From Leucoraja ocellata (lineage: Eukaryota): a stretch of DNA of 64,000 nt. The stretch spans positions 868,001 through 932,000 of the forward strand of contig JAWMAR010000622.1 of the NCBI GenBank assembly GCA_036785375.1. Reading direction: 5' to 3'. Positions 1 through 64,000 of the stretch are shown in pieces (position 1 is the stretch's first letter; each line of letters begins with the position of its first letter). Below the pieces are notes generated by a model. That model was given only the letters and a program-made list of their open reading frames with translations. It did not search any database and was not told where the DNA came from. Position numbers and translations under genes: made by a program.

Positions 1-869
1 GTCTCTGGCGCTGTGAGGCAGCAACTCTACCGCTGCGCCACCGTGCCGCCCTCAGCACTCAGCGTGATCAAGCAGCATCTGTGAAGGTGAACGGCCACGT
101 TTCGGGACTGCGTTGAGGAATTCATGGAGTGGGGGGGGGGTTATAAAGCAGCGGGAAGGAGATTGGTTGAATCAAGCGGGGGCGAGGCTTCAGACTGTAG
201 GGACCGGAAGATGGCCACACAATGGTGGAGTAGGAGCGGCGGTATCTCTGGAGAGAAGGAAGGGGCGTCGTTTCGCATCGAGACCCCCTTTTCATCACGG
301 AAATAGCCCCCCCCCCCCCCCCCCCCCCACAAGTCGGGGCCGACCCTCCCCCCCCCCCCCCCCCCACTGGAAGCAGGTAGTGAGACTGACAAAAACCTCC
401 GGGAACCGCACGGAAACCTTGGGTGGAGCGCAAAGTCTCCAGAGGTTTCCGTTCAGCTTTCCTAAGTGGGACAGGGGCATAAATCTCCAAACGCGGTCGT
501 CTTTGGAATGTTGGAGTGCGGGAAACCGGATCACCCAGAGAAAACCCACGCAATCACAGGAAAAACGGGTAAACTCCACATAGACAGCAGCCAAGGTCAG
601 GATCGAACCCAGGTCTCTGCGGCTGTGTAACGCTCCCCACTCACCTGTGTCTCACTATTATCTGCCATGCTTTGTTGTGCCTCTCCCCCTTTTCCATCCC
701 TCTTCTCCAACCACCTCCACCAAATCAGTTTGAAGATGTGTCTCGGCCCAGTATAGTACAGTTTGGTTTACAGATTTGTTTATTGTCACCTGCACCGAGG
801 TACAGCGAAAAGCTGTTGTTGCGTGCTAACCAGTCAGCGGAAAGACAATACATGATTACAATCGAGTGA

Positions 870-1240
870 CAAGGAAATAACATTCAGCGCCAGGTAAAAC
901 CAGCAGAGTCCGATCAATGATTGACCGAGGGTCACCAATGAGGTAAATAGTAGTTCTGCACTGCTTTCTGGTTGTAGTCGGGTGATTCAGTTGTCTGATA
1001 ACAGCTGGGAAGAAACTGTCCCTGAATCTGGAGGTGTGGGTTTTCACACTTCTGTACCTTTTGCCTGGTTGGAGTGGGGTGAAGAGAGAGTGGACAGGGT
1101 GTAACCCATCTTTGATTGTGCTGCTGGCCTTGCCGAGGCAGCGTGAGGTGTAGATGGAATCAATGGAAGGGAGGTTGGTTTGTGTGAGGGTCTGGGCTGC
1201 GTCCACAATTCGCAGCAATTTCTTGCGGTCTTGGATGGAG
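870..1240 (-). mobile_element. Rex1/Babar-type LINE 3' fragment (paralogs ~3420-3780, ~10925-11265, ~19780-20125, ~28810-29160)
   Basis: LPSIDSIYTSRCLGKASSTIKD.LHP.HSLF..L..GKRYRS.KT.TSRFRDSFFP.VIRQLN is a typical ORF2 C-terminus. Confidence 0.75.
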
Positions 1241-4200
1241 CTGTGACTCGAGGCTGTGTCGCCTTTCCGTGCTCTCCAGAGATGCTGCCAGACCCGCTGT
1301 GTTTACTCCAGCACTTTGTGTCCTTTTCTGATTATGCCTTATCAGTCACCGCCACGACATTTCCCTTTAGAGAATTACAGACAGAAAAAAGGAAGAATAG
1401 TGTTGTCACAGGATGTTACTGGGGGGTTATCAACTTAAATACGATGCGGTTGGTAACTTTCAGCACTGACTGCCCTCTCTGCTGCATCTTGTTCCAGTCC
1501 CATCTGTTTATCTGATCACTCACACGTATTTTTGTTCACGCTACGTGTGGTCTGGGACCGCAGTGGGCGATCGAATACGACAGCATCTGCAGCCAGGGTC
1601 CAAACCACACGAGTTAAACTATCTGCAGCTCGCCTCGCTAATGGGACAACGTTTCTTTGGTGTCGTTTACATAGAAACATAGAAAATGGGTGCAGGAGTA
1701 GGCCATTCGGCCCTTCGAGCCTGCACCGCCATTCAATATGATCATGGCTGATCATCCAACTCAGTATCCTGTACCTGCCTTCTCTCCATACCCCCTGATC
1801 CCTTTAGCCACAAGGGCCACATCTAACCCTCTCAAATATAGCCAGTGAACTGGCCTCAACTACCTTCTGTGGCAGTGAATTCGAAAGATTCGCCACTCTC
1901 TGTGTGAAAAATATTTTTCTCATCTCGGTCCTAAAAGACTTCTCCCTTATCCTTAAACTGTGTGTGGCCCCTTGTTCTGGACTTCCCCAACATCTGGAAC
2001 AAACTTCCTGCGTCTAGCCTGTCCAACCCCTTAAGAATTTTAGATATTAAAATCACTTTAATGTCCCCTCCCAGTCTAGCCCCTGCCTGCCTATTGTTTC
2101 AAACAGCCCTATAATCCCCACAGAAACCGTCATCTTTGGCCTCCCTTAAGGTCATAGGTGATAGGAGATAGGAGTAGAATTAGGTCATTTGCACGGTTAT
2201 TCCCAGATCCCTCTGTTCAACTGTATTCTTCAATTCAATTCAATTCTTCAATTTGCAAGACTGTGAGCAGTTTTGTGTCCCATAACTAGGGAAGGATGAG
2301 CAGGATGAGTTACCATTGTAGAGCGTGTAGAGGAGGTTTACTAGAATGATCCCGGGGATGATTGGGTTAATGTATGAGGAGCAATTGAAGACTCTGGGCC
2401 TGTACTCACTGGAGTTTAGAAGGGATGAGGAGGGATTTCATTGAAACTCCATTTGGTCCCCTAATTTGAGGAAGGCCATTCTTGCTATTGAGGGAGTGCA
2501 GCGTAGGTTTACAAAGTTTATTCCTGGGATGGCGGGACTGTCATATGCTGAGAGAATGGGACCGCTAGGCTTGTTAACTCTGCAGTTTAGAAGGATGAGA
2601 GGAGATCTCATTGAAAAGCATAAGATTGTTAAGGGGTTGGACACGCTAGAGGCAGGAAACATGGTCCCGATGTTGGGGGAGTCCGGGACCAGGGGCCACT
2701 GTTTAACAATAAGGAGTAAATCATTTAGAACGGAGTCGAGGAAACACAGAGAGTGGTGAGTCTGTGGAATTCTCTGCCTCAGAGGGCGGTGGAGGCCGGT
2801 TCTCTGGATGCTTTCAAGACAGAGCTAAATAGGGTTCTTAAAATAGCGGAGTCAGGGGATATGGGGAGAAGGCAGGAACGGGGTACTGATTGGGGATGAT
2901 CACCCATGATCACATTGAATGGCTGTGCTGGCTCGAAAGGACGAATGGCCTACTCCTGTACCTATTGTCTATTGACTATTGTCTGAACGTTGAGGCATGG
3001 ACCATTGCAACAGTCAAGAAACAATTAGACAGGTACATGGATATGAAAGGTTTGGAAAAATATGTGCCAAATGGAGGAAAGTTGGACGAGTGTAGATGGG
3101 GAATGTTCGTCGGTGTGGGCAAGTTGGGCCGAAGGGCCTGTTTTCAACGCTGTATGTCTCTTTGACTCTACCTGCCTATCAAGCTCCCCACTCACCTGTG
3201 CCTCACTATTACCTGCCATGCTTTGTTGTGCATCCCCCCCTTCCCCAAGTCCCACCACCTCCACCAAATCAGTTTGAAGATGGGTCTCGGCCCAGTATAG
3301 TACAGTTTGGTTTACAGATTTCTTTATTGTCACGCGCACCGAGGTACAGTGAAAAGCTGTTGCGTGCTAACCAGTCAGCGGAAAGACAATACATGATTAC
3401 AATCGAGTGACAAGGAAATAACATTCAGCGCCAGGTAATACCAGCAGAGTCCGATCAAGGGTAGACCGAGGGTCACCAATGAGGTAGATAGTAGTTCTGC
3501 ACTGCTCTCTGGTTGTAGTAGGGTGATTCAGTTGTCTGATAACAGCTGGGAAGAAACAGTCCCAGAATCTGGAGGTGTGCGTTTTCACACTTCTGTACCT
3601 TTTGCCTAGTTGGTGAGGGGTGAAGAGAGAGTGGACAGGGTGTAACTCGTCTTTGATTGTGCTGCTGGCCTTGCCGAGGCAGCGTGAGGTGTACATGGAA
3701 TCAATGGAAGGGAGGTTGGTTTGTGTGAGGGTCTGGGCTGCGTCCACAATTCGCAGCAATTTCTTGCGGTCTTGGATGGAGCTGTGACTCGAGGCTGTGT
3801 CGCCTTTCCGTGCTCTCCAGAGATGCTGCCAGACCCGCTGTGTTTACTCCAGCACTTTGTGTCCTTTTCTGATTATGCCTTATCAGTCACCGCCACGACA
3901 TTTCCCTTTAGAGAATTACAGACAGAAAAAAGACAGAATAGTGTTGTCACAGGATGTTACTGGGGGGTTGTCAACTTAAATACAATGTGGTTGGTACCTT
4001 TCAGCACTGACTGCCCTCTCTGCTGCATCTTGTTCCAGTCCCACCTGTTTATCTGATCACTCACACGCATTTTTGTTCACGCTACGTGTGGTCTGGGACC
4101 GCAGTGGGCGATCGAATACGACAGCATCTGCAGCCAGGGTCCAAACCACACGAGTTAAACTATCTGCAGCTCGCCTCGCTAATGGGACAACGTTTCTTTG

Positions 4201-5004
4201 GTGTCGTTTACATAGAAACATAGAAACATAGAAAATGGGTGCAGGAGTAGGCCATTCGGCCTTCGAGCCTGCACCGCCATTCAATGTGATCATGGCTGAT
4301 CATCCAACTCAGTATCCTGTACCTGCCTTATCTCCATACCCCCTGATCCCTTTAGCCACAAGGGCCACATCTAACCCCCTCTTAATTATAGCCCACGAAC
4401 TGGCCTCGACTACCTTCTGTGGCAGAGAATTCGAAAGATTCACCACTCTCTGTGTGAAAAATGTTTTTCTCATCTCGGTCCTAAAGGATTTCCCCTTATC
4501 CTTAAATTGTCACCCCTTGTTCTGGACTTCCCCAACATCGGGAACAATCTTCCTGCATCTAGCCTGTCCAACCCCTTAAGAATTTTAGATTTTAAATCAC
4601 TTTAATGTCCCCTCACAGTCTAGACCCTGCCTGCCTATTGTTTCAAACAGCCCTATAATCCCCACAGAAACCGTCATCTTTGGCCTCCAGTAAGGTCAAA
4701 AGTGATAGGAGTAGAATTAGGTCATTTTGCCCATCAAGTCTACTCCGCCATTGAATCATGGCTGATCTATATCTCCCTCTTAACCAAATTCCGCTACCCG
4801 CTCCCCTTAACCCCTGACACCCGTAATAATCAAGAATTTAACTCCCTCTGCCAGAATAATATCAATTGACGTCCTCCACAGCCATGTATGGCCATGAATT
4901 CCACGGACTCACCACCCTCTGACAAATTATATTCCTCCTCATCTCCTTCCTAAAAGATCGTCCTTTAATTCTGAGGCTATGATCTCTAGTCCTAGACACC
5001 CCCA

Positions 5005-5103
5005 CTAGTGGAAACATCCTCTCCACATCCACTCTATCCAAGCATCTCGCATATCCACAGTTTCACCAATGAATTCTTGGTGCATTCCATCCACGATCAA
5101 ACC
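5005..5103 (-). CDS. CD2/SLAM-like copy 1 (type A): putative cytoplasmic terminal exon
   Basis: Acceptor tccccttttccttcaag, phase 0, reads GLIVDGMHQEFIGETVDMRDAWIEWMWRGCFH*. Open in copies 1-3. The 3' part runs into a CR1 fragment. Confidence 0.5.
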   Translation of the reverse strand, partial: GLIVDGMHQEFIGETVDMRDAWIEWMWRGCFH

Positions 5104-5279
5104 CTTGAAGGAAAAGGGGACGGAGTGGGATAGTGGGAGAAATGAGCGCACAAACTTGTAAGGGAGAGGGAAGAGAGAGGGAGGGAGTGGGAGTGGGGAT
5201 GGGGGTGTGGGGGGGATGGGTTACAGATTATAGATTATTACCAGGAATTGTACGAAGTAAAATATTCAAATAGACTGAC

Positions 5280-5389
5280 CTGTACTGAGCTTGTCCTCTT
5301 GTAATACATGTAGCAAAATATAGCTGAGATGAAGATGATTGTGGCGGCTGTAATAAGTACACGGCTTGAGACTCTTAATGGCTTAGAAC
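5280..5389 (-). CDS. CD2/SLAM-like copy 1: transmembrane exon
   Basis: tctctcttcag|...|gtcagt, 110 nt, phase 1-0: GSKPLRVSSR VLITAATIIFISAIFCYMYY KRTSSVQ (20-aa hydrophobic helix followed by KR). Confidence 0.85.
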
Positions 5390-6006
5390 CTGAAGAGAGA
5401 TCAATATTTCAGTTGCCAATCTATTGGCGTGTTGGTGCATGGGAACAGAATCAGGGAGTTCAGGTCAGGTCAGTTTAGTTTAGTTTATTGTCACGTGTAC
5501 CGAGCTACAGTGAAAAGCTTTTTGTCGCGTGCTATCGAGTCAGCAGAAAGACAATACATGATTACAATCAATGCGTTTATAGCATAGATTCATGATAAAG
5601 GAACAACGTTTAGTGCAAGGTAAATTCCGGTCATGGAAGCCTTGTAACCCTGTCCTACTTAGGAAACCTGAATGGAAACCTCTGGAGACTTTGCGCCCCA
5701 CCTAAGGTTTCCGTGAGGTTCCCGGATGTTTTTGTCAGTCTCCCTACCTGCTTCCACTACCTGCAACCTCTGGCAACCACCTGCAACCTCCAGAAACCTT
5801 GGGTGGGCGGCGCAAAGTCTCCAGAGGTTTCCGTTCAGGTTTCCTAAGTGGGACAGGGGCATTACTCCAGCATGTTGTGCCTGTTTAAATAAATATATTT
5901 CCTGGTATCTTCCATCGAAAGGATTTGGGGATCTGTATAGGAACGAAATAAATAGCCCCTATTTTAATTGAGAAATGTGCTTAGTGGAAAATATGAAGCC
6001 ACAAAC

Positions 6007-6297
6007 CTTCATGGGCAGGACAGAGCTGTGTTAGATCCACGCTCCGCTTCTCCTCACTAACAGGGTTCCCCACGGTGCAGTTGTACACGCTGTTGGTGAT
6101 GGGTAGAGGTATGGAGAGTGCCAGCCTTCTCCCTTCATCAGTCAGTATGTGCGATCCATCTGCCGTGACCTTGCCATCTCCTGACCACCAAGTGTAGACT
6201 GGCTCGGTGCCGTGCTCCAGTGAACACACCAAGCTAACGTTACACACCCCGTCACTGAAGGCTTCACTGATAGTTATTATTGGTAATGACACTCGTT
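6007..6297 (-). CDS. CD2/SLAM-like copy 1: Ig C2-domain exon
   Basis: 291 nt, phase 1-1, cag|...|gtttgt. ERVSLPII...CNVSLVCS...YTW...YNCTVGNPVS: the CxxxLxC and YxCxxxNPVS motifs are typical of CD2/SLAM domain 2. Confidence 0.92.
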
Positions 6298-6921
6298 CTG
6301 TTTCAAAGAAAAGCACAAATACAAGCCATGGAATAATAACAATCAGAAGCTGCTAGCTATGAGTTTCCCACAAGAACATTAAGAGTAGGACACTGTTTAG
6401 TTTAAAGATACAACGCAGATACAAGCGCTTCGGCCCACCGAGTCCTCGCCCACCAACGATCCCCGCACACTAACACCATCCTACACACACTGCGGACAAT
6501 TCACAAACTATATACAGACAAGCACTAGTGCAAAATCCTTCCCGTGAGTTTACAAAAATGTATCGTCCAGTTTACACTTTGCCACCAAACCTAGATCGCA
6601 AGTAAACTTGTTATTAGCAGAGATAGTTTAATGACTGTGGCCCCTATCATCTTACAGGAATGTCAGATGGCTTGGAGAGATCTCCATTCAAGAACCCATC
6701 CTAATGCTCCACCATTAATATTCAAACAGCAAATACTGAGGATGGTTACCCAAATAATCAAGGACTGTAACCCATGTAATGTTTCAGTATTCACCCTGCC
6801 CGTATAACCCACACACTTGGACTCACGTCGTAAGCCTTATCTTGATCTCCCCTTATATCTTTAAGTTCTTAATGATTGTTAGATTGGAAAATGCACCGTT
6901 TATAAAATTGAAATAGATTAC

Positions 6922-7075
6922 CATATATCTTCAGTTCTGTCACTTGTACATGGACAGCCAGAGCCATCCTTAAGTTCATTTCATATAAACCTTGATCATG
7001 TTCTGTTAGGTTCTGTATTTCCAGACTACAGTCCTTCAGGTTTAACCTGATTCCCTGTTTGTTATATTGTATTGG
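6922..7075 (-). CDS. CD2/SLAM-like copy 1: Ig V-domain exon, 3' half only (cut by a 200-N gap)
   Basis: PIQYNKQGIRLNLKDCSLEIQNLTEHDQGLYEMNLRMALAVHVQVTELKIYG|gtaatc; paralogous to 14290-14619. Confidence 0.85.
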
Positions 7076-7669
7076 NNNNNNNNNNNNNNNNNNNNNNNNN
7101 NNNNNNNNNNNNNNNNNNNNNNNNNNNNNNNNNNNNNNNNNNNNNNNNNNNNNNNNNNNNNNNNNNNNNNNNNNNNNNNNNNNNNNNNNNNNNNNNNNNN
7201 NNNNNNNNNNNNNNNNNNNNNNNNNNNNNNNNNNNNNNNNNNNNNNNNNNNNNNNNNNNNNNNNNNNNNNNNNNNCACACACACACACACACACGCACAC
7301 ACATACACACACACACACACAGGGAGACGCACAGACAGACACACACACACACACATACACGCAGAGAGACACACGCACAGGAAAACACACACACAAACAC
7401 ACCTCCCTCTCTCTCCCAGGCCGCCTATGGGGAGTCTGGCGGGCACGGTGTAGCTGGCGCTGCCGTGTGAGTTGAAGGGCAGGAGGGAGGAGCGAGGCTG
7501 CAGCGGCGGACGGCAGCGCCGCGCTCACAGCCGGCAAACAGATGCGCTGACACCCGGCGGCTGCACATCCAACCAAGAGAGAAGATACGCGACGTCACTC
7601 ACAGCCGTCAACCGACGCGCTTCCCCAGGCCGTGCAGATCACTGTTGTGGCGCAAACTTGAGACAAACC

Positions 7670-7960
7670 GTGCAGCAAAGATCGTATAGGCCTCCAGAGT
7701 CCCCGTGGAAACCGCGAGTGTGTTCCCTCTCCAGGAACACGCAGGCACGGCGTAGACCCAGAACAGGGAGATTCCACCCTCCCGATCCACCCTCCCTACT
7801 CGCTGCCTTGTGCCCAAATACCGAAATCGTGGAACGAAAATACAGCCAGAAATTGAGGAGCAGCCCCTTCAGATACTGATACAGAGGCTGCAGCTTCTCG
7901 TACTCCATAAACACATGGAACACGGTCTGCCCCTCGCCGCAGAAGTTGTCAGTGGACCAT
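7670..7960 (-). mobile_element. Degraded Tx1/L1-clade LINE ORF2 3' fragment (zinc-finger region)
   Basis: NFCGEGQTVFHVFMEYEKLQPLYQYLKGLLLNFWLYF...IS.FGH and, after frameshifts, LEREH / AVSTGTLEA, resembling the Tx1 149-kDa protein C-terminus. Confidence 0.7.
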
Positions 7961-8111
7961 GTATTTAAACCTTGTGTTCATGTGACTCAGGCTTGTAACG
8001 CACAGAGCAAGGTTTACGAGAATGGCCCTGGTCATGATTGGGTTAACGGATGAGGAGCGTTTGATGACATGTGCAATTGGGCCGAAGGCCCTGTTTCTGT
8101 GCTGTAAGTCG

Positions 8112-8412
8112 CACGGGGGCACAGCCGTAGACTTGCTGCCTCACAGCGCCAGGGACCCGGGTTCGATCCTGACCACGGCTGCAGTATTTACAGAGTTTGG
8201 ACGTTCACCCTGTGACCGTGTGGGTTTTCTCCGGGTGCTCCGGTTTCCTCCCGCACTCCAAAGATGTACAGGTTTGTTGGTTAATTGGCTCCAGTAAAAT
8301 TATAAATTGCCCAAGTGTGTGGGATAGTGATACTGTGTACGGGGTGATCGCTGATCGGCGCGGACCCAATACGCCGAAGGGACTGTTTCCGTGCTGTACG
8401 ACTAAAGTATAA
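8112..8412 (+). mobile_element. HE1-like tRNA-derived V-SINE (others ~13840-14130, ~17150-17420, ~18730-18990, ~26045-26320, ~27620-27880, ~31690-31980, ~33690-33960, ~35260-35520, ~37605-37920, ~48940-49180, ~54025-54310)
   Basis: B-box ggttcgatcc, core gtgggttttctccgggtgctccggtttcctccc, CR1-like 3' tail; other copies end in (ctaaa)n. Confidence 0.85.
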
Positions 8413-8430
8413 AAAGTCGTTCAGTTAAAG

Positions 8431-8767
8431 CAGGTGGTTCCCAACCTTTTTTACCTCATGGGATCTTTTATTTTTCCGTGCCCCCCGACATTATTAAGGG
8501 AAAAAAGTACTTCAATGTTAAAATGCCTTCCATAAAAATATCAGGTCTATTAATTACACATATATTCTCTTTTATTGTATTCAACAAACATCAAAAATAT
8601 TTCAACTACATAGATTTAAATTTATTAGAACTGAAATTTAGGAGGCAACAGGGTTGTAGCTCTGTGGCCCCCTTCATTGAACCCGTGCCCCCCCCCCCCC
8701 CCCCCAAATGTTTCTGACCCCCCCCCCCACCCTGAAATTTGCCATGGCCCCAGGTTGGGAATCACTG
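8431..8767. mobile_element. hAT-type MITE
   Basis: TIRs cag(g)tggttcccaacct / aggttgggaatcactg; 8-bp TSD agttaaag / agttaaat. Confidence 0.8.
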
Positions 8768-8854
8768 AGTTAAATTATCAGCCGAGACTAACAGTGGAGG
8801 GGATTTAGTTCCAAGCACAATAACTTCTAAGGTGTTGGTGAGGCTACATTTACA

Positions 8855-9590
8855 AACCATATAACCATATAACAATTACAGCACGGAAACAGGCCATCTC
8901 GGCCCTACAAGTCCGTGCCGAACAACTTTTTACCCTTAGTCCCACCTGCCTGCACTCATACCATAACCCTCCATTCCCTTCTCATCCATATGCCTATCCA
9001 ATTTATTTTAAAATGATACCAACGAACCTGCCTCCACCACTTCCACTGGAAGCTCATTCCACACCGCTACCACTCTCTGAGTAAAGAAGTTCCCCCTCAT
9101 GTTACCCCTAAACTTCTGTCCCTTAATTCTGAAGTCATGTCCTCTTGTTTGAACCTTCCCTATTATCAAAGGAAAAGCTGGTCCACACCAACTCTGTCTA
9201 TCCCCCTCATCATTTTAAAGACCTCTATCAAGTCCCCCTTAACCTTCTGCGCTCCAGAGAATAAAGACCTAACTTATTCAAGCTTTCTCTGTAACTTAGT
9301 TGTTGAAACCCAGGCAACATTCTAGTAGATCTCCTCTGTACTCTCTCTATTTTGTTGACATCCTTCCTATAATTGGGCGACCAAAATTGTACACCATACT
9401 CCAGATTTGGTCTCACCAATGCCTTGTACAATTTTAACATTAAAATCCCAGCTTCTATACTCAATGCTCTGATTTATAAAGGCTAGCATACCAAAAGCTT
9501 TCTTTACCACCCTATCTTTATGAGATTCCACCTTCAAGGAACTATGCACGGTTATTCCCAGATCCCTCTGTTCAACTGTATTCTTCAATT
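8855..9590 (-). mobile_element. CR1 LINE 3' fragment with (ATATGGTT)n tail
   Basis: LYKALVRPNLEY.VQFWSP...ERVQRR.TRMLPG...LGLYSLERRRLRG. Confidence 0.9.
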
Positions 9591-9804
9591 CAATTCAATT
9601 CTTCAATTTGCAAGACTGTGAGCAGTTTGTGTCCCATAACTGGGGAAGGATGTGCAGGATGAGTTACCATTGTAGAGGGTGTAGAGGAGGTTTACTAGAA
9701 TGATCCCGGGGATGATTGGGTTAATGTATGAGGAGCAATTGAAGGCTCTGGGCCTGTACTCACTGGAGTTTAGAAGGATGAGGAGGGATTTCATTGAAAC
9801 TCCA

Positions 9805-10335
9805 TTTGGTCCCCTAATTTGAGGAAGGCCATTCTTGCTATTGAGGGAGTGCAGCGTAGGTTTACAAGGTTTATTCCTGGAATGGCGGGACTGTCATATG
9901 CTGAGAGAATGGAACCGCTAGGCTTGTTAACTCTGCAGTTTAGAAGGATGAGAGGAGATCTCATTGAAACGCATAAGATTGTTAAGGGGTTGGACACGCT
10001 AGAGGCAGGAAACATGTTCCCGATGTTGGGGAGTCCGGGACCAGGGGCCACTGTTTAACAATAAGGAGTAAATCATTTAGAACGGAGTCGAGGAAACACA
10101 GAGAGTGGTGATTCTGTGGAATTCTCTGCCTCAGAGGGCGGTGGAGGCCGGTTCTCTGGATGCTTTCAAGACAGAGCTAAATAGGGTTCTAAAAATAGCG
10201 GAGTCAGGGGATATGGGGAGAAGGCAGGAACGGGGTACTGATTGGGGATGATCACCCATGATCACATTGAATGGCTGTGCTGGCTCGAAAGGCCGAATGG
10301 CCTACTCCTGTACCTATTGTCTATTGACTATTGTC
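9805..10335 (+). mobile_element. CR1 LINE 3' fragment (duplicate at ~2450-2985)
   Basis: AIEGVQRRFTRFIPGMAGLSY.ER...RRMRGDLIETHKI.KGLD. Confidence 0.9.
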
Positions 10336-11694
10336 TGAACGTTGAGGCATGGACCATTGCAACAGTCAATAAACAATTAGACAGGTACATGGATATGAAA
10401 GGTTTGGAAGAATATGTGCCAAATGGAGGATTGTAGATGGGGCATGTTCGTCGGGGTGGGCAAGTTGGGCCGAAGGGCCTGTTTCAACGCTGTATGTCTC
10501 GTTGACTCTACCTGCCTATCAAGCTCCCCATTCACCTGTGCCTCACTATTACCTGCCATGCTTTGTTGTGCATCCCCCCCCCTTCCCCAAGTCAGTTTGA
10601 AGATGTGTCTCGGCCCAGTATAGTACAGTTTGGTTTACAGTTTTGTTTATTGTCACCTGCACTGAGGTACAGTGAAAAGCTGTTGTTGCGTGCTAACCAG
10701 TCAGCGGAAAGACAATACATGATTACAATCCAGTGACAAGGAAATAACATTCAGCGCCAGGTAATAACCATATAACCATATAACAATTACAGCACGGAAA
10801 CAGGCCATCTCGACCCTTCTAGTCCGTGCCGAACACATAATCTCCCCTAGTCCCATATACCTGCGCTCAGACCATAACCCTCCATTCCCTTCCCATCCAT
10901 ATAACTATCCAATTTATTTTTAATATCAGCAGAGTCCGATCAAGGGTAGACCGATGGTCACCAATGAGGTAGATAGTAGTTCTGCACTGCTCTCTGGTTG
11001 TAGTAGGGTGATTCAGTTGTCTGATAACAGCTGGGAAGTAACTGTCCCTGAATCTGGAGGTGTGCGTTTTCACACTTCTGTACCTTTTGCCTAGTTGGTG
11101 AGGGGTGAAGAGAAAGTGGACAGGGTGTAACTCGTCTTTGATTGTGCTGCTGGCCTTGCCGAGGAAGCGTGAGGTGTAGATGGAATCAATGGAAGGGAGG
11201 TTGGTTTGTGTGAGGGTCTGGGCTGCGTCCACAATTCGCAGCAATTTCTTGCGGTCTTGGATGGAGTTGTGACTCGAGGCTGTGTCGCCTTTCCGTGCTC
11301 TCCAGAGATGCTGCCAGACCCGCTGTGTTTACTCCAGCACTTTGTGTCCTTTTCTGATTATGCCTTATCAGTCACCGCCACGATATTTCCCTTTAGAGAA
11401 TTACAGCCAGAAAAAAGACAGAATAGTGTTGTCACAGGATGTTACTGGGGGGTTGTCAACTTAAATACAATGTGGTTGGTACCTTTCCGCACTGACTGCC
11501 CTCTCTGCTGCATCTTGTTCCAGTCCCACCTGTTTATCTGATCACTCACACGTATTTTTGTTCACGCTACGTGTGGTCTGGGACCGCAGTGGGCGATCGA
11601 ATACGACAGCATCTGCAGCCGGGGTCCAAACCACACGAGTTAAACTATCTGCAGCTCGCCTCGCTAATCGGACAACGATTCTTTGGTGTCGTTT

Positions 11695-12076
11695 ACATAG
11701 AAACATAGAAACATAGAAAATGGGTGCAGGAGTAGGCCATTCGGCCCTTCGAGCCTGCACCGCCATTCAATATGATCATGGCTGATCATCCAACTCAGTA
11801 TCCTGTACCTGCCTTCTCTCCATACCCCCTGATCCCTTTAGCCACAAGGGCCACATCTAACCCCCTCTTAATTATAGCCCATGAACTGGCCTCAACTACC
11901 TTCTGTGGCAGAGAATTCGAAAGATTCACCACTCTCTGTGTGAAAAATGTTTTTCTCATCTCGGTCCTAAAGGATTTCCCCCTTATCCTTAAATTGTCAC
12001 CCCTTGTTCTGGACTTCCCCAACATCGGGAACAATCTTCGTGCATCTAGCCTGTCCAACCCCTTAAGAATTTTAGA
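11695..12076 (-). mobile_element. CR1 LINE 3' end with (ATAGAAAC)n tail (paralogs ~1671-2042, ~4212-4586, ~20552-20930, ~29569-29948)
   Basis: LDRLDA.RLFPMLGKSRTRG...FFTQRVVNL.NSLPQKVVEA plus CR1 3' UTR. Confidence 0.9.
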
Positions 12077-12491
12077 TTTTAAATCACTTTAATGTCCCCT
12101 CCCAGTCTAGACCCTGCCTGCCTATTGTTTTAAACAGCCCTATAATCCCCACAGAAACCGTCATCTTTGGCCTCCAGTAAGGTCAAAAGTGATAGGAGTA
12201 GAATTAGGTCATTTGGCCCTTCAAGTCTACTCCGCCATTGAATCATGGCTGATCTATATCTCCCTCTTAACCAAATTCCCCTACCCGCTCCCCTTAACCC
12301 CTGACACCCGTAATAATCAAGAATCTAACTCCCTCTGCCATAATAATATCAATTGACATCCTCCACAGCCATGTATGGCCATGAATTCCACAGACTCACC
12401 ACCCTCTGACAAAATATATTCCACCTCATCTCCTTCCTATAAGATCGTCCTTTAATTCTGAGGCTATGATCTCTAGTCCTAGACACCCCCA

Positions 12492-12590
12492 CTAGTGGAA
12501 ACATCCTCTCCACATCCACTCTATCCAAGCATCTCGCATATCCACAGTTTCACCAATGAATTCTTGGTGCATTCCATCCACGATCAAATC
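12492..12590 (-). CDS. CD2/SLAM-like copy 2 (type B): putative cytoplasmic terminal exon
   Basis: Paralog of 5005-5103; DLIVDGMHQEF...RGCFH*. Confidence 0.5.
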   Translation of the reverse strand, partial: DLIVDGMHQEFIGETVDMRDAWIEWMWRGCFH

Positions 12591-12759
12591 CTTGAAGGAT
12601 AAGGGGACGGAGTGGGATAGTGGGAGAAATGGGCGCACAAACTTGTAAGGGAGAGGGAAGAGAGAGGGAGTGGGGAGTGGAGGGGGTGGGGGGAGATGGG
12701 TTACAGATTATAGATTATTACCTGGAATTGTACGCAGAAAAATATTCAAATATACTGAC

Positions 12760-12869
12760 CTGTACTGAGCTTGTCCTCTTGTAATACATGTAGCAAAATA
12801 TAGCTGAGATGAAGATGATTGTGGCGGCTGTAATAAGTACACGGCTTGAGACTCTTAATGGCTTAGAAC
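12760..12869 (-). CDS. CD2/SLAM-like copy 2: transmembrane exon
   Basis: 110 nt, matches the copy 1 TM exon, canonical splice sites. Confidence 0.85.
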
Positions 12870-13136
12870 CTGAAGAGAGATCAATATTTCAGTTGCCAGT
12901 CTAATGACGTGTTCGTGCATGGGAACAGATTCAGGGACTTCAGGTCAGGTCAGTTTAGTTTAGTTTAGTTTAGTTTATTGTCACGTGTACCGGGCTACAG
13001 TGAAAAGCTTTTTTGTCGCGTGCTATCGAGTCAGCAGAAAGACAATACATGATTACAATCAATGCGTTTATAGCATAGATTCATGATAAAGGAATAACGT
13101 TTAATGCAAGGTAAATTCCGGTCATGGATAGCCTTA

Positions 13137-13351
13137 TGCCCCTGTCCCACTTAGGAATCCTGAACGGAAACCTCTGGAGACTTTGCGCCCCACCTAAGGT
13201 TTCCGCGAGGTTCCCGGATGTTTTTGTCAGTCTCCCTACCTGCTTCCACTACCTGCAACCTCTGGCAACCACCTGCAACCTCCAGAAACCTTTGCTGGGG
13301 AGCAAAGTCTCCAAAGGTTTCCGTTCAGGCTTCCTAAGTGGGACAGGGGCA
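13137..13351. mobile_element. PIF/Harbinger-type MITE in the C2-TM intron (paralogs ~5645-5861, ~21997-22211, 30991-31204; one-armed copies ~365-479, ~19262-19377, ~28243-28405, ~35862-36024)
   Basis: About 60-bp TIRs tgcccctgtcccacttagg...cctaagtgggacaggggca; 3-bp TTA target duplication. Confidence 0.85.
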
Positions 13352-13497
13352 TTACTCCAGCATGGTGTGCCCGTTTAAATACATCGATTACCTGGTTTCT
13401 TTCATCGGAAGGATTTGGGGATTTGTATAGGAACGAAAAAAATAGCCCCTATTTTATTTGAGAAATGTGTTTAGTGTGAAAATATGAAGCCACAAAC

Positions 13498-13788
13498 CTT
13501 CATGAGCAGGACAGAGCTGTGTTAGATCCACGCTCCGCGTCTCCTCACTAACAGGGTTCCTCACGGTGCAGTTGTACACGCTGTTGTTGTTGGGTAGAGG
13601 TATGGAGAGTGCCAGCCTTCTCCCTTCGTCAGTCAGTATGTGCGACCCATCTGCCGTGACCTTGTCATCTCCAGACCACCAAGTGTAGACTGGCTCGGTG
13701 CCGTGCTCCAGTGAACACACCAAGCTAACGTTACACACCCCTTCGGTGAAGGCTTCACTGATATTTATTATAGGTAATGACACGCGTT
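13498..13788 (-). CDS. CD2/SLAM-like copy 2: Ig C2-domain exon
   Basis: 291 nt, phase 1-1, intact; ...CNVSLVCSLEHGTEPVYTWW...PNNNSVYNCTVRNPVSEE... Confidence 0.92.
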
Positions 13789-14289
13789 CTGTTTCAAAGA
13801 AAAGCAGATTTTTTTAAAAGCACAGTATTTAATAAAAACATCGGTAGACTTGCTGCCTTGCAGCGACAGAGACTCTGATACGACCTTGACTACGGGTGCT
13901 GTCTGTACGGATTTTATGCCTTCTCCCAGTGACCGCGTAGGGTTTCTCCGGGTGCACCGGTTTTCTCCCACTCTCCAAAATCGTACAGGTTTGTAGGTTA
14001 TTTAGCTTGGTATAATAGTAAAGTGTCCCTATTGTGTGTAGGGTAGTGTCAGTGCGCGGGGATCGCTGGTCCGTGAGGACTCGGTGGGCCCAAGGGCCTG
14101 TTTCCCGGCTGTATCTCTAAACTAAACTAAGTTGCGGCTTCTCAGCGCCAGAGACACGGGTTCTGTCCTGACCACGGCTACGGTCTGAACGGATTTTATT
14201 CGTTCTTCCCGTGACCGCGTGGGTTTGCCCACAATCCAAAGTTTGTTAGATTCGAGAATATACAGTTTATTTTTTTTTTAAAAGATTAC

Positions 14290-14619
14290 CATAAATCCTC
14301 AGTTCTGTCACATGTTCGTGGAGCCCCTGATTCGTCCTTAAATTCATTTCATATAAACCTTGATCGTGTTCTGTTAGGTTCTGTATTTCCAGACTACAGT
14401 CCTTCAGGTTTAACCTGATTCCCTGTTTGTCATATTGTATTGGACTGTTTTGAGATTTCATACATAATTGAACCTTTCCTGTTGTTGGTGAACTGCGGTA
14501 ATCCCAAGCAAGGATTGTAATGTTTTCTCCTGAGATACATCCTGGTAACGTGACTGACTGCCCCAGTGTCCCATTCACCAAGCGACGAGTGCCTGGTTTC
14601 CCAGCAGTCTGTCCCAGAC
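14290..14619 (-). CDS. CD2/SLAM-like copy 2: Ig V-domain exon (intact)
   Basis: 330 nt, phase 1-1, ttgtgtttcag|...|gtaatc. VNGTLGQSVTLP...LAWDY...SLEIQNLTEHDQGLYEM. The F-strand Cys is absent (YEM), as in CD2-family N-terminal V domains. Confidence 0.92.
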
Positions 14620-14759
14620 CTGAAACACAAGGACAAGATATTAGTGCCATCAGCTCTGGGGTGTTGGTGTTCATAGTTTCCCAGCCCAGCAGTGAGTTGT
14701 CCCAACCCCAATGGACAAGGGCAGCAGGCACATGAGGTCCAATTACGTCGACCATCGAT

Positions 14760-15035
14760 CCAACTAGGTTTGTTGATCCTGTTACCATCCGCAGCTTTCG
14801 CCCTGATGCCCCAGCACACGGCAGCGAAAAAGATGGCGCTGGCTACCACCGGTTGGTAGAACATCTGCAGCATCTGACTGTAGACGTTGAAGGAGCAGAG
14901 CATTCTCAAACAGTACAGGCAGCCCCGTCCCTTCTTGTACATTGAGACTGCTCTGCCCCTCCTTCTTGTACATTGCCTCAGCGTTCCTGACCAGTCCAGT
15001 TACTGTCCAGGTACACTCCCAGGTATTGTACCCCT
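14760..15035 (-). mobile_element. Rex1/Babar-type LINE RT fragment in the leader-V intron (paralogs ~23745-24010, ~32615-32879)
   Basis: YKYLGVYLDSKLDWS...LY.LR.L.SFNV...MLQMFYQ.VVASAIFFAAVCWG. Confidence 0.75.
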
Positions 15036-15763
15036 NNNNNNNNNNNNNNNNNNNNNNNNNNNNNNNNNNNNNNNNNNNNNNNNNNNNNNNNNNNNNNNNN
15101 NNNNNNNNNNNNNNNNNNNNNNNNNNNNNNNNNNNNNNNNNNNNNNNNNNNNNNNNNNNNNNNNNNNNNNNNNNNNNNNNNNNNNNNNNNNNNNNNNNNN
15201 NNNNNNNNNNNNNNNNNNNNNNNNNNNNNNNNNNNNNNNNNNNNNNNNNNNNNNNNNNNNNNNNNNNNNNNNNACAGACAGACGGACAGAGAGAGTTTGG
15301 AATCAGGCTACTCAGCCCACCAAGCCCAACAATCATCGATCACCTGATTATACAAGTTCTATATTATTCCATATTCGCATCCACTCCATACGCACTGCGG
15401 GCAATTAACCTACAACCCTACACGTCTTGGGGCTATGGGGGGGGGGGGGGGGGGGGGGGGGACTAGGGCACCACGTGGTTTGTTTTACACCGAGAGTAAT
15501 GGATGTCTGGAAAGCGCTGCTAGAAATGACGGTGGAGGGCAGATACGATAGTGGGGTTCAAGTGCCTTTTAGAAAAACACATGGATATACAAGGAATACA
15601 TAGATATGGATTGTGTGCGGGCAGATGAGTTTACATTAACTTGGCATCATGTTCGGCATGGACGTTATGGGCTGAATGGCCTGTTCATGTGCTGTACTGT
15701 TCTATGTAGCCACCTTCTTCCAACTACCGCCACCCCCACCCCGAGCTCAAGGCATGGACTCAC

Positions 15764-15832
15764 CTCCAGAGTCGCTCAACAGCAGCCAAGTATCCCGATG
15801 AGGGAGTGAATCCCAAGGACTCTCCTGTCCAT
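15764..15832 (-). CDS. CD2/SLAM-like copy 2: leader exon with 1-nt deletion
   Basis: gacATGG...ggag|gtgagt; 69 nt versus 70 nt in copy 3 (gccaagtat versus gccaaagtat), giving a frameshift. Probably a homopolymer error. Confidence 0.75.
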
Positions 15833-17509
15833 GTCTTCCCTGAAGAGCAGGTTGTTTTGAGATACAAGAGACTGCAGATACTGGAATCTGTAGCAAGAAA
15901 TACATAACTTGTTGGAGGATCTCAGCAGTTTCGAGCAGCGTTTGTGGAGGCAAAGACATGCTGGACAAGATCCGCATCAGAACTCAGAGGGCAGAGGAAA
16001 GATAATTAATGTTCATAAGTCATAGGAGCAGAATTAGGCCATTCAGCCCATCGAGTCTACTCCCCCATTCACTTGGCTGATGTATCTTTCCCTCTCAAGC
16101 CCGGTCTCCTGCCTTCTCCCCATAACCCCTGAGACCCGCACTCTGATCCTAGACTCTCCCACTCGTGAAAACATCTCCTCCACATCCACACAATCAAGGT
16201 ATTTCACTATCCATTAAGTTTCAGTGAAATACCCCTCATCCTTCTAAACTGCAGCGAGTACAGGCCCAATGCCATCAAACGCTATCATATGTCGACCCAC
16301 TCATCCCCGGGATCATTCTATTAAAATATCTTTTAAATGCTGTTATTTCTGAACTAAAATGTATGATTCATTTTCATGGAATCCAACCATTCATTTCAAC
16401 CAACCAACGAACAATTCATGTTTCTTGCTCCCTCAGTATCATCTCAAGAGTCAAGAGCCAAGTGCGTTTTACCGTCATATGCCCCAGATGGGACAATGAA
16501 ATTCTTACTTGCAGCAGCATTAGGCATGTAAATATAGTANNNNNNNNNNNNNNNNNNNNNNNNNNNNNNNNNNNNNNNNNNNNNNNNNNNNNNNNNNNNN
16601 NNNNNNNNNNNNNNNNNNNNNNNNNNNNNNNNNNNNNNNNNNNNNNNNNNNNNNNNNNNNNNNNNNNNNNNNNNNNNNNNNNNNNNNNNNNNNNNNNNNN
16701 NNTGCATTGTTATTGTTAGTTTTTATGTACATNNNNNNNNNNNNNNNNNNNNNNNNNNNNNNNNNNNNNNNNNNNNNNNNNNNNNNNNNNNNNNNNNNNN
16801 NNNNNNNNNNNNNNNNNNNNNNNNNNNNNNNNNNNNNNNNNNNNNNNNNNNNNNNNNNNNNNNNNNNNNNNNNNNNNNNNNNNNNNNNNNNNNGAAGGAA
16901 CTGCAGATGCTGGTTTAAACCGAATATAGACACAAAATGCTATATTCAGCGGGAGTCTGCAGAAGGGGCTCGACCCGTAACGTCACCCATTCCTTATATC
17001 CAGAGATGCTGCCTGTTCCGCTCAGTTACTCCAGCATTATGTGTCTATCTTATTTTTATAATTAGAAATATATTCGCGCACATACGCACTTAATAGGCTT
17101 ATATGTACATAGAAACAAACATTAATAATACAATAATAACAATAATAGTTTAGTTTAGTTTGGAGATACAGCGCGGAAACAGGCCCTTCGGCCCACCGAG
17201 TCCGCGCCGACCAGTGATCCCCACACACTAACACTATCCTACACACACGATGGGCAATTTACAATTTTACCGAAGCGAATTACCTACAAATCTGTATGTC
17301 TTTGGAATGTGGGATGGAACCGGGGCGCGCGGGGAAAGCCCACGCAGGGCACGGGGGGAGAACTTACAAACTCCGTAAAGACAGCACCCGTAGTCAGAAT
17401 CGAACCCGGGTCTCTAGCGTTCCATGTCTATGTAGTTCAGAGCTTATTTGGAGTTGTTGAAGTGTTTCATAGGCTGATGGGAATCTGGGAATGGAGCCGA
17501 TCAAGTTAA

Positions 17510-17650
17510 TAGTCCAATGACGTGGCGGCGTAAGTTCAATGCTCGCCACAGTGGCTGTAGATTTAAACTCAAATTCAGAACTTGGAGGATCAGCAAGTGG
17601 TTTTAATAATAGCCATAACCACAACCGTCGCAGTAGAGACAGGAACTGGG
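17510..17650. promoter_or_regulatory. Candidate upstream regulatory module of the CD2/SLAM-like genes
   Basis: Non-transposon island about 1.7 kb upstream of the leader: CCAAT/TGACGT (17514-17523), RUNX AACCACA (17617-17623), ETS-like CAGGAAC (17640-17646); repeated at ~26410-26545 and ~34050-34190. Confidence 0.3.
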
Positions 17651-20600
17651 TCAACGTATTTGTTTGGTTTAATTTACAGAAAATAAGTAATTCGACCCAA
17701 CGTAACCACGTCTATCATCGATCACCCGTTCACGCTAGTCCATAAATCCATACATTCTACAAGCAGAATTATGCCATTAGGCCCATCAAGCCTACCTCGC
17801 CATGATAAATATTTCCCTCTCAACAGCATTTTCCTGCCTTCGTCCCATAACCAAGAATCAACGAATCTCCGCCTTAAAACGGCCTCCACACCCATCTCAG
17901 ACTAAATAAATCTCTTCTCATCTCCTTTCTAAAACGAACGAACTTGTATTCTGAGGCTGTGACCTCTGGTCCTAGACTCTTCCACCAGTGGGAACATCCT
18001 TTCCACCATCCACTCTATCCAGGCCTTTCACTGTTCTGTAAGTCTCAATGAGGTTCACCCCTCCCTCATCTTTCCAAACTCGAGCAAGTACAGGCCCAGT
18101 CCCTTCAAATGCTAGTTCTGTGTTATCCGACTTCCACCCCACCCCCTACACAGTAGGGACAATTACTGGGGGGCAATTAACCTACAATTGTGTAACCGGA
18201 GCACCCGGAGGAAACCTGCCCACTAACTTGCAAACTCCACAGAGACAGTACCCGAGGTCAGAATCGAACTCCGTTATCTGATGCCCTGAGGTAGCGGCTC
18301 TACCACTGCACCACCCTTAAATTTAAATAACTTTGTTCTAGCGATCAGAAAAGCTTGTTTAATATATAAGATGCAAAAATCAATCATGTTTTTTTGTATG
18401 TCAGCAATCTGAAACTTAAAACGAGACTGTTACATGTTTTAGACGTTCAATATTACAAAAGAATCATGGTTTAACAAATGCAACGTGTTAATTAAATTAG
18501 CTGGCTAGACCATTAAAAAGTTTAAGTTTTCTAGGATCTGCCGTGTAAAAAGCCCAATATATTTATAAAAAGAAAAAATAATATATACAAAATATTCTTT
18601 ATAAGAAATATATATGTATATCTACGTTCAATAGCGGCTTAACCAGTGGTGTTAGTACATGTCACGATATTCGCCCAACATCAATGTGCGTCGAACAGAA
18701 CAAGCCACTAATATATAAACTGCCCTGTTTAGTTTAGGTCAGATATACAGCGCGGAAACAGGCATTTCGGCCCAACCGACCAGTGATCCCCGCATATTGA
18801 CACTATCCTTCCTATACATACTAGGGGCAATTTCCACATACAAACCTGTGTGTGGGAGGTACTGAATAACTCGGAGCTAACTCACGGGAAAATGTACAAG
18901 CTCCATACAGACAGCACCCGTGTTCAGGGATCAACCCCTGGTCTCTGGCGCTGTGAGGCAGCAACTCTACCGCTGCGCCACCGTGCCGTCCTCAGAACTC
19001 AGCGTGATCAAGCAGCATCTGTGAAGGTGAACGGCCACGTTTCGGGACTGCGTTGAGGAATTCATGGAGTGGGGGGGGGGGGTGGGTGATAAAGCAGCGG
19101 GAAGGAGATTGGTTGAATCAAGCGGGGGCAGGCTTCAGACTGTAGGGACCGGAAGATGGACACACAATGCTGGAGTAGGAGCGGCGGTATCTCTGGAGAG
19201 AAGGAAGGGGCGACGTTTGGGATCGAGACCCCCTTTTTCATCGCGGATATAGCCCCCCCCCACTGGAAGCAGGTAGTGAGACTGACAAAAAAATTCCGGG
19301 AACAGCACGGAAACCTTGGGTGGGGCGCAAAGTCTCCAGAGGGTTCCGTTCAGGTTTCCTAAGTGGGACAGGGGCATAAAACGCGGACGTCTTTGGAATG
19401 TTGGAGTGCGAGAAACCGGAGTACCCAGAGAAAACCCACGCAATCACAGGGAAAACGGGTAAACTCCACATAGACAGCAGCCAAGGTCAGGATCGAACCC
19501 AGGTCTCTGCTGCTGTGTAACGCTCCCCACTCACCTGTGTCTCACTATTATCTGCCATGCTTTGTTGTGCCTCTCCCCCTTTTACATCCCTCTTCTCCCA
19601 CCACCTCCACCAAATCAGTTTGAAGATGTGTCTCGGCCAGTATAGTACAGTTTGGTTTACAGATTTGTTTATTGTCACCTGCACCGAGGTACAGTGATAA
19701 GCTGTTGTTGCGTGCTAACCAGTCAGCGGAAAGACAATACATGATTACAATCGAGTGACAAGGAAATAACATTCTGCGCCAGGTAAAACCAGCAGAGTCC
19801 GATCAAGGATTGACCGAGGGTCACCGATGAGGAAGATAGTAGTTCTGCACTGCTCTCTGGTTGTGGTAGAGTGATTCAGTTGCCTGATAACAGCTGGGAA
19901 GAACTGTCCTGAATCTGGAGGTGTGCGTTTTCACACGTCTGTACCTTTTTCCTAGTTGGTGAGGGGTGGAGAGAGAGTGGACAGGGTGTAACTCGTCTTT
20001 GATTGTGTTGCTGGCCTTGCCGAGGCAGCGTGAGGTGTAGATGGAATCAATGGAAGGGAGGTTGGTTTGTGCGATGGGCTGGGCTGCGTCCACAATTCGC
20101 AGCAATTTCTTGCGGTCTTGGATGGAGCTGTGACTCGAGGCTGTGTCGCCTTCCGTGCTCTCCAGAGATGCTGCCAGACCCGCTGTGTTTACTCCAGCAC
20201 TTTGTGTCCTTTTCTGATTAGCCTTATCAGTCACAGCCACGACATTTCCCTTTAGAGAATTACAGACAGAAAAAAGGAAGAATAGTGTTGTCACAGGATG
20301 TTACTGGGGGTTGTCAACTTAATACGATGTGGTTGGTACCTTTCAGCACTGACTGCCCTCTCTGCTGCATCTTGTTCCAGTCCCACCTGTTTATCTGATC
20401 ACTCACACATATTTTTGTTCACGCTACGTGTGGTCTGGGACCGCAGTGGGCGATCGAATACGACAGCATCTGCAGCCAGGGTCCAACCACACGAGTTAAA
20501 CTATCTGCAGCTCGCCTCGCTATTGGGACACGTTTCTTTGGTGTCGTTTACATAGAAACATAGAAACATAGAAAATGGGTGCAGGAGTAGGCCATTCTGC

Positions 20601-21345
20601 CGTTCGAGCCTGCACCGCCATTCAATATGATCATGGCTGATCATCCAACTCGGTATCCTGTACCTACCTTCTCTCCATACCCCCTGATCCCTTTAGCCAC
20701 AAGGGCCACATCTAACCCCCTCTTAAATATAGCCAATGAACTGGCCTCAACTACCTTCTGTGGCAGAGAATTCCAAAGATTCACCACTCTCTGTGTGAAA
20801 AATATTTTACTCATCTCGGTCCTAAAAGACTTCCCCCTCCTTAAACTGTGTGTGGCCGCTTGTGCTGGACGTCCCCAACATCTGGAACAAACTTCCTGCA
20901 TCTAGCCTGCCCAACCGCTTAAGAATCTTAGAGTTTAAAATCACTTTAATGACCCCTCCCAGTCTAGCCCTGCCTGCCTATTGTTTCAAACAGCCCTATA
21001 ATCCCCACAGAAACCGTCATCTTTGCCTCCCATAAGGTCAAAGGTGTTAGGAGTAGAATTAGGCGATTTGGCCCATCAAGTCTACTCCGGCATTGAATCG
21101 TGGCTGATCTATACTCCCTCTTTACCTAATTATCTTACCTGCTCCCCATAACCATTGACATCCGTAATAGTCAAGAATCTATCTCCCTCTGCCATAATAA
21201 TATCAATTGACGTCCTCCACAGCCATCTATAGCAATGAATTCCACAGACTCATCACCCTCTGACAAAATATATTCCCCCTCATCTCCTTCCTAAAAGATC
21301 GTCCTTTAATTCTGAGGCTATGATCTCTAGTCCTAGACACCCCCA

Positions 21346-21444
21346 CTAGTGGAAACATCCTCTCCACATCCGCTCTATCCAAGCCTCTCGCATATCCACA
21401 GTTTCACCAATGAATTCTTGGTGCATTCCATCCACGATCAAACC
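21346..21444 (-). CDS. CD2/SLAM-like copy 3 (type A): putative cytoplasmic terminal exon
   Basis: GLIVDGMHQEFIGETVDMREAWIERMWRGCFH*. Confidence 0.5.
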   Translation of the reverse strand, partial: GLIVDGMHQEFIGETVDMREAWIERMWRGCFH

Positions 21445-21631
21445 CTTGAAGGATAAGGGGACCGAGTGGGATAGTGGGAGAAATGGGCGCACAAACTTGT
21501 AAGGGAGAGGGAAGAGGAGAGGGAGGGGGTGGGAGTGGAGGGGGTGGGGGGGGGGGGGGTGGGGGGGATGGGTTACAGATTATAGATTATTACCTGGAAT
21601 TGTACGCAGAAAAATATTCAAATATACTGAC

Positions 21632-21741
21632 CTGTACTGAGCTTGTCCTCTTGTAATACATGTAGCAAAATATAGCTGAGATGAAGATGATTGTGGCGGC
21701 TGTAATAAGTACACGGCTTGAGACTCTTAATGGCTTAGAAC
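21632..21741 (-). CDS. CD2/SLAM-like copy 3: transmembrane exon
   Basis: 110 nt, same sequence and splice sites as copies 1 and 2. Confidence 0.85.
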
Positions 21742-22357
21742 CTGAAGAGAGATCAATATTTCAGTTGCCAATCTATTGACGTGTTGGTGCATGGGAACAG
21801 AATCAGGGAGTTCAGGTCAGGTCAGTTTAGTTTAGTTTATTGTCACGTGTACCGAGCTACAGTGAAAAGCTTTTTGTCGCGTGCTATCGAGTCAGCAGAA
21901 AGACAATACATCATTACAATCAATGCATGTATAGCATAGATTCATGATAAGGGAACAACGTTTAGTGCAAGGTAAATTCCGGTCATGGATAGCCTTGTAA
22001 CCCTGTCCTACTTAGGAAACTGAATGGAAACCTCTGGAGACTTTGCGCCCCACCTAAGGTTTCCGTAAGGTTCCCGGATGTTTTTGTCAGTCTCCCTACC
22101 TGCTTCCACTACCTGCAACCTCTGGCAACCACCTGCAACCTCCAGAAACCTTGGCTGGGGCGCAAAGTCTCCAGAGGTTTCCGTTCAGGCTTCCTAAGTG
22201 GGACAGGGGCATTACTCAGCATGTTGTGCCTGTTTAAATAAATCTATTTCCTGGTTTCTTCCATCGAAAGGATTTGGGGATCTGTATAGGAACGAAATAA
22301 ATAGCCCTATTTTATATTTGAGAAATGTGCTTAGTGTGAACATATGAAGCCACAAAC

Positions 22358-22647
22358 CTTCATGGGCAGGACAGAGCTCTGTTAGATCCACGCTCCGCGT
22401 CTCCTCACTAACAGGGTTCCCACGGTGCAGTTGTACACGCTGTGGGTGATGGGTAGAGGTATGGAGAGTGCCAGCCTTCTCCCTTCATCAGTCAGTATGT
22501 GCGACCCATCTGCCGTGACCTTGCCATCTCCTGACCACCAAGTGTAGACTGGCTCGGTGCCGTGCTCCAGTGAACACACCAAGCTAACGTTACACACCCC
22601 TTCGGTGAAGGCTTCACTGATATTTATTACTGGTAATGACACTCGTT
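22358..22647 (-). CDS. CD2/SLAM-like copy 3: Ig C2 exon with 1-nt deletion
   Basis: 290 nt; gggttcccacgg versus gggttccccacgg in copy 1, frameshifting at NPVS. Confidence 0.85.
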
Positions 22648-23275
22648 CTGTTTCAAAGAAAAGCACAAATACAAGCCATGGAATAATAACAATCAGAAGC
22701 TGCTAGCCATAAGTTTCCCACAAGAACATTAAGAGTAGGACACTGTTTAGTTTAAAGATACAACGCAGATACAAGCGCTTCGGCCCACCGAGTCCTCGCC
22801 CACCAACGATCCCCGCACACTAACACTATCCCACACACACTACGGTCAATTCACAAACTATATACAGACAAGCACCTGTAGTTTTAGTGCAAAATCTTTC
22901 CCGTGAGTTTACAAAAATGTATCGTCCAGTTTACACTTTGCCACCAAACCTAGATCACAAGTAAACTTGTTATTAGCAGAGATAGTTAATGACTGTGGCC
23001 CCTATCATCTTACAGGAATGTCAGATGGCTTGGAGAGATCTCCATTCAAGAACCCATCCTAATGCTCCACCATAATATTCAAACAGCAAATACTGAGGAT
23101 GTTTCCCAAATAGCAAGGACTGTAACCCTTGAATGTTTCAGTAATCACCCTGCCCGTATAACCCACACACTTGGACTCACATCGAAAGCCTTATCTTGAT
23201 TTCCCCTTATATCTTTAAGTTCTTAATGATTGTTAGATTGGAAAATGCACCGTTTATAAAATTGAAATAGATTAC

Positions 23276-23603
23276 CATAAATCTTCAGTTCTGTCACTTG
23301 TACATGGACAGCTAGAGCCATCCTTAAGTTCATTTCATATAAACTTGATCATGTTCTGCTAGGTTCTGTATTTCCAGACTACAGTCCTTCAGGTTTAACC
23401 TGATTCCCTGTTTGTTATATTGTATTGGACTGTTTTGAGATTTCATACATAATTGAACCTTTCCTGTTGTTGGTGAACTGCGGTAATCCCAAGCAGGATT
23501 GAAATGTTTTCTCCTGAGATACATCCTGGTAACGTGACTGACTGTCCCAGTGTCCCATTCACCAAGCGACGAGTGCCTGGTTTCCCAGCAGTCTGTCCCA
23601 GAC
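23276..23603 (-). CDS. CD2/SLAM-like copy 3: Ig V exon with two 1-nt deletions
   Basis: 328 nt versus 330; single bases missing near 23344 and 23494. Confidence 0.85.
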
Positions 23604-24779
23604 CTGAAACACAAGGACAAGATATTAGTGCCATCAGCTCTGGGGTGTTGGTGTTCATAGTTTCCCAGCCCAGCAGTGAGTTGGCCCAAGCCCAATGGAC
23701 AATGGCAGCAGGCACTTGAGGTCCAACTACGTCGACCATCGATCCAACTAGGTTTGTTGATCCTGCTACCATCCGCAGCTTTCGCCCTGATGCCCCAGCA
23801 CACGGCAGCGAAAAACATGGCGCTGGCTACCACCGGTTGGTAGAATATCTGCAGCATCTGACTATAGACGTTGAAGGAAGCTGAGCATTCTCAAACAGTA
23901 CAGGCAGCCCCGTCCCTTCTTGTACATTGTCTCAGCGTTCCTGGACCAGTCTAGTTTACTGTCCAGGTACACTCCCAGGTATTTGTACTCCTTGGAAGAG
24001 GTCGATGGATAAANNNNNNNNNNNNNNNNNNNNNNNNNNNNNNNNNNNNNNNNNNNNNNNNNNNNNNNNNNNNNNNNNNNNNNNNNNNNNNNNNNNNNNN
24101 NNNNNNNNNNNNNNNNNNNNNNNNNNNNNNNNNNNNNNNNNNNNNNNNNNNNNNNNNNNNNNNNNNNNNNNNNNNNNNNNNNNNNNNNNNNNNNNNNNNN
24201 NNNNNNNNNNNNNNNNNNNNNNNNNNNNNNNNNNNNNNNNNNNNNNNNNNNNNNNNNNNNNNNNNNNNNNAGACGGGCAGACAGACAGACGGACAGAGAG
24301 AGTTTGGAATCAGGCTACTCAGCCCACCAAGCCCAACAATCATCGATCACCTGATTATACAAGTTCTACATTATTCCATAATTCGCATCCACTCCATACG
24401 CACTGCGGGCAATTAACCTACAACCCTACACGTCTTGGGCTATGGGGGGGGGGGGGGGGGGTGGGGGGGGGCGGGGACTAGGGCACCACGTGTTTTTTTT
24501 TACACCGAGAATAGTGGTGTCTGGAAAGCGCTGCTAGAAATGACGGTGGACGGCAGATACGATAGTGGGGTTCAAGTGCCTTTTAGAAAAACACATGGAT
24601 ATACAAGGAATACATAGATATGGGATTGTGTGCGGGCAGATGAGTTTACATTAACTTGGCATCATGTTCGGCATGGATGTTATGGGCTGAATGGCCCGTT
24701 CATGTGCTGTACTGTTCTATGTAGCCACCTTCTTCCAACCTACCGCTACTCCCACCCCGAGCTCAAGGCATGGACTCAC

Positions 24780-24849
24780 CTCCAGAGTCGCTCAACAGCA
24801 GCCAAAGTATCCCGATGAGGGGGTGAATCCCAGGGACTCTCCTGTCCAT
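24780..24849 (-). CDS. CD2/SLAM-like copy 3: leader (signal peptide) exon, intact
   Basis: Kozak gacATGG; MDRRVPGIHPLIGILWLLLSDSG(G)|gtgagt; 70 nt, phase 1, joins the V exon in frame. Confidence 0.85.
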
Positions 24850-25528
24850 GTCTTCTCTGAAGAGCAGGTTGTTTTTGAGATACAAGATACTGCAGATACT
24901 GGAATCTGAAGCAAGAAATACATAACTTGTTGGAGGATCTCAGCAGTTCGAGCAGCGTTTGTGGAGGCAAAGACATGCTGGACAAGATCCGCATCAGAAC
25001 TCAGAGGGCAGAGGAAAGATAATTAATGTTCATAGGAGCAGACTTAGGCCATTCAGCCCATCGAGTCTACTCCCCATTCACTTGGCTGATGTATCTTTCC
25101 CTCTCAAGCCGTCTCCTGCCTTCTCCCTATAACCCCTGAGACCCGCACTCTGATCCTAGACTCTCCCACTCGTGAAAACATCCCCTCCACATCCACACAA
25201 TCAAGGTCTTTCACTATCCATTAAGTTTCAGTGAAATACCCCCTCATCCTTCTAAACTACAGCGAGTACAGGCCCAATGCCACCAAACGCTATTAAAATA
25301 TCTTTTAATCCTGTTATTTCTGAACTCAAATGTATGATTCCTTTTCATGGAATCCAACCATCATTTCAACCAACCAACGAACAATTCATGTTTCTTGCTG
25401 CCTCAGGTATCATCTCAAGAGTCAAGAGCCAAGTGCGTTTTACCGTCATATGCCCCAGATGGAACAATGAAATTCTTACTTGCAGCAGCATTAGGCATGC
25501 AATTATAGTACACTGTAAACAATGTAAT

Positions 25529-25530
<2 letters not shown>

Positions 25531-25591
<61 letters not shown>

Positions 25592-25616
25592 TACACACAC
25601 ACACACACACACACAC
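25531..25616. repeat. (CA)n microsatellite
   Basis: Directly visible; the homologous position in copy 2 is the N-run 16540-16702. Confidence 0.95.
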
Positions 25617-28600
25617 TATTGTTGTTATCATTGCATTGTTATTGTTAGTTTTTATCTACATTNNNNNNNNNNNNNNNNNNNNNNNNNNNNNNNNNNNNNN
25701 NNNNNNNNNNNNNNNNNNNNNNNNNNNNNNNNNNNNNNNNNNNNNNNNNNNNNNNNNNNNNNNNNNNNNNNNNNNNNNNNNNNNNNNNNNNNNNNNNNNN
25801 NNNNNNNNNNNNNNNNNNNNNNNNNNNNNNNNNNNNNNNNNNNNNNNNNNNNNNNNNNNNNNNNNNNNNNNNNGAAGGAACTGCAGATGCTGGTTTAAAC
25901 CGAATATAAACACAAAATGCTATATTCAGCGGGAGTCTGCAGAAGGGGCTCGACCCGTAACGTCACCCATTCCTTACATACGCACTTAATAGGCTTATAT
26001 GTACATAGAAACAAACAATAATAATACAATAATACCAATAATAGTTTAGTGTAGTTTGGAGATACAGCACGGAAACAGGCCCTTCGGCCCACCGAGTCCG
26101 CGCCGACCAGCGATCCCCACACACTAACACTATCCTACACACACGATGGGCAATTTACAATTTTACCGAAGCGAATTAACCTACAAATCTGGATGTCTTT
26201 GGGATGTGGGAGGGAACCGGGGCGCGCGGGGAAAGCCCACGCAGGGCACGGAGGGAGAACTTACAAACTCCGTAAAGACAGCACCCGTAGTCAGAATCGA
26301 ACCCAGGTCTCTAGCGTTCCATGTCTATGTAGTTCAGAACTTATTTGGAGGTTGTTGAAGTGTTTCATAGGCTGATGGGAATCTGGGAATGGAGCCGATC
26401 AAGTTAATAATCCAATGATTGGCGGTGTAAGTTCAATGCTCGCTACAGTGGCTGTAGAATTTAAACTCATATTCAGAACTTGGAGAATCAGCAAATGGTT
26501 TTAATAATAGCCATAACCACAACCGTCGCAGTAGAGACAGGAACTGGGACAACGTATTTGTTTGGTTTAATTTACAGAAAAGAAGTCCTTCGACCCAACG
26601 TAACCACGTCTATCATCGATCACCCGTTCACGCTAGTCCATAAATCCATACATTCTACAAGCAGAATTATGCCATTAGGCCCATCAAGTCTACCTCGCCA
26701 TGATAAATATTTCTCTCTCAACAGCATTTCCTGCCTTCGTCCCATAACCAAGAATCAACGAATCTCCGCCTTAAAACGGCCTCCACAGCCATCTCAGACT
26801 AAATAAATCTCTTCTCATCTCCTTTCTAAATAAACGAACGTATTCTAAGCTGTGACCTCTGGGGTCCTAGACTCTTCCACAAGTGGGAACATCCTCTCCA
26901 CATCCACTCTATCCAGGCCTTTCACTGTTCGGTAAGTCTCAATGAGGTCGCCCCCTCATCCTTCCAAACTCCAGCAAGTACAGGCCCAGTGCCATCAAAT
27001 GCTAGTTCTGTGTTATCCGACTTCCACCCCACCACCTACACAGTAGGGACAATTTACTGAGGGGCAATTAACCTACAATGGTGTAACTGGGGCACCCGGA
27101 GGAAACCCACCCACTAACTTGCAAACTCGTCAGAGACAGTACCGAGGTCAGAATCGAACTCCGTTCTCTGATGCCCTGGGGTAGCGGCTCTACCACTGCG
27201 CTGCCCTTAAATTTAAATAACTTGTTCTAGCGATCAGAACAGCTTGTTTAATATATAAGATGCAAAAATTAATCATTGTTTTTTTGTATGTCAGCAATCT
27301 GAAACTTAAAAACGAGACTGTTACACTTCAGACTTTCAATATTACAAAAGAATCATCGTTTAACAAATGCAACGTGTTAATTAAATTAGCTGGCTAGACC
27401 CTTAAAAGGTTTAACAGTTTTCTAGGATTTGCCGTGTAAAACCCCCCAATATATTTATAAAAAGAAAAAAATATATATATACAAAATATTCTTTATAAGA
27501 AATATATATGTATATCTAAGTATAATAGCGGCTTACCAGTGGTGTTAGTACCTGTCACGATATTCGCCAACATCAATGTGCGTCGAACAGAACAAGCCAC
27601 TAATATATAAACTGCCCTGTTTAGTTTAGGTCAGATATACAGCGCGGAAACAGGCATTTCGGCCCAACCGACCAGCGATCCCCGCATATTGACACTATCC
27701 TATACATACTAGGGGCAATTTCCACATACAAACATGTGTGTGGGAGGTAACTGAATAACTCGGAGATAACTCACGGGAAAATGTACAAGCTCCATACAGA
27801 CAGCACCCGTGGTCAGGGATCGAACACTGGTCTCTGGCGCTGTGAGGCAGCAACTCTACCGCTGCGCCACCGTGCCGCCCTCAGAACTCAGCGTGATCAA
27901 GCAGCATCTGTGAAGGTGAACGGCCACGTTTCGGGACTGCGTTGAGGAATTCATGGAGTGGGGGGGGGGGGGGGGGGGGTGATAAAGCAGCGGGAAGGAG
28001 ATTGGTTGAATCAAGCGGGGGGCAGGCTTCAGACTGTAGGGACCGGAAGATGGACACACATTGCTGGAGTAGGAGCAGCGGTATCTCTGGAGAGAAGGAA
28101 GGGGCGACGTTTCGGAGCGAGAACGCTTTTTCATCCCAGAAACAGCTCCCCCCCCCCCCCCCCCCCCCACAAGTCGGCGCCGACCAGCGTTCACCCCGTA
28201 CTCCAACACCCCGGACACCTTTACATTTCATTTTCCAAAATAGGTTCCGTGCGGTTCCGGAGGTTGCAGGTGGTTGCCGGGGGTTGCAGGTAGTGGAAGC
28301 AGGTAGTGACACTGACAAAAAAACTCCGGGAACCGCACGGAAACCTGGGTGGGGCGCAAAGTCTCCAGAGGTTGCCGTTCAGGTTTCCTAAGTGGGACAG
28401 GGGCATAAATCTCCAAACCCGGACATCTTTGGAATGTTGGAGTGCGGGAAACCGGAGCACCCAGAGAAACCCACGCAATCACAGGGAAAAAGGGTAAACT
28501 CCACACAGACAGCAGCCGAGGTCAGGATCGAACCCATGTCTCTGCCGCTGTGTAACGCTACCCACTCACCTGTGTCTCACTATTATCTGCCATGCTTTGT

Positions 28601-30367
28601 TGTGCCTCTCCCCCTTTTACATCCCTCTTCTCCCACCACCTCCACCAAATCAGTTTGAAGATGCGTCTCGGCCCAGTATAGTACAGTTTGGTTTACAGAT
28701 TCGTTTATTGTCACCTGCACCGAGGTACAGTGAAAAGCTGTTGTTGCGTGCTAACCAGTCAGCGGAAAGACAATACATGATTACAATCGAGTGACAAGGA
28801 AATAACATTCAGCGCCAGGTAAAACCAGCAGAGTCCGATCAAGGATTGACCGAGGGTCACCGATGAGGAAGATAGTAGTTCTGCACTGCTCTCTGGTTGT
28901 AGTAGGGTGATTCAGTTGTCTGATAACAGCTTGGAAGAAACTGTCCCTGAATCTGGGTGTGTGCGTTTCCACACATCTGTACCTCTTGCCTGTTGGAGTG
29001 GGGTGAAGAGAGAGTGGACAGGGTGTAACTCATCTTTGATTGTGCTGCTCGCCTTGCCGAGACAGCGTGAGGTGTAGATGGAATCAATGGAAGGGAGGTT
29101 GGTTGCTGCGATGGTCTGGCTGCGTCCACAATTCGCAGCAATTTCATGCCGTCTTGGATGGAGCTGTGACTCGAGGCTGTGTCGCCTTTCCGTGCTCTCC
29201 AGAGATGCTGCCAGACCCGCTGTGTTTACTCCAGCACTTTGTGTCCTTTTCTGATTATGCCTTATCAGTCACCGCCACGACATTTCCCTTTAGAGAATTA
29301 CAGACAGAAAAAAGGAAGAATAGTATTGTCACAGGATGTTACTGGGGGATTGTCAACTTAATCAACTTAAATACGATGTGGTTTCAGCACTGACTGCCCT
29401 CTCTGCTGCATCTTGTTCCAGTCCCACCTGTTTATCTGATCACTCACACGTATTTTTGTCCACGCTACGTGTGGTCTGGGACCGCAGTGGGCCATCGAAT
29501 ACGACACACGTGTTAAACTATCTGCAGATCGCCTCGCTAATGGGACAACGTTTCTTTGGTGTCGTTTACATAGAAACATAGAAACAAAGAAAATGGGTGC
29601 ATGAGTAGGCCATTCGGCCCTTCGAGCCTGCACCGCCATTCAATATGATCATGGCTGATCGTCCAACACAGTATCCTGTACCTGCCTTCTCTCCATACCC
29701 CCCTGATCCCTTTAGCCACAAGGGCCACATCTAACACCCTCTTAAATATAGCCAATGAACTGGCCTCAACTACCTTCTGTGGCAGAGAATTCCAGAGATT
29801 CACCACTCTCTGTGTGAAAAATGTTTTTCTTATCTCGGTCCTAAAAGATTTCCCTCTTATCCTTAAACAGTGACCCTTGTTCTGGACTTCCCCAACATCG
29901 GCAACAATCTTCCTGCATCTAGCCTGTCCAACCCCTTAAGAATTTTAGATTTTAAATCACTTGCCCTGCCTGCCTATTGTTTCAAACAGCCCTATAATCC
30001 CCACAGAAACCGTCATCTTTGGCCTCCAGTAAGGTCAAAAGTGATAGGAGTAGAATTAGGTCATTTTGCCCATCAAGTCTACTCCGCCATTGAATCATGG
30101 CTGATCTATATCTCCCTCTTAACCAAATTCCCCTACCCGCTCCCCTTAACACCTGACACCCGTAATAATCAAGAATCTAACTCCCTCTGCCATAATAATA
30201 TCAATTGACATCCTCCACAGCCATGTATGGCCATGAATTCCACAGACTCACCACCCTCTGACAAAATATATTCCTCCTCATCTCCTTCCTAAAAGTTCGT
30301 CCTTTAATTCTGAGGCTATGATCTCTAGTCCTAGACACCTCCACTAGTGAAAACATCCTCTCCACAT

Positions 30368-30442
30368 TCACTCTATCCAAGCATCTCGCATATCCCCAGT
30401 TTCACCAATGAATTCTTGGTGCATTCCATCCACGATCAAACA
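30368..30442 (-). CDS. CD2/SLAM-like copy 4 (type B): putative cytoplasmic terminal exon, earlier stop
   Basis: CLIVDGMHQEFIGETGDMRDAWIE* (TGG>TGA relative to copies 1 and 2). Confidence 0.45.
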   Translation of the reverse strand, partial: CLIVDGMHQEFIGETGDMRDAWIE

Positions 30443-30629
30443 CTTGAAGGATAAGGGGACGGGGTGGGATAGTGGGAGAAATGGGCGCACAAACTTGTAA
30501 GGGAGAGGGAAGAGAGAGGGATGGGGTGGGAGTGGAGGGGGTGGGGGGGGGGGGGGGGGGGGGAGATGGGTTACAGATTATAGATTATTACCTGGAATTG
30601 TACGAAGTAAAATATTCAAATATACTGAC

Positions 30630-30739
30630 CTGTACTGAGCTTGTCCTCTTGTAATACATGTAGCAAAATATAGCTGAGATGAAGATGATTGTTGCGGCTG
30701 TAATAAGTACACGGCTTGAGACTCTTAATGGCTTAGAAC
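30630..30739 (-). CDS. CD2/SLAM-like copy 4: transmembrane exon
   Basis: 110 nt; one synonymous change versus the other copies. Confidence 0.85.
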
Positions 30740-31350
30740 CTGAAGAGAGATCAATATTTCAGTTGCCAGTCTATTGACGTGTTGGTGCATGGGAACAGAT
30801 TCAGGGAGTTCAGGTCAGTTTAGGTTAGTTTATTGTCACGTGTACCGGGCTACAGTGAAAAGCTTTTTGTCGCGTGCTATCGAGTCAGCAGAAAGACAAT
30901 ACATGATTACAATCAATGCGTTTATAGCATAGATTCATGATAAAGGAATAACGCTTAATGCAAGGTAAATTCCGGTCATGGATAGCCTTATGCCCCTGTC
31001 CCACTTAGGAATCCTGAACGGAAACCTCTGGAGACTTGCGCCCCACCTAAGGTTTCCGCGAGGTTCCCGGATGTTTTTGTCAGTCTCCCTACCTGCTTCC
31101 ACTACCTGCAACCTCTGGCAACCACCTGCAACCTCCAGAAACCTTGGCTGGGGCGCAAAGTCTCCAAAGGTTTCCGTTCAGGCTTCCTAAGTGGGACAGG
31201 GGCATTACTCCAGCATGGTGTGCTCGTTTAAATACATCGATTACCTGGTTTCTTTCATCGGAAGGATTTGGGGATTTGTATAGGAACGAAAAAAATAGCC
31301 CCTATTTTATTTGAGAAATGTGCTTAGTGTGAAAATATGAAGCCACAAAC

Positions 31351-31641
31351 CTTCATGAGCAGGACAGAGCTGTGTTAGATCCACGCTCCGCGTCTCCTCA
31401 CTAACAGGGTTCCTCACGGTGCAGTTGTACACGCTGTTGTTGTTGGGTAGAGGTATGGAGAGTGCCAGCCTTCTCCCTTCGTCAGTCAGTATGTGCGACC
31501 CATCTGCCGTGACCTTGTCATCTCCTGACCACCAAGTGTAGACTGGCTCGGTGCCGTGCTCCAGTGAACACACCAAGCTAACGTTACACACCCCTTCGGT
31601 GAAGGCTTCACTGATATTTATTGTAGGTAATGACACGCGTT
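31351..31641 (-). CDS. CD2/SLAM-like copy 4: Ig C2 exon (intact)
   Basis: 291 nt, phase 1-1; nearly identical to copy 2. Confidence 0.92.
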
Positions 31642-32142
31642 CTGTTTCAAAGAAAATCAGATTTTTTTAAAAGCACATGTATTTAAAAAAGCATCTGTAG
31701 ACTTGCTGCCTTGCAGCGACAGAGACTCTGATACGACCTTGACTACGGGTGCTGTCTGTACGGATTTTATGCCTTCTCCCAGGGACCGCGTAGGGTTTCT
31801 CCGGGTGCACCGGTTTCTCCCACTCTCCAAAATCGTACAGGTTTGTAGGTTATTTAGCTTGGTATAATAGTAAAGTGTCCCTATTGTGTGTAGGGTAGTG
31901 TCAGTGCGCGGGGATCGCTGGTCCGTGAGGACTCGGTGGGCCAAGGGCCTGTTTCCCGGCTGTATCTCTAAACTAAACTAAGTTGCGGCTTCTCAGCGCC
32001 AGAGACACGGGTTCTGTCCTGACCTGACCACGGCTACGGTCTGAACGGATTTCATGCGTTCTTCCCGTGACCGCGTGGGTTTGCCCACAATCCAAAGTTT
32101 GTTAGATTCGAGAATGTACAGTTTATTTAAAAAAAAGATTAC

Positions 32143-32471
32143 CATAAATCTTCAGTTCTGTCACTTGTTCGTGGAGAGCCAGATTCGTCCTTAAGTTCAT
32201 TTCATACAGACCTTGATCGTGTTCTGTTAGGTTCTGTATTTCCAGACTGCAGTCCTTCAGGTTTAACCTGATTCCCTGTTTGTCATATTGTATTGGATTG
32301 TTTTGAGTTTTTATACATAATTGAACCTTTCCTGTTGTTGGTGAACTGCGGTAATCCCAAGCAAGGAATGACATGTTTTCTCCTGAGATACATCCTGGTA
32401 ACGTGACTGACTTTCCCAGTGTCCATTCACCAAGCGACGAGTGCCTGGTTTCCCAGCAGTCTGTCCCAGAC
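32143..32471 (-). CDS. CD2/SLAM-like copy 4: Ig V exon with 1-nt deletion; no leader exon visible upstream
   Basis: 329 nt; gtgtccattc versus gtgtcccattc near 32423; otherwise LGKSVTLPGC...DQGLYEMNLRTNLALHEQVTELKIYG. Confidence 0.85.
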
Positions 32472-35400
32472 CTGAAACACAAAGACAAGATATTAGTGCC
32501 ATCAGCTCTGGGGTGTTGGTGTCCATAGTTTCCCAGCCCAGCAGTGAGTTGTCCCAACCCCAATGGACAAGGGCAGCAGGCACATGAGGTCCAATTACGT
32601 CGACCATCGATCGAACTAGGTTTGTTGATCCTGTTACCATCCGCAGCTTTCGCCCTGATGCCCCAGCACACGGCAGCGAAAAAGATGGCGCTGGCTACCA
32701 CCGGTTGGTAGAACATCTGCAGCATCTGACTGTAGACGTTGAAGGAGCTGAGCATTCTCAAACAGTACAGGCAGCCCCGTCCCTTCTTGTACATTGTCTC
32801 AGCGTTCCTGGACCAGTCTAGTTTACTGTCCAGGTACACTCCCAGGTATTTGTACCCCTTGGAAAGGTCGATGGCTAAANNNNNNNNNNNNNNNNNNNNN
32901 NNNNNNNNNNNNNNNNNNNNNNNNNNNNNNNNNNNNNNNNNNNNNNNNNNNNNNNNNNNNNNNNNNNNNNNNNNNNNNNNNNNNNNNNNNNNNNNNNNNN
33001 NNNNNNNNNNNNNNNNNNNNNNNNNNNNNNNNNNNNNNNNNNNNNNNNNNNNNNNNNNNNNNNNNNNNNNNNNNNNNNNNNNNNNNNNNNNNNNNNNNNN
33101 NNNNNNNNNNNNNNNNNNNNNNNNNNNNNNNNNNNNNNNNNNNNNNNNNNNNNNNNNNNNNNNNNNNNNNNNNNNNNNNNNNNNNNNNNNNNNNNNNNNN
33201 NNNNNNNNNNNNNNNNNNNNNNNNNNNNNNNNNNNNNNNNNNNNNNNNNNNTTGTTATTGTTAGTTTTTATGTACATNNNNNNNNNNNNNNNNNNNNNNN
33301 NNNNNNNNNNNNNNNNNNNNNNNNNNNNNNNNNNNNNNNNNNNNNNNNNNNNNNNNNNNNNNNNNNNNNNNNNNNNNNNNNNNNNNNNNNNNNNNNNNNN
33401 NNNNNNNNNNNNNNNNNNNNNNNNNNNNNNNNNNNNNNNNNNTGCAGATGCTGGTTTAACCGAATATAGACACAAAATGCTATATTCAGCGGGAGTCTGC
33501 AGAAGGGGCTCGACCCGTAACGTCACCCATTCCTTATCTCCAGAGATGCTGCCTGTTCCGCTCAGTTACTCCAGCATTATGTGTTTATCTTCTTTTATAT
33601 ATTTAGAAATGTATCCGCGCACATACGCACTTAATAGGCTTATATGTACATAGAAACAAACAATAATAATAACAATAATAACAATAATCGTCTAGTTTAG
33701 TTGGAGATACAGCACGGAACAGCCCTTCGGCCCACCAAGTCCGCGCCGACCAGCGATCCCCGCACACTAACACTATCCTGCACACACGATGGGCAATTTA
33801 CAATTTTACCGAAGCGAATTAACCTACAAATCTGTATGTCTTTGGAATGTGGGAGGGAACCGGGGCCCCCGGGGAAAGCCCACGCAGGGCACGGGGGGAG
33901 AACTTACAAACTCCGTAAAGACAGCACCCGTAGTCAGAATCGAACCCGGGTCTCTAGCGTTCCATGCCTATGTAGTTCAGAGCTTATTTGGAGGTTGTTG
34001 AAGTGTTTCATAGGCTGATGGGAATCTGGGAATGGAGCCGATCAAGTTAATAGTCCAATGACGTGGCGGTGTAAGTTCAATGCACGCTACAGTGGCTGTA
34101 GAATTTAAACTCAAATTCAGAACTTGGAGGATCAGCAAGTGGTTTTAATAATAGCCATAACCACAACCGTCGCAGTAGAGACAGGAACTGGGTCAACGTT
34201 TTTGTTTGGTTTAATTTACAGAAAATAAGTCCTTCGACCCAACGTAACCACGTCTATCATCGATCACCCGTTCACGCTAGTCCATACGTCCATACATTCT
34301 ACAAGCAGAATTATGCCATTAGGCACATCAAGTCTACCTCGCCATGATAAATATTTCCCTCTCAACAGCATTTTCCTGCCTTCGTCCCATAACCAAGAAT
34401 CAACGAATCTCCGCCTTAAAACGGCCTCCACAGCCATCTCAGACTAAATAAATCTCTTCTCATCTCCTTTCTAAATGAACGAATTTGTATTCTGAGGCTG
34501 TGACCTCTGGTCCTAGACTCTTCCACCAGTGGAAACATCCTCTCCACATCCACTCTATCGAGGCCTTTCACTGTTCGGTAAGTCTCAATGAGGTCGCCCC
34601 CTCATCCTTCCAAACTCCAGCAAGTACAGGCCCAGTGCCTTCAAATGCTAGTTCTGTGTTATCCGACTTCCCCACCCACCCCCTACACAGTAGGGAGAAT
34701 TTACTGGGGGGCAATTAACCTACAATGGTGTAACCGGGGCACCCGGAGGAAACCACCCACTATCTTGCAAACTCCACAGAGACAGTACCCGAGGTCAGAA
34801 TCGAACTCCGTTATCTGATGCCCTGAGGTAGCGGCTCTACCACTGCACCACCCTTAAATTTAAAATAATTTGTTCTAGCGATCAGAAAAGCTTGTTTAAT
34901 ATATAAGATGCAAAAATGAATCATTGTTTTTTTGTATGTCAGCAATCTGAAACTTAAAAACGAGACTGTTACATGTTTCAGACTTTCAATATTACAAAAG
35001 AATCATCGGTTAACAAATGCAACGTGTTAATTAAATTAGCTGGCGTTATAACCTTAAACGTTTTCTAGGATCTGCCGTGTAAAAACCCCACTATATTTAT
35101 GAAAAGAAAAAAATAAATATATACAAAATATTCTTTATAAGAAATATATATGTATATCTACGTTCAATAGCGGCTTAACCAGTGGTGTTGGTACCTGTCA
35201 CGATATTCGCCAACATCAATGTGCTTCGAACAAAACAAGCCACTAATATATAAACTGCCCTGTTTAGTTTAGGTCAGATATACAGCGCGGAAACAGGCAT
35301 TTCGGCCCAACCGACCAGCGATCCCGCATATTGACACTATCCTATACATACTAAGGGCAATTTCCACATACAAACCTGTGTGTGGGAGGTAACTGTATAA

Positions 35401-36430
35401 CTCGGAGATAACTCACGGGAAAATGTACAAGCTCCATACAGACAGCACCCGTGGTCAGGGATCGAACCCTGGTCTCTGGCGCTGTGAGGCAGCAACTCTA
35501 CCGCTGCGCCACCGTGCCGTCCTCAGCACTCAGCGTGATCAAGCAGCATCTGTGAAGGTGAACGGCCACGTTTCGGGACTGCGTTGAGGAATTCATGGAG
35601 TGGGGGTGTGATAAAGCAGCGGGAAGGAGATTGGTTGAATCAAGCGGGGGAGGGGGCAGGCTTCAGACTGTAGGGACCGGAAGATGGACACACATTGCTG
35701 GAGTAGGAGCGGCGGTATCTCTGGAGAGAAGGAAAGGGCGTCGTTTCGCATCGAGACAGCCCCCCCCCCCCCCCCCCCCCCCCCCACAAGTCGGCGCCGA
35801 CCCAGCGTTCACCCCGTACTCCAACACCCCGGACACCTTTACATTTCTTTTTCCAAAATAGGTTCCGTGCGGTTCCCGGAGGTTGCAGGTGGTTGCCGGG
35901 GTTGCAGGTAGTGGAAGCAGGTAGTGAGACTGACAAAAACCTCCAGGAACCGCACGGAAACCTTGGGTGGAGCGCAAAGTCTCCAGAGGTTTCCGTTCAG
36001 CTTTCCTAAGTGGGACAGGGGCATAAATCTCCAAACGCGGTCGTCTTTGGAATGTTGGAGTGCGGGAAACCGGAGCACCCAGAGAAAACCACTCAATCAC
36101 AGGGAAAACGGTAAACTCCACACAGACAGCAGCCGCGGTCAGGATCGAACCCGGGTCTCTGCCGCTGTGTAACACTACCGCTGCACTGGAAAAGGTTAAC
36201 AGAGACATTTGTATGTGTTCCGTCTCTAATTGGAGGTGCGATGTGGGTGGGGAAAGGAGCACGGCCCATTTAAATTCCAATTCACAGTCATGCCCCGACG
36301 TCAACATTATTTATATATTGTATATCTGTCGGCACTGGACACGAATATCAAGAGAGAGACCCGCCAGATCAACTCATCTTGACGCCGGGGACAGTGAGCC
36401 TGAATTGGCATTGGGTTTGGACAGCAGAAC

Positions 36431-36458
36431 ATGCTTCCCGTGTGCCTTGTAATACTGA
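36431..36458 (+). CDS. ITIM-bearing transmembrane protein, exon 1 (start of signal peptide)
   Basis: aacATG CTT CCC GTG TGC CTT GTA ATA CTG A|gtaagt (consensus donor, phase 1): MLPVCLVIL. Joined to exon 2 it gives the signal peptide MLPVCLVILTFGVRVISA. Confidence 0.75.
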
Positions 36459-36669
36459 GTAAGTACCATGACGGATGGAGGGAAGGAGGTTTTTTTTTAA
36501 ATGTTGGGAGAAGGTGAGATGTAGGTTTACGTTGGGGAGGGGGGGGGGATATTTAATAGGAACCTGAGGGACAACCTTTTAACACAAAGTGTGGTAGGTG
36601 TATGGAACGAGCTGCCGGAGAGGATAGGTATAATTCCAATGTTTAAGAAACATTTAAATAGATACATGG

Positions 36670-37437
36670 ATAGAAACATATAAACATAGACAATGGGTGC
36701 AGGAGTAGGCCATTCGGCCCTTCGAGCCAGCACCGCCATTCAAAATTATCATGGCTGATTATCCAACTCAGTATCCTGTACCTGCCTTCTCTCCATACCC
36801 CCTGATCCCTTTAGCCACAAGGGCCACATCCAACTCCCTCTTAAATATAGCCAATGAACTGGCCTCGGCTACCTTCAGTGGCAGAGAATTCCGCAGATTC
36901 ACCACTCTCTGAGTAAAAAATGATTTTCCCACCTCGGTCCTAAAAGACTTCCCCCCTTATCCTTAAACTGTGACCTCTTGTTCTGACTTCCCCAACATCG
37001 GGAACAATCTTCCTGCATCTAGCCTGACCAGCCCCTTAAGAATTTTGTAAGTTTCTATAAGATCCCCCCTCAATCTTCTAAATTCTAGCGAGTACAAGCC
37101 GAGTCTATCCAGTCTTTCTTCATATGAAAGTCCTGACATCCCAGGAATCAGTCTGGTGAACCTTCTCTGTACTCCCTCTATGGCAAGAATGTCTTTCCTC
37201 AGATTAGGAGACCAAAACTGTACGCTATACTCCAGGTGTGGTCTCACCAAGACCCTGTACAACTGCAGTAGAACCCCCCTGCTCTTATACTCAAATCCTT
37301 TTGCTATGAATGCTAACATACCATTCGCTTTCTTCACTGCCTGCTGCACCTGCATGCCTACTTTCAATGACGGGTGTACCATGACACCAGGTCTGTTGCA
37401 TCTCCCCTTTTCCTAATCGGCCACCATTCAGATAATA
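36670..37437 (-). mobile_element. CR1 LINE 3' fragment
   Basis: ORF 36963-37382: QVQQAVKKANGMLAFI...LVRPHLEY.VQFWSP. Confidence 0.92.
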
Positions 37438-39327
37438 GGATAGGTTCAGAGGGACATGGGCCAAACGCAAGCAGGTGGGACTAATGTAGATGGGGCAAGT
37501 TGGTCGGCGTGGTCAATTAGAGCCTTTTCCACGCTGTGTGATTATATGACTGTGACTTCATGCTGGAATATTTACCGAAAAACAAAGTGCGAGATGTTTT
37601 GTTCGGTTTAGTTTAGGGGTACAGGAAACAGGCTCTTCGGCCCACTGAGTCCGTACTGACCAGCGATCCCCGCACATTAACCCAAGCCTGCACGCTCAAA
37701 GGACAATATTTTTTGTTTACACCAAGTATACAAACTCTAGCCAATTAATTCTCAAACTTGCGCGTCTTTGGAGCGTGCGAAGAAACCTAGAATTTCGGTG
37801 AAAATCCACGCGGTCACTGGTACAACGTAAAACTCCTACAGAGAGCACCAGTAGTGAGGATCAAACCTGGGTCTCTGGCGCTGCGAGGCAACAACTCTAC
37901 CGCTGCGCCACCGTGCTGCCCAGATCGGGCCCCTAGTGCAGACAGTGGCTTAAATTGCATGACTTCCCTGGGCCACGTGTAACACGGTCGATAGGCCAAC
38001 TCTTAAAGGTGCAGGTCATTTCCTACATTGATTACAACGGGTGTCAATGGCTATGGAAAGAAGGCATGAAAATTGGATTAGGAGAGATCTGCCATGATTG
38101 AATGGCGGAGTGGACTCGATGGGCCGAATGGCCTAATTCTACTCCAATAAAGCGTGAACGTGTGACATCCCCACAGCCGAAATGTCATCGTTCTGTATCA
38201 CAAGGTAATGGAGAAACCTCTACTTAACTAAACATAATTTGAAAACAAAATCAAATTGCAGATTCGTCAGCATTTACAGCAGGATTCCGCGCTGGTGTGA
38301 TTGACCTGTTAACGTTTCTGCTTAAATAAATTAATTGATTCAAATTATATATATATTTGTTTCCCCCCCCCCCCCCCCTCTTTTTTTCTTCTTCTTTTTA
38401 TACTTTATTTATTTATTTGTTTGTAAGTTTCGCAGCTGCCCCGCTGCATGTATTAGAAACCGTAAATTGCCGTAATATACGTGCTACCGACCGGGGACTA
38501 TTCCTCGCTAGCTTTCACGCGTTTGCAACCTTGTACGGAGAGGTGTCACAACTTCTAATATTTACAACAAAAAACTTGTGCTAGTTTGAGGAAGAATCGG
38601 CAAGGATGAACGACCTGTGAGTTTCCTACACTCCAAATGATATATTTATTTATTTCTCTATTTATCTATCCATTCGTCTATTCATTTATTTATTTATTTG
38701 GACAAGCTTTTCCCTTTGAGAGTAGGGAAGATTCAAACAAGAGGACATTACTTCAGAATTAAGGGACAGAAGTTTAGGGGTATTATGAGGGGGAACTTCT
38801 TTACTCAGAGAGTGGTAGCGGTGTGGAATGAGCTTCCAGTGGAAGTGGTGGAGGCAGGTTCATTGGTATCATTTAAAAATAAATTGGATAGGCATATGGA
38901 TGAGAAGGGAATGGAGGGTTATGGTATGAATGCAGGCAGGTGGGACTAAGGGGAAAAACATTTGTTCGGCTGGGACTTGTAGGGCCGAGATGGCCTGTTT
39001 CCGTGCTGTAATTGTTATATGGTTATATGGTTATTTATTTATTTTCTGTCTGTTTATTTATTTATTTATTTGTCTGCTTATTTATTTACTTATTTATTAG
39101 GAGTAAGCACAATACAGTGATGCCTTTTTTTCAGGTGTCAAATATATGTTGGCGTGTTACATTCTATGTATAGCTTCATGTTTTTATTTTTTTATTTTTT
39201 TAATATTTATATTTATAAATTATATTTTTAAAAGACTTGAAATGCACTTTAATTTCAGTCGGCCGTGTGTCTTGGGAACCACTCCTTTTAAGACTACGAG
39301 AGGGAAATTAAACTTCCCTTAAACTTC

Positions 39328-39957
39328 AAAAGGATTTGAGTATAGGAGCAGGGAGGTTCTACTGCAGTTGTACAGGGTCTTGGTGAGACCACACCTGGAG
39401 TATTGCGTACAGTTTTGGTCTCCTAATCTGAGGAAAGGCATTCTTGCCCTAGAGGGAGTACAGAGAAGGTTCACCAGATTGATTCCTGGGATGTCAGGAC
39501 TTTCATATGAAGAAAGACTGGATTGACTCGGCTTGTACTTGCTAGAATTTACAAGATTGAGGGGGGGGGATTATAGAAACTTACAAAATTCTTAAGGGGT
39601 TGGACAGGCTAGATGCAGGAAGATTGTTCCCGATGTTGGGGAAGTCCAGAACAAGGGGTCACAGTTTAAGGATAAGGGGGAAATCTTTTAGGACCGAGAT
39701 GAGGAAAATATTTTTCACACAGAGAGTGGTGAATCTGTGGAATTCTCTGCCACAGAAGGTAGTTGAGGCCAGTTCGTTGGCTATATTTAAGAGGGAGTTA
39801 GATGTGGCCCTTGTGGCTCAAGGGATCAGGGGGTATGGAGAGAAGGCAGGTACAGGATACTGAGTTGGATGATCAGCCATGATCATATTGAATGACGGTG
39901 CAGGCTCGAAGGGCCGAATGGCCTACTCCTGCACCTATTTTCTATGTTTCTATGTTT
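39328..39957 (+). mobile_element. CR1 LINE 3' fragment
   Basis: CR1 ORF2 C-terminus, 3' UTR and (ttctatgt) tail. Confidence 0.9.
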
Positions 39958-41643
39958 CCCGATTATTGCGCATGTTTGGGAAATTGCTGTTTTATCGGAC
40001 GTTTAGAAACCATGGTTTGCTTTACACATATAACATCGAACACTGAAAAATGTAATGTAGGAAGGAACTGTAGATGCTTACACCTTAGAGAGAGAGAGAG
40101 AAAAAAAATGCTGGAGTAACTCAGCGGGACAGGCAGCGTCTCTGGAGAGAAGGAACGGGTGATGATTCGGGTCGAGACCCTTCTTGTCTGAGGAAGCAAA
40201 AATCAAACTGATGGAGAAATGTCCCTCCTCAGATGGTGGCTGCCCCGCTGAGTTCCTCTAGCACGTTGTGTTCTTGCTCAAAAATCCGGCATTTGCAGTC
40301 ATTTGTGTCTCCGTTTTACAGTGGAAACAAAGACAAGGAGGTGCTGGTTAATACACAAAATGGCCCAAAATGCTGGAGTAACTCAGCGGGTCAGGCAGCA
40401 TCCTTGGAGAACGTGAATAGGTGATGGTTCGGGTCGAGGCCCCTCTTGAGAACCGACCCGAAACGTCACCTATCCATTTTCTCCCGGAAACATGCCTGAC
40501 CCACTGAGTTACTCCAGCACTTTGTGTCCTTCGACGATAGACACATTAATGCTGGAGTAACTCAGCGGGACGGGCAGCATTTCCTGAGAGAAGGGCGAAT
40601 GGATGATGTGTCGGGGGTCGAGACCCTTCTTCAGATCCGAAACGTCGTCCATTCCTTCTCTCCAGAGATGCTGCCTGTCCCGCTGAATTGCTCCAGCCTT
40701 CTGCGTCTGCTGAATAATAAAGCATAGGAGCAGGCGCTTCGGCCCATACTTTCCGTGCTGTACATGATGCCAAGATAAATTAATACCCTCTACATGTAGA
40801 TGGTCCATGCCCAAAGAGCGGTGAAAATATGGAACTGCCTCCTGCGGAAAGGAGCTGANNNNNNNNNNNNNNNNNNNNNNNNNNNNNNNNNNNNNNNNNN
40901 NNNNNNNNNNNNNNNNNNNNNNNNNNNNNNNNNNNNNNNNNNNNNNNNNNNNNNNNNNNNNNNNNNNNNNNNNNNNNNNNNNNNNNNNNNNNCCGAGTCC
41001 TTACCGACCGGCGAACGGGCGAACACACACATTGCCACTATCCAACAAACACTAAGGACAAGTTTACAATTTTACCGAAGCCAATTAAACCTGAGGTACG
41101 AAGCCTTTAAACCTGAGGTACACAAAAATGCTGGCGAAACTCAGCGGGTGCAGCAGCATCTATGGAGCGAAGGAAATAGGCAACGTTTCGGACCGAAACG
41201 TTGCCTATTTCCTTCGCTCCATAGATGCTGCTGCACTCGCTGAGTGTCTCTAGCAATTTTGTCTACCTTCGATTTTCCAGCATCTGCAGTTCCTTCTTAA
41301 ACCTTTAAACCTGTACGTTTTGGGAATTCAAAGATGCCTGCACGTTTTTTTTGGAATGTGGGAGGAAAGCGGAGAACCCGGAGAAAACCCATACAGGTCA
41401 CGGGGAGAATGTACAAACTCCGTACAGACAGTACCCCGTAGTCAGAATCTAACCCGGGTCTCTGGTGCTGTGAGGCAGAAACTGTGCCGCTAACATTCGC
41501 TGGTGGTTACTGGATACTGGAAAATAGGGATTAAGCCCTTAACATTTTACTGTGTTGGTGAGATAATATTAATCTGTTTGTAGTCGCTTGAGCTGAACAT
41601 GGCGTTGAATTTCCCAACTTATTTTCACCTGACTTTTGTTTAG

Positions 41644-41778
41644 CATTTGGTGTCCGGGTGATATCGGCGCCGACGGATGAAATGGTGACAGCTGGCGGAG
41701 CGAGAACGGCGACGGAGACCACAGTTATGAATGAGCCCATAACCGATACATCGTGGAGCAGTCTGACCAAATCCACAG
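41644..41778 (+). CDS. ITIM-bearing transmembrane protein, exon 2 (Ser/Thr-rich ectodomain)
   Basis: cttttgtttag|...|gtagaa, 135 nt, phase 1-1: FGVRVISAPTDEMVTAGGARTATETTVMNEPITDTSWSSLTKST. Non-repetitive island among transposons. Confidence 0.8.
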
Positions 41779-41835
41779 GTAGAAACTAGTGGGAAAGTCT
41801 AGGACAAGAGGTCATAGTCTCAGAATTAAAGGACG

Positions 41836-42330
41836 TTCTTGCCATAGAGGGAGTATAGAGAAGTTTCACCAGACTAATTCCTGGGATGGCAGGACTTTCA
41901 TATGAAGAAAGACTGGATAGACTCGGCTTGTACTCGCTAGAATTCAGAAGATTGAGGGGGATCTTATAGAAACTTACAAAATTCTTAAGGGGTTGGACAG
42001 GCTAGTTGCAGGAAGATTATTCCCGATGTTGGGGAAGTCCAGAACTATGGGTCACAGTTTAAGGATAAGAGGGAATTTAGGATCGAGATGAGAAAAACAT
42101 TTTTTACACAGTGAGTGGTGAATCTGTGGAATTCTCTGCCACAGAAGGTAGTTGAGGCCAGTTCATTGGCTATATTTAAGAGGGAGTTAGATGTGGCCCT
42201 TGTGGCTAAAGGGATCAGGGGGTATGGAGAGAAGGCAGGGATGGGATAGTGAGTTGGATGATCAGCCATGATCATATCGAATGGCGGTGCAGGCTCGAAT
42301 GGCCTACTCCTGCACCTATTTTCTATGTTT
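41836..42330 (+). mobile_element. CR1 LINE 3' fragment (another at ~43420-43850)
   Basis: Same family signature as 39328-39957. Confidence 0.88.
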
Positions 42331-44172
42331 CCTTTAAGAAGGAGAAAGAGTTCTATAGCATTGGGTAATACAGTGTGGAAACAGGCCCTTCGGCTCAACT
42401 TACCAACATCGGCCAACATGCCCCAGCTATACTAGTCCTACCTGCCTGCGCTTGCTCCATATCCCTCCAAACATGTCCTATCCATGTACCTGTCTAACAG
42501 TTTCTGAAACATTAGGATGGTCCCAGCCTCAACTACCTCCTCTGGCAGCTTGTTCCATACACCCACCACCCTTTGTGTGAAAATGTTACCCCTCAGATTC
42601 CTATTAAATCTTTTCCCCTTCACCTTGAACCTATGTCCTCTGGTCCTCGATTCCCCTACTCTGGGCAAGAGTCTCTGTACTTCTACCCGATCTATTCCTC
42701 TCATGATTTTATACACATCAATAAGATCACCCTCATCTTCCAGCTCTCCAGGGAATACAGACCCAGATGGGGAGGTATTTCTTTCATCGGGGGGTGGTCA
42801 ATCTGTGGAATTATTTGCCACAGAAGGCTGTGGAGGCCAAGTCAATTGATATTGTTTAAGGCAGAGATTCTCGACTAGTACGGGTGTCTGGATTTATATG
42901 GAGATCGCAGGAGAATTCTGTTAGGAGGGAGAGATAGATCAGGCATGATGGAGTGACGTGGTACACTTGATGGGCCGAATGGCCTTATTCTGTTCCTATC
43001 ACATGACATTATGATCTTGTGAACAGGGATTAAAATCCTGTCCTAACCCATCCGGACCCGACTGAATCCCATTTTTTAAAACGCAACCTGCGTTCGTAAC
43101 CCTTGCATTCCCTCTCTCTCCGTCCCTCCCCCACCCTGCCTCTCTTGCTAATTTCACCTCCTTCGTCATCACGTCGTCCCCAGCCAACAATGGACCATTG
43201 TGGGCTCCACCTTTCCCGAGTGATCTATGCCGGCACTGCTTTGTTCTGAACCTTCCCATACCTCAATATCCTTCTCCCCCGATTCTGAATCTGATGAAGG
43301 GTCTCGACCCGAACGCTCACCCATACCGTTTTCTTCCAGAGATGCTGCCTGACCCGCTGAGTTACCCATGCATTTTGTGTCTATCCTCTGCGTCCACTCG
43401 TGCGGGCTGCCTCATTATGTCTCGGCTTGTACTCGCTAGAATTTAGAAGATTGAGGGGGGATCTTATAGAAACTTACAAAAGTCTTAAGGGGTTGGACAG
43501 GCTAGATGCAGGAAGATTGTTACCGATGTTGGGGAAGTCCATGACAAGGGATCACAGCTTAAGGATAAGGGGGATATCCTTTAAGACCGAGATGAGAAAA
43601 AACATTTTCACACAGAGAGTGGCGAATCTCTGGAACTCTCTGCCACAGAAGGTAGTTGAGGCCAGTTCATTGGCTATATTTAAGATGGAGTTAGATGTGG
43701 CCCTTGTGGCTAAAGGGATCAGGGGGTACGGAGAGAAGGCAGGTACAGGATACTGAGTTGGATGATCAGCCATGATCATATTGAATGGCGGTGCAGGCTC
43801 GAAGGGCCGAATGGCCTCTACTCCTGCACCTATTTTCTATGTATCAATGTATCTATGATCTGAAGAGGGGTCCCGACCCGAACCGCCCCTTTAGACTTCA
43901 TACCTTAGAATTTAGATACAGTGCGGGAACAGGCTCTTCGGCCCACCGAGTCCCCACCTACCAGCGATCACCCCGTACACTATCACTATCCTACACACCA
44001 GGGACAAATTTACAGAAACGAATTACCCGACAAATCCAGCACGTCTTTGTGCTGTGGGAGGAAACCGGAAAACCCGGAGAAACCCCGCGCGGTCACAGAG
44101 AGAACGTACAAACTCCACACAGGCCGAATCCGCAGTCTCCACCCAGGAACCAGATTCTCTGGCGCTGTAAAA

Positions 44173-44398
44173 TGCCCCTGTCCCACTTAGGAAACCTGAA
44201 CGGAATCCTCTGGAGACTTTGCGCCCCACCCAAGATTTCCGTGCGGTTCCCGGAGGTTGCAGGTCGTTGCCGGAGGTTGCAGGTAGTGGAAGCTGGTAGG
44301 GAGACTGACAAAAACCTCCGGGAACCGCACGGAAACCTTGGGTGGGGCACAAAGTCTCCAGAGGTTTCCGTTCAGGTTTCCTAAGTGGGACAGGGACA
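44173..44398. mobile_element. PIF/Harbinger MITE nested in an HE1-like SINE
   Basis: Same TIR family; interrupts the SINE head ggcgctgTAAggcagcaac at TAA. Confidence 0.85.
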
Positions 44399-45196
44399 TA
44401 AGGCAGCAACTCTACCGCTGCACCTCATCTATCCATGTACTCCAGCTATGCTGCCTGACCAGTTGCGGTACTCCAGCATTTTGTGTTCTCGTTATCATCT
44501 TCTCCTTTCGGGAAACTCCCGCGCCCCATAGATTGGGGGAGCGTAGAGCGACTAATTGATTCCATCCCCCCACGGGCCAGCAGCGGCCCTGTGGGCCAAA
44601 TGGCCGCCTGCACGGCTGCAGTAAATTTGGGGAGGAAACAACAGATGTCTCACATTCAGGCCGATGCCGTGTGACACTGGGCTTGGCGGTGTATGGGGGA
44701 GGTGCGGGCGCCGGCAGGTCGCCCACTCTCACAGGCATTTCACCTCTGACCAAGTCACCAACTTGCATTAAGCTAAGCCCGTGGGCTGTCTGTGGGTAGA
44801 TTACCTATCTTTGACTCTCTAGTTGTGAGTCTTGTTGCTAAGTGTGCAGGTCTCATGCAGGTGTGCAGGTCTCATGCTCTCGCTGCGGTTTCATGAGGAA
44901 AAGCGTAGCCTTCACCCACCGTCCTCGCTACTAAATCGTGTCCATCGCTCTACATTCGACCAGACCTGATCGAAGTATGCAACATTATGATAGGCATAGA
45001 GGGGGTGGACAGTCAGAACCATTTTTCCAGGGTGAAAATGTCAAAGACTCGAGGGCCCAGCTTTTCATTCAGAGGAGCAAATTTCAAATGAGATTGTCAA
45101 AGAGTTATAGTCGCCCAGTGGGGAAACAGGCCCTTCGGCCCAACTTGCCCATACCGTCCAATATGTGTTCGGCCCATACCCCTTTAAACCTAACCT

Positions 45197-46345
45197 ATGA
45201 TATTGGGGGTATGGTGTTGACATGGATAGAAAATTGGTTGGCTGACCGGAAGCAAAGAGTAGGAGTGAACGGGTCCTTTTCACAATGGCAGGCAGTAGTG
45301 AGTGGAGTGCCGCAAGGCTCGGTGTTGGGGCCGCGACTGTTTACCATATATATTAATGATTTGGAAGAGGAAATTAGGAGCAACACTAGCAAGTTTGCGG
45401 ATGACACAAAGCTGGGTGGCAGTGTGAACTGTGAAGAGGATGTTAGGAGATTGCAGGGTGACCTGGACAGGTTGAGTGAGTGGGCAGATGCGTGGCAGAT
45501 GCAGTATAATATAGATAAATGTGAGGTTATCCACTTTGGCGGCAAAAACAAGGGGGCAGATTATTATCTCAATGGGGTTAGGTTAGGTAAGGGGGAGGTG
45601 GGCGTCCTTGTACACCGGTCACTGAAAGTTGTCGTGCAGGTACAGCAGGCAGTGAAGAAAGCTAATGGAATGTTGGCCTTAATAACAAGAGGATTTCAGT
45701 ATAGGAGTAAAGAGGTTCTTCTGCAGTTGTATAGGGCTCTGGTGAGACCACATCGGGAGCATTGTGTACAGTTTTGGTCTCCTAATTTGAGCAAGGACAT
45801 CCTTGTGATTGAGGCAGTGCAGCGTAGATTCACGAGATTGATCCCTGGGATGGCGGGACTGTCATACGAGGAAAGATTGAAAAGACTAGGCTTGTATTCA
45901 CTGGAGTTTAGAAGGATGTGGGTGAGGGGGGGGGGGGGGGGGGGGGTGAGGATCTTATAGAAACATATAAAATTATAAAAGGACTGGACAAGCTAGATGC
46001 AGGAAAAATGTTCCCAATGTTGGGCGAGTCCAAAACCAGGGGCCACAGTCTTAGAATAAAGGGGAGGCCATTTAAGACTTAGGTGAGAAAAAAACCTTTT
46101 CACCCAGAGAGTTGTGAATTTATGGAATTCCCTGCCACAGACGGCAGTTGAGGCCAAGTCACTGGATGGATTTAAGAAAGAGTTAAATAGAGCTCTAGGG
46201 GCTAGTGGAGTCAAGGGATATAGGGAGAAGGCAGGCACGGGTTATTGATAGGGGATGATCAGCCATGATCACAATGAATGGCGCTGCTGGCTCGAAGGGC
46301 CAAATGGCCTCCTCCTGCACCTATTTTCTTTGTTTCTATGTTTCT
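45197..46345 (+). mobile_element. CR1 LINE, longest RT fragment in the window (5'-truncated)
   Basis: SGVPQGSVLGP.LFTIYINDL...KFADDTKLGG RT motifs; frameshifted at the poly-G run near 45926-45946. Confidence 0.95.
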
Positions 46346-46688
46346 ATCATGTACCTGTCGAAATGTTTCTTAAACGTTGCGATTGTCCTAGCCTCAACTA
46401 CCTCCTCCGGCAGCTTGTTCCATACACCCACCACCTTTTGTGTGAAAAAGTTACCCCTCCGATTCCCATTGCATCCTTTCCCGTGGTCGAGTCTACGCCG
46501 CCACTTGTTCTGGCTCTGTGAGGCAGCAACTCTACCGATACAGCACTGTGACAATTTTCCAGTAGCCCCCTCCCCCAGACCCTCACAATACCCTGGGCAT
46601 GTTTGATCCATATGAACCCTGGCCAACGGTCAACAGACCAAATGTAGAGGTTTACCGGCGACCCGTGGTGTAACAACTCTTTCTGCAG

Positions 46689-46811
46689 ACGGTGACAGCG
46701 GAGCGACTTGCCCCTTGCTCTCTGGAAGTGACATTTTGATCGCCGCCGCGCTTGGAATTGTGTTCGGGATCGCCGCGTTGTCCTGCCTGTACCTGGTTAA
46801 ACATCGGATCG
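46689..46811 (+). CDS. ITIM-bearing transmembrane protein, exon 3 (TM helix)
   Basis: ctctttctgcag|...|gtgagt, 123 nt, phase 1-1: DGDSGATCPLLSGSD ILIAAALGIVFGIAALSCLYLV KHRI. Confidence 0.9.
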
Positions 46812-47790
46812 GTGAGTGACTGAGCTCCTTCCAGGGGTGTTCCTTAGATATCGGGCAAGGGGCCGGTCAAAGGATTACTCGAGGATTGGTAACTGCCCGG
46901 GTTTTTCAGATGCCAGCGCACCGTGCGAGTTGAGTTCTCTCAAGAATATTTCCCGGAACATCGGAGTTTGAAGGGAGACTTGATAGAAGTTACAGAGTTA
47001 TAGAATCATGGAGTGATACATTGTGGAAACAGGCCGTTCAGCCCAGCTTGTCCATACTGACCAACATTCCCCATCTACACCCGTCCAACCTGCTCGCGTT
47101 TGATCCACATCCCTCTAAACCTGTCCAAATCCATGTACCTGTCTAACTGTTTCTTAAACGTTGATATAACCCCTGCCTCAACTACCACCTCTGGCAGTTT
47201 TTTTTCATACACCCACCACCCTTTGTGTGAAAACGTTACCCCTCAGATTTCTATTAAATCCTTTCCCCTTCTCCTTCAACCTATGTCCCTCTGGTCCACG
47301 ATTCACCTACTCTGGTCAAGAGACTCTGTGCATTTGCCCGATATGTTCCTCTCATGATTTTATACACCTCAACAATAACATCGCCCTTCATCCTTCTGCG
47401 CTCCAAGGAATAGAGTCCCAACCCTGAGTTCTAGCCCTGGCAACATCTTCTAAGCACCTTTTCTAGATTGACAGTATATTTTGTATAACATGGTGGCCAG
47501 AACTGAACGCGATACTCTAAATGCGGCCTCACCAACGTCTTATACAAATCCCCACTACGGGCGCTGTCTGTACGGAGTTTGTGCCTTCTCCCCGTGACCG
47601 CGTGGATTCTGTCCGAGATCTTCGGTTTCACCGACACTCCGAAGACGCACAGGTTTGTAGGTTAACTGGCTTGGTATAAATGCAAATTGCCCCGCGTGTG
47701 CGGGGGTCGCTGGTCGGTGCAGACTTGGTGGGCCTGTTTTCGCGCTGTATCTCCAACTCAGCGGGACAGGCAGCATCTCTGGATAGAAGG

Positions 47791-47830
47791 AATGGGTGAC
47801 GTTTCGGGTCGAGACCCTTCTTCAGACTGA
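47791..47830 (-). ncRNA. Minimal hammerhead ribozyme core in a Penelope-like terminal repeat
   Basis: Minus strand: CTGAAGA-A-GGGTC-TC-GACCC-GAAAC-GTC, i.e. CUGANGA box, stem II, GAAA, palindromic stem III and GUC cleavage triplet. Confidence 0.6.
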
Positions 47831-48377
47831 GGATATGGGCAAAAACGCACGAAGTGGGTCCAGTGCAGATGGGGCATGTTGATCAGTGTGGGCAAGTTGG
47901 GCCGAAGGGCCTGTTTCCATGACTCGTGTCCCATATAATATTCTGAATTATCGGGATTTTATCTTTTTTAATGTAATCTACCACCCTGCCTCGCAAATCT
48001 GCTCCCTGCTAAATTACAATACGAAATCACCAATTTCATTCTAATTTCCAATATATTATCTAAAACGAATGGGACGTCTAATTGTTATTTAATTACCACT
48101 GATTAGAATCTTCTCCGATTACATGCAGACTTGCTTCACCAATGTTCATTTCATTTGAACATCGAATCATTAATTTCATTCTAACTTCCTTTAACAGAAA
48201 ACGGCTGATTTCAATCTGATCTATTTCACTATAATCTGAAATTATTGATCATAATGTGTTCGCAATTGAAATCGTGAATCGTTGTTCTGCGCCTCATTAC
48301 AATATAAACCAGATGATTTCGATGTAGATTTAGTTTAGAGATACAGCGCGAAAACAGGCCCTTCGGCCCACTGAGTC

Positions 48378-48937
48378 ATAGAAATATAGAAACATAGAAA
48401 TTAGGTGCAGGAGTAGGCCATTCGGCCCTTCGAGCCTGCACCGCCATTCAATATGATCATAGACACATAGAAACATAGAAATTAGGTGCAGGAGGAGGCC
48501 ATTCGGCCCTTCGAGCCTGCACCGCCGTTCAATATGATCATGGCTGATCACCCAACTCAGTATTCCGTACCTGACTTCTCTCCATACCCTCTGATCTCCT
48601 TAGCCACAAGGGCCACATCTAACTCCCTCTTAAATATAGCCAATGAACTGTGGCCTCAACTACCTTCTGTGGCAGAGAATCCCACAGATTCACCACTCTC
48701 TGTGTAAAACATGATTTTCTCATCTCGGTCCTAAAAGACTTCCCCCTTATCCTTAAACTGTGACCCCTTGTTCTGGACTTCCCCAACATCGGGAATAATC
48801 TTCCTGCATCTAGCCTGTCCAACCCCTTAAGAATTTTGTAAGTTTCTATAAGATCCCCCCTCAATCTTCTGAATTCTAGCGTGTACAAGCCGAGTCTATC
48901 CAGTCTTTCTTCATATGAAAGTCCTGCCATCCCAGGA
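48378..48937 (-). mobile_element. CR1 LINE 3' fragment with duplicated tail
   Basis: ORF 48619-48930; the 3' UTR/tail is repeated twice at 48378-48540. Confidence 0.9.
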
Positions 48938-49274
48938 GTCCACGCCGACCAGCGATCCCCGCACTATCCTACATACATTAGGGGTAAGTTAAAGTGACAC
49001 CAAGCCAATAAACCTTTAGTTTATTTGGAGTGTGGAGGAAACTGGAGCACCCGGAGAAAACCCACGCAGCTCACGGGGAGAACCTACGAACTCCATACAA
49101 AACAGTACCAGTAGTCAGGATCGAACCCGGGTTTCTGGCGCTGTGAGCAGCAAATCTACCGCTGAGCAACCGTGCCGCCCTGATATATTAATGTCGAGCG
49201 TGGTTAATTGTAAAGAGTTCGCTTGTGTTTCAGTTCCATTCCAATCCCACACAAGAGATTAGTGTGCAATATTA

Positions 49275-50380
49275 GACCACATGGTATTCGAGGTAAAGGC
49301 ATTGACATGGATAGAGGGCTGGTTGGTAGATAGGATGCAAAGAGTAGGAATTAACGGGTCCCTTTTCAGAATGGCAGGCAGTGATTAGTAGGGTGCACCA
49401 AGGCTCAGTGCTGGGACCCCAGTTATTTACAAATTATAACAGATTTAGTCGAAGGACTTAAATATAACATCTCCAAGCTTGCGGATGACACAAAGCTGGG
49501 TGGCAGGGTGAGCTGCGAGAAAGATGCTTTGAGGCTGCAGTGTGACTTGGATAGGTTTGGTGAGTGGGCAGAAGATTGGCAGATGCAGGATAATGTAGAT
49601 AAAAGTGAGGTTATCCACTTTGGTGGCAAGAACAAGAAGGCAGGTTGTTATCTGAATGGTGTCAGATAGAAGAAAAAGGGAGGTGCAACGAGACTTGTAC
49701 ATCAGTCATTGAAAGTAAGCATGCAGGTACAGCAGGCAGTGAAGAAAGCAAATGCCACGTTGGCCTACATAGCGAGATGATTGGAGCATAGGAGCAAGGA
49801 GATCCCTCTGCAGTTGCACATGGTCCTAGTGAGACCGCAACAGAGTCTGTGTGCAGTTTTGGTCTCCTAATTTGAGGAAACACATTCTTGCTGTTGAAGG
49901 AGTAGGTTCATCAGATTAATTCCCGGGATGGCGGGAATGACATATGATGAAATAATGGATCGACTGGGCTAGCATTCACTGGAATTTAGAAGGATGAGAG
50001 GATATCTTATAGAAACATGTAACATTCTTAAAGGGTTGGACAGGCGAGATGCAGGAAAAAATGTTCCCGATGTTGGGGTAGTCCAGAACCAGGGGTCACA
50101 GTTTAAGAATAAGGGGTAGACCATTTAGGATCGAGATGAGGATAAACCCAGACAGTTGTGAATCTGTGGAATTCTCTGCCACATAAGGCAGTGGAGACCA
50201 ATTCACTGGATGTTTTCAGTGGAGTTAGATATCGCTCTTGAAGCTAATGGAATCAATGGATATGGGGAGAAAGCAGGACCGGGGTACTGATTTTGGATGG
50301 TCAGCCATGATCATATTGAATGGCCGCTGGCTTAAAGAGCCGAATGGCATAATTCTGCACCTATTATCTATGTTTCTATT
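49275..50380 (+). mobile_element. Older degraded CR1 RT fragment
   Basis: Homologous to 45197-46345 with stops and indels. Confidence 0.88.
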
Positions 50381-50392
50381 TAACATTTTCAG

Positions 50393-50457
50393 CCGCCTGT
50401 ACGGATTCGAGCTGCTTTGATGTGTCCCCTGATTTTATTCGTCGATCGAACAGCCAG
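50393..50457 (+). CDS. ITIM-bearing transmembrane protein, exon 4 (juxtamembrane)
   Basis: cattttcag|...|gtactt, 65 nt, phase 1-0, exactly the phase bridge needed between exons 3 and 5: AACTDSSCFDVSPDFIRRSNSQ. Confidence 0.75.
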
Positions 50458-51119
50458 GTACTTGTCATTTTCACTTCGTTCTTTGATCTCGTTCAGTTTA
50501 CCCAGCTAGAGTTTTAAGAGATACTGCATGGCCCTTCCACTCACCGAGACCCCACCGATCAGCGATCACCCATTCACGCTAGTTCTAACTTAGACAGTAG
50601 GGGCAACCTCAGTTCCGTTCAGTTTAGTTTATTTTCACGTGTACCGAGGCGCAGTGAAAAGTTTTCTGCTGCGTGCTATCCAGTCAGCAGAAAAACAATA
50701 CATGTTTACAATTAATCCATGGATAGATACGATAGAAACATGGAAATTAGGTGCAGAAGTAGGGCATTCGGCCCTTCAAGCCAGCTCCGCCATTCAATAT
50801 GATCATCCAAAATCAGTACCCCATTCCTGCTTTTTCCCCATATCCCTTGATTCCGTTAGCCCGAAGAGCTAAATGTAATTCTAGCTCGAAAACATCCAGT
50901 GAATTGGCCTCCACTGCCCTTTCCGTGGCAGAGAATTCCACACGTGCACAATTCTCTGGGTGAAAAGATGTTTCCCTCATCTCAGTGCTAAATGACCTAC
51001 ACCCTATTCTTAAACTGGTGGGGGGGGGGGGGGGGGGCGGCTGATTCTCGAGGTGTGTCTTTTCACACTTCTCGACCTTTTGCCTGATGGAAGAGGGGAT
51101 AAGAGGGAATGGCCAGGGT

Positions 51120-51335
51120 TATGCTGCTGAAATCTCTGCAATAACCAACCTGACCTCCCGGTGGCTCAGCACTTCAACTCCCCCTCCCATTCTGTATCCG
51201 ACCTCTCTGTCCTGGGCCTCCTCCACGGCCAGAGTGAGCACCACCGGAAATTGGAGGAACAGCACCTCATATTCCGCTTGGGGTGTCTCCATCCTGGGGG
51301 CATGAACATTGAATTCTCCCAATTTTGTTAGCCCT
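51120..51335 (+). mobile_element. Penelope-like element, GIY-YIG C-terminal fragment (another at ~63350-63590)
   Basis: HRKLEEQHLIFRLG...GMNIEFS motif. Confidence 0.75.
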
Positions 51336-51657
51336 TGCTGTCTCCTCCCCTTCATCAACCCTCGGGCTGTCTCCTCCCATCCCTCAGCCCTCGGGCTCCT
51401 CCTCCTCCCTTTTCCTTTCTTCTCCCCGTGATGGTGTTGAGATGTAAATACTGTGCGAAGTTTAAATGAAACCGTGAAAAAATATTGAGGGTAGAAATAT
51501 TGTGCTGCATTGTCCTGTTTATCCCAACGTCGACGTTGATAATTCTGCTGCTCGCAGTGCGGTGTGATATATATGTAGTGTTGTAAGAATAGTATGTAAT
51601 GTTAATTCAGGGCTGTTGTGGTGCTGAAATATCCGTCTCTATTCTATTTCTTTCCAG

Positions 51658-51810
51658 CTGCCCCGGGGACAACATATCATCTACTCGAGCCTCAATGTGA
51701 AACCAGCGCGGACACAGAGAGAGACTTCGGGAGACGGGGAGGATTCACACGAGGATTCACCGGGAGACCCGGTGTCGACGCGCGGGCAGTTCGTGGAAGA
51801 GCAGGAGAAG
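51658..51810 (+). CDS. ITIM-bearing transmembrane protein, exon 5 (ITIM 1)
   Basis: ttctatttctttccag|...|gtacca, 153 nt, phase 0-0: LPRGQHIIYSSLNVKPARTQRETSGDGEDSHEDSPGDPVSTRGQFVEEQEK. Confidence 0.85.
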
Positions 51811-53394
51811 GTACCAATAGCAAACATTTTAACAATTGGCGACCGCAATCCAAGAGTCAAGGGGGTTTTATTGCCGTATGTCCCAGGTAGAATAATAAAA
51901 TTCTTACTTGTAGCAGCACAACAGAATGTGTAAACATGGCACACTGTAAACAATGGAATAAACGAGAAAAGGTTATTTCAGTGTGTGTATATACATACAC
52001 AAACTCNNNNNNNNNNNNNNNNNNNNNNNNNNNNNNNNNNNNNNNNNNNNNNNNNNNNNNNNNNNNNNNNNNNNNNNNNNNNNNNNNNNNNNNNNNNNNN
52101 NNNNNNNNNNNNNNNNNNNNNNNNNNNNNNNNNNNNNNNNNNNNNNNNNNNNNNNNNNNNNNNNNNNNNNNNNNNNNNNNNNNNNNNNNNNNNNNNNNNN
52201 NNNNNNNNNNNNNNNNNNNNNNNNNNNNNNNNNNNNNNNNNNNNNNNNNNNNNNNNNNNNNNNNNNNNNNNNNNNNNNNNNNNNNNNNNNNNNNNNNNNN
52301 NNNNNNNNNNNNNNNNNNAAACAAACAGCAATAATGGTGGAATAACAGCATTATGTAGTTCAGAGCTTGGATGTGCCAGTGTATCCTACCTAGTACAAGT
52401 TGAAGTGAGTTTATTGTCATGTGGCCGTGGTAACGATAGCCCGGGAGTGAGTGAAAGAGACTTGTTGACTGATGGGCCTCTTCTAATTCAGGGCAACTTT
52501 TCTAATGCAAAGTGCTGGAGAAACACATCGCTCCTGTAACTCAGTGGGTCAGGCAGCATCTCTGGTGGATGTGGGTGGGCCACGTTCGAGTCGGCGCACT
52601 TGTTTAGATTTATTTTTCTGTTTCCTTCAGAAAGAACGGGTGTGGGCGGGGGCGGGGGCGGGGGGGGGGGGGGGGGGGGTAGTAGGAGGATGGGGCATAG
52701 GGGAGGGGAGTGGCGTGGGTGAAGAGCTGGGAGCGAGAGAAGACCGGGACAGAGCAAGACCGGCCATAGATGGCCTCAGGCAGAGTGGTGCCCTGCTGGG
52801 CCCTATTGTTGACATGGGGAAGAGTGATCTGAAGAGTGGGACAACGTGGAGAGCTGAGAAAATGGTTAAAAGACGGGGGGGGGGGGGGAGGACAGGGAGA
52901 ATGGGAGGGGTGATGGAGGGAGGAAGGGAGAGAGGGGGAGGGAATTGGGCATTGGGAGGACGGGGGATAACACATTGTCCCCGGCGTGAATGTGGAGAAT
53001 GATGTATGGCGCTATTACAGCGGTTCAATGTTTCCAATGTTGACGCGATACTGGTGCTGCATTTCAATGGCATCACGGGGCAAAGAAACTGGTCCTTAAG
53101 CCCATAGAGTCACAGAGTCAGTCAAGGAATCTGACCAACTCGTCCACGCCAATCCACAGGCCTCATCTGAGCTGTTCCAACATACCCACGTTTGCCCCAT
53201 ACTCAACGAAACATTTATTTCCCACGCATCTGCCCCAATGCCTATTCAATATTGTTATTGCACCTGCCTCAACCTCGCCCTCTGGCGGCTCATTTTATTC
53301 ACGTCTGGGTCAACAATCAAGGGGCCAAATGCTGGAGTAACTCAGCGAGTCAGGCAGCATCTCTGGAGTGAGGGAATGGGTGACGTTTAGGGTC

Positions 53395-53915
53395 ATAGAA
53401 ACATAGAAAATAGGTGCAGGAGTAGGCCATTCGGCCCTTCGAGCCTGCACCGCCATTCGATATGAGCAGTATCCCATCCCTGCCCTCTCTCCATACCCCC
53501 CGACCCCTTTAGCCACAAGGGCCACATCTAACTCCCTCTTAAATATAGCAAATGAACTGTGGCCTCAACTACCTTCTGTGGCAGAGAATTCCACAGATTC
53601 ACCACTCTCTCTGTAACACATGATTTTCTCATCTCGGTCCTAAAATACTTCCCTCTTATCCTTAAACGGTGACCCGTTGTTCTGGACTTCCCCAACATCG
53701 GGAATAATCTTCCTGCATCTAGCCTGTCCAACCCCTTAAGAATTTTGTACGTTTCTATAAAATCCTCCCCTCAATTTTCTGAATTCCAGCGAGTACAAGC
53801 CGAGTCCATCCAGTCTTTCTTCATATGAAAGTCCTGACATCCCAGGAATCAGTCTGGTGAACTTTCTCTGTACTCCCTCTATGGCAAGAATGTCTTTCCT
53901 CAGATTAGGAGACCA
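53395..53915 (-). mobile_element. CR1 LINE 3' fragment
   Basis: ORF 53528-53731 plus tail. Confidence 0.88.
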
Positions 53916-54371
53916 GGGTCCTAATTAGGGTCGAGGCCCTTCTTCAGAATTCTCTTCCTATCTAGGGACTGATCAATACTCGGGATTCCAAGGTGCCATG
54001 TGACATTACTGCGAGCGTGAATAGTTCAGTTTAGTTTAGTGATACAGCGCGGAAACAGGCACAACGAGGCCGCGCCTACTAGCTCCCCGTACACTCGCTC
54101 TATCCTATACACACTAGGGAAAATTTAAAATATGTACCAAAGCGAATACACCTACACACTTGTACGTCTTTTGGAGTGTGGGCGGAAACCGGAGCACCCG
54201 GAGAAAGCCAATGCAGGTCACGGAGTGAAACGGACAAACTCCGCACAGGCAGCAATTGTTATCCGGATTGAGCCCGGGTCTCCGGCGCTGTGAGGGAGCA
54301 ACTCCAGCGGGAGCGGAGAATCAGTTGACAACGGAGCTCTATTTCACCGTCTCAATTGTGCTTGCTTGTAG

Positions 54372-54467
54372 GTGCTCGGTGGGCAAGAAATCGCCTATGC
54401 GTATCTGAATCTGAAGCCGAAACGGAGACAAAGTGAGTCCCCTGAGGCAGACGGAGAGATTCATTGA
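54372..54467 (+). CDS. ITIM-bearing transmembrane protein, exon 6 (ITIM 2 and stop)
   Basis: cttgcttgtag|VLGGQEIAYAYLNLKPKRRQSESPEADGEIH*; an alternative internal donor gtgagt lies near 54433. Confidence 0.82.
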   Translation: MLGGQEIAYAYLNLKPKRRQSESPEADGEIH

Positions 54468-54520
54468 GAACGGGAGCGGACACACGGTGCGTCAAGAGTC
54501 TAGAGTGTTTTATTGTCATG

Positions 54521-55209
54521 CTAGATCAAGTGGGGCCCGTTAGTTCCCTGTCACATGGGAGGCCTGGCCCCCAACGCAACCGGTCCTCCCAACGCAATAT
54601 TCCACCACTCACCCATTCCCCCAACTTAATCTGTCCACCCACCGCAATATTCTACCACTCATCCATAGCCCCCAACTGCACTGGGCGGCTGATTTCCCCT
54701 TATCCCCCAGCACTCCCTCCCCCTCCTCATCAGCCTCCCAATTGGACTTGCTGGCATGACTTTAACAAAAATCAAATTGCGCTCCCCCTGCCTCCACCTC
54801 CACACCCCCTCCCCTCCACCACCCCCCCCCCCCCCCCCCCACCCCCTCCTGTTCAGCCTCAATGTTATTAAACTTTTAAAAAATGCTGCCAGGACTCAGT
54901 GTTCTGTGATCGCAACATTGGTGCGGGGTCCCATTGTGACGTCATAATTGTAATTGCCAGCGTGCAGATGGAACAAGTGTTTCTTAAAGTGGGATTTTAT
55001 AAAGTTAAAAATGTGAATAATTTGTAAAATAGAAAATCAATCTGAAAGAAACTTGTTAAAAACACACCACAAGACAATTGTGAGTACGGTGGTCCAGAAT
55101 TTGTAGCGCTATCGTGTGCCTTTTTTTGTCGTGGTTCCGGAATCTCACTCACTTACCCACTCACACGCACAATAACAAAGTAACAAGATGAGAATTTTAG
55201 TAATATAGA
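54521..55209 (-). mobile_element. Probable non-autonomous Helitron
   Basis: Minus strand starts a|TCTATATTACTAAAA and ends with an imperfect GC hairpin followed by CTAG; no TSD. Confidence 0.5.
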
Positions 55210-55279
55210 TATATATAGATGTTCCAAATATATGTCTATATGTGTATCTATCTATTTATCTGTCCATTTACCTATCTAG

Positions 55280-55316
<37 letters not shown>

Positions 55317-57605
55317 TTCAATATCTAATATACATTTGTACAAACACACATATAGATACATCATGACACGCACGCACCCACATACACATACATGCACAAA
55401 CACAGACATGCATGCGCACACATAAACACACACACACACACATACATTAAACACACACATATACACACATAAACGCACACACACACGCATAAACGCACAC
55501 GCACNNNNNNNNNNNNNNNNNNNNNNNNNNNNNNNNNNNNNNNNNNNNNNNNNNNNNNNNNNNNNNNNNNNNNNNNNNNNNNNNNNNNNNNNNNNNNNNN
55601 NNNNNNNNNNNNNNNNNNNNNNNNNNNNNNNNNNNNNNNNNNNNNNNNAGATATATGCAGATAGATAGATAGATTTTCGAGACACATATGTAGGGAAATA
55701 GCTGTCCCTGAACCTGAACGTTACCTTTTCAGTCTCCTGTACCTTCTTCCCGATGGCAGGAGTGAAATGAGAACGTGGCCAGGGAGGTGAGGGTCTCTGA
55801 TGATACTGGCTGCCTTTTTGAGGCAGCTTCATTTGCAGATCCCTTCGATGGCAGTGAGGTCAGAACCTTAAGCTAGCCACATAAATGCTGGAGTAACTCA
55901 ACGTGACAGGTAGCATCTCTGGAGAGAAGTAATGGGTGACGTTTTGGGTGGAGACTTCTTCAGACCAGGCAACAGAACCAAATTGAGCCACTAGGTGTTC
56001 GCTGGAAGACACTGAGTGTAAACAAGGGTCTCGACCCGAAACATCACCCATGTCCAGGGATGCTACCTGTCACGTTGAGTTACTCCAGCATTTATGTGGC
56101 TATCTAAAGGTTCTGACCTCACTAGCATCGAAGGGATCTACAAGAGAAGCTGCCTCAAAAAGGCAGCCAGTATCATCTGAGACCCTCACCACCCTGACCA
56201 CGCTCTCATTTCACTCCTGCCATCGGGAAGAAACTTTATTATCTGTATCTGTAAACTGTAAATGAATTGTTTGTAATTATGTATTATTTTTCCGCTAACT
56301 GAATAGCGAGCATCGCGTCAGAGTGATAGTGTAGAAACAGGCCCTTCGGCCCCACTTGTCCACTCCGGCCAACATGTCCCACCTACACTGGTCCCACCTG
56401 CCCGCGTTTGGCCCATATACCTCCAAACCTGTCCTATCCACTAACTGTTTCTTAACTGTTGGGATAGTCCCAGCCACAACTACCTCCTCTGGCAGCTTGT
56501 TCCATACAGCCACCACTGCTTGTGTGAAAAATTCACGGCTCACTTTCCTTTTACATATTTTCCCCTTCACCTTAGTCCAAGCCTACAGCACAGATCATCT
56601 AGTCCTAGCAGCATTAAGTATCCCCCTCCCCGCCTTAAATAGTTAATTACCGCAAATGCTTGAATGAAATAAAGTGTCTGAAAAACGATGACCGCAACAC
56701 TTTAAGATCCAACTCCTTCAAAGTGGTTGAAGATCAAATATTCTCGGGAATGCCGGATTATCTTTCAGTCACCGCCTCTGCTCCCACGGCGATGCCGGCC
56801 TCCAGCATCGGAACATGTTCATTTCTCTGTCCCAGATTCACCATCCCCACGGGGCAATGAGTTAATATACCGGCCGATTCCGCAGTATCGGCTTGTTACC
56901 AGCAGGTGGGGACACTGCGCCGCGCAAACATTTACACAGCTCGGCATCCCCTGATGTGGATTAAAATGTGTTTACTCCCATCCTGGCCTTTCATGGTTGC
57001 AAGCGGCACTGCAGTGAACTTCCTGACATGCATGAGGTTGCGTGCATGAAATTTGTACCAAACCTTCTTGACCCGCTGCATATATTAAAATAAAATTCTG
57101 CTATTTTGAAATTCTACAAGCATGCGATTTTTAAAAATGTAATAATTTATAACGCTTGGTTCATCGTTATTGATGTCCACTATTCACTGGGACACAAGAG
57201 TCTGCAGAAGCGGCACATGCATGAGGTGGAGTAGCGGAGAGACCCTCAATGCAGGAGCGAGTAGTGAACTTAAATCGATCAAGAAGCATTTGTGGAAGTG
57301 ATGAGCGCGTCCTCTTGGAGGGTAAAGACCCCCTGCAAATGACGAATTGATACATTCATAGATTAATGCAATAGATACATTTAATCCCCTCTTGTTGAAT
57401 TTGGATAATTCGCACGACCAGTAAAATGCACAAGAACCTAATAGAAATATTGTGTTTATTCGAACAACACGCCCTGGTCATTTCAGTGTGAAAATGAAAT
57501 AAACCCCAAACTGTATGGACTTTTGAGGTTGGTTTTAAAATCTGGTACAGTGAAACGCTGTTGTTGCGTGCACTGCAGTCAGCGGGAAGTTGTGCAGGGT
57601 CTTGG

Positions 57606-57662
57606 TGAATGAATGAATGCATGAATGAATGAATGGTGCATGCATGAATGAATGAATGAATC
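57606..57662. repeat. (GAAT)n microsatellite
   Basis: Directly visible, imperfect. Confidence 0.85.
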
Positions 57663-57894
57663 ACTTTATTGTCATTGCACATGGTACAACGAAATTTAAA
57701 AGTCAATCCCACGGTGCGATTCACAAGAGCAATTTTAAATATATAAGAAAAGGTAAAAATATATACATATTAAAAAAAAATTACAGATAAATAACAATAG
57801 CAGCTGAGGTAGAACCATTCAGTTGAATGTGAGTGTTATTTCTTATTTTGCATTGTTAAGTTCATCTATGGCTGTGGGGTAGAAGCTATCTCTG

Positions 57895-58757
57895 ATGGTG
57901 AGACCACACCTGGAGTATTGCGTACAGTTTTGGTCTCCAAATCTGAGGAAAGACATTCTTGCTTAGGAGTACAGAGAAGGTTCACCAGACTGATTCCTGG
58001 GATGGCAGGACTTTCATATGAAGAAAGACTGGATACGCTCGGCTTGTACTCACTAGATTTTAAAAGATTGAGGGGGGATCTTATAGAAACTTACAAAGTT
58101 CTTAAGGGATTGGACAGGCTAGATGCACGAAGATTGTTCCCGATGTTGGGGAAGTCCAGGACAAGGGGACAAGGGAACATGACATGAGAATTAAGGGACT
58201 GAAGTTTAGGGGTAACATGAGGGGGAACTTCTTTACTCAGAGAGTGGTAGCTGTGTGGAATGAGCTTCCAGTGAAGGTGGTGGAGGCAGGTTCGTTTTTA
58301 TCATTTAAAAATAAATTAGATAGTTATATGGATGGGAAGGGAATGGAGGGTTATGGTCTGAGCGCAGGTATATGGGACTAGGGGAGATTATGTGTTCGGC
58401 TCGGACTAGAAGGGTCGAGATGGCCTGTTTCCGTGCTGTAATTGTTATATGGTTATATAAGGGGTCACAGTTTAAGGATAAAGGGGAAATCCTTTAGGAC
58501 CGAGATGAGAAAAACATTTTTCACACAGAGAGTGGTGAATATCTGGAACTCTCTGCCATAAGGTAGTTGAGGCCAGTTCATTGGCTATATTTAAGAGGGA
58601 GTTAGATGTGGCCCTTGTGGCTAAAGGGATCAGGGAGTATGGAGAGAAGACAGGTAGAGGATACTGAGTTGGATGATCAGCCATGATCATATTGAATGGC
58701 GGTGCAGGCTCGAAGTGCCGAATGGCCTACTCCTGCACCTATTTTCAATGTTTCTAT
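57895..58757 (+). mobile_element. CR1 fragment with a second CR1 family nested at ~58170-58458
   Basis: Host sequence acaagggg|tcacag is split; the insert ends in an (atatggtt) tail and aagggg is repeated on both sides. Confidence 0.85.
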
Positions 58758-60514
58758 GAAAGACAATGCATGATTTCAATCGAACCATTACAGTGTTTCA
58801 TAATCAAGGCCGCCAGCTCCATGATGTTGGGCCGCAGAGCGACCACAGATATGATCTGGAAATCAATCGCTTCTCCGGCAAAGTGAGATATTGAAAAAAA
58901 GGTTTCCCCCGACACCCTCCCCCACACAAAACACACCAGAGAAAATTAACCCCAAACTTTTAAAACACATTGAAAATAACAAAAAAAAAAGACGAAAAGA
59001 CAGACAGACTGTTGTGTGATGCAGATCCACCAATGAGGTAGACTAGTAGCTCAGCATGTTCTCTGTTTGTGGAAGGATGATTCAGTTGCCTGACGACAGC
59101 TGGGAAGAAACAGTCCCTGAATCTGGAGGTGTGAGTTGGCACACTTTCAACAAGTAAATGGGATACAAAATGCATCTGAAGGTCTGATTCCGAGGGCAAT
59201 GGTGGAGGGCTGCTGCTCAGAATGGACAGACGGCAGATGGTTTGCCACAGGGCTTGGTGCTGGCTCAACCTTTTTTTCCATTCCTTCGAAGGGCCGAATG
59301 GCCTACTCCTGCACCTATTTTCTATGTTTCTATGTTTTTTTACATTTAAAAAAACTTATTTTTAATGTAAACGATTTGGATGTGTATGTAGGTGGTTCTA
59401 TGGTATGTGGTTCTATATAATCTATGGTCACATAGATTCATAGAAAATAGATGCAGGAGTAGGCCATTCGCCCCTTGGAGCCAGCACCGCCATTCAACGA
59501 GATCATGGCTGATCATCCACATTCGGTACCCCGTTCTTAAGGAATTGGACAGGCTAGATGCAGGAAGATTGTTCCCGATGTTGGGGAAGTCCAGAACAAG
59601 GGGTCACAGTTTAAGGATAAAGGGGAAATCTTTTAGGACTGAGACGAGAAAAACATTTTCTTTACACAGAGAGTGGCGAATCTCTGGAATTCTCTGCCAC
59701 AGAATGTAGTTGAGGCCAGTTCATTGGCTATATTTAAGAGGGAGTTAGATGTGGTCCTTGTGGCTAAAGGGATCGGGGGTATGGAGAGAAGTCAGGTACA
59801 GGATACTGAGTTGGATGATCATATTGAATGGCAGTGCAGGCTCGAAGGGCCGAATGGCCTACTTCTGCACCTATTTTCTATGTTCCTGCCTTCTCCCCAC
59901 ATCCCTTGATTCATCTAGCCCAAAGAGCTCTATCTAGTGAATCGACCTCCATTGCCTTCTGAGACAGAGGATTCCACAAATTCACCCAACTCTCTGGGTG
60001 AAAAAGTTTGTCCTCATCTCAGTTCTAATGGTTAGTCAGTTTGAGATGAGATGAACATTGGTTAAAGCAATTGTCCCTAATATGTAGGGTAGTGTTAGTG
60101 TAGGGTGATCGCGAATGGAACAACAGGGCTAATAGTCGCTGGAATTTAGATGGATGAGAGGGTATATTATAGAAACATATCATTTTTTTAGCAGATTGGA
60201 CAGGCTAGATGCAGGAACAATGTTGGGGAATCCAGAACCACGGGTCACAGTTTAAGGATAAGGGGTAGGCCATTTAGGACTGAGATGAGGGAGAACATTT
60301 TTCACCCGGAGCATTCACTGCCACAGAAGGCAGTGGAGGCCAATTCACTTGGTGTATTCAAGAGAGAGTTAGATATAGCTCTTAGGGTTAACGGAATCAA
60401 GGAATATGGGGAAGAAAGCAGGAATAGGGTACTGATTTTGGATGATCAGTCATGATCAAATTATATGGCGATGTTCGCTCGAAGGACCGAATAGCCTACT
60501 CCTGTACCTATTTC

Positions 60515-60978
60515 AGAAACATAGAAAATAGGTGCAGGAGTAGGCCATTCGGCCCTTCGAGCCTGCACCGTCATTCAATATGATCATGGCAGATCATCCA
60601 ACTCAGGATCCCGTACCTGCCTTCTCTCCATACCCCCTGATCCCTTTAGCCACAAGGGTCACATCTAACTCCCTCTTAAATATAGCCAATGAACTGGCCT
60701 CAACTGCCTTCTGTGGCAGAGAGTTCCAGAGATTCACCACTCTCTGTGTGTAAAATGTTTTTCTTATCTCGGTCCTAAAGGATTTCCCCTCGATTCTTAA
60801 GCTGTGACGCCTTGTCCTGGGCTTCCCCAACATCGGGAACAATCTTCCTGCATCTAGCCTGTCCAATCCCTTAAGAATTTTGTAAGTTTCTATAAGATCC
60901 CCCCTCAATCTCCTAAATTCTAGCGAGTACAAGCCAAGTCTATCCAGTCTTTCTTCATATGAAAGTCCTGACATCCCA
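60515..60978 (-). mobile_element. CR1 LINE 3' fragment
   Basis: ORF 60603-60974. Confidence 0.9.
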
Positions 60979-61127
60979 CGACTTTTCTATATTTCAATAT
61001 TTCTACGCGGGGAGGGCGATTGTTTAATATTTATATTTTCACAAAAATATTTCTGTTCCGTTGCCGGACGCCATTAATGGGTAAAATGAACGGATCGACA
61101 GACAGACAGCTCTGATTTCAGTTGCTG

Positions 61128-61170
61128 TTTATTTCACTCTTCCCACATTTACATTCCCCCTGGTTTTATT
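61128..61170 (-). terminator. Candidate polyadenylation signals of the TRIM gene
   Basis: Two AATAAA on the minus strand (61128-61133, 61165-61170), about 140-180 nt after the stop. Confidence 0.55.
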
Positions 61171-61309
61171 TCCACGCTCACTGGGGTTTTACGACGCGGA
61201 ATTTGGGGATTAAATGGGAGCCGTTCAGCGCCGACCTGTTGTCCACCGGGTTTCTGCCCCCACAGACCCTGAGCCCCGCTCCTGACGCCAGACCCGGGAC
61301 CCGACCCTT

Positions 61310-61845
61310 TTACACACCCGGAGCAGAACCGGAGCAGATTCTCAGCCACTGGTTTTCGTGGCAAGTCGCGAAGTAAGGATAAAGTTTCTCCGTGAATTTA
61401 TTCCCAGTGAAGGTGTGGAGATGGGACTTGGTGTCCGCGTCGTAAAATGAAACTGTCCCGGACTCGTAGCTGAGATAAACTCCCACCTTCCCGGGGATGG
61501 GACGGGCGGGGAGAGGGGATGGAGGGGAGGTGAACGCATTAAACACGTCACCCCATCCCCGCCAAATGCTCCAGACTCCATTCTCCGGGGTCAGTGCGAC
61601 CCGTCTCTTCCTCTCCACAGACTCTGCGGCGACTCCCAGACTCCACCACTGACTCCCCGCCACCTCCACCTCCCAGTAATGTCTCCCGGCTGTGAATCCC
61701 TCCGATCCCAGCACACACGGACTGTCTGTAAACCTCTTTCCGGTGTCAGGGAGACTCCTCTCGGTCCGAATCCCTCTCACCCTCTTCCGATCCTCAGACA
61801 CCTCGAGCCGCGGATGTGCTGTTTCCACATCCAGGGTGACGGAGA
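61310..61845 (-). CDS. TRIM-family B30.2 (PRY-SPRY) terminal exon (zinc-binding protein A33/TRIM39/TRIM69-like)
   Basis: cttctcccccag|SVTLDVETAHPRLEVSED...RFTDSPCVLGSEGFTAGRHYWEVEV...KVGVYLSYESGTVSFYDA...KLYPYF; intact to TAA. Confidence 0.95.
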
Positions 61846-62114
61846 CTGGGGGGAGAAGCAGAGAATCAGAGAGTTCCCGGGGGTCGGGGGTGAGACTCGG
61901 GCAGCGCGGCCCCGGGATCGGGGGAGAAGCCGCTCGGCCTCAGACACAGGAGCATTGGGAACATGAGGGGGTGGCGCAGTGGGTTTGGGGCGGGATGATC
62001 AAGAGGGGAGGTGGGGTCGAGTGCAGACAGATGGACGAGACATTGCGTTTGATGTTGACAAACGAGGAAATGTATTCAAAAGCTGGGCACCCTTGTTCAG
62101 AAATTCAATATTCC

Positions 62115-62635
62115 ACAACCAGGGGTCACAGTTTAAGAATAAGGGGTAAGCCATTTAGAACGGAGACGAGGAAACACTTTTTCTCATAGAGAGTGGTGAG
62201 TCTGTGGAATTCTCTGCCTCAGAGGGCGGGGGAGGCAGGTTCTCTGGATGCTTTCAAGACAGAGCTAGACAGGGCTCTTAAAAATAACGGAGTCAGGAGA
62301 TATGGGGAGAAGGCAGGAACGGGGTACTGATTGGGGATGATCAGCCATGATCACATTGAATGGCGGTGCTGACATCTTCCCCACCACTGAAGTCAGGCTA
62401 ACTGGTCTGTAATTCCCCATTTTCTCTCTCGCTCCTTTCTTGAAAAGAGGAATAACATTAGCTATCCTCCAATCCACAGGAACTGATCCTGAATCTATTG
62501 AACATTGGAAAATGATCACCAATGCATCCACTATTTCTAGTGCCACCTCCCTGAGGACCCTGGGATGCAGACCCTCAGGCCTAGGGGATTTATCATCCTT
62601 CATCCCATTAGCCCACCCAATACTATATCTCGCCT
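62115..62635. mobile_element. Two abutting CR1 fragments in opposite orientation in the last TRIM intron
   Basis: Plus-strand 3' end at 62115-62370; minus-strand RT N-terminal piece DWRIANVIPLFKKG...NYRPVSLTSVVGK at 62371-62635. Confidence 0.85.
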
Positions 62636-62712
62636 AATGGGGGGGGGGAGAGAGATTGTTAGTTTAAAAAAAACAGAGAATTCTATATTTTTACCGTCAG
62701 TTCGTAAGCTAC

Positions 62713-62831
62713 TCCGCTTAATAGCATCAGATATTTCTGTTATCATTGTGCTAAACACAAAGGGGTGATGGAACGTTTCAAAGGCCGGGACAGCATCTGT
62801 CACTGGCAACGATTCAGTAACAAAACTCGCC
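62713..62831 (-). CDS. TRIM gene penultimate exon (linker before PRY)
   Basis: tatttgcag|, 119 nt, phase 2-1: ASFVTESLPVTDAVPAFETFHHPFVFSTMITEISDAIKR; weak donor gtagct. Confidence 0.7.
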
Positions 62832-62923
62832 CTGCAAATAGTAAATACATGGTGTTAAATTGAGCATGTAACTGTCGTTGCATTACACGTCCACACAGAG
62901 TTTCAGTCAAGAGCATGTCCTAC

Positions 62924-62946
62924 CTGCTCCTCCGACCAACTTCATC
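62924..62946 (-). CDS. TRIM gene 23-nt micro-exon
   Basis: ttattacag|GATGAAGTTGGTCGGAGGAGCAG|gtagga; a 23-nt phase 0-2 exon is typical after the coiled coil in TRIM-B30.2 genes. Confidence 0.75.
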
Positions 62947-63680
62947 CTGTAATAAATAAAACACAAATCTGAATTAATTGAGATAAAAGAAATGCAAAAN
63001 NNNNNNNNNNNNNNNNNNNNNNNNNNNNNNNNNNNNNNNNNNNNNNNNNNNNNNNNNNNNNNNNNNNNNNNNNNNNNNNNNNNNNNNNNNNNNNNNNNNN
63101 NNNNNNNNNNNNNNNNNNNNNNNNNNNNNNNNNNNNNNNNNNNNNNNNNNNNNNNNNNNNNNNNNNNNNNNNNNNNNNNNNNNNNNNNNNNNNNNNNNNN
63201 NNNNNNNNNNNNNNNNNNNNNNNNNNNNNNNNNNNNNNNNNNNNNNNNNNNNNNNNNNNNNNNNNNNNNNNNNNNNNNNNNNNNNNNNNNNNNNNNNGAA
63301 CATGGCCTATGAGGCAGAATATCATGAGGGTGGGGACTGGTGACGCTTGGGTTCGGCCCCCTCCTGTACATCATCGAGACCAAGCGCAGACTAAGTGACC
63401 CTGATCTGAGGAACATCCCGGTTGCTAAACATTCCAACTCCACTTCTCATTTCCATATTGATCTCCCAGTCCTTGGCCTCCTCCATTGACAGGGTGAGGT
63501 CGAACGCAAAATGGAGAATCAGCACCACATATTCCGCTCGGGTAGTTTACAACACAGCAGAATGAACATTGAAATCTCCAATTTAAGGTAACACCATCTC
63601 TCCCCCCCCTTTACCCCATTTCTTCCATGTGCCCAGCCAAGTGAGCTTCCACTTTTCGCTCCAGACCGCTCTCTGACCCA

Positions 63681-64000
63681 TTTCACCAGACTGATTCCTG
63701 GGATGTCAGGACTTTCATATGAAGAAAGACTGGATAGCCTCGACTTGTACTCGCTAGAATTTAGAAGATTGAGGGGGGATCTTATAGAAACTTGCAAAAT
63801 TCTTAAGGGGTTGGACAGGCCAGATGCAGGAAGATTGTTCCCGATGTTGGGGAAGTCCAGGACAAGGGGTCACAGCTTAAGGATAAAGGGGAAATCCTTT
63901 GAGACCAAGATGAGGAAAACATTTTTCAAACAGTGAGTGGTGAATCTCTGGAGCTCTCAGCCACATAAGGTAGTTGAGGCCAGTTCATTGGCTATATTTA
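63681..64000 (+). mobile_element. CR1 LINE fragment running off the window
   Basis: ORF 63703-63936. Confidence 0.9.

What the first reader, a model, noticed from the sequence alone, without database searches (positions are those of the whole stretch)
36431..54467. Hidden six-exon gene for an Ig-less, mucin-stalk, dual-ITIM transmembrane receptor or adaptor
Seen: six small non-repetitive islands among transposons splice with GT-AG sites and consistent phases (1,1,1,0,0). Lengths 28+135+123+65+153+96 give 600 nt: MLPVCLVILTFGVRVISA PTDEMVTAGGARTATETTVMNEPITDTSWSSLTKSTDGDSGATCPLLSGSD ILIAAALGIVFGIAALSCLYLV KHRIAACTDSSCFDVSPDFIRRSNSQLPRGQHIIYSSLNVKP...EKVLGGQEIAYAYLNLKPKRRQSESPEADGEIH*. The ectodomain is about 51 aa, 18 of them Ser/Thr, with one Cys and no folded domain. 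Known: I-x-Y-x-x-L is the ITIM consensus, and tandem ITIMs recruit SHP-1/SHP-2. Inference: an inhibitory immune receptor or transmembrane adaptor (SIT1-like layout) that I cannot assign to a named gene. The ORF track does not recover it.
Basis: partly seen in the sequence, partly recalled or inferred. Interest (0 to 1): 0.88.

Follow-up and report, generated by a model that had tools for sequence, protein, structure and literature searches.

The report
Candidate small ITIM membrane protein, skate
A probable unannotated six-exon gene in a skate immune-receptor cluster would encode a small membrane protein with no antibody-like domain and two inhibitory tyrosine motifs, but nobody has yet shown that it is transcribed or conserved.

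Summary
Six segments with AG/GT borders and phases 1,1,1,0,0 add up to 600 nt and read as leader, Ser/Thr-rich stalk, one membrane helix and a 108-aa tail with two I-x-Y-x-x-L motifs. Both N gaps lie inside introns.

Evidence that it is a real gene comes from the sequence only:
- The two motif exons, E5 and E6, are old duplicates. They share 14 of 25 residues, 7 of them through synonymous codons, and the exon starts at the same place in both.
- The exons are GC- and CpG-rich compared with their introns; 0 of 20,000 random intron sets match them.
- No Ig exon lies between them.
- The gene sits between a tandem array of V+C2 Ig receptors and a TRIM-like gene, both on the other strand.

A library that holds at least three skate proteomes has no relative, and Pfam gives no match.

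The closest known layouts are LST1 and SIT, but membership in either family is not shown. The joined protein was never searched.

An earlier unchecked note (s1-885441) reports a similar arrangement 87 kb upstream in the same genome.

Verdict: a plausible new ITIM adaptor-like gene of moderate interest.

The parts
36431..36458 (+). Exon 1: start codon and first 9 codons of a hydrophobic leader. Ends in phase 1 with donor GTAAGT.
   Evidence: A sits at -3 before the ATG, and an in-frame stop lies 9 codons upstream. Mean Kyte-Doolittle score is 3.0. The exon lies in the unique island 36187-36527, about 250 nt beyond the end of the tandem array.
41644..41778 (+). Exon 2: end of the leader (…VISA) and 36 aa of Ser/Thr-rich ectodomain. 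Phase 1 to 1.
   Evidence: 14 Ser/Thr of 36. The open frame has no ATG upstream, so it needs an upstream exon such as E1. Pfam gives 0 hits. No other copy exists in the window.
46689..46811 (+). Exon 3: 14 aa of stalk with the single ectodomain Cys, a 22-aa membrane helix without charged residues, then KHRI. Phase 1 to 1.
   Evidence: The best 19-mer has a Kyte-Doolittle score of 2.64. It is one of only 17 such charge-free windows in all six frames of the 64 kb, most of which are simple repeats.
50393..50457 (+). Exon 4: 65 nt, a membrane-proximal cytoplasmic piece with two Cys. It moves the frame from phase 1 to phase 0.
   Evidence: A repeat tail ends 9 nt upstream and supplies part of the pyrimidine tract. 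This is the least supported exon: it has no motif and no paralogue.
51658..51810 (+). Exon 5: first I-x-Y-x-x-L motif (IIYSSL) followed by an acidic stretch. Phase 0 to 0.
   Evidence: It is a paralogue of exon 6. No relative was found in 1.84 billion representatives, the PDB or the Atlas.
54372..54467 (+). Exon 6: second I-x-Y-x-x-L motif (IAYAYL) with an overlapping Y-L-N, then the stop codon TGA.
   Evidence: The open frame begins exactly at the acceptor, because the TAG of the acceptor is itself a stop. It is a paralogue of exon 5.
54468..54872 (+). Putative 3' untranslated region up to the first ATTAAA (54867).
   Evidence: One search lists ATTAAA at 54867 and 55446. The stretch lies inside the unique island 54310-55227. 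Its use is not shown.
40859..40992 (.). Assembly gap inside intron 1. It separates E1 from the rest of the model.
   Evidence: Continuity across it could not be tested.
52007..52318 (.). Assembly gap inside intron 5. It could hide a further phase 0-0 cytoplasmic exon.
   Evidence: Continuity across it could not be tested.

Best explanation
A real but unannotated six-exon gene of a skate encodes a 199-aa type I membrane protein. It has a cleavable leader, a 51-aa Ser/Thr-rich stalk with one Cys and no folded domain, one uncharged helix, Cys residues next to the membrane, and a 108-aa disordered tail.

The tail carries two ITIM-type tyrosines 51 residues apart, on two exons that arose by duplication.

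Inferred mechanism: the protein works like the small transmembrane adaptors LST1 and SIT. After phosphorylation of the two tyrosines by a Src-family kinase, it would recruit SH2 phosphatases (SHP-1/SHP-2) to the membrane and dampen signalling in leukocytes. It may act as a disulfide-linked dimer through the stalk Cys.

Shown: exon structure, motifs, exon duplication under protein-level constraint, compositional contrast with the introns, absence of an Ig exon, and location in an Ig-receptor cluster.

Inferred: transcription, topology, glycosylation, dimerisation, phosphorylation and phosphatase binding.
For: - **Exon structure.** Borders, phases and stop are exact.
- **E5 and E6 are paralogues.** tblastn gives E of about 1e-4 within the window.
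  - The extended motif I.Y..LN.KP occurs only in these two places in the six frames.
  - 26 of 75 nt differ, yet 14 of 25 residues are the same, and 7 of those 14 use synonymous codons. Random placement of 26 changes reached 14 or more identities in 0.8% of 20,000 trials. Differences by codon position are 8/6/12.
  - Both acceptors sit exactly 9 nt before the shared Gly-Gln codons.
  - The flanks do not align, apart from one 23-nt match.
- **Composition.** Exons have GC 0.558 and CpG observed/expected 1.12, against 0.47 and 0.57 for the introns. Of 20,000 random intron sets, 0 reach 52 CpG and 0.2% reach the exon GC.
- **Membrane helix.** Such a helix is rare in the window: 17 windows in six frames.
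- **No Ig exon** lies between E1 and E6.
- **Boundaries.** The + strand space is bounded by - strand genes on both sides.
- **Parallel layouts.** LST1 and SIT show the same layout (passages).
Against: - There is no RNA evidence.
- phmmer of E5 against 1.84 billion representatives found only an unrelated repetitive protein. That library holds annotated proteins of Amblyraja radiata, Leucoraja erinacea and Rhinoraja longicauda, so no close orthologue is annotated there.
- No Pfam family matched any of the 5 exon peptides at E up to 10. The PDB and Atlas searches were blank.
- E4 has no support of its own.
- Three donors (E2, E4, E5) depart from the consensus after GTA.
- The generic ITIM pattern is common: 241 hits in the six frames.
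- The model spans two assembly gaps.
Confidence: 0.5

Rival explanations
1. The gene is real, but the tyrosine motifs do not act as ITIMs. They could be Y-x-x-hydrophobic sorting signals for endocytosis or docking sites for Grb2-type adaptors (Y-L-N). The protein would then be a mucin-like surface or trafficking protein, or a positive scaffold.
For: Y-S-S-L, Y-A-Y-L and Y-L-N-L all fit Y-x-x-hydrophobic, and Y-L-N fits Y-x-N (read; both consensus motifs are recalled knowledge). In SIT, the ITIM binds SHP2 yet does not carry the inhibitory effect (passages). The 51-residue spacing between the tyrosines is longer than I recall for most tandem ITIM pairs.
Against: Both copies keep Ile at -2 and Leu at +3 across an old duplication, together with Asn-x-Lys-Pro after the motif. 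That is more than a sorting signal needs. The locus is an immune-receptor cluster.
Confidence: 0.15
2. It is a relic. A transmembrane and ITIM-tail cassette of a former Ig receptor was left behind by rearrangement at the edge of the tandem array. It is either untranscribed or gives a non-functional product, and E1/E2 are fortuitous or decaying.
For: The model starts about 250 nt from the end of a young tandem array of Ig receptor genes. The phases 1,1,1 then 0,0 are those I recall for Ig-superfamily receptor genes. ITIM exons move as cassettes in such clusters (passages on Xenopus CEACAM). No annotated orthologue exists in three skates.
Against: All six exons are open with intact splice sites and an intact leader. 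CpG has not decayed in the exons although it has in the introns. The E5-E6 pattern indicates long protein-level constraint. No exon resembles any exon of the neighbouring array.
Confidence: 0.17
3. It is part of a larger receptor. Further exons lie in the two assembly gaps or are used from elsewhere, so the true product is not Ig-less or has a longer tail.
For: Gap lengths are only estimates (finding text). Phase 1-1 and phase 0-0 exons could be added without breaking the frame. A second hydrophobic open frame lies at 51497, just before E5.
Against: An Ig exon in the intron 1 gap would split the leader, which runs from E1 into E2. Intron 2 has no gap and no Ig-like frame. The gap in intron 5 lies between cytoplasmic exons. 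No Ig exon on the + strand was seen in 36431-64000.
Confidence: 0.1
4. It is a chance assembly. Open segments with AG and GT borders are common in 18 kb, and a reader looking for a receptor could chain them.
For: Exons are short (28-153 nt). The generic ITIM pattern gives 241 hits in the window. There is no homologue, no RNA evidence and no Pfam match.
Against: The two-copy extended motif has synonymous changes and a shared exon start. The CpG/GC contrast was reached by 0 of 20,000 random sets. A membrane helix is rare in the window. The order leader-stalk-helix-basic anchor-tail is correct.
Confidence: 0.08

Closest known systems
LST1 (leukocyte-specific transcript 1), transmembrane adaptor
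   Same: A small single-pass protein without a folded ectodomain. It has a Cys outside the membrane, Cys next to the inner face, and a tail with two ITIMs that bind SHP-1/SHP-2. Its gene lies in an immune gene cluster (passages).
   Different: LST1 is 97 aa with a very short outer segment. The model is 199 aa with a cleavable leader and a 51-aa Ser/Thr-rich stalk. No sequence similarity was found: exon-wise Pfam gave 0 hits. That Pfam holds an LST1 family is recalled, not checked.
SIT1 (SHP2-interacting transmembrane adaptor)
   Same: SIT is 196 aa with a 22-aa leader, a short ectodomain with one Cys that makes a disulfide dimer, a 20-aa helix, a long tail with tyrosine motifs including an ITIM that binds SHP2, and glycosylation (passages).
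   Different: SIT has an 18-aa ectodomain with one N-glycan site, and five tyrosine motifs of which one is an ITIM. The model has 51 aa outside, no N-x-S/T site (its only Asn is followed by Glu-Pro) and two ITIM-type motifs. No sequence similarity was detected.
ITIM-bearing Ig-superfamily receptors (CEACAM1, SLAM/CD2 family, Siglecs)
   Same: Leader split over two exons. Phase-1 ectodomain and membrane exons are followed by small phase-0 tail exons, each carrying one tyrosine motif. The gene lies in a tandem receptor cluster.
   Different: No Ig domain: 0 of 57 frames. No exon resembles the neighbouring V+C2 genes.
DAP12 / FcR gamma type signalling adaptors
   Same: A small, nearly ligand-less, probably disulfide-linked membrane protein encoded near receptors that seem to have short tails.
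   Different: Those adaptors carry ITAMs and pair through a charged residue in the helix (recalled knowledge). Here the motifs are inhibitory, and neither this helix nor the neighbour's has a charged residue.

Membership tests
ITIM-bearing signalling proteins (motif class, not a homologous family) | (I/V/L/S)-x-Y-x-x-(L/V/I) in a cytoplasmic tail | tested here: met
   IIYSSL is in E5 and IAYAYL in E6, both after the helix. The strict I.Y..L pattern gives 12 hits in the six frames, and these are 2 of them.
ITIM-bearing signalling proteins (motif class, not a homologous family) | Tyrosine phosphorylation and SHP-1/SHP-2/SHIP recruitment | not testable with these tools
   This needs phosphopeptide pull-down or co-precipitation.
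LST1 | Sequence similarity to the LST1 family | tested here: not met
   Pfam-A scan of 5 exon peptides at E up to 10 gave 0 families. Scanning exon by exon is less sensitive than scanning a whole protein, and the joined protein was not scanned.
LST1 | Very short outer segment with a dimerisation Cys, a palmitoylation site right after the helix, and two ITIMs | tested here: inconclusive
   There is one Cys 8 residues before the helix, Cys residues at +7 and +12 after it, and two ITIM motifs. However, the outer segment is 51 aa, and neither dimerisation nor palmitoylation was tested.
SIT1 | Sequence similarity to the SIT family | tested here: not met
   Pfam gave 0 hits. The PDB search with E5 gave 0.
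SIT1 | 18-aa ectodomain with an N-glycan site next to the dimerisation Cys | tested here: not met
   The ectodomain is 51 aa and has no N-x-S/T site.
Ig-superfamily inhibitory receptors (CD2/SLAM, CEACAM, Siglec) | At least one Ig domain in the ectodomain | tested here: not met
   0 of 57 + strand open frames of 55 aa or more between E1 and E6 hit an Ig family at E up to 0.01. The control Ig exon scored 2.5e-6. Sequence inside the two gaps was not read.
Mucin-like surface proteins | Dense O-glycosylation of a Pro/Thr/Ser-rich, often repetitive region | tested here: inconclusive
   18 of 51 residues are Ser/Thr, but there are only 3 Pro and no repeats (read). No glycosylation predictor was on hand.

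The most novel reading that the evidence does not exclude
The protein is an inhibitory signalling adaptor that works in trans. The neighbouring V+C2 Ig receptors, which show no tyrosine-motif tail exon in the window, would supply ligand binding, and this Ig-less protein would supply the ITIMs. That would make it an inhibitory counterpart of DAP12 or FcR gamma, encoded head-to-head with its receptors. This pairing would not use the classical charged-residue contact, since neither helix carries a charge.
Probability: 0.05. Interest if true: 0.85.

Novelty: new member of a known kind. Interest (0 to 1): 0.38.

Why it matters
Small transmembrane adaptors with inhibitory motifs (LST1, SIT) are, as far as I recall, described mainly from mammals. 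My paper searches found none described in cartilaginous fish. Searches listed no such paper, but only CC-licensed PMC and bioRxiv are searched.

A real gene here would add an unrelated protein with the same layout at the base of jawed vertebrates. That would show that Ig-less ITIM platforms arose more than once, or are much older than known.

It would also flag a blind spot of annotation pipelines in repeat-dense immune clusters.

If the adaptor pairs with its short-tailed Ig neighbours, it would be a new way of wiring inhibitory receptors.

Tried and rejected
**RNA evidence**
- The look-up of sequencing runs listed no holder on record as RNA.
- 14 rows guessed as RNA, from organisms A, B, C and one unnamed, each hold 0.10-0.11 of the words. 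The share is so uniform over five studies that I suspect a conserved repeat rather than the exons (341 of 5,301 nt). This was not tested.
No junction could be checked.

**Homologues**
- phmmer of E5 against 1.84 billion representatives gave one hit, P0001. It is an 870-aa repetitive protein that matches only the acidic stretch in 13 repeats, so I rejected it as chance.
- Pfam on E2-E6 gave 0 hits. E1 has only 9 full codons and was too short to scan.
- The PDB search with E5 gave 0.
- The Atlas search gave a best score of 0.80, which is chance level.
- The search of earlier findings by sequence was blank.
- Its length window (0.55-1.75 times the query) excludes a 199-aa protein for every stop-free frame around an exon; the longest is 101 aa. 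One search had already read every representative without a length limit.

**Hidden Ig exon.** A regex on 57 frames and Pfam on the same 57 both found none.

**Derivation from the neighbouring family.** tblastn of the exon peptides against the window found no significant match outside the model. The E3-to-neighbour helix match at E = 0.43 reflects composition only.

**The 'CD2/SLAM' label of the neighbours.** The C2 exon matches generic Ig domains in the PDB (DCC 2.7e-6, CEA 1.8e-5). No SLAM or CD2 entry is among the 60 shown of 64 matches. I therefore call them V+C2 Ig receptors only.

**Other points**
- timed out with no output and was rerun.
- Supplements of the papers were closed. Additional file 1 of PMC5112662 (alignments of ITIM exons) might bear on tail-exon phasing.

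Full report
**What was checked first.** I read 36300-55200 and recomputed the model exon by exon, without joining.

| Exon | Coordinates | Length |
|---|---|---|
| E1 | 36431-36458 | 28 nt |
| E2 | 41644-41778 | 135 nt |
| E3 | 46689-46811 | 123 nt |
| E4 | 50393-50457 | 65 nt |
| E5 | 51658-51810 | 153 nt |
| E6 | 54372-54467 | 96 nt |

- Each internal exon is preceded by a pyrimidine tract and AG. Each of E1-E5 is followed by GT: GTAAGT, GTAGAA, GTGAGT, GTACTT, GTACCA.
- Phases are 1,1,1,0,0, the sum is 600 nt, and E6 ends in TGA.
- The split codons read Thr, Asp and Ala.
The product would be 199 aa: about 18 aa of leader ending …VISA, a 51-aa ectodomain, a 22-aa uncharged helix preceded by Asp and followed by Lys-His-Arg, and a 108-aa tail.

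**The assembly gaps.** The gaps (40859-40992 and 52007-52318) lie in introns 1 and 5, at least 197 nt from an exon border. They cannot affect the frame. They do mean that E1, E2-E5 and E6 sit on three assembled blocks. The order and strand of those blocks are taken from the scaffold, and I could not test continuity.

**Is it more than chance?** Four tests rest on the sequence alone.

1. *E5 and E6 are paralogues.*
   - tblastn of each exon peptide against the window finds the other exon at E of about 1e-4 and nothing else of note.
   - The motif I.Y..LN.KP occurs exactly twice in all six frames of the 64 kb, in these two exons and in the model's frame.
   - Over 25 aligned codons, 26 of 75 nt differ yet 14 residues are identical, 7 of them through synonymous codons. 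The third codon position carries most of the changes (8/6/12).
   - Scattering 26 changes at random gave 14 or more identities in 0.8% of 20,000 trials.
   - Both exons begin exactly 9 nt before the shared Gly-Gln codons, and the flanks no longer align.
   - This is what an old exon duplication kept under protein-level selection looks like.
2. *Composition.* The six exons have GC 0.558 and 52 CpG (observed/expected 1.12). The introns have 0.47 and 0.57, and the other unique islands have 0.69. Of 20,000 random sets of six intron segments of the same lengths, 0 had 52 CpG and 0.2% reached the exon GC.
3. *Membrane helix.* Charge-free hydrophobic 19-mers are rare: 17 in six frames, most of them in simple repeats. 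E3 is one of them.
4. *Repeats.* E1, E2, E3, E5 and E6 lie in DNA without a second copy in the window, and E4 starts 9 nt after a repeat tail.

There are 19 unique islands of 40 nt or more (29% of 36000-55500), and 14 of them carry no predicted exon. The generic ITIM pattern by itself means little, with 241 hits in the window.

**Is it Ig-less?**
- Of 57 + strand open frames of 55 aa or more between E1 and E6, 0 matched an Ig family at E up to 0.01 and 1 matched reverse transcriptase. An Ig exon of the neighbouring gene, used as control, scored 2.5e-6.
- The leader runs from E1 straight into E2, so an Ig exon in the intron 1 gap would split it. Intron 2 has no gap. The intron 5 gap lies between cytoplasmic exons.
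- 'Ig-less' therefore holds as far as the sequence can be read.

**Surroundings.**
- Window 1-36179 is a tandem array of units of about 8.9 kb that are 91-96% identical. It ends about 250 nt before the ATG of E1.
- The units carry, on the - strand:
  - a V-set exon (14267-14788, 6.2e-8);
  - C2-type Ig exons (13454-13783, 22382-22666, 31310-31666);
  - a membrane exon repeated four times, the nearest at 30648-30746.
In my test the C2 exon matched only generic Ig domains.
- Downstream, a PRY-SPRY exon lies on the - strand at 61313-61939 (SPRY 2.1e-24).
- The model is therefore the only + strand gene candidate between two - strand genes: head-to-head with an Ig receptor and tail-to-tail with a TRIM-like gene.
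- The SPRY exon's best relatives are skate proteins: 85% Amblyraja radiata, 82% Rhinoraja longicauda and Leucoraja erinacea. Of 883 candidates, 405 scored E of 1e-10 or better. The window therefore comes from a skate or a close relative.

**Evidence against, and what is missing.**
- There is no transcript evidence. No listed holder of 46600-51900 is on record as RNA.
- phmmer of E5 against 1.84 billion representatives gave a single hit, an unrelated repetitive protein.
  - One search shows that the collection behind that library holds annotated proteins of at least three skates. A close orthologue is therefore not annotated in them.
  - Distant relatives that keep only the motif would be missed, since E5 against E6 itself scores only 28 bits.
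- Pfam (5 exon peptides, 0 hits at E up to 10), the PDB and the Atlas (best 0.80) gave nothing.
This lowers the sensitivity of all family tests.

**What it most likely is.** I put about two in three on a real gene roughly as modelled, and 0.5 on the full reading: a small type I membrane protein that acts as an ITIM platform.
- The two tyrosines lie 51 residues apart in a disordered tail.
- One Cys sits 8 residues outside the helix, and Cys residues sit at +7 and +12 inside.
- This is the layout given for LST1: dimerisation Cys, helix, palmitoylation site and two ITIMs that bind SHP-1/SHP-2 (passages).
- It is close to SIT: 196 aa, leader, one Cys, glycan, and an ITIM that binds SHP2 (passages).
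- Membership in either family is not shown. There is no sequence similarity, the outer segment is much longer, and there is no N-glycan site.

**Rivals.**
- A real gene whose motifs serve sorting or Grb2-type docking (0.15).
- A relic cassette of an Ig receptor at the edge of the array (0.17).
- Part of a larger gene with exons in the gaps (0.10).
- Chance (0.08).

**The boldest reading not excluded.**
- The neighbouring Ig receptors show no convincing tyrosine-motif exon downstream of their membrane exon in 27000-30647 (a crude scan).
- An unchecked note (s1-885441) reports 'tail-less' receptors head-to-head with a 'ligand-less ITIM protein' 87 kb upstream.
- The protein could then be an inhibitory adaptor that serves those receptors in trans.
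- Against this, neither helix has the charged residue that classical receptor-adaptor pairs use, and no association can be tested here. I give it 0.05.

**Literature.**
- I saw search listings.
- I saw passages of PMC2193021 (SIT), PMC8111073 (LST1) and PMC5112662 (Xenopus CEACAM).
- Searches for 'SLAM family' + 'cartilaginous fish' + 'CD2' and for 'transmembrane adaptor' / 'cartilaginous' / 'ITIM' listed no paper on an Ig-less ITIM adaptor in cartilaginous fish. The library is partial, and supplements were closed.

**Verdict.** This is a new member of a known kind, if real. Interest is moderate (0.38), because the decisive RNA and orthologue tests remain to be done.

Noticed in passing
window 1-36179: Tandem array of units of about 8.9 kb that are 91-96% identical. 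On the - strand it carries V-set, C2 Ig and membrane exons. Only 1 of the 3 equivalent V-region frames tested (14267-14788, but not 23330-23857 or 32314-32694) hits V-set, so some copies may be degenerate or shifted in frame. N gaps recur at like positions in the units.
   Followed up: partly
window 61313-61939 (- strand): A PRY-SPRY (B30.2) exon of a TRIM39-like / A33-like gene that converges on the model. Its best relatives are skate proteins at 82-85% identity, from a very large family: 405 proteins at E of 1e-10 or better among 883 candidates.
   Followed up: partly
window 51497-51553 (+ strand): A second charge-free hydrophobic 19-mer (Kyte-Doolittle 2.82) lies about 100 nt upstream of E5, in the same unique island but in another frame than E5. 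It could be chance or an alternative exon.
   Followed up: no
window 51851-51873 and 54493-54515: A 23-nt match (87%) lies shortly downstream of both E5 and E6. It is either the start of the same repeat family after both exons or a trace of the duplication.
   Followed up: no
window 44935-45957 (+ strand, intron 2): A 341-aa open frame of a LINE reverse transcriptase (RVT_1, 1.2e-13). A more decayed copy lies in intron 3 (about 77% identical).
   Followed up: no
window 46600-51900 (runs X1-X14): 14 small runs guessed as RNA, from three named organisms and five studies, each hold 0.10-0.11 of the sampled words. The share is uniform, which suggests one conserved or high-copy element rather than the exons.
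   Followed up: no
window 36431-64000, one of 91 open frames: One frame gave a weak GATA zinc finger hit (E 0.0051) in the pooled Pfam scan. I did not find out which frame it was.
   Followed up: no
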